Positions 1 to 64,000 of a stretch of DNA of 64,000 nt are shown in pieces; the stretch's first letter is position 1; the number at the start of each line of letters is the position of its first letter. The stretch comes from Gnetum montanum (Eukaryota; Plantae; Gnetophyta): contig MNCI01002211.1 in assembly GCA_015680685.1 (NCBI GenBank), positions 1-64,000 on the forward strand. Reading direction: 5' to 3'. The position numbers and the translations under genes are program-made. The notes beneath the pieces were generated by a model. That model saw only the letters and a program-made list of their open reading frames with translations, had not been told where the DNA came from and did no database searches.

Positions 1-336
1 TTGTGCTCAAATGTTTTTGCAAAATTTTATTTGTTACAAGCAGGTTTTATAAGGACCGCGTAGACTAGGCAGTTGAACAAAATAGGAAATTTTCAAGAAC
101 TCACAGTACTGGACAAAGTTGGCTGAATCTCTTTAAAGTAAGTCATTTGTAGTTCACACGCAACGAAATTGTCACATTTCATACAACCGCATGCCGCAAC
201 AGCACACACACATACTCACATTAACTACTGAGTCTATTTGGAGGTATCTGGGCCTTGGTGTAGCCAGAGATCAGCAGGCACCTAAATCCTATTCGAGGAC
301 ACTCGTTGGCGGTCGAGTCCCAAACGGTCGCCAACA
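1..336 (+). mobile_element. 3' end of an LTR (family A), young CpG-rich copy truncated by the window start
   Basis: Ends ...GGTCGCCAACA at 336. Aligns with 2825-3146 and with the reverse complement of 48404-48740. Confidence 0.85.
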
Positions 337-1090
337 AGAAGTTATATGAAAGGTTCTTAATTGGTTTATGGGTATTGAATGTTTCTTCAGAAATTAGCCA
401 ATCTTCTACTAGCAACATTATTAAGAATGGTATAGGGTTTAAGATCAAAAGAAAGAATAAAACTACAACAACACAAATTGAGAAGAAGCATGGATGTAGT
501 CTTAAGAAGGCTTATGTAGGCACTGAATTAAAAAGAGAAAGGAAGGGTAGGAAACTTCTTCAAGAAGTAGTTTTGAGATTTTAGATGGTTCTGAGAGTAA
601 TAAATTTGAAAAATTTAATCCAAATTTTATGAAAAAGAGATTGAAGAAGGATAAAGGTATTTCTTCAAAAGAAGTTCACTTTCTAAGTTAAATTCTTCTA
701 TATCTAAAAGTATTGAAATAATAAAAATATGCCTTTGCCAACCAATAAAAATTTGGACAATTTTTACTATTATCAAATAGTTAGATTGAAAGAAGAAAAA
801 GATAATATGGCTACAAATATTAGAAGCTCCCATAACAATAGTGGTAGATAAAATGGATAAATTTAATGAACATATCTCTCATTGTAGAAATGATGATTAT
901 TTGTTGTCAGAAAGGATTAATAATAAATATAAAGGTTGTGAATGTGAATCTAAATTAGAAGATAGGAAGATTGGAGTAAGCAGTAAAACAAAAATACCAA
1001 AATATAGCTTGCTTAGTTTTAGTATACTAAAAAGTAAGTTACAGAAGCTAATTGTTTCTACTATGAAATTTGCAAAATTTGTAATCCGCA

Positions 1091-3146
1091 TGTCAAACAT
1101 TAAGCCAAAGATATTCTCCTAATCTTGGTTTGGACCCTATGAATTCCAAAGGCCACTATTGTTACTACTTGGTGGCATCTGGATCCTTTAACGATGCCAT
1201 CATTTGAGGGTATCATCACTGATGGTGAGGCCATCAAGTTTTGTGGAATCCTTGACATCATGGGTAGGTGTTCTATCATGCTGTAGAGGCTCTTCCTACT
1301 GTGTTTGCATCTATGTTAGCATCATCATCATCACCATTGAATATGTGCACAAGAAAACGATGAAGAAATTGAGCTACAACAAGATTATAGAGTAGATTAC
1401 AAAGGGTCTAAAAACACAGCAGCACCTGACACCAGCAGAGCTAGTATGCCCATGACTCATTATGGTTATGGCTACTCCAATGCCTTCACCATTGCACTAG
1501 CATTGTCACCATTGTCCACCTTTTTCTCCACCCATGACATCTAGAACAAAGACAAAGGGTTCCTAGAACACCAACATCACAAGAACATGCCATATGGCAT
1601 TATTAGCACCTTCCAACTTGAGGTTTATTGTGGGAAGTTTGAGGAACACACGCTTGATAAAGTGGGCACCTATCTACATGCCACCTGGTTTGATGTCATG
1701 GATAATTGGATTTGAATCAAATTTGTATAAACATTTCGATACAAAGATAACCATGAACAATGACCAATAGAGAAAAAAGAAAAAAAAAGAAAAAAATAAA
1801 GGAAATGACAATAATAAATATATGGTTTAAGAAGAAGGTAGTTTACTAGATAATTATCTAACATCCTATGTGTACTGGACACTTAGTAACAATAACTTGT
1901 ATTCCTATAGTAAAGGTAACTTCCTATAGAAGTTATAACTTCTTAAGGAAGTTATAAATTAATATCTTAGATATTTGTAATCTACCTTAACTTTTCATGA
2001 TGATTGTAACCACCCTAAAGTCACTATAAAAGGGGCTTATAGGGTAGATTTCAAAGGAGGGAGGCTTTTGAAGAAGAAGAAATTTGAAGATTATTTATAC
2101 GATGGTTTGCTAAAGACATCGTTTCAACCACTTTGTTTTAGTCGTATGAGTTCATTCTTTCCTATTTTGTTTTGTTGCTTAACTAGTAGTTTAGATAGTA
2201 TCATACTTAGTATGTAAATTTGGGGTTTTTATATTACTTTTATAGTTTTTTGTTGTATGATAGTAGACTCCTATTAAGATTTTTCATGGAAGAACTCATG
2301 TTGGAAAGCCTCAAGAGCAATTTAATAGAAAAGTTTATTATTATGCAATGTTTAAGGCTGCTATTAGAATTTTTGTAAGAGAGCCTCTACTATAGACAAG
2401 CTAGTTGAGCAATTCAATAGTTTAGAGAGTTTAAAAAATCTTTGGTATTTTGATAGAATTGAAATAGCTTTTTGATTTTTAAGTATATTCCCTTAGTATT
2501 TTAATTAGAAATTATCAAATCTTTGAAAGCTTTGTTGTATGTAATCATTGACAACTATAATTTAGCCAAAATAGAGACTCGTATGTGGTGGTTTAGGTAG
2601 CAATTTTTGGTAGTATAGTAGGATTGTCTTTAAAAAATTGCTTGTTTGAGCCTAGAAAATTTGAACAATTCATAGATATTGAATTAGGGATAACTTTATT
2701 ATGAAGTGTTTCTTCATATCAATTTACCTTGCTTAAATATTTGAGGTTTTTACACAAATCTACTTTCTTTTCTTTCTTGTGGAGCTTTCTCTCTTTGGGG
2801 GAAATTAGGAGTAGATTAGTAGAGTTATGCTTAAATGGTTTTTGCAAAATTTTATTTGTTACAAGTAGGTATTATAAGAACTGTATAGACTAAGTTGTTG
2901 AACAAAATAGAAATCTCTGATAACTCATAGTGTTTTACAAAGTTGGCCAAATCTATTTTATGATAGTTGATTATAGTTTTATATGCAACCCAACTATTTC
3001 AACATTCACAATAGCAAAAACATATTCACATTTCACTACTGAGTCTATTTGGAGGTATTTGGACCTTGGTTTTTCCAGAGACTAGCAAACACCTAAATCC
3101 TGTTCGAGGCACTCGTTGGCAATCGCATCCCAAATAGTCATCAACA
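1091..3146 (+). mobile_element. Older family-A LTR, probably solo
   Basis: Ends ...TCATCAACA at 3146. 2550-3146 matches the reverse complement of 48404-49051, and ~1875-2010 matches the reverse complement of 49723-49790. TATAAAA at 2025-2031. The 5' end is tentative (TGTCAAACATTAAGCCA resembles TGTTGGCACATTTGGCCA at 51207 minus); no clean TSD. Confidence 0.7.
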
Positions 3147-3480
3147 CTGAGATAGAAAAATTATTTATGAAGCTCAAAATTGTACAAAAGATGATATCAA
3201 TCCTAGGTTAAACTGATTTTGAATTGATGCTTATAAAAGTTGTACCATTCAACTAGAGTAACAAGAATAAGTTAAACCTTAGCCTTTAGAGAAAATAACT
3301 TACTCCAAAACCTATCATTCATTTAGATGTAGCTATGCATAATTTAATTTAAACAAGTAAAGAAAGCTATTTAGTTTTATATTAATTGAGAGGAAAAAGA
3401 AAAAAGAAAAAAGTAGAACTTGTTTAGATTACCATTATAAGAATAGTCTTTACAAGCCTTTTTCAAAAGTGTATTATAAC

Positions 3481-3538
3481 TCCTCTTCCACTCCCCTCTC
3501 CTCCCCCTTGTTCCCCTCCTCCCCTCCTCCTCTCTTTC
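3481..3538 (-). repeat. Polypurine (minus strand) / CT-rich tract
   Basis: TCCTCTTCCACTCCCCTCTCCTCCCCC... directly visible, lying downstream of the minus-strand ORF remnant. Confidence 0.6.
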
Positions 3539-3976
3539 TAATGAATCTACTCTAGGATTTATATAGTAACCATTGGTGGTTAGAATAGTTATAAGATTAT
3601 GGATTCATCATTTTCACATTCTTTTCATATAATTGCAAAGTGTTGGATAGTTGCTCAAATTCCTAATAAGTTTTCTTTATTTTCTAAATCTAGAGCACTT
3701 CCATCAGCCACTGCTGAGATAACTTCCCATGACCTAGCAAAATTTTTACAACTTGATTTAGTATATATGGATTGGTGTTGTTAATGTCTTCAACACTTAT
3801 TTCTCTAGCACTTACTTCTATTAGAGAGTTATCTCAATTAATGCAGCTCCTGTGCTTGAACATGTTTGCTCCAACTCTAATATTTTTTGAGGAGATTTAG
3901 CCAATATCCTTGTAATTGTCATCATCATACTATCAAAGATATTTTTTTTATATTATATCAATATTTCTCTTTTTTC

Positions 3977-4248
3977 TTTGAATATTTCAAATAGTTCTTG
4001 GGCTCTTCTTTCCATCTGAACAAAAATGACTTGATTGCTTTTCATTTCTTCAATATTGGATTTAGTCTCTTGTATTCATTCCTTGTTGTAATTGATCTCA
4101 ACAATTAATTCATTTGAATATTGCAAATAGTTCTTGAGCTCTTCTTTCCATCTAAATAAAAATGACTTGATTGTTTTTTATTTCTTCAATCTTGGATTTA
4201 GTCTCTTGTATCCATTCCTTGTTGTAATTGATCTTAGCAATTAATTCT
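3977..4248. repeat. Tandem duplication, ~136-bp unit x2
   Basis: TTTGAATATT(T/G)CAAATAGTTCTTG...CAATTAATTC starts at both 3977 and 4113. Confidence 0.9.
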
Positions 4249-4735
4249 TGAAAATTCAGTTTTGAGTAAGCATAATTTAGAGCCTTGCCATTTTTAGCCT
4301 ATTCTAATTCAAAGCTCACAATAACTAGTTTCTCCTCTAATTGTATCATAGATTATTCTTTGTTTTCTAGTAGTGACTCTTTGATGGTGATCATAGGTTT
4401 TAGATGTTCATTCTCATCTTTAGAGATTTTTAACTCTTCTCTTTATCTAGTTATTTCTTGTTCATTTTGCATCAAATACTTCTTTAGCTTGGCTATTTGA
4501 TTGTTAGCTACTTGTTCCATGTCTTTGATTAGAATAGCTATTATGGTTTCTAACATGTCTTCATGAGACATTACTAGCTTTTGCTCTTCAATTTTTGGAT
4601 CATCTTCCTTATAGAAGAAGATGATGCTTCTGTTTCTATATCGATAGAATCTTTTAACTTAGAATAAATTTTTATTTTTTTCTCTTTAAATTTGAAGGAC
4701 TGAGCTACTCCATTCATCAAATAGCTTGAAGGAAA

Positions 4736-5910
4736 TGAGAACTAAGAACTTAGAAATGGGGTTGAATAAGTTCACTAATTTTAACAATCAAGATAACCAA
4801 AAATACAACTAAATGTACATGATTTCTCAACTTGGATACTTCTACACTTGGATGATAGATTCCTTGCACACCTCTTGACTTTGTTTCACAAAATATGATT
4901 TCAAGGGCACCATAACCTTTACAAAGTTTTAGCTCTACAAGCGATGTTTTCACATATAAACACACCCAACCTTGTAAGGTACTAACAAGCTCAAAATGTG
5001 GTTTTAAGGATCCCATAACCTTTACAATAGCTTTAGCTTTGCAAAGGATGTTTTCTCTCAAGAAACACATCCAACCCTACAAGATCCCAATAACCTTAGG
5101 AGATGTCTTCTCACAATAAGTACATCAACCCCATGGGGCTTACAAATAGAAAAGAAAACAAATCAAGAAGAGAATGTAAATACACTTTAGAAATCGCTTG
5201 CTTTGAGGCTCTCACAATACAAAATACAACTCATAAAAGATGTGGAAATGAAGTACATAGTACAACACAAGATCTATACCATGATGGTTAAATCATGTGA
5301 ATAGTGCTTATTCTTTTCATGAAGATACCTTCTATTTTATAGTCTTTCTCACTATCACATAACCATTGGAATTTGTATAATAGCTAGGAAAAATCTAGAT
5401 GGGAGTTAGGAAATAACTAGGTGGGATGTCCCATTCGAACTTAGGATGTCTCTTTGAAATCTTTCCTTTTGTAAGTGGAACATCCCATTGGAAATTGGGA
5501 CATTTGATATTTTTATGGGACATTTGACTTGAGACTAAGCTTTTACCTTTGGGACATATGCTAATTTTTTGAGATGTCTAGGTAGATACTGAAACATCTT
5601 CTTTTTAATTAACATCATTGACATCTTTCATCTTTCTTTTAGTTGATACTTTGTCATCTTAGATTGATAAATTACCTTTCAACTTGGTCTTAACTTGCTC
5701 TTTGTTCTGATCTCATAATGATCTTGTCTTGATACCATCTAAGCTCTTGTCCCAATCACATCATGCTCTTGTCTTGATTATGTTATGATCTTGTTTTATT
5801 TATGCTCTTATCTTTCTCTTGTCTTAGTTCTTCCTAGTCTTACAAGATTCCACATGCACATTTTCCACTTTCTCCATTTTTCTAGGTTTTAACATTTCAA
5901 ACGTTTAACA
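4736..5910 (-). repeat. 3' LTR of the Ty1 element
   Basis: TGAGAAC...TTTAACA, colinear with 8713-9867, containing GGGATGTCCC/GGGACA repeats. Confidence 0.85.
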
Positions 5911-5924
5911 ATCTCCCCCTTTTT
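5911..5924 (-). promoter_or_regulatory. Polypurine tract AAAAAGGGGGAGAT
   Basis: Abuts the 3' LTR; canonical SIRE/copia PPT. Confidence 0.85.
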
Positions 5925-6318
5925 GGTGATGTACAAAACATGAGAAAATGGGTTTACATAGTTCATAATAAACAACATAAGATAGACAAATAAGAGCATA
6001 ACTATCTAAACAAAAAGATCCTATGGTAGCAAAGATGAAAAGAGATATGAAAAATGGTTAGTTGGCATACATCCATCACTCATGATCACATAAGGTGAAA
6101 AAGTAATAGTTCACATCAAAAGCTTGCCAAAAATTGTCCAATATGAAAGCCCAATCATACATTACAAGTAACTTTAAAAAAAGATATCTAAAGATAAATC
6201 CATAAAAATAAACTATTCACCATAAAATCTACATAGCATAACATCATATGATAAAGTAATAAAGGTACACATAGATATATATAAAGGATGAAAAAGAGAT
6301 AGATAGTGGTTAATGAAC

Positions 6319-6741
6319 ATAGGTTTCATAGGGTTAATCAAGAAAAACAAGTTCCATTGAGAGCTATCCATATCTATTCACATTGCAAGTCAAAATAAAT
6401 AATCTATGAAGCACATATAATCAAAGACTACTATCCAAGAATATTTCCATGTTAGCCCAAAGGTTGTACTCCAAATGTTGAGTACTAAAAACAAGTATCC
6501 TATCTTTGAAATATCATGCCATAGTAATGAGTATAGGTTTCATAGGGCTAATTAAGAAAAATAAGTTCCATTAAGAGCTACCCATACTTGTTCACATTAC
6601 AAGTTAAAACAAATAATCAATGAAGCACATATAATCAAAGCCTATGGTCCAAAAATATTTCCATGTAATCTCAAAGGTTGAACTCTAAAGCATGAGCACT
6701 GAAAACAAGTAACTTATCTTTGAAACATCATTCCATGGTAA
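6319..6741. repeat. Tandem duplication, ~214-bp unit x2, in the Ty1 internal region
   Basis: ATAGGTTTCATAGGG(T/C)TAAT...ATCTTTGAAA occurs twice. Confidence 0.85.
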
Positions 6742-7399
6742 ACAAAAGTATGTATCCAAGCATATATCCACATATATAATAAAAATTAAGTCACAACATA
6801 TAGTATCCAAAACATAAAATTTGTGTCAGTTGACCACAAACTTGTAATATCAAAAATCATAATTAACATCTAAATTAAGATTTAAACACTATAAAAGAAT
6901 GAGATAGTTTAACTTATCATATCTTACCTTTTGTGTTTCCAATTATTGACTCGTCATTAAGATAAGTTTAATCCAATGTCTACTAAAACTTTGAAGATCA
7001 TTTTTCTTTATTTGCAATTCTACACCTTGTAAGATTAACTAAAGATTTCTTTGGATATACAAAGATTTCCAATAGCATCCATTCAACAATTTTATAATCA
7101 TTGACTTTTATAAAAATAAACTAATTGAAATTAAGTTTAGTAAGTCAAGGAATAAAGATTATAATCATACTTACCATTTCTTAGCTTGCTTGATTCTAAG
7201 CATGGACATGATTAATGAAGTTTAGGATGAGGCCCTCCATCATAGAGTACCTTCCTATCATGCATTTGATCCTTACCATATTTGTCATTAGCATCTTTGT
7301 TTGAAACTCTTGGTTCATTTGAGGTTTCTTTTTATTCATACTTATGTTCTCTAAGTTGAATGGACTGATAATTTCCTTGAGTTAATAGTTTTGATTCTC

Positions 7400-8656
7400 C
7401 AATATCACTGGTTCTTTTATCAACATGTGTAGTTATCTCTTCATCTTACTTTTTCTTTTTTGGTCTCCAAAGTTTCTTACCCTGCAAATCATACTTTCTA
7501 GACTTCTTTTGATAAGACCATGTAGTCAATTTATAATGTTTTAATCATAAATAACAATAAGATTGCTTATGCCCATATTCTCTACAACAATAACACAATT
7601 TTTCTCATTCAAGCTAAATGTTCAAACTTGGGTATATACCTCCCATTTGGTGAAGTGCTTGTAGATGTTTCATAGTGGGAATGAATTCTCTATCCTCTTC
7701 CATTGTTTGAATATCCTCCTTGTTCTAGCTTGATTTTTAGAGTCTCCTTTTCTTTTATTAATCTATCATTGATGAGCTTCAAATTTGCAAAATCTTGTTA
7801 ATCTACTCATGGGAAAGGATTAGGTTTTGTTCCTCAACCTTTAGGTTTGAGTTTTTCTTTTCAAGATTTGAGCACTTCATATTAAGCTGAGCTATCTCTA
7901 GTTATTTAGTATGCAAAGCCTTTTTCATTCTGAAGCATAAATTTTGAAAGGAAATTATTTTATTACAAATTAGATCATACCTTTCTTCATTTTGATGCAT
8001 AAAGTTTGAAAGGAGATTGTTTTATTGCAAAGTAGATCATACCTTTCTTCAATGATACCTTCACATTCTCTACCTTCTTCTAAAATTTTGGAAATGGATG
8101 CTTCATGTGCAAGAGACATGTAGATAAAATGTGAGTTTATGAATGGATCATCAATTTCTTCTTCATTGAATTCATCATCCTAGATAGTGTAGAGGTTTTT
8201 AGCCTTCTTATCTTCTCGAGCTTCATCATCAAAGATTGGATCATTGATGGATTCTTGATTATCCAAGGCTATACACAAAAGATGTGAATCTTTGGATGTA
8301 TTGCTAGTTTCCTCTTCATCATCCCAACTTGTATAGATGTTCTTTGCTCTCCTTTCTTTACTAGACTATTTTTCTTGTAGCCTGTAAGTAGTAGTGTATT
8401 CAAAGGCCATATGGTCTCTTCTACCACATATTCAACATTCCATAGAAGAGGTATTGAAATTGGAAATTTTAAATTGCTTACCTCTTTTCTTACATTTATT
8501 GTCCAATATGTTGTTGATGAGTTGAGTGTGTCCATCTAGGATGAATACACATATAATGAACCTCATTTACTTAAAGATTCCTTGCATTTGAGCCTTCCAG
8601 CCCATAAAGTTGACCCCATTGAACAATGATAGCTTTGTGTATGATATCTCTTTCAT
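7400..8656 (-). pseudogene. gag: Copia gag remnant
   Basis: ATG at 8656 gives MKEISYTKLSLFNGVNFMGWKAQMQG (copia gag N-terminal FxGxNxxxWKxxM). Zinc knuckle CYCCREYGHKQSYC at 7554-7595. Confidence 0.75.
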
Positions 8657-8698
8657 TTTTTACTCTTGAATTGTTACACTCAATCTGGAAGTACCAAA

Positions 8699-8710
8699 GC
8701 TTTGATACCA
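8699..8710 (-). promoter_or_regulatory. Primer-binding site (tRNA-iMet) TGGTATCAAAGC
   Basis: 2 nt from the LTR end at 8713; one mismatch to TGGTATCAGAGC. Confidence 0.85.
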
Positions 8711-8712
8711 CT

Positions 8713-9867
8713 TGAGAATTAAAACTTAGAAGGGGAAATTGAATAAGTTCATCAATTTTAACAATCAAGATAACAAAAAATACAACTAGATGTATGTGGT
8801 TCTCCAACTTGGATACTTTCACACTTGGAGGATAGATTTCTTGAACATCTTTGAACTTTGTTTTTTTAGAAAATGTGGTTTCAAGGGTACCACAACATTT
8901 ACAAAGTTTGAGTTTTGCAAGGGGTGTTTTTACATAGAAACACACCCAATCCTATAAGGTCCCAATAAGCTCAAAATGTGGTTTCAAGGATCCTATAACA
9001 TTTACAATAACTTAAGCTTCACATGGGATGTTTTCTCTCATGAAACATATCCAATTCCACAAGGTACTAACAAGCTTAAGAAATGCCTTCTTACAAGAAG
9101 CACATCAACCTTGTAGGTCTTACAAAGGAAAAAGAAAGAAATCAAGGTGAGAATGTAACTACACTTGATAAATTTTTTGCTTTGAGATTCTCATAATACA
9201 AAATACAACTCAAAAAAGATGTGGAAATGAAGTAAAAAATATACCACAATATGTCCTTTTCATGAAGATCTCTTTTATTTTATAGCCTTTCTCACTATTA
9301 CATAACCATTGGAATTTGCACAACAGCTAGGAAACAACTAGTCAGGATGTCCCATTTAAGCTTGGGATGTCTCTCTGAAATCTATCCTCTTGCATGTGGG
9401 ATGTTCCACTCAAAATTAGGACAGCTCACTTTGGATATACTAGTTAGAATGTCTCAATAGTAATTGCAAAATTTTTTGTTTTTGTGAGATGTCTTGCCTA
9501 AGATTGAACTTTTACCTCTAGGACATCTATCGATCTTTTGGGACATCTAAGAAGATACTAGAACATATTCTTTTGGTTTGTAAGCTTTGTGCATCCTTGA
9601 AATGTTTCATCTTTGTTTTCAGATTGAGACTTTATTACCTCAGATTAAAAATTTAGCTCTTAGCTTGATCTCAACTTGCCCTTTGTCCTAATCTCACAAT
9701 GATCTGATCTTGACACCATCTAATGTCTTGTTCTAATCACATCATGCTCTTGTCATGCTCTTTTCTCAATCATGTTCTCTTAGTTCTTTCCTAATCCTAG
9801 AAAATTCTAGAAGCACAATTTTCACTTTCTCCATTTTCCAAGATTTTGACATACTAAAAGGTTAACA
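8713..9867 (-). repeat. 5' LTR of the Ty1 element
   Basis: TGAGAAT...GTTAACA, followed on the minus strand by the PBS. Confidence 0.85.
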
Positions 9868-11899
9868 AGGAAGTCTAGGATTGTTAGAGCTAATGTTGAA
9901 CTCTACCCCTCTTTCTGATATTGTTGCTATAGCTTATTTAGGCTCTATTTCTCTAATATCTAATGCTACTACTATTTAAAAATATATAGTTGTTATTTAT
10001 ATTTATTAGATTTTATTCTTTTCATCCTTATTTTTCTAGCTACTTTATTCCTTGCATACTTAGCTTCATTTGGTGGAAATCTTTCATTTGGCATGGCTTC
10101 TTCTTGATCTTGTAGCACCCTCGAGAAATAATTCTCTTCCAGCTAAGCTAAGTATTTATCTATAAAATCCTTCACCAAATGATGACCTTTGCTTTTCATC
10201 CATCTACATACTTCAATAACTGGTAGATCACAAGTAGAGACTCAAAGCTTCATTGATAATATTCTTTTCAACCATTTTGCAACTTCATCCTTGGCACAAT
10301 TTACTTCTTTGTTTGTAGCTCTTTAATAAAATACATCTATTTCATTGGGCTGATAAGCTTTTCATATTTTAGTAGTTGATTATATTCTCTTTATTTCTCT
10401 TGGACATGCGTTGCATTACTAAATTCCCAAAAGTAAAAATTCAAAGAAAGAACTTTTTATGTTTGTAATCATGCCTTTCCTACTTCTAATATCATCAAAT
10501 ATGGAGCTACAAATTTGGAAAGCTTGTCCTTCAAAATCTAGTATAAAAAATTTGAGTATAATGGAAATGTAGAAAAATAGATCCATAGCATTTCCCCTTT
10601 ATCTCATTGATTATTTGTTGGTCTATTTTTTGTGGGAAAGCTCCCAAAATAAATTTGAATAAATAGGGGTATATACAGTTCATAAAAAATTTTAAGGCTT
10701 GAACATTAAAACAAATTCTTTGATATATGACTAGGATCTTTAGGTTGAACCCTTAACTATGTTGCATAGATTAAAAAAACTAGGATAGTTCTTTTAGGTT
10801 TAGAAACCTTACTAAAAAAAATTCACTAAAAATGAGATTAAGCTTAACTAAGCCTCTTATCCTTGAATTTGAGCCAAGCTATTATATAACACACCATTCA
10901 TGTACTTTACAAGAAAGAAATTCCTTTTATTATCTAATGCTACCAAAGAATAAACATGATAATTGCAAATTAGATTTATTTCATAGTCTAAAAAAATTTG
11001 AAGATAAAATAAAATTCTTTGAGAAAAGCCTGAACAAAAATTTAAAGCATGAAATTTTTTTCCATTTTTGGATGAGTTTAAAATTTACCGTTAAGCACAT
11101 TTTCATTATAGTAGTGAGCTTTTACCTCTTTTAAGTCGATCTTTATTAGATCATAAAGCTCAGACACCTTTTTGGTATTGATGTTGACATATCATTATGT
11201 ATTTCCTCTAAAGCGAAGCATATCCCTCTCATACACAGTCTCAGCTATCAGGTGGCTTACAACATTTCTTATAATGGTTGCCCTTGGCTTGAAAATGGGC
11301 TTGTGGAGACCTATCTTCTTTTAAATTTCTCATGAGTTCTCCATTGTTTCTGAATATTCAAGTCTTATATTCTCTATTTGGTCATGGTCTTCATCAAAGC
11401 TAAGTAAATATCTTTATTTCATTTCAAACTCTGGGCATTTGATGTTGATCCATTGCCAAAGTTGATAAATCTTTAGCTTGAAATACTATAGATAATCAGA
11501 AAATCTAAAAATGTTAATGTCCTAGAATTTCTGAGTTACTTTCTCCTTTTCCTTGTGAAAAATTTTGGCTAACGTTCAAAGGACCTCAAGAAATATTTTC
11601 TCTATGCTTGGATGATAGCTCTTACTCTACTTCAATGTTGAGATTTGATTACTAATGATTCTATGATTTGAAATTCATCATGAGAGGATTCATTAATACA
11701 TGGAGCCTTTTCTTTCAATTCTCTTACTTAGGGATAGGTTGTTTAAATTATTTTTCAACATATGTCATGAGCCTTGATTTCATTAAGCTACTTTGCTAAC
11801 TCTATTATATATCCATATACTTTGGTACAAACCATTTAATTTCATTGCTTGACCTATCTTTTGTTAATCTAGTTTTTAGGTTTTCCTTAAGAATGATGA

Positions 11900-13090
11900 G
11901 GATGATGTGGCATATATGTAGAACTACTTTGTAGAACCATTTTTTCTTTGGTTCTACTAACAAACTCTTTAAACCCTTTTATTGCACTAATGATGATGTG
12001 GCAATTGAGACTCAAATCATTATATGAGGTTGATCATTCTTCTAGCACCAATTTCTATTGGAGAAAGAATATTTACTATCATGGTTCTTAATTAAGCTTC
12101 AATATCTCTTAATTCTCTTTTTAATTTATTTCCTATTGATCTTGACTGAAATTAAGCATGAGTGTAACTTCAATAGGTCCATTATTTAAATTCTTGAATT
12201 ATAGCTCTTTGTATCTTGATGTAGCTTGTAGAATCAATTTGTAAAACCATTGTTTGGTTCTATGAGATCCCTCATTTTCCTTAAGTTAATGTGGTAGAGC
12301 ATCTTTGTATCTCATTTGTAGAGCCAATTTGTAGAACTTTTTTTATGCAGTTACTCATAGAACCAAATTTTGATTATATGAACTTAGGTTATTGAAGAGT
12401 TGACATGGTAGAATGATTATTAAACTTCTTTGTAGAACTAATTTTGGTTCTACAAGCTATGTTATATTCCCTAGCTCTTAAATCTTCATCTATTTAATCC
12501 ATAAAATGATGAGTCAGATTAAAAATATATATATGCATCTATGTAAATTAAACTCTAAATCTTCTGTGGACCCAATTTAATCTTAATATGACTTATAGAA
12601 GTATTTTAGCTTTTCCTTTTAGAATCATTTCATAAAACCAATTTTTTGTTCTACAAATCTATACTAAGTAGATGATAATATGGTAGGGTTTTTCTAGAAC
12701 CTCTCTATTAAAATGATTTCTTTGACTCTATGAGCTTGTTAACTTTCCTAAAGCTAACATGATAGAACAAAAAATAATCTTATTTGTAGAACCAAGCTCA
12801 TATTACAACATCTAATGTGGTTTGTAGAGGTAAGTTTGAAAACTTTTCATGAAGCTAAATTTTAGTTCTACGAACTATATTACTTTACTTTACTTTCAAT
12901 GAAATGTAACCTTGCCTCAAATGTTGACTTGGAAAAACTAAAGATAAAATTTTTTGTATAGTTGAATTTTGATTCTACAAGTTTTTCATTGACCTTTTGC
13001 ATTTGATCTTAAGTTCTAACATGGTAGAAATGCTTATGTGTTCACTTATTAAACTAAATTTTGGTTTTATGAGTGATACTTCTTTTTGCG
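11900..13090. repeat. Degenerate array of palindromic GTAGAACC-(A/T)n-GGTTCTAC motifs, left half
   Basis: Examples: TTTGTAGAACCATTTTTCTTTGGTTCTAC (~11928), TGTAGAACTAATTTTGGTTCTAC (12431), and roughly ten more. Confidence 0.75.
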
Positions 13091-13109
13091 ATTCATCCTA
13101 AATGATTAT

Positions 13110-13617
13110 TGTAATGTCATGTCCCTTGTTAAGGGTGGAAACAATTGCAAATAATGTAATTAACTTTCAAATGAATGGGCACCTCATTATGAGAAGTTAT
13201 GATTATTCATGTATCCCTTGAGAAATGGTTTGACCTATGCCATTTAAGGTCGAGATTAGAGGTCGTGTTGGGCATGGAGTTGCGGAGCCAGGAGAGGCAC
13301 ATAATAGGAGCTGGATGAAGCAAGACAAGAAGGTATTGATCATCCCTTTGGTAGGATAGCCTAACCATGGTGGTAGTGCTAGATTCCTTCTAAGGCTTAA
13401 GTCACATGGGAAGATAACCCAAAGAGTGTTACAGGACTCTCTTCTATTAATATAATTTTCCTATTTTCCTTTTTTCATTCTTTAGTACCAGTTATTTATT
13501 TATTAGTTAACTCATTTATTAAATATTTATAATGTTTCTAGTATATTATCTAAGAAAGCGATGAATATGATAAATAAGCAATTACATTTTTACAACATCT
13601 AGAAACATGATGTCACA
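13110..13617 (+). repeat. 5' LTR of the chromovirus
   Basis: Colinear with 29499-29989. Confidence 0.88.
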
Positions 13618-13631
13618 TTTAGTATTGGAGC
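13618..13631 (+). promoter_or_regulatory. Degenerate PBS-Met (TTTAGTATTGGAGC vs TTTGGTATCAGAGC)
   Basis: Immediately after the LTR; three transition differences from the canonical PBS. Confidence 0.65.
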
Positions 13632-13851
13632 AAACCATGATTCAGGAACCAAAGTGGAAGAAAAACCTTATTTTATTATTATTGTTATTATAGAACACAA
13701 GTGCATTTAAGTAAAATAAAAAAATAGAAAAAAATTTTATTTTATTTTGTAACAAAAAAAAAGTGAGCAGAAGTACATCTAAGCAAGATATAGAAAAGGA
13801 AGAATAGGGGAAAGAAGCAGAATGAGAAAGATGTAAAGAAAGAAACTGTGA

Positions 13852-15840
13852 TTATTTGTTATGACCAAATGACTCTAGAATATTTATGACTATCTTTAAT
13901 TGTGATTTCCTTTCTTTAGTAGTGGCATCTATCTTACTAAGCACTACCTTGCATCTAGCTAGTTCATCACACAATTATTTGATATGCTCAGTCACACGTC
14001 TTATTGCAGCTACTAATTTCTCCTTTCTTTTAAGTTGGATCTTCAACATATCCATTTGTATTGACTAATCATCCATGTCCTTTTTCCGTTCCTTCTCCTT
14101 TCTCTGTAAAAATGAGATTTAAATTATGAGTTATGAGGAAATTAACAAAAAAAAGGGGGAAGCATTAAGAATAAAAAGAATTTTTTAAAAAAGTATTACC
14201 TGAAATCAATCATTGTCAATTTGGAGGAAGTATTCATGAGTCTCCATATAGCGAGCATAGCATGTTGCACTCCCCAACTCTTTTAAGAATTACTCTAGAT
14301 CTTTTATAGCATTTGGAGCATTCTCAGGAATTGGATGCAAAGCTGATGGAACTCCAACCTATATTAAATCATAATCTATCTTGAAGTTACATGACTAAGA
14401 CTCCCATAGATGGTAGACACCCTCATGAATAGAATAGGGTTTCTTATTAGAGATTTGCTAACTAATGCACCAAAGAAGCATGAGTTCTTCTTCAATAGCC
14501 ACCACTATCTTTCTCATCGAATAAGAAGAACTTGAGATAGAGAAAGAAGAAACCACTATAATAGACTCAAAAAATGATGTTAATGCTATTTGTGGAAGGG
14601 AACCTCTTCTAAGTGTCATAGAAAAAGAAGGCATAACTGGTGATCTTGGTGATGGAATAGGAGCTTATTCGAAAGTGGCACTTGCATCATTTCTATCCAC
14701 CTCTCAGAGAAAGTACTATTGCTCCATAGTCATCTACAACATACAAAAAATCAACATCATGCAAAGAAAAGAGGAAAGTATTCAAACCTTTAAATAACTA
14801 AAACTTACCTCTATTTTCTTTAACTTATCTTGTCTTGAACTTTCTCGAGTTTTTTGGGGTTGTTGTTGAGACTGTTGTTGGGTTTGTTGCCTTATAACTA
14901 CTAGACCGCTAGAACTTTGCCTAGTACATTACCTCTGCAAAACGAAATTTATTAAAAAAATAGATAAGACATTAAAATAAGTTAATTATATTTAAACATA
15001 TACCTTGGGAGTAGAAAGTGTGATTTTTTCTTATGGTTGAACCATACCAAAGGTAGAAGTACCTTGAACTTCTTCAACTTGTGTAGCTTCAGCACTCTAC
15101 ATCGGTTCATTCTATAACCTAGATTGCATTGTCAAATACATAAAATAAAAATAGAATCAACGAAAAAGGAAATAATAAGAACATGATAATACCTCATTGA
15201 TTTCTTCCTGATTTTGAGCATGCTGTAAAACTAGTTGACCTTTCTTAGCATCCATAATCTTACTCTTTATAACTCTCTCATCTTCGAGAAATTCAAGGAA
15301 TAACTAGGGATTGTAATAAGTAAAACATTTTTTTTGGATGGTCATAACTTAGGATCATACACTTGAACAAGGGTATGCAACATAGGATATAAGATTTGGA
15401 AGGATTTTTGTAGGCAATAGTAATTTCAATCATGGCATTATACCAGGCAGAGAAACAAGACAATGACTAGTGATAGATTCTACCAATTATGGCACCATGA
15501 AGTATGAAAATAGAATAAGAACTAAGATAGGATTTTTGTTTATACCACATAACCTTGCTACTAATAAATAGACATAAATCAAAGTGAGCTTTATTAATGA
15601 AATCTCCTTGAACAAATTGGCTTTTACCAATGGCAGAATTAGTAACATACTAAGATAATTATTTCTTACAAAAAGATTTAAATTTTGTAGAATAAGTTGA
15701 AGGAATTAAAGAATCATCTCCTTACTAAAAACCCAAGCCTACTTGAATATTAAGAAGAAGGATTGTTATTGTTCCAAAAACTAAATGGGAAGTAGAACTT
15801 GTCTTACTATTGTACTATTCACACCATTCCATAAGAACGT
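13852..15840 (-). pseudogene. Five-exon decayed accessory gene antisense to the chromovirus (possible Transposase_32-like N-terminal domain, low-complexity middle, coiled-coil C-terminus); 5' end truncated
   Basis: Four U-rich GT-AG introns: 15192-15119 (74 nt), 15003-14935 (69), 14808-14734 (75, GAG|GTAAGT) and 14199-14104 (96). Exons read e.g. QHAQNQEEINE / EATQVEEVQGTST / RQQTQQQSQQQPQKTRESSRQDKLKKIE / APIPSPRSPVMPS / RKEKERKKDMDD*SIQMDMLKIQLKRKEKL...ESFGHNK*. Confidence 0.75.
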
Positions 15841-16831
15841 TGTTGCAATGAGAGAGTTTAAAAATAGGGAAAATAAGTAAATCAGTTAACCTAGGAGAGG
15901 TTAGGTACTGGAAACCTTCCTTCCCAAGTGATGAGTAGCTAGGTACCTCTACGCCCAACCATACGAATCATAGGCGTTCACATGCGACTTGGTTGAATTT
16001 CATAGACTGTAAGCACTTAACATACACCAAACCCTAACTAGCAAAACCTTGGGTTAGAACAGTCGTTGTCTTCCTAATCTCACTTTTGATGTTCTATTTG
16101 TGATGGTTAAGTGAGATTAAGGCTAATGATTTTTATAGCTTTTTACTTTATCTTTTGGCATCTAATTAAAGTATGGAAAGTATGGAATGAACTATTATCT
16201 AATCTATGATTATCCTAATTTGTATTCTAACTATTCCTAGCATAAGTATTTGATCCCATCTTTTGAGCATGTTTTGAGCATCCCCTAAACACTACTGGGT
16301 TACCAGACATTAAGCATCACTAGGGTACCAAGTGTTGGGGTTTACGTTCGAGATGGTTGTACTTATGGCCTTTACGAACTATAAAGGAGTGACAATGATT
16401 AAAATAACAATAATAGAAACTTAAGTAATTATCAAAGCATAAACATATTAAACTATTGAATGCATTAAATGGCTAAGTCCAAATGCTGCAAGGAATTCTC
16501 AAAGAGTTCACCTTTATTACTGTCACGCTAATGGGCTCAGATACATCAATGCTCGAATAAAGAGCCAGTCACTTTTTTTACACCTACTGCGGGCACTTGG
16601 AAAATATTCTATCTCCTGCGGGAACAAACTGCAAGAGCTTGGCTACAATTGAAAAAAGGTATGTAAATGAGGCAGAAGGCCCTCTTATTTATAGGTTGAA
16701 ATAGGCTCCATGTAAATGGGGCCACATCAACGCATGGAAGGTTGTGTTGATAGGGTCATGTTAATGGGGCTACGTCAACACGGCCGCGTATAGGTGGCCT
16801 TGTCGACGCATTGACTAATGACACTTCATCA
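15841..16831 (-). repeat. 3' LTR of the Athila-like element
   Basis: Minus strand TGATG...GCAACA, preceded by the PPT-like GTGGAGGTA. TATA (CCTATAAATA) at ~16686-16695. No partner LTR in the window. Confidence 0.6.
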
Positions 16832-16976
16832 TACCTCCACGACTAAGTAAAAACTCATCCTCGAGTTACTCTACAATTTGGAAGGTATGGGATTTTATTT
16901 ACAATGCACATGACTTGACACACACATGACACAACATCAATTTTACCAAGTGCCTGAATTATAGAGAAGGAAAAGT

Positions 16977-19922
16977 TACAAAATGGTGGTGTTCAGAGAC
17001 AAAATTGAACACCTTGCCGATCATGGAGTCTCTATCGTGAAGAAGGATGCAAAAATTATCAGCAAAGATCACACTGTCCTTAGGAGCAGTGGTTCTAATG
17101 GACCTTCACCAATCACTGGCCCATGCAATGGCGGTGGCATGAATGATGGTTGTACCACAACAGCTGCAACTTGTGGAGTCTACCAGAAAGCCTCCAAGAG
17201 AGCCCTCATTTTTTCCTCTTTGCTTCTAGGATCATTCACTTTCCAGGTAGCTTTACCGATGTGTGCTGGAACTGGAACCTCCCAAGGGCATGGCAGTGTT
17301 GGGAAGAGTTCTTTCAGGTTGACAAACTAGGCTGCGAACTACTTTCGTTTGATGTCGAATGCTCGAATTGATGCATGCAGCTGCTAGTAGTCATTCATCC
17401 GATGATCCAAGTTCTCCGCGACTACACGTTGTCCTTCAAAGCTCATGTGGAGGACCTCGAGTTCCACGTTAGCTATTTCCAATTTCTACTTCATCACTTT
17501 GTGTGCTTGGAACTCACCCTTCTATAAAGAGTACGAGGCAGCCACTTGCTTTTCCAATTCTGACCATGGTCTCCCAGCTGTGAGCATAGCCAGGTTTGCA
17601 TAGCGTAGGTTGGCAAGCTCCATATATTCTGTCATCTCCTCAATCTGTAGCTCCTTGAGGTGGATTTTAGCCTAATTATATACATTCAACCTATCAAAGA
17701 TAGCTTGCCATACTTTGCCTCCTTCTTAGAGCTGCTAGAGCAGTTGGTTTAGCTTGTCCTTTGTGACTTGAATCTATTTTTCATTTACTTCCTTCTGTAA
17801 TCCCACTTGGTCCCTATAATGATTTTTGATGTTTTCAAATTTTAGGGTCTCATTCTTCCAAGCAACGATTTCAATTGCAGATTTCTATCGTAACACCCGA
17901 GCCTCCTCCATTGACAGATTTCGGTTCTCAGTAGCCAAACTTCTTACGTCAGCATTCACCCTAGCTAGTTCGTCTTGCTATTGGTGGATAAAATTTTTCA
18001 TGTGTTCATTTTCTGCACCAACATTGCGCAGGCGATGAACCTCTGCAATCAACCTAATGTTCTCCTAGCGAACCTCTGCTAAGTCCTTTTCTAAATGATA
18101 TGACTGAGCATCTGCCAAGGCCTTATCAAAGATCACCGACTCTCGCTCATCCTCAACTATTTGAAGTTTAGTCTGAAGTTGTTGAAAAGATTCATCTCTA
18201 GTGAGCTCACGGTTGAGAAGAGTTGGATCAGCAAGTTGGGCTCTTAACTGGCTGACTTCCGTTGTCAAACATTGACAAGTGGCTTGAGTAACTTTAAGTT
18301 ACCCTTCCAAAATAAGGCTCTTACCCCTTGCCGATAGCAGCTCTGACTAGGTTGCAGTGATGTTATCTGGAAGATCAAAGACATCCAGAAGCAGTTTCCC
18401 AGCTCCTACCAGTCGATCCAATAGTTCTTTGTGTTGGGCTACATCAATCCTGCTACGTGAAGTTCCGGTAGATGCTTGTACATCTTAAAGTCAATGAATG
18501 TCTAGTATAGGTGCTGCTAGTGCATTGAGAGTTGTAGCAATTGTATCAACAACCACTTCGGCTACAATCTCCTATCCTTGTTGCTACATCACCAAGACTG
18601 TTTCCCCTTCACCATCTTCCAAGAGTACCGAAAAGGTAGCAACATTTCTAGAAATTTCTGGAAATAACTGTTGTGTGGATACTATCACCTCTCGGACACT
18701 AGGATCTGTTCGTGCAGGCACTTGCATTTAGGCTACAGAGAACATCAACCTTGCTCTTTCAAGCAAGCTAACTGATTAAGCCACTTGCTCCAGGTGGCTC
18801 ATTGCAGGGCGATAGACCAAAGGGTCTTCTCCTCCACCAGTCTTGCCAGATTGCTCTTGCTAGCTCAAGAGCATTTTTCGAATTTTGTGAATGTGTTCTG
18901 CAATGGTTTGCGAACCTGACCTTGTTGTTTGTGTAGCTAGTGGAGGTGGTTGCTTCTCCTCCTCTATCTGTGTGGTGGCAGGAGTTTTATCCTTCATCAT
19001 TTCCCACCAAGAGGCAATCGAGGCATGCTAGATTATATCATTGGAGTACCATGCTATCCTTTCCCATTTGCACAACTTCTAGATTAGGCAGGGAAAGGGG
19101 AGAGCCCATCTTCCACATTCGCTTTCAGCAAACCTCTTTTCAATATCCAAGAATAATAGTTGTGGAAGACTCATTGGGAATTTCCCACTCAAGGCAACAC
19201 ACACACAAGTGGAGAAGGCTATGATTTTGCTAGGTCTTACTGTTGGGTTTAAATGGTAAGATGTGATCTTTGAGTACACCTTCTTCACCATGGTCAAAGA
19301 GACGAATCCTTTGCGTTCTACTCCATAGCACCATTTGGTCCATTCCACTTTTACCTCTGGGTTGGCTTGTTTTGGAATCTCCACCACATCTGCTCCAGTC
19401 TCGAGCAACCCCAGAGCCTGCACTATTGCCTCTGAAGAGTAAGAGACATAAATGTCTTTGATTCTTACTCTGGACCCTGGTTGCCAATTCATCTAGAAGA
19501 GATAGGTCTCTCCTAACTACCATTCACCACTAGTTGTGATGATTGGCCACATCAGAGAGTTTTGTAGTTGAAGCCTCACATCTTCTAGAGCATTCTCAAG
19601 GAATGGTCCAAAGTTTAGCTCTTGGAGAACCATCTGTTGCACTTCGTGCGGCTTGATAGCATCAAGATAGGCCTAGGTCAGGGTGACCTCAAGCCGTGGT
19701 GCTATCCAAAGAGTCTCATCCCCTTGCAATTGCTCGCTGGGAATCTCCTCTTCGGGAATCTGATGGACAGATTCCACATTAGGTCCTTCATAGAGGGGGC
19801 CAGTTACATGAGAGCCCTCTACGTGCTCTAGCTATTGCATGCCTCATCCCCTTTTGGTGTGGGTGCTTGTCCCTCGATTGTGATGGTCCTTCACTCCTTG
19901 GATGCCTCGAATTGGGTGCCAT
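16977..19922 (-). pseudogene. Athila-type extra ORF (ORF2/'env-like'; Transposase_32-like domain plus long coiled coil), ~980 codons, decayed
   Basis: Starts MAPNSRHPRSEGPSQ. WQPGSRVRIKDIYVSYSSEAIVQALGL...LPFPCLI (19079-19492) resembles the VRGxxVxFSxxxIxxxLGL/LPFPxLI motifs. Heptad-rich EVSQLRAQLAD...LQTKLQIVEDERE. Confidence 0.7.
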
Positions 19923-20348
19923 CTGCAATCAAACATAACCACCCATTAGACCGTGCATAAGTAGCTCAAGATGGTCCTTATACACCTTCTCAGTTTGACT
20001 AAGTTATGTTGTTGGCATGGGCATTCCATTAAGTCTCCCGGAGTGTTAATTCATGGGTTAGAGGCACAAACAATAAGGGATGAGTTGAAGTTTAAATAGT
20101 TGTTTTTGTTTCTTCCCTTAGAGGTGCGAAGTCTTAATTAACTATCTGATTAATTAATTAATTAATTACACATAGGCTTCACCCCCCTCCAAGACTAAGA
20201 GCATACCTCCAGTTGCTTAAAAGGGCAAAGATCGATTGATGCGAACGTGCGATAGAACGTAGGTGTTGAGGAAAGAGTTAGGTAGAAAAAATTGCAAAAA
20301 CTCCCCCTAATTTGGATTCCAAATGATGAAAAATGTGAAGTGCAATGA

Positions 20349-20362
20349 CCCTATATATAGGG
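20349..20362 (-). promoter_or_regulatory. Putative internal TATA box for the extra ORF (palindrome CCCTATATATAGGG)
   Basis: Upstream of a leader exon, a GAG|GTATGC donor (20206) and a TTGCAG|ATG acceptor (19923). Confidence 0.55.
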
Positions 20363-21999
20363 ATTGGACACTACATCGATGGGACTGAGTATATGTGACC
20401 GCGTATACGTAGGGGTGTGCACACGTTGACCAACATTGACCAACATCAAATTGGGGCGGTTGAAGCACGTGAGAGGCCCGGTCATGGCTAACGATAGGAG
20501 GAAGGTAATCAGAGCTCGAAAAAGAGTCAAAAATAGGAGAATGTGATGCAAAAGAACTCTGCAGGGAAGAAATCGAGCGATGGGACCCTGAAAATAATGA
20601 ACCACGAAATCCAAAGGATGGGAGACTTAACAAGCGGGACCAAGAATATGCAGGTGGGTCCTCCCCATAGTAGGCAATGGCCTTAGTAGACCCTGTATAT
20701 TGTCAACATTGAGGCCCATGGGCCTCAAGGCCAAGAAATGGTATTCGCGAGCTAATACTCCTACCCAAGAGATCCCTCCAAGGCATGAAAAGCCCATGGA
20801 AACCACGGTGAACTTTTGCAACATAAGATGGGTAGTGAGGTGAGTTACGGAGAGAAATGGGTGAAGAGAGAGACCAGAAAATGGAAATTCTGATCGTTGG
20901 TCACATAAGATCCCATGTGCAATTGTGATTAAATGACCCAGTAGAACCTTTCCTAAGTTCAGACCCAAAACCATCCACATATAGTGACATCGAAGCAACA
21001 AACGAAGCCCTAGCCATCCCCCAAGGAGGTAGGAATGCACCCACAGAGAACCACCACTCCAACAAACGTGAGAGGAAGGAAGTAAAATGGGACAAAGTTA
21101 GAGGGGATGAAGGAAGTCCCATAACTAGTTCTTATGGCCCGTGAGAGGCAATCTAAGGGGTGTGTTTTGAATTCCCACATAGTGAGGTCATGACTTTTTT
21201 TTTGTGGGAACCACACCATGCAAAGACCCATGCGTGTTCGCATGCATTAGACCAAGGGGTGTGTTTGAATCCTCATGTTTGTTTGTTTTTTTTTCTTTTT
21301 ATTTTTCTATTTTTTTCGGTGAGGACCACACTATGCAAGGTCGAATTACCCAAGAGTTTCCTTGGAGAGAAGAACGTGGAGTGGTAGGAAATCCGTAAGG
21401 ACACACCAGCAACCCAAGGGATAGGAGAGAGTGACGAATGTTACATTTCCCTTGAAGCCAAACCTGATTCAAACCATTGGGTCATCCCTGAGTCTGGGAA
21501 CTACACAAGTCACACATTAATTACAATGTTTTTAAGTGAAGGTGTTGCATGTTCTCAATAGAAGAAAAACCATGGAGTGGGTGAATGGATGGATGACATG
21601 GACTCACTGCTGATTTTATGAGCTGAAAATAGATGTAAAGTCCAAAGACAACCATGCGAGTGCGAGAGCTAGATAACTAGGTGGACTATTGTACATTATC
21701 ATTCGCAAAGAAAAACATCTGCGTTAGACACCTGATGATAATAAGATGACGTATTAGTGATCATGTGAAAAATGAAACACACAAAGAAACGAAAAATAAT
21801 TAAAGAAAGGAAAAAATTAACAAGAATTAGCAAACATATGAACGATGTTGAAAAAAAAAGTGTAAAACAAAAAAGTGTAAAAATAGTGAGGGTGTAGTGG
21901 AATGGATTAGCAGGGATGAAGGTCTCCCCCACAACTGGGTGGAAAGGAGGAGATGCGAAAAATGAAGCAAGGCTTTCCTAGTGATGATGGGGCGGTATC

Positions 22000-24596
22000 A
22001 CTGGTTGAGTGGAGTTCATAGAAAGGTTTTAGTTGTTGGCGGTTGACTAACTACGTTCTGGTGGGGTCCTCAGGTTTGTGGATAAGCAAGGCCCTGGATG
22101 GGAAGGTTTCAGAGACAATGTAAGGTCCCTCTCACAATGTTTGAAACTTGGTTGATTGAGATACATGTGAGGGGTTCCAATACGACACCTTGTCTTCACA
22201 TCTAAATGTGACCTTTCGAATCCTAAGATCATGTCATTTTTTGTTGTAGGCTTTGTGGATCTCATTTGAAGATAGGGCCACTAATCGGTTCTCATCTAGC
22301 ACACTTAAATTGATAAGTCATTCACGTTGTGCTAGTGGGAGGTCAAGGCCTAAGTCAGTAGCAGTGGATAGTGTGCGAAGTTTGGCCTAAATTGAAAGTG
22401 TTGGTAACTTTCCATACACTAACTCATAGGGAGAGTACCCTACAGGGAGTTTCCAAGTGGAGCGATAGGCCCATAGGGCATCGTTAAGTTTGGTACTCCA
22501 ATCCCTCCTATATTTGCTAATGGTTTAGGTAAGGATCTTGGTGATCTCCTTATTGGTGACTTCGACCTGCCCGTTGGCTTGGGGGTGATAGGGTGTTGTA
22601 AATTTATGGGTGACCCCCAAGTGTTGCATGAGTTTTCGAAAAGTGACACCCATGAAATGAGTCCCATTATCTAAAATGAGTACATGTGGCACTCCAAACC
22701 TATTGATGATTTTTTTTTGGACAAATCATGTGGCGGTGTTGGAAGAACAGTTGATGATGGTTGCCACTTTTGCCCACTTTGTAAAGTAGTCCACAGCTAC
22801 GATGATTTATGCCTTTTCATTTGACAGGGGAGTGATGGATCCACTATTGAGGTCCCTCCATCCATGCTGTCATCCCACCATCTTTTTGGCATCGTTCGCA
22901 GGAGCAGGCAAACCATTGTGCATCCTTGAAAATTATGGGCCTATAATACCCTGCAAGTAGGATCTTAATGGCTGTGTGACATCTAGCATACTGGCCCCCA
23001 CAAGGACCCTCGTGAGCATCTTGGAGGATGTGCAGTGTATTGTCATAAGGGACACACCATCGAACCAAGCCATCTACGCACACCTTATAAAGGTGGCTGT
23101 TGATTTCCGTAAAATGCTTGGCCTTATGGAGAAACTATTGTTTCTACGGATGGTTCCACTCCTTTGGAAACTCTTGGGTTGTGAGGTAGGTGAGGATGTG
23201 ATTGAACCAAGGGGATTCCTTGGGCATTTGCAGATTGACTACACTTGCGAAGAGGAGTTCATCTGGAAATTGGTCGGAGAGGGGCTCCTCCTCTTCTACG
23301 TCATCCCATCGTAATCGAGAAAAGTGGTCAACCACCACATTCTCAGTCCCCTTCCGATCTACCATGGTGAGATCAAACTCCTAAAGGATCACCAGCCACC
23401 GAATGATGCAGGGGCTCACAGTTGGTTTGTTCATCAGGAACTGAATAGCACTATGCTCAGTATGCATGAACACCTTGTATCTGAGCACATAGTGTCAAAA
23501 TTTTTCCAAGGTGAACACCACTATCATTAACTCGTTTTCGGTGGTGATGTAGTTAAGCTAAGCACCCACAGTGCTACAGCTTGCATAGTGGATATAGTAT
23601 GGACGTTTTTGATCATCACACTTTGTAAGCATGGCTCCCAAGGCATAATTAGATGCATCCATCATGATGTGGAAGGGCCTAGACCAATCAGGTGCCCGTA
23701 GAACTAGAGTTTCTATGAGTCTATTTAAGCAATTGGAATGCAGATTCACATTCCTTGGTCTAGATGGATGAAGCATCCTTCTTTGTAAGTTCTACCAATG
23801 GCTTGGTGATCTTCGAGAAGTTTTCAATGAAGCGCCAGTAGTAACCAGTGTGGCCAAGGAATGACCAAACATCTTTTACGATGCTTAGTTGGTGGGTGAT
23901 TCCTTGGATGATCCTGATCTTTTCAGGATCCACACTAATCCCTGTCTATGAGATGCGATGCCCTAGCATAATTCCTTCTTGGACCATCAAATGGCTTTTC
24001 TACCAATTGAGCCACAGATTAGTGTCTACACACCTTTTCAGAACTTGCTTAAGATGGTCCAAGGCTTGCTCGAACGTGGCCCCATAGGTAGAGAAGTCAT
24101 CCATGAAGACTTCTACCCCATTGCCAATCTATTGCTGGAAGATGCTGAGGATAAGGCATTGGAACGTGGTAGGCGCATTACATAGGCCAAAAGGCATCTT
24201 CTTGTATGCAAAAGTCCCCCATGGACTTGTGAAAGTTATTTTGGCTTGGTCCTCTAGTGCTATTTGGATTTGATTATAACCACTATAACCATTCAAAAAG
24301 TTGTAATAGCGGTGCCCTGCAATGGTGTTCAGCACCTGGTCCAAAAATGGGAGCGAGAAGTGATCCTTGAAGGTAGCCATGTTGAGCAAGCAGAAATCAA
24401 TACAGATCCTCCATTTGTTACCTTTCTTTGGCACAATAACAAGTGGGCTAACCCATTCGCTATCGACAATAGAATAGATGAACCTTGCCTTTAGCAACTG
24501 CTCGATTTCATCTTTGACGACCTACTTCAGTGTGGGGTTCAATCGTCTTTGTGGCTATCATCGTGGCTTTATGGAGGGGTCAATATAGATCTGATG
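22000..24596 (-). pseudogene. pol: Ty3 pol (RT-RNase H-integrase), Athila-like
   Basis: DSEWVSPLVIVPKKGNKWRICIDF, KDHFSLPFLDQ, GYSGYNQIQIA, PFGLCNAP, APDWSRPFHIMMDASNYALGA, DRKGTENVVVDH, HEGPCGG...CERCQ. Confidence 0.92.
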
Positions 24597-27500
24597 TTGG
24601 AAAACCTAAGGATCAACTCCAATTAACTCAGGATATGACCATGCAAATGCAACATTCCATTTGTTCACCACCTTTAGCAACTTTTTCTTCTATTTCAGAG
24701 CAACGGTGGCATTGATAATTACCAGCTTTCCATTTTGCAAAAATGCATATTCCAAGTGAGCCGGGCCATAGAAGCAAAGGATTCTCAACATACCTAATTT
24801 CTTCAACTTACTGATGTTCAGAACCCAAAGAATAAATTGGAGAGAAATGAAAGCCCGAGTTAATGATCAGATAAATGCCCTTGAAGATCAAATTAATGAG
24901 ATTAGGGATGTTTAAGAAGAACTTTGTCACTCAAACTAAGGGTTCAAGACAAAGATGCAAAATATGTCTGAGGAAATTAGGAAATTGTCCCATAATTTAG
25001 AGAATAAATGATCATACATGCAAGGAAAGATGGATTCCTTTACAGACTCTATCAAACAATTAACTGACCATCTCATTCAGCCTTCAAATTCTACCCATGG
25101 TCTACCTAGGGAACAACATCAAGATTGAGATCAAGTTCCCCTATGGATCCACACCAAATACAGCTCCCACCTGCTAATGAATAGGATACCAAAATCCCTC
25201 TTGTAGGCCATAGAATTGAAACTGAAGGTGAGGGATATGGGAACTGGCTTAATTCACCTAGAGAATTGTTGATACAAGTTCATGCTAAGAAAGTAAAATT
25301 AGATCATTATGATGGAGCCCTTGGATCTAGTGTTAAGGCAAAGGATTGGCTTGATACAATGATAAATTACTTCGATATGTTGAATTTTTCAAGCCATGAA
25401 TGTTTAGAAGTTATCTTCTTGTATTTAAGAGGACTTGTAGAAACAAGGTGGAATGGACTAAGATCTCAAGGTCTGATTACAAAATAGCTTAGTTTTTGTC
25501 AATATTTTGAACAAAAATTTGTTCCCGATCCTTTCCTCAAAGAGCACAAAATGAAATTTGATTCTTTAAGATTGGAAAGGTGATCTGTAGATGATTACTA
25601 CAAGAAATTCTGTGATCTTTTTCGGTATGTAAGTTATAGAGATGAGGGAGAATTAGCTTCAAAATTCATTAGATGACTACATGCTCAATTGTGTTCCTAA
25701 ACACAAGCCCATAATCCTTAAACCATTGATGAAGCATATAGAATTGCTAAGGATTCTAAGGAATCAAATTAGATATGAGATACCCTTCGATAAGAAACTC
25801 TTCAACAAACTACCTTTCCACAAGCAATGGTAGAGGAGACACCAATGAAAAAATATTGTTTAAGATTAGGATGTTTTATTTGTGGTGAAGATCATTATAA
25901 ATGAGACTACCTGAAATTTCAAGCAAAAATAAAAAGGACTAACCAAATTAGAAATAAAAAACGCAACCCAAACATGAACAAAGGAAAAATTCTAGCCACC
26001 ACCATAGTCATGAAAAGGGTATATGCATCAACTAAATTAGGTTTGTGTAAATTTCAATTTGCTTTATTGATTTTTGAAGGTTTAGTTAAAGGTAAAAAAA
26101 TTAAATTTTTGGTTAATAGTGGTGCTAATGATAACTTTACTTCTTCAAAGTTAATCAATTTATTGAAATTAAGTTTACCTTCTAAGAAAATTATTAAGAT
26201 AAAATTGGCAGATGGAACGATTATGAGTAAGCATACCAGGTATGAAGAAATTATCTTTACCTTGCAAAACATGAGTTTCATGAATAAATAATTTGAATTT
26301 GAACTAGGTGATGTTGATGCAATTTTAAGAATGTCATTCCTGCAAAAATTTGATATTACTACCCACTTTGGAACTTGTATTTTAAAAGTCCCAACCACTA
26401 ACAGAGTCAGGGTTTTAAGTGGCGTAAGAACAATAAAGAAAATTCATATGATAACTATTAAGCAAGCTAAAAGATTAGTGAAAAAAGGTGCTATGATGTT
26501 GGTTGTCAAAGTAACCCAACATTAGAGATCTTTAGGTATTGAGATCCCGAAAGAACTTAAGGAATATAAAGATTTAGTATTTGGTGAAACTAGAGAACTA
26601 ATTTCAAAATGAATTGTCAAGCATGCCATTGATATTTTTCCTGATACACAACCTATTTCAAAAGTCCCTTATAGATTTTCTACTTTTGAATTATGAGAAT
26701 TAAAAGTACAATTAAACCAATTATTATAGGAAGGGAAAATTCGACTACCTTGGGGTGTATTAGTATTATTCATTAAAAAGAAAGATGATACGCTAAGATT
26801 ATGCATTGATTATAGAGCATTGAATAAAGTGGTGATTAAAACTACTTATCCCTTGCCTAGGATCAATGATTTTTTTGATCAACTTACAGGTGCATGTTAT
26901 TTCTCAAAGATTGATTTAAAATTAGGTTATCACCAAATAAGGATTAAGGAGAAAGATATTGAGGAAAATTCTTTTAGAAGTAGGTATGGGTTATATGATT
27001 TTTTTTATGTTGTTTAGATTATCTAATGCACCTACAACATCCATAGCATTAATGAATAATATTTTTCATGATATCTTGATCAATTTGTTATAGTATTTAT
27101 GGATGATATACTTGTTTATTTTAAGTCAAGAGAAGAACATGTAAAACATTTGAAAATTACAATGGAAATTCTTAAAAAGCATAAGCTAAAAGCTAAATTG
27201 AGTAGATGTGAACTCTTTAAGGTAGAAGTTTTATACCTAGGTCATATAGTTTCTAAGAAAATATTTCAAGTAGATCTAGCAAAAATTAGTGCGAGCCGAG
27301 ACTAGCCTGAATTAAAAGATGTTACAACAGTTTGCAAATTCTTAGGTTTAGCCAATTTTTATTGACATTTCATTAAAGATTATTCTACCTTGGTAGCCCC
27401 AGTGACTAACCTTTTGAAGGAGAAATGTATGTTCAAGTTTGATAAAAAATGCAAGGAATCTTTTCTTAGATTAAATATGCTACTTACAAAAACACCTATT

Positions 27501-29290
27501 TTGAGAATTTCGAATGAAGAATTACCATTTGAAGTATCCACAAATGCCTGTGGAATAGAAATTGGTGCAATTCTTTCACAAGAAGAAAAAGTGGTATGTT
27601 ATGAATCTTGTAAATTATGAGGACCTGAGGTAAATTACTTAACCCATGATTTAGAATTACTAGTAATTGTTTATGCTTTGAAAGTTTGGAGACATTATCT
27701 TTGTGGAAAAAGGTTTGTACTAAAAATAGATCATAAAAGTTTAGAATATTTGCAGAAACAACCTATTTTGAATACTTGTTAAAGGTGATGGATAGAATTA
27801 TTGGTTGAATATGATTTTGAAATCAAATATATTCCCAGTAAGAAAAATGTGGTAGCCAATGCCTTTAGTTGAATGTGGACCTTAATGATAGGTGTGGTAA
27901 TGATGCCTATGAAAGAAGAAATTGAGGAGAAAATAAAAGAATACCCTTATTTTAAAAATATTTTAACCAATATTTCCTATGAGCCTTAATATCAACTTAC
28001 CTCTAATGATTTATTGATGAAAGGACAAAGAATGTGCATATTAGAAGGAAATTGGAGACTAAGGTTGTTCTATGAAGCACATGAAGGTTATATTCAGATC
28101 TATATGATGATTCACAAATCTTATTTTTGGCCTAGAATGAAGAATGATGTGTCCTCATACATTAAAAATTGTTCAACATGCCAAAGAATAAAAGCTAAAT
28201 AGAGGAAACCCAGTGGATTATTACAACCTATGGAAGTCCCAACCTAGAAATGGGAAGATATCACTATGGATTTCATTGTGGGATTACCAATAACCAAAAA
28301 GGGAAATGATTCAATTTTTGTAGTGGTTGATTGTCTATCAAAGATAACACATTTTAGAACTTTGAAATCTACAAACACAGTAGAAGAAGTAGCCCAAAAA
28401 ATTTTACATGAAGTATTTTGATTTCATGGTTGTCCAAAATCTATCACTTCGGACAGAGATCCTAAGTTCATATCTAAATTCTAGAAAAAATTTCTTTAGA
28501 GAGCTTCGAACCCAATTGAAATTTAGCACAGCTTATCACCCTAAGACTGATGGGAAAATTGAATGTGTGAATAGAATATTAAAAGATATCCTACAAAGCT
28601 ATGTTGGAAGTAGACCAAAAACATGGGAGAATTATTTGCACTTGGCAAAATTTTCCTATAATAACAATTATCAAGGTTCTATACATCAAACACCATTCGA
28701 AGTAATATATGGATGTAATTTCCATACAACATTAACTTTGTTAGATCCAACCTTAAGAATGGAATGGAAGGAAGAAGAAATGAAAATAATAGAAAACATA
28801 ATCACAAGAGTCAAAAAAAATTTACAAGTTGCCCAAGATAAATATAAAGGATATGCAGATCAACATCGACTAAAAAAAGAATTCCAAGAAGGAGATCAAG
28901 TATTACTGAGAGTAAAACCTACCAAAGTTTGTCTTAAACTAGGAAAATATACTAAATTAGCACCTATATTTTGTGGACCTTTTGAAATCTCTGAAAGAAT
29001 TGGTGAAGTAGCATATTAGTTGAACCTTTCAATAACCTTAAAAATTCATCTAGTTTTTCATGTGAGCTTGCTAAAGAAATTTCATGAAAATGATGTAACA
29101 TATGTGTTGGATAGACATACTTTGCCATTATGATCCAATGCTAGCTTTGAAGTTAGACCCATTGCTATTAAGAACCAACAAACTAAGAAATTATGAAATA
29201 AAACTATCAACGAAGTACTTGTTCAATGGCCAAATTGTGATCAACAAACTTTGAAAAATAGGGAGTTTATTTTAAATACCTATCCTTAAC
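24597..29290 (+). pseudogene. gag-pol: Chromovirus gag-PR-RT-RH-INT-chromodomain, many stops and frameshifts
   Basis: CFICGEDH knuckle, FLVNSGANDNF protease, [64 protein letters not shown], and the EVLVQW chromodomain (~29150-29290). Confidence 0.92.
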
Positions 29291-29485
29291 TTTTTGAGCA
29301 TCATGATATTGAATGATAAATTGTATTTATCATGGATGTAATAAATTATGTTTTATAATTTCTGATCTTCTATTTGTATAGATGATAATGAGGAAAATAA
29401 AAGAACTGAAGTTGAGGAGCAAATAATGAAGCAGCAGTTGAGCAGCTTGGCATAGAGGAAGCACTCGAGGATGAGCTAAATGCCT

Positions 29486-29498
29486 AAAGGGGGTAGAT
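29486..29498 (+). promoter_or_regulatory. Polypurine tract AAAGGGGGTAGAT
   Basis: Directly before the 3' LTR. Confidence 0.8.
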
Positions 29499-29989
29499 TG
29501 TAATGTCCCATCCCTTATTAAGGGTGGAGAAAATTGTAAACAATATAATTAATCTTCAAATGAAGGAGCGCCTCATTATGAAGAGTTATGATTATTCATG
29601 TATCCCTTGGGAAAGGGTTCGACCAATGCCATTTAAGGCTAGGATTAGAGGTCATGCTAGGTATGGAGTTGCGGAGCTGGAAGAGGCAAGTAACAGGAGT
29701 CAGGTGAAGTTGAACAAGAAGGGACTAATCACCCCTTTGGTAGGATAGCCTAACCGTGATACCAGCAGATTTCCCCTAAGGTTGAAGTGGCATGGGAAGA
29801 TAACCCATAGGGTGTTATAGTACTCTCTTCTATTAATATAATTTTTCTATTTTCCTCTTTTCATTCTTCAGTACCAATTAATTTATTTATTAAATATTTA
29901 TAATGTTTCCAGTATATTATCTAAGAAAACAATGAATGTGATAAATTAAGCGATCATATTTTTACGATAGCTGGGAATGGGATGTCACA
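29499..29989 (+). repeat. 3' LTR of the chromovirus
   Basis: TGTAATGTCC...GATGTCACA; colinear with 13110-13617. Confidence 0.9.
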
Positions 29990-30800
29990 ATGATGTAACT
30001 TGAAGAAGCATTTTAGCTCTTCCTTATAGAACTAAATTATGGAAATATGAATGTCTTTTATGAATGTCTTTCTTTTATGAATGTCTTTCTAATGTGGGAT
30101 CCTTTTAGAACCAATTTTGAGGCTTGCAATACTTTTTTCTTTTTTATTTTCTTCTATAGTTGATCTAAAAAAGATGAAAACTGAGTGTGTAATATCTTTT
30201 AAGAGCTTTCGATGTAGCTTGTGGAATAGATTTAGCTTTTTATTCAAAAAACCAGTTTTTGGTTCTATGAACCTATTCCATACAATGAGGTGACATGGCT
30301 TATAGAATCATTTCAAAGCTTATTCATAAAACCAAATTTTAGTTCTATAAAGCTCAGCTTCTCTTTAAAGCTAATTACAAAGGCTACTATGAATCAAATA
30401 TATAACCTCTTATGCTATTGGCTCTTTAAAATGAGTTTTTCTTACTTAGCTTTATATGGCACATGGGATTTACCCATAAATCTAATCTTAGATGTTCTTA
30501 TAAGCTCTTATCTTGTGATAATGTGAAGCTAATCTTTGTCCCCTAGCCAGCTAACGTGGATTATAGAGTTATTTCAAAGCTTGCTTATACAAACAATTTT
30601 TGGGCCTACTAACATCTCCAAATTATGCAAGTTGATGTGGTAGTAGAATTAATTAAGATTTTAAGTGTAGAATCTCCATCTTATTTTATAATCAGTAATG
30701 CTGTCATGATTCAAAAAACTATTCTATAAGCTCTTGCTAAAACTAATTTTTGGTTCCACAAACCCACTCGAACTCCATGAGTTGGCATGGAAAAATAAAA
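29990..30800. repeat. GTAGAACC/GGTTCTAC motif array, right half
   Basis: AAACCAGTTTTTGGTTCTATG, AAACCAAATTTTAGTTCTATA and AAACTAATTTTTGGTTCCAC match the motif at 11900-13090. Confidence 0.65.
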
Positions 30801-31549
30801 GTAGTTTTCTTTTTGCAAGACTAAACTCTATCCTCTACATTTTTAATTCATAAGTTCCATCTAGTAATCTATGATTAACTATTTATGCTAATGTTGACCT
30901 AGTTATAAGTAGGATCGATTCTTTCAACTTCTATGTATTCATTCCTATTGGTCTAAAACCTAGCTAATATTTTTTTAGATTAGAATATTCTCTCATGAGA
31001 ACTTTTCTTAGAACTAATGAAGATGTATTTAATTGTCCAAAAATATATCAAATCTAGCTTGAAACCCTAATTTTTCATATTAGTTTCTTATAGTTTAGTG
31101 GGTTCACATGCTTATTGCCTTGCCCAAAAATTTCTAAGTCACTACCATACTAAGATTTCTATGCTTTTTAAAATATTTATTAAAATAAGATGGACTTTTT
31201 TGGCATTTTCATGAACAATGTTTTTCCTTTTAAGCTTTTTCTTCACTTAAGGCTTTTATTTTGCACACTTACCTTTAGGGAAATATGACTCTAAGCTGAT
31301 ATCTAATGTTAAACCACAAAGTTTCTTTAAAATCTCAATAAGAATACTTATTATTTAAACAACATGATCAATTTAGCTTAGTCATACTATGTGGATTAAT
31401 TAATCTTTTAATTTAGAAATCACTACACATTTTCAAAATCAAAAAGCCCAATAATTCTAATCTTTGTTATTCCAGGATAATGGTGATTATTGAAACAACA
31501 GGCTCCTTTTATGTCTCATTTTTTAACATTAGATCTTGGTCTCCTTCTA

Positions 31550-34500
31550 TCCTTCATCAATTTAAATTTGAAATATTACAAATTATTGATACCTTTATTT
31601 TAATTGGAAAACCTAACTCTTAAGCATTTTATAATATTTTCTTCTTGATTGTGTATAACATAATCCTCAACAACTATAACTACTATAACTTTTTGAACAT
31701 ATGGACGATCTTCATACATTACACAAAATGATGCTTCTACAATGTTTCTATATATAGTAGAGTTATTATATGTCAACTCTCCCTATGATAACTTGTCTTG
31801 TCATTAGTTTGATTCTTTGTCACATAACATTGTAACAAATTTTCTAGTATATGATTCACTAATTGTATTTGTTCATTAGTCTATGGATGGTACCATGAAC
31901 TAAATTCTAACAAAAAGGATTTACAAATTTACAATCTTGATAAGTTACGATGCTTAATAAAATTTTGTGCATATGAATTATCCATTGAAAAAATAATTTG
32001 GCCATCTTCTTTCAACCATAAGTATTCTTGTAAGTAATGAAATGAGCCATCTTAAAGAAGTGATCCATGAGATCAAAATGGTGTTAGTCTCTTCACTACT
32101 ACATAGAATTCCATTTATGAAGGTTATGCTCAAATAAATCCAAGGCTTTGCTAGCACAAGTAGTAGCATATATAACCTGATATTGGTGCAGACATGAAAA
32201 TCCTCTATAAATTTTTTTATTTCTACTTGCATTCCTAGGTAATAGAAATATATAATTCCTAAATAGCCAATCTTTATGAATTTTAAACTCTATTCATCCT
32301 ACTCATAAAGTCAAGTTCCATAATTTTCCAAAATATCAAACTTGTAAGCTAGATTCTCTACCTTGATCTCTTCAAATTAAATAGTTGTTATGATGAAACT
32401 ACAACAAATCAAAACATTAGCCATGTTGTTCTAGGATCCTTTCTTCTTCTTGATCATAAAATTATATTTTTATAGTTCTTTCATCCATCTTACATGGCTG
32501 GCATTCAACTTAAGCTATCATTGGATGTACTAGAAAAGTCAATGGTCTATATACAATACAAATTTTGATAGCAACAAATAATAGTATAAATTTTTTTTCC
32601 TTAATTTTAGTAATTCTTATAACTATTATTTAATTTCTTAATAAAAAATGTCATTGGTATTTCTTGTTCATTAATAACTCTCCCTATGGACACATCACTT
32701 GCATCATAATCTACCATGAAGACCTTTGAGAAATTTACTAGGGATAATATTGATGCATTGCTATGGCATTATTTAATTTCACAGAAACTACTTTTTATTT
32801 TAGAGTTTACAAATGTCTTGTTCTTTCCCTTAATAATTTCTAGCATATCTATAGTTATTGCATTAAAATTCTTAGTGAATTTATGATGGAAACTTGCAAG
32901 TCCATAAAATGAACACATTCTTATTACATTTATTAGTATTGGCCAGCTTATAGTACTCTTGATCTTCTTTGAATATGCTTTTAAAGTTTACAAATCCAAG
33001 ATCTACTAGCTCCTTCTTTAGAAATCTATATTTCAAGTTTACAAGTAGTTTCTCATCAAATAGTCTTGTAAGCATCAACCATAATTATTATAAATTCTTT
33101 TGACTACTACTATTATAATTCAAAATGTCATCAAGGAATACAATTATGAACCTTCAAAATAAGTAATCAACACTTTATTCATTAGCCTCATGAAAGTGCT
33201 TGGCACATTTGACAAACCAAATAGCATGACTCTCTACTTGTAGAGTCCATTTGGGATTTTGAACATTATCTTCCATTCATCTTCTTAATAAACAAAAATT
33301 TAATGCTAATACTCTTAAGATTAATTTTTATAAAATATTTGGCACCTACAAGATTTTCCAAAATGTCATCCATTTGAGACATAGAAAATCTATACTTGAT
33401 TATGACTTTATTGATAACCCTAATTTTTATACACATCAAAAACTTTGTTGGGGTTTTCTTTAATGCCAACATTGTTGGAACAACACATGGACTAATGTTT
33501 TCCTAAATTAAAAACTTCTTGAGTGATTCTTTACAATGTTTGGCCAACATTTTATGCTTGTTTACGCTCATTTTATATGCTATCTTATTGTGTAATTTAG
33601 CTCTTAATGACATGTGATATGGATCTCTTGGAAGAAAAACCATCTAGCAAGTTTGAGACTAAGATGTCACTAAACTATTGGAGTGCAATTCTTAACTCCA
33701 AAGTTACTTCTTCGTATTGACAAGTAACCATTTTAAGCATCATTAACATTTATTTTTTTCTTTGGTTAGTTCTCATAGGAACTCCCATTATAACTTTAAG
33801 CAAACTAAGCTTTTCTTAAGCTCATAAGAATCTTGTCTTTTCTTTTGGATTTTTGATGGGGAATCTACATGAATTTTGCAAAAGTGATGACTCTTTCTCA
33901 CTAGCATTGTTGTAAATTAAGCATGGTAAATTAATAGTATCATTAAGGTTTCTCAAAAATGGCATCCTATGCATTCATAGGAATAAATTTATAGAGTACA
34001 AATTCTATGAAATTACAAAATTAAAATTTTACTAGGCAATACTTGTCCATCTTAGGATTCATAGGTTTAACTAGCCAACTTACATGATGCATTGAAGGAT
34101 AATCTTTCATAGGTAGACTAAGTTTTTCCATCATGTACTTTGATAGAATATTATCAGAACTTGCATTATCTATGACTATGACACAAACTTACTACCACAA
34201 ATATAATGTGGCTTGAGTAGACTTTCCTTTTTTATCACATTTTTTATTTTCTTTGACATCATTGCCATGTCTTATGAGAATGCTTGGACCCTTATCTCCT
34301 CATGTTTAGACCTATTTATTACTAATTCTTACACTAGTTTGGTTCTTGAAAATCTTATGACTTTCTTAATCAAGTTCTTTATAGATGCATACAATATGAG
34401 GGCACTCAAAAGCTCTATGCCCAAATTCATCACACCTTAAACATGAACCACTAAAGCTAACTAGAATTTTCTTAGGTTGGAATGATCTAAAACCTTCTCT

Positions 34501-35420
34501 ACCCCTTTCCTCATCTACATTCATAAAATGTAAAATATTCTAGTTATCTATGTCGCTAGCCTATACTGAAATTTCTTTCATTTTCAATCTTCCATCCTTT
34601 TTTCTAGATGGCTATCCATGATGAAAATTACCTATTGTCTCCTTCCTTCGTAGCGTCTCTTCTATCCTTATGAAAATATAAAATTATTTCTCTATTATGT
34701 ATGAAAAATTCATGTTTATCTTAGCTTGAATGAATATAATAAACTCTCCTATGCACTTTGCAATATGGTTTCCACATCTTTATTTGCTTCAAATTGAATG
34801 TTGGGCCCATGGAACTTCTCCATGTACTCCTTCAGAGATTTCTCCTTCTCTTAGAAAATACACCTACTAATAGAAATTTTCTTATAATTAGGTTATAAAA
34901 AATTCTTTTCAATTTTTTTATCATTTGGTCCTAATTCTAATTTTCTTCTTTTCTTACTACTACCTCTTCATTTGTAGGTTCTTCAACCATGTTCTTTCTA
35001 GCTCTACAATCTTTGTAATGGTAATCTTAACCTTCTTGTTCTCTTCCAATTCAAGAATCTTAAAATATATTTTCATTTGTCAGATCCATTCTAGAAAGAC
35101 ATCTACATCAAGGTTTCCATCATAAGCATGAACATCATAACTTATATTTTTTTCCAATTTGGATAGTGCATGTAGAAATCATTGCTTCAGTGGACTTCTA
35201 GCTTTAAATCCTTTCTTCTTTGATCATTTCTCATAAATTCCTTGAATATCAAATGTAATATCTTTATAATAACCTTCTGTGAAGTTTTATTCTTCTTGGA
35301 TATACATGTATGTTCTCTAAGCCACTTCTAAATACTCCTCCATTTGTCATAGCATCTCTATAACTCTTCTCAAGTTTATATTTATCATTTATGATCTTTC
35401 ATAATCATGATCACCTCTTA
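31550..35420 (-). pseudogene. gag-pol: Highly decayed CRM-like Ty3 gag-pol
   Basis: RT IKYRFSMSQMDDILENLVGAKYFIKINLKS, protease GSKVCVIVIDNASSDNILS...EKLSL, and INT KPWIYLSITFINGI. A possible PBS relic lies near 35428-35440. Confidence 0.8.
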
Positions 35421-36027
35421 CATGTACTATTGATAGCATTATGTAATAACATTCTAAATAAAAACTTTATGTACTAATACTGGAAAAGGTAATACATTAG
35501 ATGACTTACAAAAATAGATGAATATTTATGAAGAAAGTCAATAGAAATGCTAATGCTATGAACTAGCTTATAAAATAATTAATAACTTAAGTAGGTGGAT
35601 TAGCTTATAAAAGGTAAAAGTAAATACAAAACACTTCTAAACTATAGGCTTACAAAATGAAGAGTAAGCATGAAATCATAAGAACTTCAAAAATCATCCA
35701 AAGTTTCTATAATAACTTACAAGAAGCAAACTTCCATAGGCTATAATAGTTTGAATAATAAATCAAAATCACACTTAGCTTACAATATGAATTGTATAAT
35801 CATGAATGATAAATTATTCAAGGAAATTTAACAAAAAGTGTGATACTCAATGTTCATAAATCATTCTAATTCTTAAGAAATATCAATGAATCATCTAGTC
35901 ATAGCAATGATGGAATGGATATCCAACAAAGAAGTAAAGAAATAGAATCTACTACCTAGAAAAAATACATATAACAAAAGGAACCTATCATAAATAGCTT
36001 GTTTAGAGAAATTTCTCTTCAACATTT

Positions 36028-36300
36028 GATGATTAAGAACTTATAGGGGCAAGCGAGGTGAATAAGTTCTGTATTAGAAACGATCAAATCTAAAATTTTA
36101 TAGAAATAAATGCACATGCATAATCTATATGGTTTCCCAACTTGGATAGTTCATACTTAAATGGTATCATGCATACCTCTAAATTTGTTTCTTTCAAAAT
36201 GTAATTTCAAGAGCATCAAAGTCTTACAGTGCTTCATTATAGTTAACTTTATAGATTCAATCTTGAAGTTTTAGCCCAACCTCTACATACAATTTTGATT
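36028..36300 (-). mobile_element. Diverged fragment related to the Ty1 LTR at 4736/8713
   Basis: TAAGAACTTA..GTGAATAAGTTC and GGTTTCCCAACTTGGATA..TTTCAAGAGCATCA match 4736-4925. Confidence 0.6.
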
Positions 36301-36304
36301 TTTC

Positions 36305-37696
36305 TCACCCCTTGTGCACTTCATTCAAGGATAAGGCCACTAATTGATTTTCATCTAGCATGTTAAGGTTGATCAATTGTTCTCTTTTCACTAGACTTAG
36401 GTTAAGATCTAGGTCACATGCTATTGATAGTGTATGGAGCTTCGATTGAATAGGAAGTGTTGGTAGTTTTATGTACACTAGCTCATAGGAAGAGTAGCCT
36501 ATAGGAAATTTCCATGTTGAGCAGTAGGCCCAGAGGACATCGTTGAGTTTTTTCCCTCCCATATTTGCTAACAATTCTTATTAAGATTTTTGTAATCTCT
36601 ATATTAGTAACCTTTGCTTAACCATTAGCTTGGGGGTGATAGGGTGTTGTTAATTTATGTTCAACCCCTAAGTGTTGCATGAGCTTGCAAAAAATAATGC
36701 CTATAAAATGGGTTCCATTGTAAAAAATTAGTGCATGTGGCACCCCAAACCTATTTATAACATTTTATTATACAAATTATGCAATAGTAGATAATGTACA
36801 GTTGATGATAGCTACTGCTTCTACCCATGTTATGTAGTAATCATTGACAAAGATTATGTAGGTCTTTTCATTTGACATGGGTGAGATGAAACCCATGTAG
36901 TCAATGCCCCATATGTCAAAGGGTTCCAATGATTATATCAACTATTGAGGTCCCTTCATTCAAGTGGTCATCCCACCATCTTGTTGACAGTGTTCACAAG
37001 AGTGGACAAATTGGTGGGCATCCTTGAAGATGGTTGGCTAATAATACCTTGCCATCAAGATCTTAATGGTTGTGCATCTTTTAGCATAGTGGCCCCCACA
37101 AGTTCCCTATTCAGCATCTTAGAGAACATGCAGTTGATCAGCATCAAGTACACACCAATGAACTAGGCCATTGACACACACCTTGTAAAGGTGTCTATTG
37201 ATTTCCATGAAGCATTTGGCTTGATGAAGAAACTATTGTTTCTTCCTATAGTCCAGATCTTATGGTATCTCTTTTGTGAGAAGATAACTGAGGATGCCAT
37301 CATACCATTTTGGTTCTACAAGCACTTGTTTATTTATTGTACCAATAAAGAGGATTTCATCAAGAAATTGATCAAAAAGTAAACTCTCTTCTTTGTTATC
37401 CCATCATAACTAACATAAGTGATCAACAATCACATTCTCAATTTCCTTTCAATCTACCATTGTAAAATTAAACTCCTACAAGATCACCAACCACCATATG
37501 ATATGGGGGCTCACCATTGGCATATTCATTAGAAAATGAATTGCACTGTGTTTAGTATTCACAAACACTTTGTATCTAAGCACATAGTACTTGAACTTTG
37601 CTAGAGTGTACACCATCACCATTAGTTGTTTCTTCACTATGGTATAATTCAACTATACACCCACAATGCTTCAACTTACGTAGTGGATGTAATATG
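36305..37696 (-). pseudogene. pol: Athila-like RNase H-integrase fragment (second copy), left part
   Basis: LNDVLWAYCSTWKFPIGYSSYELVY; colinear with ~22270-23600. Confidence 0.88.
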
Positions 37697-39409
37697 TGAA
37701 ACACCACCAAATTTGGGCTACAGCATCTTGACTGCAAATTTTCCTAAGTGTCATCATGAGGCCACTTTTTGCAAACTTTTCTAGGTTCTAGGACTATGCT
37801 CTCCACTACCCCAAAGTGTAGTAAGCCCAATGGAGAGTATAGTCAGCTCAAAAAAATCAATTTTTGTAGTTTTTTCTAAGTGTTATCATGAAACCAAAAG
37901 ATACAAATTTTTCTAAGTGTTGGGAGTATGCTCTCCACTACCCCAAAGCATAGTCAACTTAGTACAGAGTGTAGTCAACACAAAGGCAAGTTTGCAAATT
38001 TTTCGAAGTGTCAAGCTAGATGCTATAGAATTTCTGAAGCGTTGGGATTATGCTCTCCACTTCCCCATAGCATAGTCAAGCGTAGTTAGCATGAAGGCCT
38101 AGTTTTTGCAGATTTTTTCTAAGTGTTGAGACTACACTCTCCACCAGCCCAAAGCGTAGTTAAGCATAGTCAATAGCAAGCTAATTTCTATAAGTTTTGA
38201 CAAGTACTGGGACTATGCTCACCCCCATTTGGAAGCATAATCAGCCTTCTATGAAGAGTGTAGTTAGCACATAGCCATTTTTTACAAAATTTTCTAAGTG
38301 TTATGACTACGCTCTCCCCCAGTTTAGAGCGTAGTCAAATGTAGTTAGCTAGAATATTCTTCAAAGGCCTTCATCACACATTCATCTCCAACTCATCTTT
38401 GACAAGTGTGGTTAGCAAAATGTATTTTTGTTGTATCCCATTTTATCCCCAAATTATAACTATGCTTGATCCCATGCAAGATAGTGAAGAGCGTAGTCTC
38501 GAAGCATAGTCTCCAAAGTTGCATTTTTTTGGGCACATTGTGATTCCCTTAGCACATGCACATGTAGTTGGCAATGTAGTCACAATCTCTTAGCCTCACA
38601 GAGTCTGGTAGAATAGAGCAGAGCACAACATCGCTACCCTCAATGAATAGCATAGTTGGATGATGGAGTAGTTCCAACCATCCCCTCTGCCATGTGGTAA
38701 TCTCTCTGCATTTCATGCTAAACCTAGCCCTATAAATACCCTAGCCATTAAAATTTTAGGGGTTTGAAAATTTGAGAAATTTGGCATTTTGGGTGGATAA
38801 AAAACCAAAGGCACACTAGTGAATCGAAGAAAGCAAAAATTTGCATACCACTATAGCTCACTGCAAGACATTGCAGCCCACTGCATACCATGGTAGCCAA
38901 CTCAACAGGCACAGACACCATGGAAAAACATTAGTCTTCATGGCTAGACATCCCCAAAATTATGACTACACTATCCACTGTGCTTGTTGTACACCACGTA
39001 CCTTCTCATCCCTTCTGGAGTTAAGTATGCTCAACCCCACTTGGTGTGGTGTTCTATTCTCTTCCACTCTCTTTCTTTGCATTTTCAACATTTTACTTGC
39101 ATTCTTGCTATTTTTATGCATAGTTTCATGTTGGCACCTTCATTTTTTGTTGAGACTCTTAATTACACTCACACCCACTAACATCATTAACACCATTGAT
39201 ATTGTTTGAACACCTAACATCATTTTGCATTAGCATTGTAGATAACTATGCTACACCCCTAGTTGCATTTGGTAAGTCCTTGTTCAATCAACAAGACCAT
39301 TCAGGGCACCCCATCTCCACCTCCAATAAGGCCTCACAAGGGCTTAGGGTTAAACTATGCATCCATGAACCTCTTGGTATTCCAACCACTGACATTTTTG
39401 ATCACTATA
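37697..39409 (+). repeat. 5' LTR of the Tat element with GACTACGCTCTCC/AGAGCGTAGTC repeats
   Basis: TGAAACACC...CACTATA; TATA CCTATAAATA at ~38729-38738. Confidence 0.9.
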
Positions 39410-39415
39410 GCTTTT

Positions 39416-39433
39416 TGGTGCTAGAAGAAGGGT
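39416..39433 (+). promoter_or_regulatory. Tat-type PBS TGGTGCTAGAAGAAGGGT
   Basis: Just after the 5' LTR; resembles the TGGCGCTAGAAGGAGGG PBS motif of Tat elements. Confidence 0.7.
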
Positions 39434-39859
39434 AAAACCATTTTTCTCTTTAGTATCCATTGCAGTTATCTTACATGCTCTCTACATCACTGTTGCTAGC
39501 TTTGGGCTAGCGTAAACCATGATCCCCTTGTGGACCTATTGCATGCGTAGTAGTAGCTAGATCTTCGGCTGGCGTAGGCATCATCTACTACCTAGTTGAT
39601 GTAGATTAGACCCAGTAGTCAGTTCCTCTAGAACCCTGTGTAGCAACACACATTCCCACAGTTAAGCCAAATTCTAGGTGCTTAGTAGAGAGTGTAGTTA
39701 ACTCTCAGCATAGAGAGCGTAGTCTCTAAAGTTAGCCATTTTTTTGTAGTCTCCAAAAACTTAGCCATTTTTCTATAGTCAGTAGAGTTAGTTGTTTTTG
39801 CAATCAACCAAGCTAGCTATTTTTCGCAACTAGCAACCTCCTAATCCTTTATTGTAAAT

Positions 39860-42800
39860 GAATTTGCACACATGAGTTCCAAGTAGCCTTCAACATTAAT
39901 CTCAATCACACTAGTCATCTTTTCCATCCAACAAGAAAATAGGGTTAACCACGCTACAAGTCCTACTATGGTAGAGCCTAGGCAATCACTTAGGCTACAT
40001 GGCCAAGACCCCGAGTACATCGCACTAAACAATGAACAATACAACTTCATCTGTGGAAAGATCCAAGCAAGCCTATTCATAGACTACTTGGACATGGAAG
40101 TAAAGTGAGTCTATGAGCTTGTCCACTGAAATGGATGGGAGTATATCCCCTTCCCAATTAACTTCATCCAGGTCACCAAATCCTACCAATGGATCCTAGC
40201 TTAGCTCATCTGAACAAGTAAGTGTGAAGTAGGAAAAGACAACAAAGAACCCCTACAAGAAGAGTAGGATAAGTTCACAGCTCATTTTGAGCATGAGGAC
40301 TCTTTTCACACCATCTTTTAGTGGATAACCCCTAGTTTGGCCCTCCTACAATCCTATCCACTTGCCTTTCTTGAGATAGTCATAGCCCTAACATCCCCTT
40401 TTAGGTCAACACCTATGGTAGCAACACACTAGATGTAGCATACACATCATGATGTAGTATCTTCTATTAACTTACCCTTTTGGCATTATTGCAACCTACC
40501 CAATCATCTCTGCCAACAATAATTATGCTTTCTCAGCCTTACGTTCACATAATGCATGTCTCTCGGCCCCAAGTGAGTCAGGCACCTTATGTCTTACCTG
40601 CTTCGTCAGCATCCTCGGCAGTGGTTCAACCCATGCATGCATGGGTTACCTTAATCACTGGGCCTATAGCACAACCAACATAGTAGGCACCTCGTGTGAT
40701 CCCACAACCTACAACTAGGTCATGGATTACATAACCAACACAATGGGTAGCACAACCAGCATAGCCCACTACTACATCCTAAACCTTTACAGAAGAGGTG
40801 AAGCAGCTCAAGGATACCTCCTCTAAAATAGTTAAGGTAGTGGACTTCTACCAGGATAATCCAATAAGTCTTTTTTTCCCACTGCTAACTCTAGCAACTG
40901 GGATCCTAGTACCCCAATTCACCAAGTACAATAGTGAGGGGGATTCCAATGCACACTTGGTGATGTTTGGATCTGAGTGCCTACTATTGTAAGAATGGCC
41001 ACATGTCATTGTATGCATTTTTTCCATGTCACTCACTAGCAAGGTGCTAGACTAGTATAGCACATTACCCAAGGGCTCTATCTCCTCTTTGGAGGATGTT
41101 CTAAGCTAATTTGTGACACACTTCAAGTACAACTTGAAGCCTAAAACTACCCTAGACCAACTAATGTAGATCAAGTAGGGCCATCTAGAGCCCATGCAAA
41201 AATTTATCCAATGCTGGAGTACCTCATTGAATGAAATTTGAGAGCCAATAGCTGATCTACACCTCCTAGCCATCTTCAAGGGTGCAATCAATGACTTCAT
41301 CAAGTTAAAATTGTACTACTTGGCCCTACAGTCTCTAAGCCAAGCATTTGCCCAAACAAAGAGCATACAAGATGCGGCAAAAGCTAGCAAAGATTGACCT
41401 ATGTTAAAAATTTGCATGTCAAAAAGGATAAGGACAAGGGAAAGTTAACTGCAACTATGGCAACTATGGCCAAAGAGGCCAAAACAACCAACTCAAGGCC
41501 AACGGCCAGGTCACCCAAGGCCTCGACCAATAACAAAACTGCTAGTCCTAACATTACAGTAATCAATCAACCCATGTCATTAGTGGCCATAGTGCCAACT
41601 ACTCCAAGGCCTAAATTTAAGCACAAGAATTACTCCAAGTACACTTTGTTGTAATTAAAACCTTCAAAACTGTTAGACCAACTGTTGAAGGTTGGACGTA
41701 TTTAGTATAAGCAGATGTCTGAAGATGCTTGCAAAATACACAATAGATATTGCAAGCTCCTAATGAATCCCATGTTGGTAGCCTTGAATAAGCCCTCAGT
41801 TTTAAAACACTTTAGGCTAGATTAGTTCTACCACTACCACCAGTTGCCCAGTCATAACATCAGTTTTTGCAGAGCCCTACAGGATGACCTCCACAAGATG
41901 ATTGATAGAGATGAGTTGGTACTTGATGCTACTAACCCAGTTATGCCTCAAAACCAATCTCTAAGGATGTACAAGAACCCTCTAAATGTGGAGGATGCAA
42001 GTTATGTCATCAATGCTATTAGCGTCGATGAAAACCTAGAACCAATGCAGTGGTCGTTCATGGTTTGGATGCCCTCTGGTAGCCTAAGGGCCTCCATGGC
42101 CCCTAGGGGTTTAAGGAACCCTTTAATCATTATAGTGAAACCCCAAGTAGCTACAATGCCATTCATGGTTAGGGTCCCATCCCATGTTGCATCAACAACA
42201 ACCACATAGCCACCCTTCGTGGTCAGGGTGCCACAACATGCTAACTCTCACCTACCCTAAGTCTAGTAGTGGGCAATGAATTGGTCCCTTTTCCTCCAAG
42301 GGCTAATCATACTAGCCACATTAATAGACCTTCTAGGTGGAAACCCAAGAGGCCCAACAAGCATCTCATGAATAGGATGATTAGGTAACATTAAGAGTAA
42401 GGAGCACTAGGTTCACCCAATCTAGTCCCTCTATCCATAGTTCCCATGGCCAAAACAACTAAGGAGGCCATCACCAACAACCTACAACCAAGAACTTGGG
42501 CCCCTATGTAGGCCAAGCCAACCAAGCCCAAGTTGCCTCATTATGAAATCCATCTTTTAAGGCATATGGAAGAAGTCAAAGTCACTAAGAATGCAACTAA
42601 TGACAAAGATTTCATAGATGCATTAGCCTAAGTTAACTAAGCACTAAAGAAAAATAATACCACATTGAATCTATATGACCTAATTATAACCTCATTTGCC
42701 CATCGTGAAGCACTAGTGTAGATGTTGACCTCCATTCTTGTCACAGAGGACATCCTAGCATATGAGGATTCCATCCATACTATGATGTTGCCTCCTACAT

Positions 42801-43532
42801 CACAGGAATTGAGCTTCACATCCCTCATGTTTTATTATGAGGCAATTAAGGTTGATCTTGAGAAGGGTGAGGTCATAATGGCCCTTATGTTTATCACCAT
42901 ACATGTTGAGCAATGTAAGATTTAAAGGATGCACGTCAAGGATGGGGTAGCAAAAAATGTTATTCCATACACAGTCATTAATAAGCTAGGCCTCATGAAC
43001 CAAATCAAGCCAACAAAAACCACATGCCTGAAGTCCTTTAGTGGGTTGTGCATCATCATTAAGGGTACCATCAAAATAGCCTTTGTGGCAGGGGAGCAAT
43101 TCCCCACCATCAATGATTCATCGTAATAGAGAAGATGCCAAGATTTAACCTTATATTTGGTAGACCTTGGCTAGCCCAACTAAGGGTCGTCTCCTCCCTG
43201 ATTCATCAGGAAATCCACCTTCCATACGAAGGTGGTAAGGTTATTATCCATGATGATAAAAAACCCCTCTGGCCATTAACAACATAGATATGGAGCAAGG
43301 GTTAGAGGTGAAATTTCTTGATGACACATCCACAACAAAGGATGAGGACAAAATGAGTGAAGCAGACCCATTTGAAAGGATAAAAGAAGTCAACAGCTTA
43401 CTAAAGGATGCCCTATGGGCAGAATTTCCCTTAAACATAGTGAGTGAAGAACAGGGAGATTATTGAATAATGTACTCTAGGCCCTACTCACCCCCTAACC
43501 CACACCATATTAGGAAGCAACTGCGTAACTAA
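39860..43532 (+). pseudogene. gag: Tat gag-protease remnant
   Basis: VPQFTKYNSEGDSNAHLVMF (gag), HQLPSHNISFCRAL knuckle relic, HVKDGVAKNVIP protease site and FNLIFGRPWL. Confidence 0.75.
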
Positions 43533-43533
43533 G

Positions 43534-46500
43534 GTACCCCCTTAGTCTAAAGGCATGCTAGGGACCTACCTACTATTCACTTCCCCACACCCTACATCCT
43601 ACTCCTCATTTATGTCTCATTAGCACTATAGCATATTATTTGCATTCATTTTAATCACTAAGCTTACCATCTACATTACCTATGCATTTGATAGCTTAGT
43701 TTACATTTCTACCATTGTTGCTTTAATGCATTTTCCTTTATGCATAAAAAACATCAAAATGCATAAAAATCATAAAATTCAAAATTACAAACAAAAAAAA
43801 AAGAGATAGCAACATACTAGGCTTGGAATGGCCTTAAACTACCACGTGGCTCAGAATGGCCTAAAATTAGTACTTTTGATTCTATCCCTATGGCCCACCA
43901 TGGCCTTAAATTGACAACATGCAACCTACCATGGCCTTAAACTGGCAACTCCTGGCCTAGAATAGTCTAAGACTACCATTCTCAAATCCCCTTACAGTGG
44001 CCCAAAACAACCTTAAACTACCCTTGTTAATCCTCTCGTTGTGGCTTGAAATGGCCTAAAACTAGTAATACATGGCCTAGAATGGCCTAAAACTATCATC
44101 ATGGCCCGAAATGATCTTAAACTAGCAATCATTGCATCTCAAAATGGTCTAAAACTATCACCTTTTATCCCATGACATATGGTCCAAAATGGCCTTAAAC
44201 TAGCATTGACCCTCCTGCTATGGCATTAAACTATCATGGGGCTTGTAATGGCCTAGTTACACATTTGTCACATAATCCTAAGTTAGCATATTAATTCATC
44301 GCATTATAAGCATAGTGAGCACATAGCCACTAACCATAAAAAGAAAATTTTACACATCACACAGTACATATAGCAAATGCATTCATTAGATGTCATATGA
44401 ATAGTAGTACATAGTGTGAGCAATGTCATGTGGCAAGCAACAAGCAAAGCCTTAGTATATATACATAGATGTAAATTTTGACATTAAATCATTAGAACGA
44501 GTTAGAAAAATTAACACAATGTGACAAAAAATAACAAAAAATTAATAATTTTGGCAATGCACCCTAGGGACTCATGGGTATAGGACGTCAACTAATCCAT
44601 TTGATGTGCCTAGTACTTACTAAGGTATAGCATGTTTTCACAAGCTTAGTGTTACATTTTGCAGGTTTAGCATTGTGCATAGTTTACAAATTTTTTCCAA
44701 CTCCAGACTACTTCAATGGAGAGCGTAGTCCAGAAGTCATAAAAATTTTTCTAACTCTTAGCTACCTCAGTAGAGAGCCTAGTCCAAACAATCACAAAGA
44801 TTTTCTAACTTTGGACTACCTTAGTAGAGAGTGTAGTCCGAAAAAGAGGGCAAAATTTTTCTAACTCTAGAACCACCCCAACTACGCTCCCAATGAGTAG
44901 AGAGCATAGTTCCCAAAGAAAAACTGACATTTTCCAAACACTTGTAGTGTGCCTATTTTCACAAACACTTTTCAGATTACACTTCCAACGTGTGGAGAGC
45001 ATAGTCCCACAACCATGGAGAGTGTGGTCTCCCACAAACGTGCATCCAGTAACCCCCTCCACTAGTTTCCATGGCTAGTCATGGCCCCCATGTCCTTGTA
45101 CAAAAAACACAAAAAAAGGAGAACTAAGGAAATGCACATGCTTTGCCATTGGCCGCAATCATGGCCACAACCTGAACAGCCATGCCTTGGGGTGTAACCC
45201 ATGGCTGGCCCTAACCCCACAAAAAAAATAATAACAGAAAAAATGTGCCTTGGGGTCGATTATCCTTGTGACCCCTACAATTTTGCTATGAAGCGCAATT
45301 GCCCTTATGGCCCTTGCAGATGCACTGCAGGCATAATAACCCCATGGCCCTCGCAATGCGCAAAGTGCCTAACCTCTGACTTGCTATATAATTAAAAAAA
45401 CTTTTGGAAAAATAGAAAAACATAGAATAAAATCTTCCTACATCACTCACCCCCATGGCAAGCTACTTCTTGGTTGGCCCTCACACCCCTGTTGCTGCAG
45501 GAACACCTACAACCTTGCCCTAGCTTGAACCCTAGCCCCTAAATGCCCCAAACCCTGACCTACATATCTACCCTAGTCCATGCATCGTAAAAACACATGT
45601 AGCCATCAAACCTTGCTAAGTCCCTACAATTCCAAAAATCTCTATGTGGCCCCCAATGGCTGCCCTATGCCATGCAACGATAGTTGTTGTCCCCGTGACC
45701 ATGGCACATGCAATAAAAATGTCCCACACTATAGAAAAAGAAAACCATTTCTCTAAACCCTCCTCGCCATCATGCCCTCCTCCTTGCCACTAGCATGATT
45801 GAAATAACATGCAACACTGATGGCCACCACCCTGGTAGGTCCCAATACAAAGACTACACTCCCAAACCCTCATGCTCCCAAACTCTCTAAAGAAAATGGT
45901 GAAAACAATGAACAAAGGGGAGAGTGTAGTTAGGGTACTTGGTTGACACTAACAGCCTCCTCTCCTCCACATGCATCTATGGTAGGTAACCCAATGCTCA
46001 TTCCCCCTTGTCCATGTTCACCAGTCATGGGTGTAGGCATTTACTCTGACTCATCATTGTTCCAACTATGATCTCCACTAGTAGTATGTAATAGTAATGG
46101 CAAGACTACATTCTGGATGTCTCAGTTGAGAATAGTAAAATGACAACTTACCCATGGTAAAATGCACCTATATACCCTCTTGGGATCATTTAGTGTCCCA
46201 CCAACACGAGACTACACTCCATACTAGACGTCCAGTGGAGAGCGTAGTTGGGTGAGAGTGTAGTCACCCATACTTAGCCAAAATTTTTAACTTTTCATTG
46301 CCCAATGAATGCCCAAGCCAATTTTACTCCCTGAACATGGCCAACCTTCCCTGGAATGATATGTCTGATGCATCCATGGTCTGCTAAGACCTAAAACTAA
46401 CATGCATGGCTTGCCGAGGCCTAAAATGAGCACCAAACAAGTTTACCTTCCTTAATAGCTTGCATGCATACTTAGGAAAATTTCATCCCATTGATTTCTC

Positions 46501-46569
46501 TTCATTTGTGCATGTTTTCTTTGATTAAAAAAAGTGCCACTTAACATTTTTCTAGTTCATTTTTTGTAG
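43534..46569 (+). other. ~3-kb non-coding spacer / putative intron between protease and RT
   Basis: AAG|GTACCC at 43534 and TTTTTTGTAG|G at 46569; the downstream frame runs into RT. Confidence 0.6.
43815..44255 (+). repeat. Tandem array, core AATGGCCT(T/A)AAACTA(G/C)CA with variable linkers, ~12 units
   Basis: Directly visible repeated ATGGCCTTAAACT/ATGGCCTAAAACT. Confidence 0.85.
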
Positions 46570-48403
46570 GAATATGACATGGCTATGCAGGAGTAGATTT
46601 TCTCCCTCCTGGCCCTCATAGGACCTCATGGTGATATCAAGTGACGCATTAATTCTCATTGCCTAGACCTTGAGCCTACAACCTATGTCGAATACATAGC
46701 ATTTGTAGAGGCACCAGTAGACTAGCCTAACCATCTAGTCAAAGCTCTCAATCTAGAGGCAAGGGGCGTTACAAAGGATCCCCTTGTTAAGATCCCTATG
46801 ACAACACCTAATAGTGAGGCAAAAACACTAAAGCTAAGATCCTTGCTAGAGCCCCAACATGTCCAAGACATCACTAAGGTACTTAATGATAACATCAAGG
46901 AATTTGCATGGTCATATGAGGACATGCTAGGCCTAGACCATCTAGCACAATATCATTTTCAATCCCTGCATTAAACTAGTAAAACAGAAAGCATGCAAGG
47001 TTAGACCTAAGGTGGTGTTGGTAGTTCGTGATGAAATCACCAAGCTTTATAATGCTGGTTTCATCTGGGCTATTAACTATGTACATTCAATCTTCAACAT
47101 CATAGTTGTACCTAAGAAAAATGGAAGTATACACATTTGCATAGACTTTCAAGATCTAAATAATGTGACCATCAAAGATGACTTCCCATTGCCCAATATT
47201 TGATCAGTTAATTGATACCACATCTAGGCATGCCTTGTTGTTTTTCATGGATGGGTTATTGAGCTACAACCAGATTAGGATCAACCCTGAGCACCAACTT
47301 AGTATAACCTTCACGACCCCATGGGGTATGTTTTGATATACCATAATGCCTTTTAGACTCAAGAATGTAGGAGCAACGTATCAATGCATAATGACATATA
47401 TCTTTAGTGATTACATGCTAAGCTTTCTCAATGACTACATTGATGACATCATAGTTAAGTCCAAAGTGGCTCAAAATCATGCAATGATCTAGACTTAGTG
47501 CTCAAACATTGCTTAAAACACGATCTTAGGTTAAACCCCAAGAAGTTTGTTTTCAGCATCAAGACAGGTTGGATGCTCAACTTTGTAGTCTCTAAAGCAG
47601 GAATACGCATAAACCCTAACAAAGTTAAGGTCATAGCCAACTTAGCACCATTGGCCAACCTTAAGGAGCTATGAAGGTTGTAAGGTAGGTTGTAATTCAT
47701 ATGTAGGTTTATTGCCTGGTTAACTGACAAGTTATAGCCAATGCAATATCTACTCAAGAAAGGAGCCCACTTCGAGTGGATGGATCAATGCCAACAAGCA
47801 TTTGACAACCTTAAGCAAGAGCTGGCACAACTACCTACGGTTCACTGTCTACAAAGACATAAACCTTTTTACATCTACCTTGCTACTTCTGACATGTCCA
47901 TCACTTCTTTGCTTTGCAAAAATCAAGATGATGGCACAGAGGTCTCGGTTTACTACTTGAGATATGTGCATTAGTAGCCCATGAAGTGAAATATAATGAT
48001 GTGAAAAACCATTGCCTCACCTTAGTCTTCTTCCTAAAAAAGTGGAGGCATTACCTCTTTTGCAATCAGGTCAACATCAATTGCAAAAATAACATACTCT
48101 AAACGATCACAATGAACATCTACGAAAGTAGTTGCATTTTGTGATGGAAAGTAATAATAGTGAAGTTTAACATATACTACACTGCACAAGCCTCAACAAA
48201 AGATCAAGCTATAGCCTCACAACTCACAGCTTCAATTGTAAATGATAAAGGAACCATAGATCCAAAATTTTTGGACAAGCATGTTAACAACATTAGTCAA
48301 GTGCCCGATAATTATGAGGCACTCCTATATTTTGATGGATCTTCAACCTCCTAAGAGGATAGCGGCACTTTCATTATCATGTTTCCCTTTGGGAAGATAT
48401 GAT
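46570..48403 (+). pseudogene. pol: Tat RT-RNase H and start of the archaeal-type RNase H
   Basis: FAWSYEDM, NIIVVPKKNGSIHICIDFQDLN, KDDFPLPNI, KPFYIYLATSD, LYFDGSS. Confidence 0.92.
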
Positions 48404-49051
48404 TGTTGGTGACCGTTTGGGACGCGACCGCCAACGAGTGTCCTCGAACAGGATTTAGGTGCCTGCTGGTCTCTAGCAACACCAAGGCCCAGATACCTCC
48501 AAATAAACTCAGTAGTTAATGTGAGTATGTGTCTGTGCTGTTGCGGCATGCGGTTGTGAGAAATGTAACGATTGTGTTGTGTGTAAACTACAAATGACTT
48601 ACTTTAAAGAGATTCAGCCAACTTTGCCAAGTACTGTGAATTGTTGAAAATTTCCTATTTTGTTCAACTGCCTAGTCTACATGGTCCTTATAATACCTAC
48701 TTGTAACAAATAAAATTTTGTAAAAACATTTGAACACGACTTCGCAATCTACTCCTAATTTTCCCCAGAGAAAGAGATAGTTCCACAAGAAAACTAGAAA
48801 TAGAGCAAGATTCGATGGAAATAAGCAGAAAAGAAAAGAAAGTAGATTTGTGTAGACCTCAAATATTTAAACAAGGTAAAATGACACGAGTAAACACTTC
48901 GCAATAAAGCTATCCCAAATTCAATATCTACGAATTGTTCAAACTTCCAAGGCTCAAACAAGCAATTTCTTCAAGACAATCCTACTATGCTACCAAAAAT
49001 TACTGCGCAAACTACCACGTACGAGACTCCATTTTGACTAGATAATAGATG

Positions 49052-49521
49052 NNNNNNNNNNNNNNNNNNNNNNNNNNNNNNNNNNNNNNNNNNNNNNNNN
49101 NNNNNNNNNNNNNNNNNNNNNNNNNNNNNNNNNNNNNNNNNNNNNNNNNNNNNNNNNNNNNNNNNNNNNNNNNNNNNNNNNNNNNNNNNNNNNNNNNNNN
49201 NNNNNNNNNNNNNNNNNNNNNNNNNNNNNNNNNNNNNNNNNNNNNNNNNNNNNNNNNNNNNNNNNNNNNNNNNNNNNNNNNNNNNNNNNNNNNNNNNNNN
49301 NNNNNNNNNNNNNNNNNNNNNNNNNNNNNNNNNNNNNNNNNNNNNNNNNNNNNNNNNNNNNNNNNNNNNNNNNNNNNNNNNNNNNNNNNNNNNNNNNNNN
49401 NNNNNNNNNNNNNNNNNNNNNNNNNNNNNNNNNNNNNNNNNNNNNNNNNNNNNNNNNNNNNNNNNNNNNNNNNNNNNNNNNNNNNNNNNNNNNNNNNNNN
49501 NNNNNNNNNNNNNNNNNNNNN
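49052..49521. other. Assembly gap (470 N)
   Basis: Run of N. Confidence 1.
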
Positions 49522-49722
49522 GGTAGTTAGCTAAGTTACATATTCAAAAATATCTTACCTAACTTCTCTCCCAAGTAACTTGGCCAACCAATTAGGAGAT
49601 TACTTGCCCAAAAAGTTAGGAGGTTACTTGACCAACAAGTTAGGTAAGTTACAAAAAATCTTGGATGGTTGTAACCACCAAGGAGATAAAAAAGCTGCAA
49701 CTAACAAGTGTCCTTTGTAGTG
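49522..49722. mobile_element. CACTA (En/Spm) transposon terminus
   Basis: Ends GTGTCCTTTGTAGTG (reverse complement CACTACAAAGGACAC), with subterminal AAGTTAC/GTAACTT/TTACTTG repeats. LTR homology resumes at 49723. Confidence 0.75.
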
Positions 49723-50661
49723 GTTACAAACATCATGGGATTAAGGCTACTATAGAAACTAAAAGCTATGGTGGCCAAGTGTTTATCCAATAAAACTCCC
49801 TATAACCTTTCCATATAAATTATTATTAAAACTTAAATTGTGACTTTATGCCCATATTAATATTTTTTATGTTATAACTTTGGGCATGGCATTGATTAAT
49901 AAAACCTTTATTTTTTTAAATAAAATCAGGGTCAATACAAGGACGACGATTTGATATTGTGTCGTGTGTTTCTTTTCCCTCTTTTACCTCCAGCAACCGT
50001 AGACATTCCCAAATCCTTTGCTGCTAAAGTCTTGCAGGCATGCTTCCAGCCACCATGATTGCTTTTGATATTGGGACTGGCTAATTTTTCTTGCTTGATT
50101 TCCTCAAGTCGTTTCAGTTCTACGTTTTCTGTACATGGTGCTATTTTCGGAGGCCCGCTTTCCTGATCGCCACGACCACGTGTCGTGTTGGTGCCGCTGC
50201 CACCCTCTTCATCGTCTAGGGCTCGGACGATCGCTATTGGCAATGGTAGGCTTGCGAGGATTCGAGGTCTCTTTAGTTTTGAAAATAATCCCTGTTTTTC
50301 ACAAACCCTAGCAGCGAAAATTAAAAGAAAATTTGACGTCAATGAAGCAGTTTCGGCATGGCAGACGTGCTGAAGAATGTAGTCTAATAGGGTCGTCTAG
50401 ATTGCAAGATGTTGTAGCCCTCTTCGCCGTCATCTTCTGTCCTCTGCTCGTGCGCAGTCCTCCCTTGCAAGTTCTGGCATCGGCACAAGCACTGGCGCTG
50501 GTGCTCTCGACACGTCAACCCACGCTAAAATCGGCGCACAGGCTAACAGCAACAGCAACGGCCAGAACAACTCTAGCAGCGGTGGTGGCAATAGGATGAT
50601 TTGCAACGCTCTTCGGCAAGGGTTTCAAGGCATAATTTCAGGTTTTCTGGGTTCTGCTTGT

Positions 50662-50802
50662 GTTGCCAACAACTGCGTGAGTGAGGGTTTTGGCATTTTT
50701 CCCTGGATGCAGCAAGCGTAGATGAACCCCAACGATTACACCATCGTAACCATTCTCAACGGCTGTGCCAAAACCAGGAGCCTGCAAAAGGACGTAGAAC
50801 TA
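50662..50802 (+). pseudogene. Captured PLS-class PPR gene fragment
   Basis: VANNCVSEGFGIFPWMQQA*MNPNDYTIVTILNGCAKTRSLQKDVEL fits the consensus NGxxxEAxxLFxxMQxxxxxPNxxTxxxILxACAxxxxLxxGxE. Confidence 0.65.
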
Positions 50803-51212
50803 AAATATTTCTATTTTTGAAATATTTTCCAGAATGGTATTCCAACGCTTCCACTGAAATCCATTTGAGCATCAGCAGTGGATTTTTGCTAATATCTGGA
50901 ATATCCAAAAGCCAGTTTTTGCCCCAAAATCACACCCAATAACAATCCTATCATCTCATTCAAACTTTGATTTAGAACCACACCACTGAGTCCTAACAAC
51001 CGGGCAATTGAACTTTGATATGTTATTAGGTGGATACATACCTTACCAAATGAGCCAACAACCTTTGAATACATAATGTTAGAAGCATGACTTAACTTTT
51101 GTAATTTATTGAAAATGAAGAAAGAGGCTTACCAAAATCGAACCCATGAGTTTTAGTTTTCAAATCAAGAGTCTTACTGTTCCATGGAATGGCCAAATGT
51201 GCCAACAATGAT

Positions 51213-52030
51213 CCTTCAGATATCACTTTGCATTCCCTTTCACTAACAACATGGTGGAGTACAAAGGTCTCCTCTGAGGAATCCTTATAGCACATGACCT
51301 AGGGATCCAACACATAGTGATCTAAGGTGACTCATAATTAGTAATCAACCAAGTGATAGAGGTTTATACCTGCAAGGCCCACCATGTTACAAACTTACTG
51401 TAATGCTGAAACTAAAGCCTTTTGTGAGTGCTTTGGCATCAAACATTCCTTCTTATCACTATACTACCCTCAAGCAAATAGCCAAGTGGGGGCCACTAAC
51501 AAAGTCATCCTCAACATTTTCAAGAAGATGCTAAGCAATAGCAAATGATGATGGCATGAGCAACTAGTATATGCACTCTGGGCCTACCACACAACATGCC
51601 AAACATCGATAGGTATGATGTCTTATAGCCTTGTTTATGGGTCTAAAGCAAATTTGCTACTTGAATTGCAATTTCCATCACTTTGAGGATCCTCTCAAAA
51701 TTTATCTATGAAGCACAGAATAATGAGTTAAGAACCATAGACCCTGACTCAATAGAGGAGGAGCACATGCAAACACTTGATTGCATTGAATGATACGAAA
51801 AAAAGCAAAGGCAAAAACATCATCACAATTAGCATCAACGCCTAATTAAGAAAGGGGATCTATTCCTCAAGGCCATTAGTGAACCCATGAATAAATTCTT
51901 AGCCAACTAGAAAGGGCCTTTCTTGATCACTAAGGCTTATGAAAATGGAGCATTTATGCTTGCTAATCAAGACAAAAATGAGTTTTCCAATTTAGTGAAC
52001 CATTCCTACCTGAAGCCGTACTACACCTAG
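51213..52030 (+). pseudogene. pol: Tat aRH remainder fused by deletion to the integrase C-terminal half
   Basis: TNNMVEYKGLL, then from ~51400 AETKAFCECFGIKHSF..YYPQANSQ, YALWAY, EGPFLI and YLKPYYT*. Confidence 0.88.
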
Positions 52031-52084
52031 CATGCAACACAACACATCAATGAAATGAGGTAAGCAAGTGTCTGCTAAAACATT

Positions 52085-52515
52085 AAACTCACATAGCTCA
52101 TCCACTATGATGTTAAACTGGCATAGCTCATCTACTACGACATTAAATCAGCACACACACACACTACTCATCCACCACGATGCTAAACTAGCATAGCTCA
52201 TCCACTATGATGTTAAACTAGCATAGCATTTATTCACTATGACATTAAACTAGCACGCATACCATATGTTTGCTATGACATTAAATTGGCACAACAGCTT
52301 GTCTACTATGATGCTAAACTAACAAAGCACATTTGCTATGATGCTAAACTAGCATAGCATGTGACCATCATGACACTAAGCTAGCACAACATTCATCCAC
52401 TATGATGCTAAACTAGCATATAATAGTCCTCTGGGACTATAAACTAGCATACCATGGTCTAATAGGACTTTAAACTTGTAAGGCTATGATCTACCAAGAC
52501 CTTAAATTGGGTCCA
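52085..52515 (+). repeat. Post-integrase tandem array, core CCACTATGATGCTAAACTAGCA, ~13 units
   Basis: Directly visible; homologous to the reverse complement of 59390-59915. Confidence 0.9.
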
Positions 52516-52654
52516 CAATTAGCCATCCATAATTATACAAGTGAGCAATCGAGAATAACTCTAACTCTCTAACTTCCCCCTCCCCATCCCCCACTCTTTC
52601 TACATCATGATTGTAGTCTCAAAATGGAGCACCTAGAACTGACACAACATTGGT

Positions 52655-52960
52655 AGCACTTGCAGCATCATCATCCATAGGCATTCTACTAGCTTTTTGA
52701 GCATTTGTAGCTAGTCCAACCCTTGAAGCATTTGCAACATCATCACCCCCTGCCATTTTGCTATTTTTTTAGCTCTTGCCACTGACATGAGCTTTGGAGC
52801 ACTTGTAGCATCATTTCCCTCTATTATTTTTCTATTTTTTGAGCACTTGCCATTGGTTCGGCCTTGGGAGCACTTGCAACATCATCACCCCCTACAATTT
52901 TGCTAGTTTTTTGAGCACTTGCCATCGGTCAAGCCTTTAGAGCACTCATAGCATCTTTGT
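52655..52960 (+). repeat. Tandem array, ~70-bp unit with two GAGCACTTGC subunits
   Basis: GAGCACTTGCA(G/A)CATCATC...TTTTTGAGCACTTGCCA repeated about four times. Confidence 0.8.
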
Positions 52961-54129
52961 AGCTGACATTTTATTTATATTATGTGTTGTGTGTTTTTCT
53001 TATATTCTTGAAGTTATGTTTGAAGGATGAAGCCCTAGGTCATTATACAAAGATGCATCTCATCGTAGCAACAAGTCACCACATTGCTCTGATGTGCATG
53101 ATTGACCTAACTAAGTCTCTCAAGAGTGCACATCCTTACTGGCCCACTATAGCCTACCTAGACTCATCCCCATGTCCCAATACTCTTGCATTCCCTCACA
53201 TAATCAAGATTTTAAACCCCTTTGATGCATATGCGTTGTGACTATATGGCATCCTCTGCAAGTTAAACTGTAGAACTAAAGGCAGGCATAACATAAGTTG
53301 TCTTATGAGGAGCCTTTGTTGGCTAGTCAAAGCCTAGCTAGATGTAACACAAGTCATCCTGGGGAGGAAACACCTATCTTATAGATGTAATGTGGTTTTT
53401 CAAACATCAAAGAAAAGCCCATCCAATGGCATGCAGTCCACTTGATGGAAAGAATCCTTTGTAGTAAGCATTTGGAAATGTGAAAAACCCAAAGAAGGTT
53501 CACCCCATAGTAAAAAAAGAAAAGAGCAAAGAGGAAAAAGTATGTCCCTAAGCAAATAAACAACACTACAATTTTGCAACTAGTCTAGCCTTGAAATCCA
53601 CCTTGACTCTCTCATGAGCACTTCAACAAGATGTTAACATTTTCAGAGGTAAGCCACCCTAGTGTCATGGTCACTGTCAACCATGCTGACTCTGCATTTT
53701 GCATCATGATACCTTGTTTGCACCTTAGCTCTCCTTTTATTCCCAGCACATCGCCTAAACCTTTTACTCCTACCTTTCACTTACCATCTAACATACCATT
53801 ACCCACAACACTCTTGAGCATGATGCAATAACATCTGATCAGGTACTAAAGACTAATGTTGGTGCCAGGCTTGCTATGGTGTTTTTCTATTCTTTGTTGA
53901 TGTCTCTTGGGTTATTGCTCCAGATGGCCAATGAAACACCACCAAATTTGGGCTACAATGTCTTGACTACAAATTTGCCTAAGTGTCAGCANAAAAGTAC
54001 TAGTGTAGTACTACTAAGATTTGTCGAATTTGGAAGTACCAGTGCCTTAGTGGTCCTAAGTTGGAAAATTTACTTTAAAAGAGTTAAAAATTAAAAGTTC
54101 CATTTTGTGATCAAATTTAACCAAATTGG

Positions 54130-55834
54130 TGAAACACCACCGAATTTGGGATATAGCTTCTCGACTGTAGATTTGCCTAAGTGTCAGCACGAGGTCACTT
54201 TCTACAAATTTTTTTAAGTACTAGGACTACACTCCCCACTGTCCCAGAGTGTAATTAGCCTAGTGGAGAGTGTAGTCAACTTAAAAAATCAAGTTTTGTA
54301 GTTTTGTCTAAGTGTCATCATGAAGTTAGAAGTTGCAAATTTTTCTAAGTGTTGGAACTATGCTCTTTACTACCCCAAAGTGTAGTCAGCTTAATAGAGA
54401 GTGTAGTCAAAACAAAGGCTATTTTCTAAATTTCTCTAAGTGTTACGCCAACCACTGGAGAATTTTCTAAGTGTTGGGACTATGCACTCCACTAGCCCAG
54501 AGCATAGTCAAGCATAGTCAGCATGAAAACCCAATTTTTATAGATTTTTTCAAAATGTTGAGACTATGCTCTCCACCATCCCAAAGCATAGTCAATTAGA
54601 AGCTATTTTTTGCAAGTTTTGAAAAGTGCTAAGACTACACTCACCCCTAGTAGAGAGCATAGTTAGCCTCCCATGGAGAGCATAATTAGCACATAGCCAT
54701 TTTCTACAAATTTTTTCTAAGTGTTGTAACTATGCTCTCCCCCAATCTAGAGTGTAGTTAGGCAAAATAGCCTCTAAAGGCCTTCACAACATAGCACTAA
54801 CATTTAACTCATTCCAACTCATCTTTAACAAGCATGGTTAGCAAAATGCATTTTTGTTGTATCCCCTTTTTGTCACCAAATTGTAACTACGCTCGATCCC
54901 ATGTAAGACAGTGGAGAGCATAGTCTCCAAAGTTGCATTTTTTTAGGTACATTGCAATTCCCTCAGCACATGCACATGTACTAGGCAATGTAGTCATAGT
55001 CTCTCAGCTTCACAAAGTCCAACAGAATAGAGCAGAGCATAACACTGCTACCCTCCATGGAGAGTGTAGTTAGGTGATGGTGCTACCCCCTACCACATGG
55101 TAGCCTCTTAGCATTTCACGCTAAACCTAGCCCTATAAATACCCTAGTTCTCAACATTTTAGGGGTTGGCAAATTTGATCATTTTGGCATTTTGGGTGAA
55201 CAAAAAAACCAAAGGTACGCTACTGAACCAAAGAAAGGCAAAATTTGCATAACACCATAGCTCACCGCAAGACACTACAAACCCATTACACACCATAGCG
55301 GCTAACCCAGTAGGCACATACACCATGGAAAAACATCAGTCTTTGCAGCTAGAAATCCCCAAGAATGTGACTATGTTGTCTACTATACTTATTTTACACC
55401 ATGTACCTTCTCATGCCTTTTGGAGTTAACTATGCTCAACCACACTTAGAGTGGTGTTCTGCTCTTTCTCTCTCTCTTTCTTTGAATTTTTAGCATTTTT
55501 ACTTATATTTTTAGCATTTTACTTGCATTCGCTATTGTTTTCATGCATAGCCATGCATTGACACCTTTTTTCTTGGCCAAGACTCTTGACTACGCTCACA
55601 TCCACTAACATTGTTAATACCATTGACATTGCATGAACACTTAACATCATTTTGCATTAGCATCGTAGCTAACTATGTTGAACCCTCAATTTCATTTAGT
55701 AAGTCCTTGTTTGATCAACAAGACCATTTAGGGCACCCCATCTCCTTCTCTAGTAAGCCTGCATGTGGAAATGGGGTCAAACTGTATGCCCGTGGACCTC
55801 AGTTTTCTAGCCACTGATGTTTTTAGTCACTACA
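54130..55834 (+). repeat. 3' LTR of the Tat element
   Basis: TGAAACACC...GTCACTACA, colinear with 37697-39409. An extra 60-bp LTR start lies at 53932-53991 before an N. Confidence 0.9.
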
Positions 55835-56631
55835 ATATGGATGTTTCTTATCATCCAACTACATAGCATGAATTCCAAGGCATAATTAGATGCATCTGTC
55901 ATAATATGAAATAGTCTGGACTAGTTAGATGCTCATAGTGTTGGAGTCTCTATGAGTTTTTGTGTGAGGATATGGAATGTATTTTCACATTTCTTGGTCC
56001 AAATGAATGGAGCATCTTTCTTTGTAAGCTTAACCAATAGTTTTGCAATCTTAGAGAAATTCTCTATGAATCATTAGTAATAGCCATTGTGTCCAAGAAA
56101 TGCTCAAACACTTTAACAATTTTTAGTTGACAAGTTATTCTGTGGATTACCCTTACCTTTTCAAGGTCCACCTCAATCCCTACCTAAGAAATTATGTGCC
56201 CTAGTATAATGCCCTCCTAGATCATTAGATGGCTCTTCTACCAATTAAGCTGAAGATTCATCTTCATACACCTTTTAAGCACTTTCTCAAGGTGGTCCAA
56301 GGCTTGCTCAAATGTGGTGCCATAGGTGGAGAAGTCATCCATGAAGATTTCCATCCCTCAACCAATTTTTTCTTGAAAAATGCTCAAGACCAAGAGTTGG
56401 AATGTTGTAGGAGCACTGCACAGACCAAAAGGCATCTTTCGATATGCAAAAGTTCCCTAGGAACTTTTGAATGTTGTTTTGGCCTAATCCTTTGGTGTGA
56501 TCTGGATTTGGTTATAGCTGCTATAACCATCAAGAAAGCTGTAATAGCAATGCCCAGATATAGTATCCAACACTTGAGCCACAAATGGCAATGGAAAGTG
56601 ATCTTTAAATGTTGTCATATTCAATAGCTAG
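55835..56631 (-). pseudogene. pol: Athila-like RT-RNase H fragment (second copy), right part
   Basis: Colinear with ~23600-24390; continues 36305-37696. Confidence 0.88.
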
Positions 56632-58201
56632 TGTAACGACGGAAAATGTCGGTCGCTGGAAAATACCAAACGAAACTCGTATACACAGTCTTAACCACGG
56701 ATCCGAGCGAGGGCCGTGCTGGAGAAAACGAATCCGCGGTGCCCTGAATGGTCTTGTCGATCAGACAGGGACTTACTCAATCAGTAAATTGACGAATATT
56801 GCGATAATATGTGTATTAGATATTCCGCAAAATGATTTGATATGATAAATTGTAAAAGGAGTAGAAAACGATGTAAATGAATTGAAATAATGGCAATGTC
56901 AATGCGACAAGGAGGATTGGATTTAAGATGAATGCACAATTCCAAGATCTATGTTTTGACCCCGAAGATTGAGTATATTGTATACAAGTTCCAATGGCAA
57001 ACTCCGCTTATCTTGTGTGAAGCATACATAAAATAACAAGAAAACTGTTCAACAAGGAGTACAGAATGAAGCTCGGTCTACCTCGTAAGCCAAAGATGGG
57101 ATGCAAGGATGGTCAAGCCTGGATGTCTATCAATCAATTGTTTCTGATCAATAGATCTTGTTGATCACACCAGATAATCTCTCGATCTTTGATCTTCTCC
57201 CTCTGCCTTGGGTAGCCTCTACTCAAAACTACCAATGATCGCCAATGGAGAGAACTGTATTTTCACCAAAGGACTGATCACTCCTGCTACCAATGTTTAG
57301 CTGCCAATGCTCAAGCAGATGTCTTCTATCTCTGCTAAAAGGTGATGCTACCAAAAAAGCCCAAGATGATCCCCCTTTAGATCTTCGCCAACTGGAGTAT
57401 TTATAGGTTCGGTAGTACGTGGAGAAGGCACGGTCCTGATGACATATGTCTCAACCTTCAAAATACCGTTGACTTGGCAAACTTTATGTTGAAACTGGTC
57501 ATGTCGCATCACGTTTCTTGGGAAGGGGAGCAAAGTACGCTGTCAACCACTTCCGCTGAAGCCGCTTCATGATTACGCACAATATGCTCATCAGCGTATC
57601 GTGCGTGTGGATAGCAGGTGTGTATCTAGTACTGCTTTAGTCAGCTTTACATTGTATTACACTTGTCTACGCTGTGTCACGTGGCAAAGCGTAATAGAGC
57701 ATGGAAGTAGTTGATTCAAGTTGTTTTACACTCCTTTATGTCGTAAAGCGTAATGGAGCGTAAAAATGGTCAACTTTACAATAAATTACGTTTGCCTACA
57801 CTGCGTAGCGTAATGAGCGTAAAGAGACCAATCTGCAAAAAAGAAGAAATCAATCTGCTATGCTTCCTTGGACTCTGACTTTGGCTTTTTCAAAGCTCAT
57901 TACGTTTCTCTGCGTAACAGAGCGTAAACTCAGGCCTGAACAAAAGACTTGGTGGAATATGCAACAAGTCTTTCTGATATCGGGCTATGTTAAATAGAGT
58001 TATGCTGAGCGACATTACGCTACGTTGCGTAATGTAGCATAAAGAGAGAAAATAAAGTAAGGTTGAAATTTGTAAGAAACTTGGAGACTTGATGCTACGC
58101 GCCCTTTTGCCTTGTTCTGCCTTCTGGATTTTTTGTCGCAAACTTTCGCCCGAATCGTGAATCTTCACCTTAGGCCGATTCGCAATTTCTATGGTGTTTC
58201 A
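56632..58201 (-). repeat. 3' LTR of the younger Tat element
   Basis: Minus strand TGAAACACC...GTTACA, the same start as the older Tat LTR. TATA CCTATAAATA at ~57398-57407; TTACGC/GCGTAA repeats. Confidence 0.85.
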
Positions 58202-58202
58202 A

Positions 58203-58214
58203 TGGCCCCTCTTT
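58203..58214 (-). promoter_or_regulatory. Polypurine tract AAAGAGGGGCCA
   Basis: Abuts the LTR start at 58201. Confidence 0.75.
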
Positions 58215-59389
58215 GTTGACGTTTAGAGGGCTTGCCCAAAAGACGTTGACAAAGAATACGAAACACCGGATGGGTAAAAGTACCAACAACGTTCATCAAT
58301 GGTTACTCAAGTGTCACCCTGTCACAGCAAAAGTGCAGAAATGAGAGAAATAGAAGATAAAATGGTATAGGAGGAAATTCTTACAGAGGTAAGAGGAAAG
58401 AGGTTCGGGGAAGATGCAAATAAGTGAGTATAGGTTTTTTTCACGCATAAGCACTTAGGCCTTCTCCTGCGATTGCATTTGCATGGAGTTATGCCGTTAT
58501 GTTGTAGATGAAGGGGCTTGCATAGACGAATTGTGTTGCATCTACGCAGCCTGAATGAGTTGTGTTTCATCCATTTTGCCAACCCCACAAGAATTTTTTT
58601 TTGGCGTCCAATAGGCGAGTTGCGTTACGCCAGTTTATGGACTTGATTGTAATGTAGATGCGGAAAGCGTATGCTGTGTATGCCCATTTTGCGTAAGGGA
58701 AACAAATGATGGAGATTTAGGGAAGTAAGAGCTAGAGGTAGGATTATGAGGAAAACAGGGATGCACTCCTAAGTGCCAAGGCTAACCTAAGCAGCCATCT
58801 CAAATGTTGTTTGTATTTCACTGCTCAGATGAACGCACTTTTGAACGACATCCTCGTAGCAAGTAACCTGCAACCAAAGAAGAAAACAGAAGACACTATT
58901 GCTTGGTCGAATCACTAGAGAGGTTGTTGAAACAAGTACCATTTGGGGCGAGAGAGAGTGAGCGGGCCATGAAGAAGGAACTGTAGCACGAGCTAGAGTC
59001 TTCAACGTTGACGTTCGGCCCAGCATATCACCGCCAAAGACCATCAGACTCATCGCACCCGACTGGTTACGCAAAGAACCAGCTAGGTGAATCTGTGAAG
59101 CTAGAGCCTAATAGTGATGATGAGCGGAGATCCCCAAAGTTGTGGTCGATGAGAACTCCTTTGGGGCTTCGGACGGTGAAACTAAACTCTCAGAGGTGTC
59201 ACCACTGCAGTGGGTGCAGTGATGGCATCTCCGAGGGGTCCGTAGTATGCCTTTCAGCACATCTGAGGAATCAGCAGAATGCCTGTGAGATATCGACACT
59301 GAGGCTGTCCCAACATCCCACCCCATTTGTTTTGCAGTCGCATAGAGACGATTACGCTCGCTTGGTTCGCATGTTGGCAGTCTGTAAGT

Positions 59390-59915
59390 CCCAGTTTTAA
59401 ATCTTGGTAGACTGTCGTTGCTGGTTTTAAGTCTCAGCAGATCATGGTCCCAGTTTAAAGTCTGGACGGACTGAAAAGTGCTAGTTTTACGTCGTAGCAG
59501 ACGGTGGTAGAACTAATTTATGGTCTCAGTAGACCGTGTTGTGGATGTCAGTTTCATGTCGTGACCCAGGGACAGATCTGTGCTAGTTTCACGTCTCAGC
59601 AGAGGGATACTTACCTGTGCTAGTTTTATGTCTTAGCAGACAGCCCATGCCAGTTTAGCATTGTGGCGGACGCGTGCAGGAAATACCAGTTTTACGTCTT
59701 GGCAGACCTGTACAACACTGCTAGTTTTACGTTGTAGCGGACAATTGCAACTTGCTAATTTTACGTTGTGGCGGACGATTGTTGCCAGTTTAGCGTCGTG
59801 GCGGACGCGTGAGGAGAGTGCCAGTTTTACGTTGTAGCGGATGATTGTTGTCAGTTTAGCATCGTAGCGGACGGTTGTTGCCAGTTTAGCGTCGTAGTGG
59901 ATGGTTATTGTCATG
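59390..59915 (-). repeat. Post-integrase tandem array: ~23-nt core with 7-14-nt variable linkers, ~16 units
   Basis: Plus-strand core GC(C/T)AGTTT(T/A)(A/G)CGTCGTAGC(G/A)GAC. Confidence 0.9.
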
Positions 59916-59940
59916 CCTGATGTTAACACTAGATATGCAG

Positions 59941-62900
59941 CTAAATGTAGTACCGCTTTAGATATATATGATTCGCGGGATTTGGTAACTCGTTGCCGTT
60001 GATATCTACTAGCTTGAATACGTCGTTGCCGTACACATCAACTACCAAGAAAGGGCCTTCCCAGTTTGCAGAGAACTTGCCTACTGGTTCATGAATGGCC
60101 TTGAGAACCAAATCTCCCTTCTTGAGAGGACGTTGTTGAAGATTATGACGGTGCTTCTGCCTCTGCTTGATACTTTTCGATGGTATCAAGCATCTGTATT
60201 CGCTTCTCCTCTACTGAATCCAAATCCATGATCCGAGACTCGGTGTGTTGAGCCTCATTTATAATCGTGGAGAGGACCATTTGCAGAGAAGGAACTTGTA
60301 ATTCGAGGGGAAGCACAGCCTCAGATCCATAGACTAGGCTATAGGGCATACTGTCTGTAGCTTTTCTGCATGTGGTACAGTACGCCCATAGCACATAGAG
60401 GATATTTTCATGCCACCATCTCTTGTTGCTGTCAAGCATTTTCTTGAGTAAGTTGATAATGACCTTGTTTGTCGCTTCAGCTTGACCATTCGCTTACGGG
60501 TAATAAGACGAGGAAAAAGATTGTTTGATACCAAGGTTGTCACAAAAGGATTTCATTTCCAGACTACTAAATTGTGGCCCATTGTCGATCACAATAGTCA
60601 TCGGGAGACCAAATCTAGTTACAATGTTGTCTAGAATGAAGTGACAGATCTGCTGCAACGTGATCTTTTGCAAAGGGATGGCTTCCACCCACTTCATGAA
60701 GTACTCAGTGGCGGTGATTATGAAGCTATGACCTGCGGAAGATTTCGGTGTGATAGGCCCTATAATGTCTAATCCCCATCGTTGAAAGGGCCATGTTATC
60801 TGAGTTGTGTATAGTTCTGTAGGCGACATGTGTATAAGGTTCGCGTAACGTTGACACATGTCGCACGTTTTAACCTTCGTAAGACAATCTTTTTCCATGT
60901 ACGGCCAATAATACCCTAAGCGAAAAATTTTAGAGGCCATGGCTCATGGCGCTACATGTCCTCCGCATAATCCCTCGTGGACTTTGCCTACTATACGTTG
61001 CACCTGGTTTTTGTTAACACAGGTAAGCAGTACTCCATCAAAAGAGTGTTTACAGAGGGTACTTTCTTCTATGATGACGTATTGCCTAGCTCACTTGCGA
61101 ATAGCTTCTTTTTGTGCATGTGTTAACTCGTGTGGTGGTTCACCATGCAAGAGGTAAGTTTTAATGTTGTCGTACCACTCTAGCATTCTATCCTGGAGCA
61201 GTGAAGATATTTGCGCCGCCTGAATGATAGGATCTGTACAATCTATTATTAATGCAGGATAGGTGTCGAATAGGTGCGATGGCACGTTTAAAGCTAATGT
61301 AGCCAGTGTATCGGCTAGTGTGTTATCGTTTCGGGGTACGTGTTAGGCATCGATCGTTGTGAATTGCTTCAGAAGATCTTTAGCCATATCGCAGTAGGGT
61401 TGTAAATGTACAGCCTTGTAGGCGTAGACTCCTATGATTTGATTTATAACAAGCATCGAATTGCCCCTAATCGCCAGGTGTCGAACATCAAGCTCTTTGG
61501 CTGTTTGTAATCCCCTGAGAAGTCCCTCATACTCTGCCACATTGTTCGTACAGGGAAAGGTCAAGTGGTAAGCGTGAAGATGCACATCCTCAGGTGATAG
61601 TGTAATGACCATAGTGGCACTGCCGCCTCTAGTGGTTGAAGCTCTGTCAAAATATAATGTTTCTTCGGGGCTTGTTAAAACAGGACTTAAATTATGTACA
61701 TGCTCATCTGAAAATTCAGGCTCTATGGTTGCCTGACTGTCAATAGGCGAGGTTATTAATTGGTCAGCTATCGCTTGGCCTTTCGTAGAAGATTAACCAA
61801 TATAACGCAGATCGAATTCTGCCATGATAGCTTTCCAACGAGCTATTTTACTACTTTCCTACAGATTATGCGTAATAGCCCNAGTTGATCCCTTTGTGGC
61901 GAGAATACTATTGGCAAGCATTGAAGTTCTTGCTTCAAGCTGTCAAACACATGCTGAAAATTGTCTGTCCATTCAAAATTAATCCCCTTTTTAAGCAAGT
62001 GTTGCATAGGGTGTAACTTATCTATTAGTCTCGAGATGAACCGCTTGATAAATTGTAACCTCCCTTGTAAACCGCATAATTGCTTAAGATTTGTAGGGGG
62101 TGTCAATTCAACAATGGCTTTGACTTTGTCAGGGTCTACTCGTATACCAGTTTTCGATACCACAAACCCCAACATGCGTCTGGTTTTGACCTCGAATACG
62201 CACTTCTTTGGGTTGAGCCGGAGGTCGTATTTAGAGCATCTTTTAAGAACTAACTCTAGATCTTCTGAACGATCTTCTGACCTTATAGACTTAATAGCTA
62301 TGTCATCAACATAATCATTCAGTCTCCCTAGGAGGCAATCACTAAAGATATATGTCATAGCTCGTTGATACGTAGCTCCGGCATTTTTCAAACCGAAAGG
62401 CATCATGGTGTAACAAAAGGTAGTTGTCAGCTAGTGTTCTAGGTTGATGCGTATTTGATTGTAGCCTGAGAAGCCATCCATGAAGGATAAAAGTGCATGT
62501 CCAGCGATTGTATCCACTAGTTGATCGAGACTCGGTAATGGGAAATTATCCTTGATAGTAGCTTTGTTCACGTCTCGGAAGTCTATACAGATGCTTATCC
62601 CTCTGGTCTTTTTAGGAACTACTACAATGTTAGATACCCAGTCTGAGTAATCGACCGCGCAAATAAAACCAGCTTGGTACAGTTTAGTGATCTCATCACG
62701 CACTACTAGCACGACTTCTAGCTTTATTTTCCATGCTTTCTGTCGAACTGCTTTGATATGGGGATCTAGAATTATGTTATGCTGTATTAATCTTGGGTCT
62801 AGCCCCGGCATATCTTCGTATGACCATGCAAACATTGTGATGTTGTTCTGAAGGACCTGCTTTATGTTATCATGTACCTTTTGGTCTAGTAAAGAACTAA

Positions 62901-63160
62901 CCTTAAGAGTTTTAGTCTCACCCTTATGCATAACCACAGAGACCTCGTTAAGGGGGTCCTCGGTTACATCTCCAGCTTCTAGATCTAGCGTGCGCGTCGA
63001 TTGTTCTGGCCAGTCTAGAGAAGTTTCCAACGCAACTATGGTTGCATCATCGAGGGCAAGGTTAGTTCTACTAGTGTGAGATCAAATTGTCTAATGGTTT
63101 CCCCGTGTGGGCCTGTTAAGACTAGAAGCACAGATAAAGTTTCGTCCATTTGGCAATTGT
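59941..63160 (-). pseudogene. pol: Tat pol: RT-(RH)-archaeal-type RNase H-integrase, few stops
   Basis: FAWSYEDMPG, SFMDGFSGYNQI, MPFGLKNAGATYQR, YVDDI, aRH FPCTNNVAEYEGLLRGL, INT WPFQRWGLDIIGP / DNGPQF / WEGPF. Confidence 0.95.
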
Positions 63161-63645
63161 CTTGCAAAATTATCAAGTATGAAAATAATTAGAAAAAATG
63201 CTAAGTTGGATGTGAGAAACATTTAGCATATAACGCTTGGTTTAGTCTAAAGAGAAAAAGGATGTGATGTGACGTTGCTAAACGTGAAAAGCTAACTGAA
63301 TTTTGAACATCGTGAACAGCCTGTAATTAATGCGACCTGATTACGAGGAGATAAGATGCAGTAGCTTAAGGTCGTTTCAGACCGTAATGCATGTGATATC
63401 TGTCACAATTAATGCCTTGATTTTCAGGTTCCAGCTCATACTGACATCAATATTTGGGCAAGCCTCGCATAAATCGGGCGTCTAGTCGATTAATTTTGCA
63501 TATAAGTAGGCAGTTCTTATCGAGAATAAGCTGTTGGCTATTGCAAATTTAAATTCTCAGCTATCACAGAGAGGAGGAAGAGCAAAATACTACAGCACGT
63601 TACTTGTGAAGGTATTCAGATGTGAAGGTATTCAGGACTGCAACA

Positions 63646-63768
63646 ATGGCACCGAAAGTTAGAGGAAAGAATGCCAAATTGGCTAAAATTGACAAAGTAC
63701 AAGGGAGCCTGCAGCGTGCTTCGCAGGCCTTGGTCGAAGTGAGGGATGTCACTCCCCTGAATCGGTAG
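63646..63768 (+). CDS. Putative first coding exon / micro-ORF (40 aa, MAPKVRGKNAKLAK...) antisense to the younger Tat element
   Basis: AACAATGGC start context, TATAAG at ~63500, and a possible CG|GTAGGC donor followed by a U-rich tract. Confidence 0.35.
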   Translation: MAPKVRGKNAKLAKIDKVQGSLQRASQALVEVRDVTPLNR

Positions 63769-64000
63769 GCCATCCTTTGCTTACTCGTATTGCTTCCTGT
63801 GATATGCTTTTTGTTTTTTTTCTGTGTTTATTCTTTTTGCGTCCTCTGCGTAAACTAGAGTTTTATGCTGTAGACTTCACATTGCAGTGAGGGTTTAGGC
63901 AACAGTGTTGTGTCTATCGTCGTTGTCTGAGACAAACCTTGTACTATTACAAGGGTTTTGGCGATTTTAACTGTACGGCTAGAGCGTAATTTTTGTAAAT

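What the first reader, a model, noticed from the sequence alone, without database searches (positions are those of the whole stretch)
13852..15840. Five-exon antisense gene inside the 5' leader of a chromovirus
Seen: starting 220 bp after the PBS, with no TE terminus in between, is a minus-strand gene with four canonical 69-96-nt plant introns. Exons 3 and 4 are 126 and 534 nt (frame-preserving), exon 2 is 115 nt (one frameshift), and a U-rich 3' UTR points at the 5' LTR. The six-frame track misses it. Known: extra ORFs occur in plant Ty3 elements, but they are generally described as single ORFs. Inference: antisense orientation lets introns survive retrotransposition, since the genomic RNA is the other strand, so the element may carry a true spliced accessory gene (compare HTLV-1 hbz). 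Exon 1 (WNGVNSTIVRQVLLP..GTITILLLNIQVGLG) loosely echoes the Athila ORF2 domain. Caveat: its 5' end was lost at the Athila insertion/deletion.
Basis: partly seen in the sequence, partly recalled or inferred. Interest (0 to 1): 0.8.

Follow-up and report, generated by a model that had tools for sequence, protein, structure and literature searches.

The report
Spliced backwards gene in plant retrotransposon
A decayed plant jumping gene carries, backwards and just inside its front end, a multi-copy gene with four well-formed introns that is predicted to encode a plant-mobile-domain-like protein and would plausibly help the element resist silencing; backward extra genes are known, but this spliced, front-end version is an undescribed variant in the papers searched.

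Summary
Four GT..AG, T-rich introns lie on the minus strand, and a filter of my own finds exactly these four in the 64 kb window. The gene ends 220 bp from the primer-binding site of an LTR-bounded Ty3 element with a near-perfect target duplication. It is multicopy in four DNA runs, at 0.44-0.63 of the depth of the element's gag and 1-2% of the depth of the nested Athila-like LTR. Its stop density matches pol (19 of 575 vs 12 of 416 codons). Its only Pfam match is a weak plant mobile domain (E 0.009, below cut-off), not Athila ORF2. Splicing is not shown: three RNA runs gave sparse reads and no listed junction. No single contig links LTR and gene in another copy. Known parallels: antisense 5' extra ORFs in 12% of Tekay elements, PMD-coiled-coil ORFs of Tat/Ogre, fungal brtn. 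This scan noted spliced antisense retrotransposon genes before on other DNA, mostly fungal, those whose position is given lying at the 3' end. Verdict: new variant of a known kind.

The parts
13110..13617 (+). 5' LTR of the host Ty3 element (TG...CA, 508 bp); left flank ATTAT at 13105-13109
   Evidence: loose ends with a purine tract before 13108 in 33 contigs of run X3
13620..13631 (+). degenerate primer-binding site, tRNA-Met-like (canonical form recalled)
   Evidence: sequence
13632..13851 (-). T-rich 3' trailer of the antisense gene (putative 3' UTR)
   Evidence: 49% T on the minus strand; covered by variant contigs of other copies
13852..14103 (-). exon 5, charged helical tail predicted to be a coiled coil, ends in TAA
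   Evidence: 65% hydrophobic at a/d in the best of 7 registers
14104..14199 (-). intron 4, 96 nt; other copies lack about 35 nt inside it
14200..14733 (-). exon 4, 178 codons, Ser/Pro-rich first half, no family match
14734..14808 (-). intron 3, 75 nt
14809..14934 (-). exon 3, 42 codons, Gln/Ser-rich linker
14935..15003 (-). intron 2, 69 nt
15004..15118 (-). exon 2, 115 nt from the first AG or 108 nt (15111-15004, in frame) from the second AG
15119..15192 (-). intron 1, 74 nt (81 nt to the second acceptor at 15112)
15193..15928 (-). exon 1, cut at its 5' end by the Athila-like insertion; weak plant-mobile-domain match in its first 110 residues; frame break near 15330
   Evidence: table 4
15929..24780 (-). 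nested Athila-like element: LTR end at 15929, ORF2 with Transposase_32 match and long helical tail, integrase, RNase H, RT; 5' half missing (right border approximate)
   Evidence: depth step and 219-347 loose ends of low agreement at 15929 in 4 of 4 runs
24790..29310 (+). decayed gag-protease-RT-RNase H-integrase of the host element
   Evidence: Pfam; best RT-RH hits 43-51% identical, plant names where named
29487..29496 (+). polypurine tract
   Evidence: sequence
29499..29989 (+). 3' LTR; right flank ATGAT (4 of 5 match to the left flank); K2P distance to the 5' LTR 0.20

Best explanation
This is a decayed, multicopy gene of at least five exons lying antisense between the primer-binding site and gag of a plant Ty3 retrotransposon, likely carried by the family as an accessory gene, and predicted to encode a plant-mobile-domain-like protein with a coiled-coil tail that would act in the nucleus to shield the element from host silencing. 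How it would work: the genomic RNA is read from the 5' LTR on the plus strand, so the minus-strand splice sites are invisible to the spliceosome and the introns are copied into each new insertion (inferred). A promoter between this gene and gag, head to head and lost here with the Athila insertion and deletion, would make a separate spliced mRNA ending just short of the PBS (inferred). Odds by step: real intron-containing gene 0.95; regular part of this retrotransposon family 0.8; PMD/DUF1985-like first domain 0.7; anti-silencing role about 0.35.
For: Intron set far above shuffles. One insertion: LTR pair, 4 of 5 target duplication, and one degenerate repeat family on both flanks (D13, 10, 22). 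Multicopy: up to 86 distinct contigs carry another letter at single places of the gene in run X1, introns included; mean summed depth over the gene is 0.44-0.63 of the gag bin, 0.25-0.42 of the LTR bin, but 0.013-0.019 of the Athila LTR bin in 4 of 4 runs under three organism labels (depth is only a rough guide). Variant contigs tile from just behind the PBS into exon 5: a letter at 13703 with up to 59 nt on either side, one 297-nt contig over 13738-14034 with 48 other letters, and a contig joining 13664 to 13769. Introns are kept in other copies; 5 of the 7 length differences listed inside the gene fall in introns, which are 15% of it (p 0.001; only 12 of 35 rows shown, T-runs slip easily, three rows may be one event). 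Stops: 19 of 575 codons against 12 of 416 in pol (Fisher p 0.85); exons 2-5 have 13 stops against 25 +/- 5 in shuffles (p 0.003), so the frame was likely open when this copy inserted. PMD was the only Pfam family hit by exon 1; adding the 30 upstream codons extended the match colinearly from profile position 32 to 8-9 and improved E from 0.11 to 0.017 and 0.0089; none of 24 other ORFs and 12 six-frame controls hit PMD. PMD plus coiled-coil extra ORFs are published for Tat elements (PMC4408406, section 6). [quoted passage not shown]
Against: No splice junction was listed in 3 RNA runs (59, 44 and 406 reads laid from about 26%, 26% and 2% of the runs; depth in the gene body at most 4; most X13 reads are poly-A artefacts). 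No contig spans LTR to exon in one piece, and nothing shows what joins the gene to gag in an uninterrupted copy. The PMD score (15.7 bits) is far below the curated cut-off (34.9), two shorter pieces and the downstream piece of exon 1 gave no hit (3 of 5 queries), and 4 of 24 unrelated ORFs had only chance-level Pfam hits at E 0.035-0.093. No homologous protein was found, and the single-sequence model is useless (pLDDT 38). An open frame at insertion does not prove selection for the element's benefit. The plus strand of the leader holds 39 ATG and 4 AATAAA, so how gag is translated past it is unexplained.
Confidence: 0.62

Rival explanations
1. Passenger relic: a PMD- or VANC-like gene of a Mutator-type DNA transposon (or a host gene piece) landed backwards in the leader of one ancestral element and was amplified with it during a burst, without serving the retrotransposon.
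For: PMD genes occur in MULEs and as host genes (PMC5418596, passages); introns point to an origin as DNA, not as a retro-copy; no expression seen; no relatives outside this plant group.
Against: No terminal repeat or target duplication between PBS and the gene's end; the gene ends cleanly 220 bp from the PBS; stop load equals that of pol, so it was not already decayed; length changes avoid exons. This origin is compatible with the best explanation; only the lack of function is the rival.
Confidence: 0.2
2. The gene is a family-borne spliced accessory gene, but the protein is not PMD-like or serves another step (RNA export, integration targeting), or the antisense RNA itself is the regulator.
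For: PMD match is below cut-off; the review of such genes proposes nuclear accessory roles or double-stranded RNA regulation and reports no settled function (PMC7264820, parts 1-2 of 3 read).
Against: The match grew when the predicted upstream codons were added, and PMD is the domain already known from retrotransposon extra ORFs; a maintained 580-codon frame argues for a protein.
Confidence: 0.12
3. The gene belongs to the nested Athila-like element (same strand) or is a single-copy host gene caught between two unrelated LTRs.
For: It lies on the Athila strand and abuts it.
Against: The Athila terminus at 15929 has diverse flanks in 219-347 contigs and 50-75 times the gene's depth, and it cuts exon 1 in mid-frame. 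The gene is multicopy. The LTR pair has a near-perfect target duplication.
Confidence: 0.04
4. The introns are chance T-rich stretches and there is no gene.
For: All four introns can be read as multiples of three; no junction read.
Against: Shuffles never gave more than 1; introns contain in-frame stops and 51-55% T; exon frames are depleted of stops.
Confidence: 0.02

Closest known systems
PMD-coiled-coil extra ORFs of Tat/Ogre retrotransposons (PMC4408406 section 6; PMC6317226 Additional file 4: PMD in 434 elements, all Ogre, 431 antisense 3')
   Same: Extra gene inside a plant Ty3 element; predicted PMD-like front, linker, coiled-coil tail; antisense.
   Different: Host here lacks the extra RNase H of Tat and looks like a chromovirus; the gene is 5' of gag and antisense (published: 3' antisense or 5' sense); four introns; PMD score below cut-off.
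Antisense 5' extra ORFs of Tekay chromoviruses (eORF-5'R in 12% of 782 elements; PMC6317226 Additional file 5)
   Same: Same position and orientation in a chromovirus-type element.
   Different: Those were called as single ORFs of 250 codons or more with getorf and no domain is listed for them; here the gene is spliced. Exon 1 alone is at least 245 codons, so some listed ORFs could be exons of such genes (inference).
brtn of Boty/BcGypsy1 in Botrytis (Zhao et al. 2011; seen only as cited in PMC7264820, PMC8365987, PMC4227169; that it is multi-exon is recalled)
   Same: Antisense accessory gene inside a Ty3 chromovirus-type element.
   Different: Fungal, between pol and the 3' LTR; no sequence comparison was made.
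ORF0 of Retrosat2/RIRE3/RIRE8 (PMC3485330, passages)
   Same: Extra ORF between 5' LTR and gag-pol in a plant Ty3 family, fast evolving, function unknown.
   Different: Grass-specific; the words intron and antisense do not occur in that paper; no PMD reported in the passages seen.
VANC of VANDAL transposons and host PMD-C proteins MAIN/MAIL1/MAIL2 (10.1101/2024.09.27.615353; PMC5418596)
   Same: Proposed working model: a PMD/DUF1985-type chromatin protein that counters silencing.
   Different: Those are DNA-transposon or host genes with tested functions; here both fold and function are predictions.

Membership tests
Plant Ty3 chromovirus (host element) | LTR pair TG...CA with 5-bp target duplication, tRNA PBS and PPT | tested here: met
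   target duplication 4 of 5, PBS degenerate
Plant Ty3 chromovirus (host element) | gag-PR-RT-RH-INT order | tested here: met
Plant Ty3 chromovirus (host element) | chromodomain after integrase | tested here: inconclusive
   no Chromo hit at E up to 10; the decayed tail looks chromodomain-like by eye (motif recalled)
Tekay clade | RT/RH/INT groups with Tekay references in a tree | not testable with these tools
   no labelled reference set; best hits at most 51% identical and not labelled by clade
Tekay eORF-5'R | antisense, between PBS and gag | tested here: met
Tekay eORF-5'R | single uninterrupted ORF of 250 codons or more | tested here: not met
   five exons; exon 1 is 245 codons and truncated
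PMD (PF10536) proteins | score above Pfam cut-off 34.9 bits | tested here: not met
   best 15.7 bits, E 0.0089, profile 8-84 of 347, on a decayed copy
PMD (PF10536) proteins | PMD/DUF1985 fold | tested here: inconclusive
   single-sequence model pLDDT 38; no fold search run on it
Tat/Ogre PMD-coiled-coil extra ORF | host element in the Tat clade with an additional RNase H | tested here: not met
   no RVT_3 or RNase_H hit in the three frames of the host pol, while another element of the window has one
Tat/Ogre PMD-coiled-coil extra ORF | C-terminal coiled coil | tested here: inconclusive
   crude heptad count only
brtn-type antisense gene | [quoted passage not shown] | tested here: not met
   lies 5' of gag
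brtn-type antisense gene | transcribed and spliced | tested here: inconclusive
   sparse reads, no junction listed in 3 runs
Nested MULE/CACTA/Helitron relic | own termini and target duplication around the gene | tested here: inconclusive
   none between PBS and stop (no loose-end pile among the 6 rows shown for X3); the other side is lost

The most novel reading that the evidence does not exclude
A plant chromovirus lineage took up an intron-containing PMD/VANC-type gene as DNA, kept it backwards in its leader so that the introns survive copying, and uses it as its own anti-silencing factor; such genes are widespread in plant retrotransposons but missed because surveys look only for long single ORFs.
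Probability: 0.3. Interest if true: 0.72.

Novelty: new variant of a known kind. Interest (0 to 1): 0.5.

Why it matters
Plant LTR retrotransposons are described as generally lacking introns (PMC12786077, passage), and the main survey of their extra genes called only single ORFs of 250 codons or more (PMC6317226). A 2020 review asks for exactly this search for antisense, spliced transcripts (PMC7264820). If the reading holds, the accessory gene content of plant retrotransposons is undercounted, the plant mobile domain reached chromoviruses as well as Tat/Ogre, and the open proposal that transposon-borne PMD proteins counter silencing gains a retrotransposon test case. It also bears on whether PMD moved from hosts to elements or the reverse, since intron positions can be compared with host and MULE genes.

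Tried and rejected
No whole genome is held, so copies could not be collected. Protein searches found no relative: exon 1 among longer proteins (127 candidates, 0 hits) and near-length proteins (10 candidates, 0 hits); the full-library HMMER search of one frame through the whole gene gave 1 hit, a repetitive singleton that matches the translated intron 2, rejected as spurious. That query held exon 1 mostly in the wrong frame, so the true exon-1 frame had only the less sensitive word searches. Metagenome scans: 0 of 130 candidate stretches for exon 1; 3 short integrase loci of 70 candidates, too short to reach a leader. PDB sequence search: urate oxidases at E 0.011, treated as chance. AlphaFold single sequence: pLDDT 38, not searched further. 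The protein atlas could not be used for this stop-containing frame. No RNA holder was listed by the run index. Exon 1 against the window's Athila ORF2: no similarity. No second copy or other PMD gene in the window. Over-represented 8-mers in the element: nothing beyond 5-8 copies, no candidate binding motif. Of 25 listed differences in exons, 14/3/8 fall on codon positions 1/2/3 and 2 in stop codons: a small, selected sample, not used. Joints from 21883 or 15925 to about 13711-13733 are read as A-rich artefacts. Literature: 10 searches showed no paper describing a multi-intron antisense gene 5' of gag in a plant element; subscription papers are not searched, Steinbauerova 2011 is not held, Zhao 2011 was seen only as a citation, and two large supplements of PMC6317226 (element table, FASTA) and all bioRxiv supplements could not be read and may bear on novelty.

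Full report
Observation. The minus strand between 13852 and 15928 holds four GT..AG introns of 74, 69, 75 and 96 nt with 51-55% T, separating exons of 115 (or 108), 126, 534 and 252 nt and a first exon of at least 736 nt. A filter built after seeing them finds these 4 and nothing else on either strand of the 64 kb window, and 600 shuffles never gave more than 1. No ORF of 100 residues overlaps the region, which is why a six-frame view misses it. The best frame is depleted of stops: 13 in exons 2-5 against 25 +/- 5 in shuffles, and 6 in 200 codons of exon 1 against 10 and 23 in the other frames. Its exon-2 frameshift disappears if a second AG seven bases on is the acceptor (untested). The clear frame break of this copy is in exon 1 near 15330, where other copies differ in length.

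Setting. The gene lies inside one retrotransposon insertion: LTRs at 13110-13617 and 29499-29989, flanks ATTAT and ATGAT, a degenerate PBS at 13620, a purine tract before the 3' LTR, and the same degenerate repeat family on both flanks. The LTRs differ by K2P 0.20, so the copy is old. Gag, protease, RT, RNase H and integrase follow on the plus strand from about 24790. The best RT-RH hits are 43-51% identical and plant-named where named. A chromodomain was not detected by Pfam, so 'chromovirus' rests on overall likeness and a recalled motif. An Athila-like element occupies 15929 to about 24780 on the minus strand. Its terminus at 15929 shows as a depth step and 219-347 loose ends of low agreement in 4 of 4 DNA runs. 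It cuts exon 1 in mid-frame, and its own 5' half is missing together with the antisense gene's start and promoter.

Does the gene belong to the family? No assembly is held, so I laid short contigs of four DNA runs under three organism labels and one again at finer scale. The gene is multicopy: up to 86 distinct contigs carry another letter at single places in run X1, while long single contigs have depth of about 4-14. Mean depth over the gene is 0.44-0.63 of the gag bin and 0.25-0.42 of the LTR bin, but 0.013-0.019 of the Athila LTR bin. The tool warns that summed depth is no copy number, so I use it only as an order of magnitude. It rules out a single-copy host gene and membership of the Athila element. 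Variant contigs tile from just behind the PBS through the trailer into exon 5, but no single contig spans LTR to exon. Introns are kept: no joint that removes one is among the 15 of 1056 and 15 of 62 rows shown. Of 7 length differences listed in the gene, 5 are in introns and 2 at this copy's frame break (12 of 35 rows shown). Stop density equals that of pol (19 of 575 against 12 of 416 codons), so gene and pol likely decayed together from an open state.

Expression. Three RNA runs of the same species label gave 59, 44 and 406 laid reads, nearly all under 95% alike and only partly fitting. Depth in the gene body was at most 4 and no junction was listed (about 26%, 26% and 2% of the runs were read). 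Splicing is therefore predicted from sequence, not shown.

The protein. No relative was found. The only Pfam match of exon 1 is the plant mobile domain: E 0.11 at first, then 0.017 and 0.0089 when the 30 codons up to the Athila junction were added, which extended the match colinearly towards the profile's start. It stays far below the curated cut-off, 3 of the 5 pieces gave no hit, and unrelated ORFs reach E 0.035-0.093 with random families (4 of 24); none of 36 control translations hit PMD. Exons 2-4 read as a polar linker and an unassigned part, and exon 5 as a probable coiled coil. The layout matches the PMD-coiled-coil extra ORFs of Tat elements (PMC4408406, section 6 read). There is no similarity to the window's Athila ORF2. 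The AlphaFold model was unusable.

Mechanism. Shown: gene structure, position, orientation, multicopy state, intron retention in DNA copies. Inferred: the genomic RNA is the plus strand, so these introns escape splicing during copying; a lost promoter between the gene and gag drove a separate spliced mRNA; the gene first entered as DNA, most likely from a MULE-type transposon or a host PMD gene (PMC5418596, passages). Predicted: the protein acts on chromatin against silencing, by analogy with PMD-C proteins, which oppose Polycomb, and with VANC, whose DUF1985 domain they resemble (10.1101/2024.09.27.615353, abstract and passages). I give 0.62 to the accessory-gene reading with a PMD-like protein, and about 0.35 to anti-silencing as its role. 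Unexplained: the plus-strand leader holds 39 ATG and 4 AATAAA, so gag expression must bypass it.

Comparison with what is known. Antisense ORFs upstream of gag are tabulated for 12% of Tekay elements, and PMD hits only for Ogre (PMC6317226: passages, section 9 and two supplements read). That survey called single ORFs of 250 codons or more. Antisense 3' ORFs are reviewed in PMC7264820 (parts 1-2 of 3 read), which lists Botrytis brtn and calls for a search for spliced antisense transcripts. PMC11963269, PMC4093653 and PMC3485330 (passages) do not contain the word intron. Ten searches showed no description of a multi-intron antisense gene 5' of gag in a plant element, with the limits given under Tried and rejected. 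Earlier notes of this scan report spliced antisense genes in other retrotransposons, mostly fungal, and between pol and the 3' end where a position is given (unchecked); none matched this sequence.

Verdict. A real feature and a new variant of a known kind: each ingredient has a precedent, and the combination (plant, chromovirus-like host, 5' antisense, four introns, PMD-like) has none that I found. The copy is old and broken, and splicing, selection and fold remain untested. Interest 0.5.

Noticed in passing
window 15929-24780: Very high-copy Athila-like element nested in the leader; ORF2 with a Transposase_32 match (E 2e-6) followed by a long helical tail; its gag and 5' LTR are missing.
   Followed up: partly
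window 14104-15192: With the second acceptor all four introns (81, 69, 75, 96 nt) are multiples of three and phase 0, so the exons share one frame even unspliced; the introns hold stops. Unexplained, may be chance.
   Followed up: partly
window 13355-13395: Loose ends in 237 DNA contigs and in RNA reads mark a sister LTR family that shares part of this LTR and is weakly transcribed.
   Followed up: no
window 13618-15928, plus strand: The leader holds 39 ATG, 4 AATAAA and two donor-like sites (13763, 15584); how gag is expressed past it is open.
   Followed up: partly
window 14149-14191: Other copies lack about 35 nt inside intron 4 with both splice sites left outside the gap.
   Followed up: no
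window 52621-52955: Array of 71-72-nt repeats downstream of an integrase, reading as a 24-residue repeat on the minus strand; no Pfam match.
   Followed up: partly
window 59445-63081 and 46718-52515: Two further decayed Ty3 elements in opposite orientation; the first has an RVT_3-type extra RNase H at 61346-61792, as in Tat elements.
   Followed up: partly
window 49052-49521: Assembly gap of 470 N; the ORFs listed over it are artefacts.
   Followed up: yes
window 3-337 and 48403-48737: 335-nt inverted pair, 92% alike, with a third diverged copy near 2552-3146; probably LTR pieces of another family.
   Followed up: no
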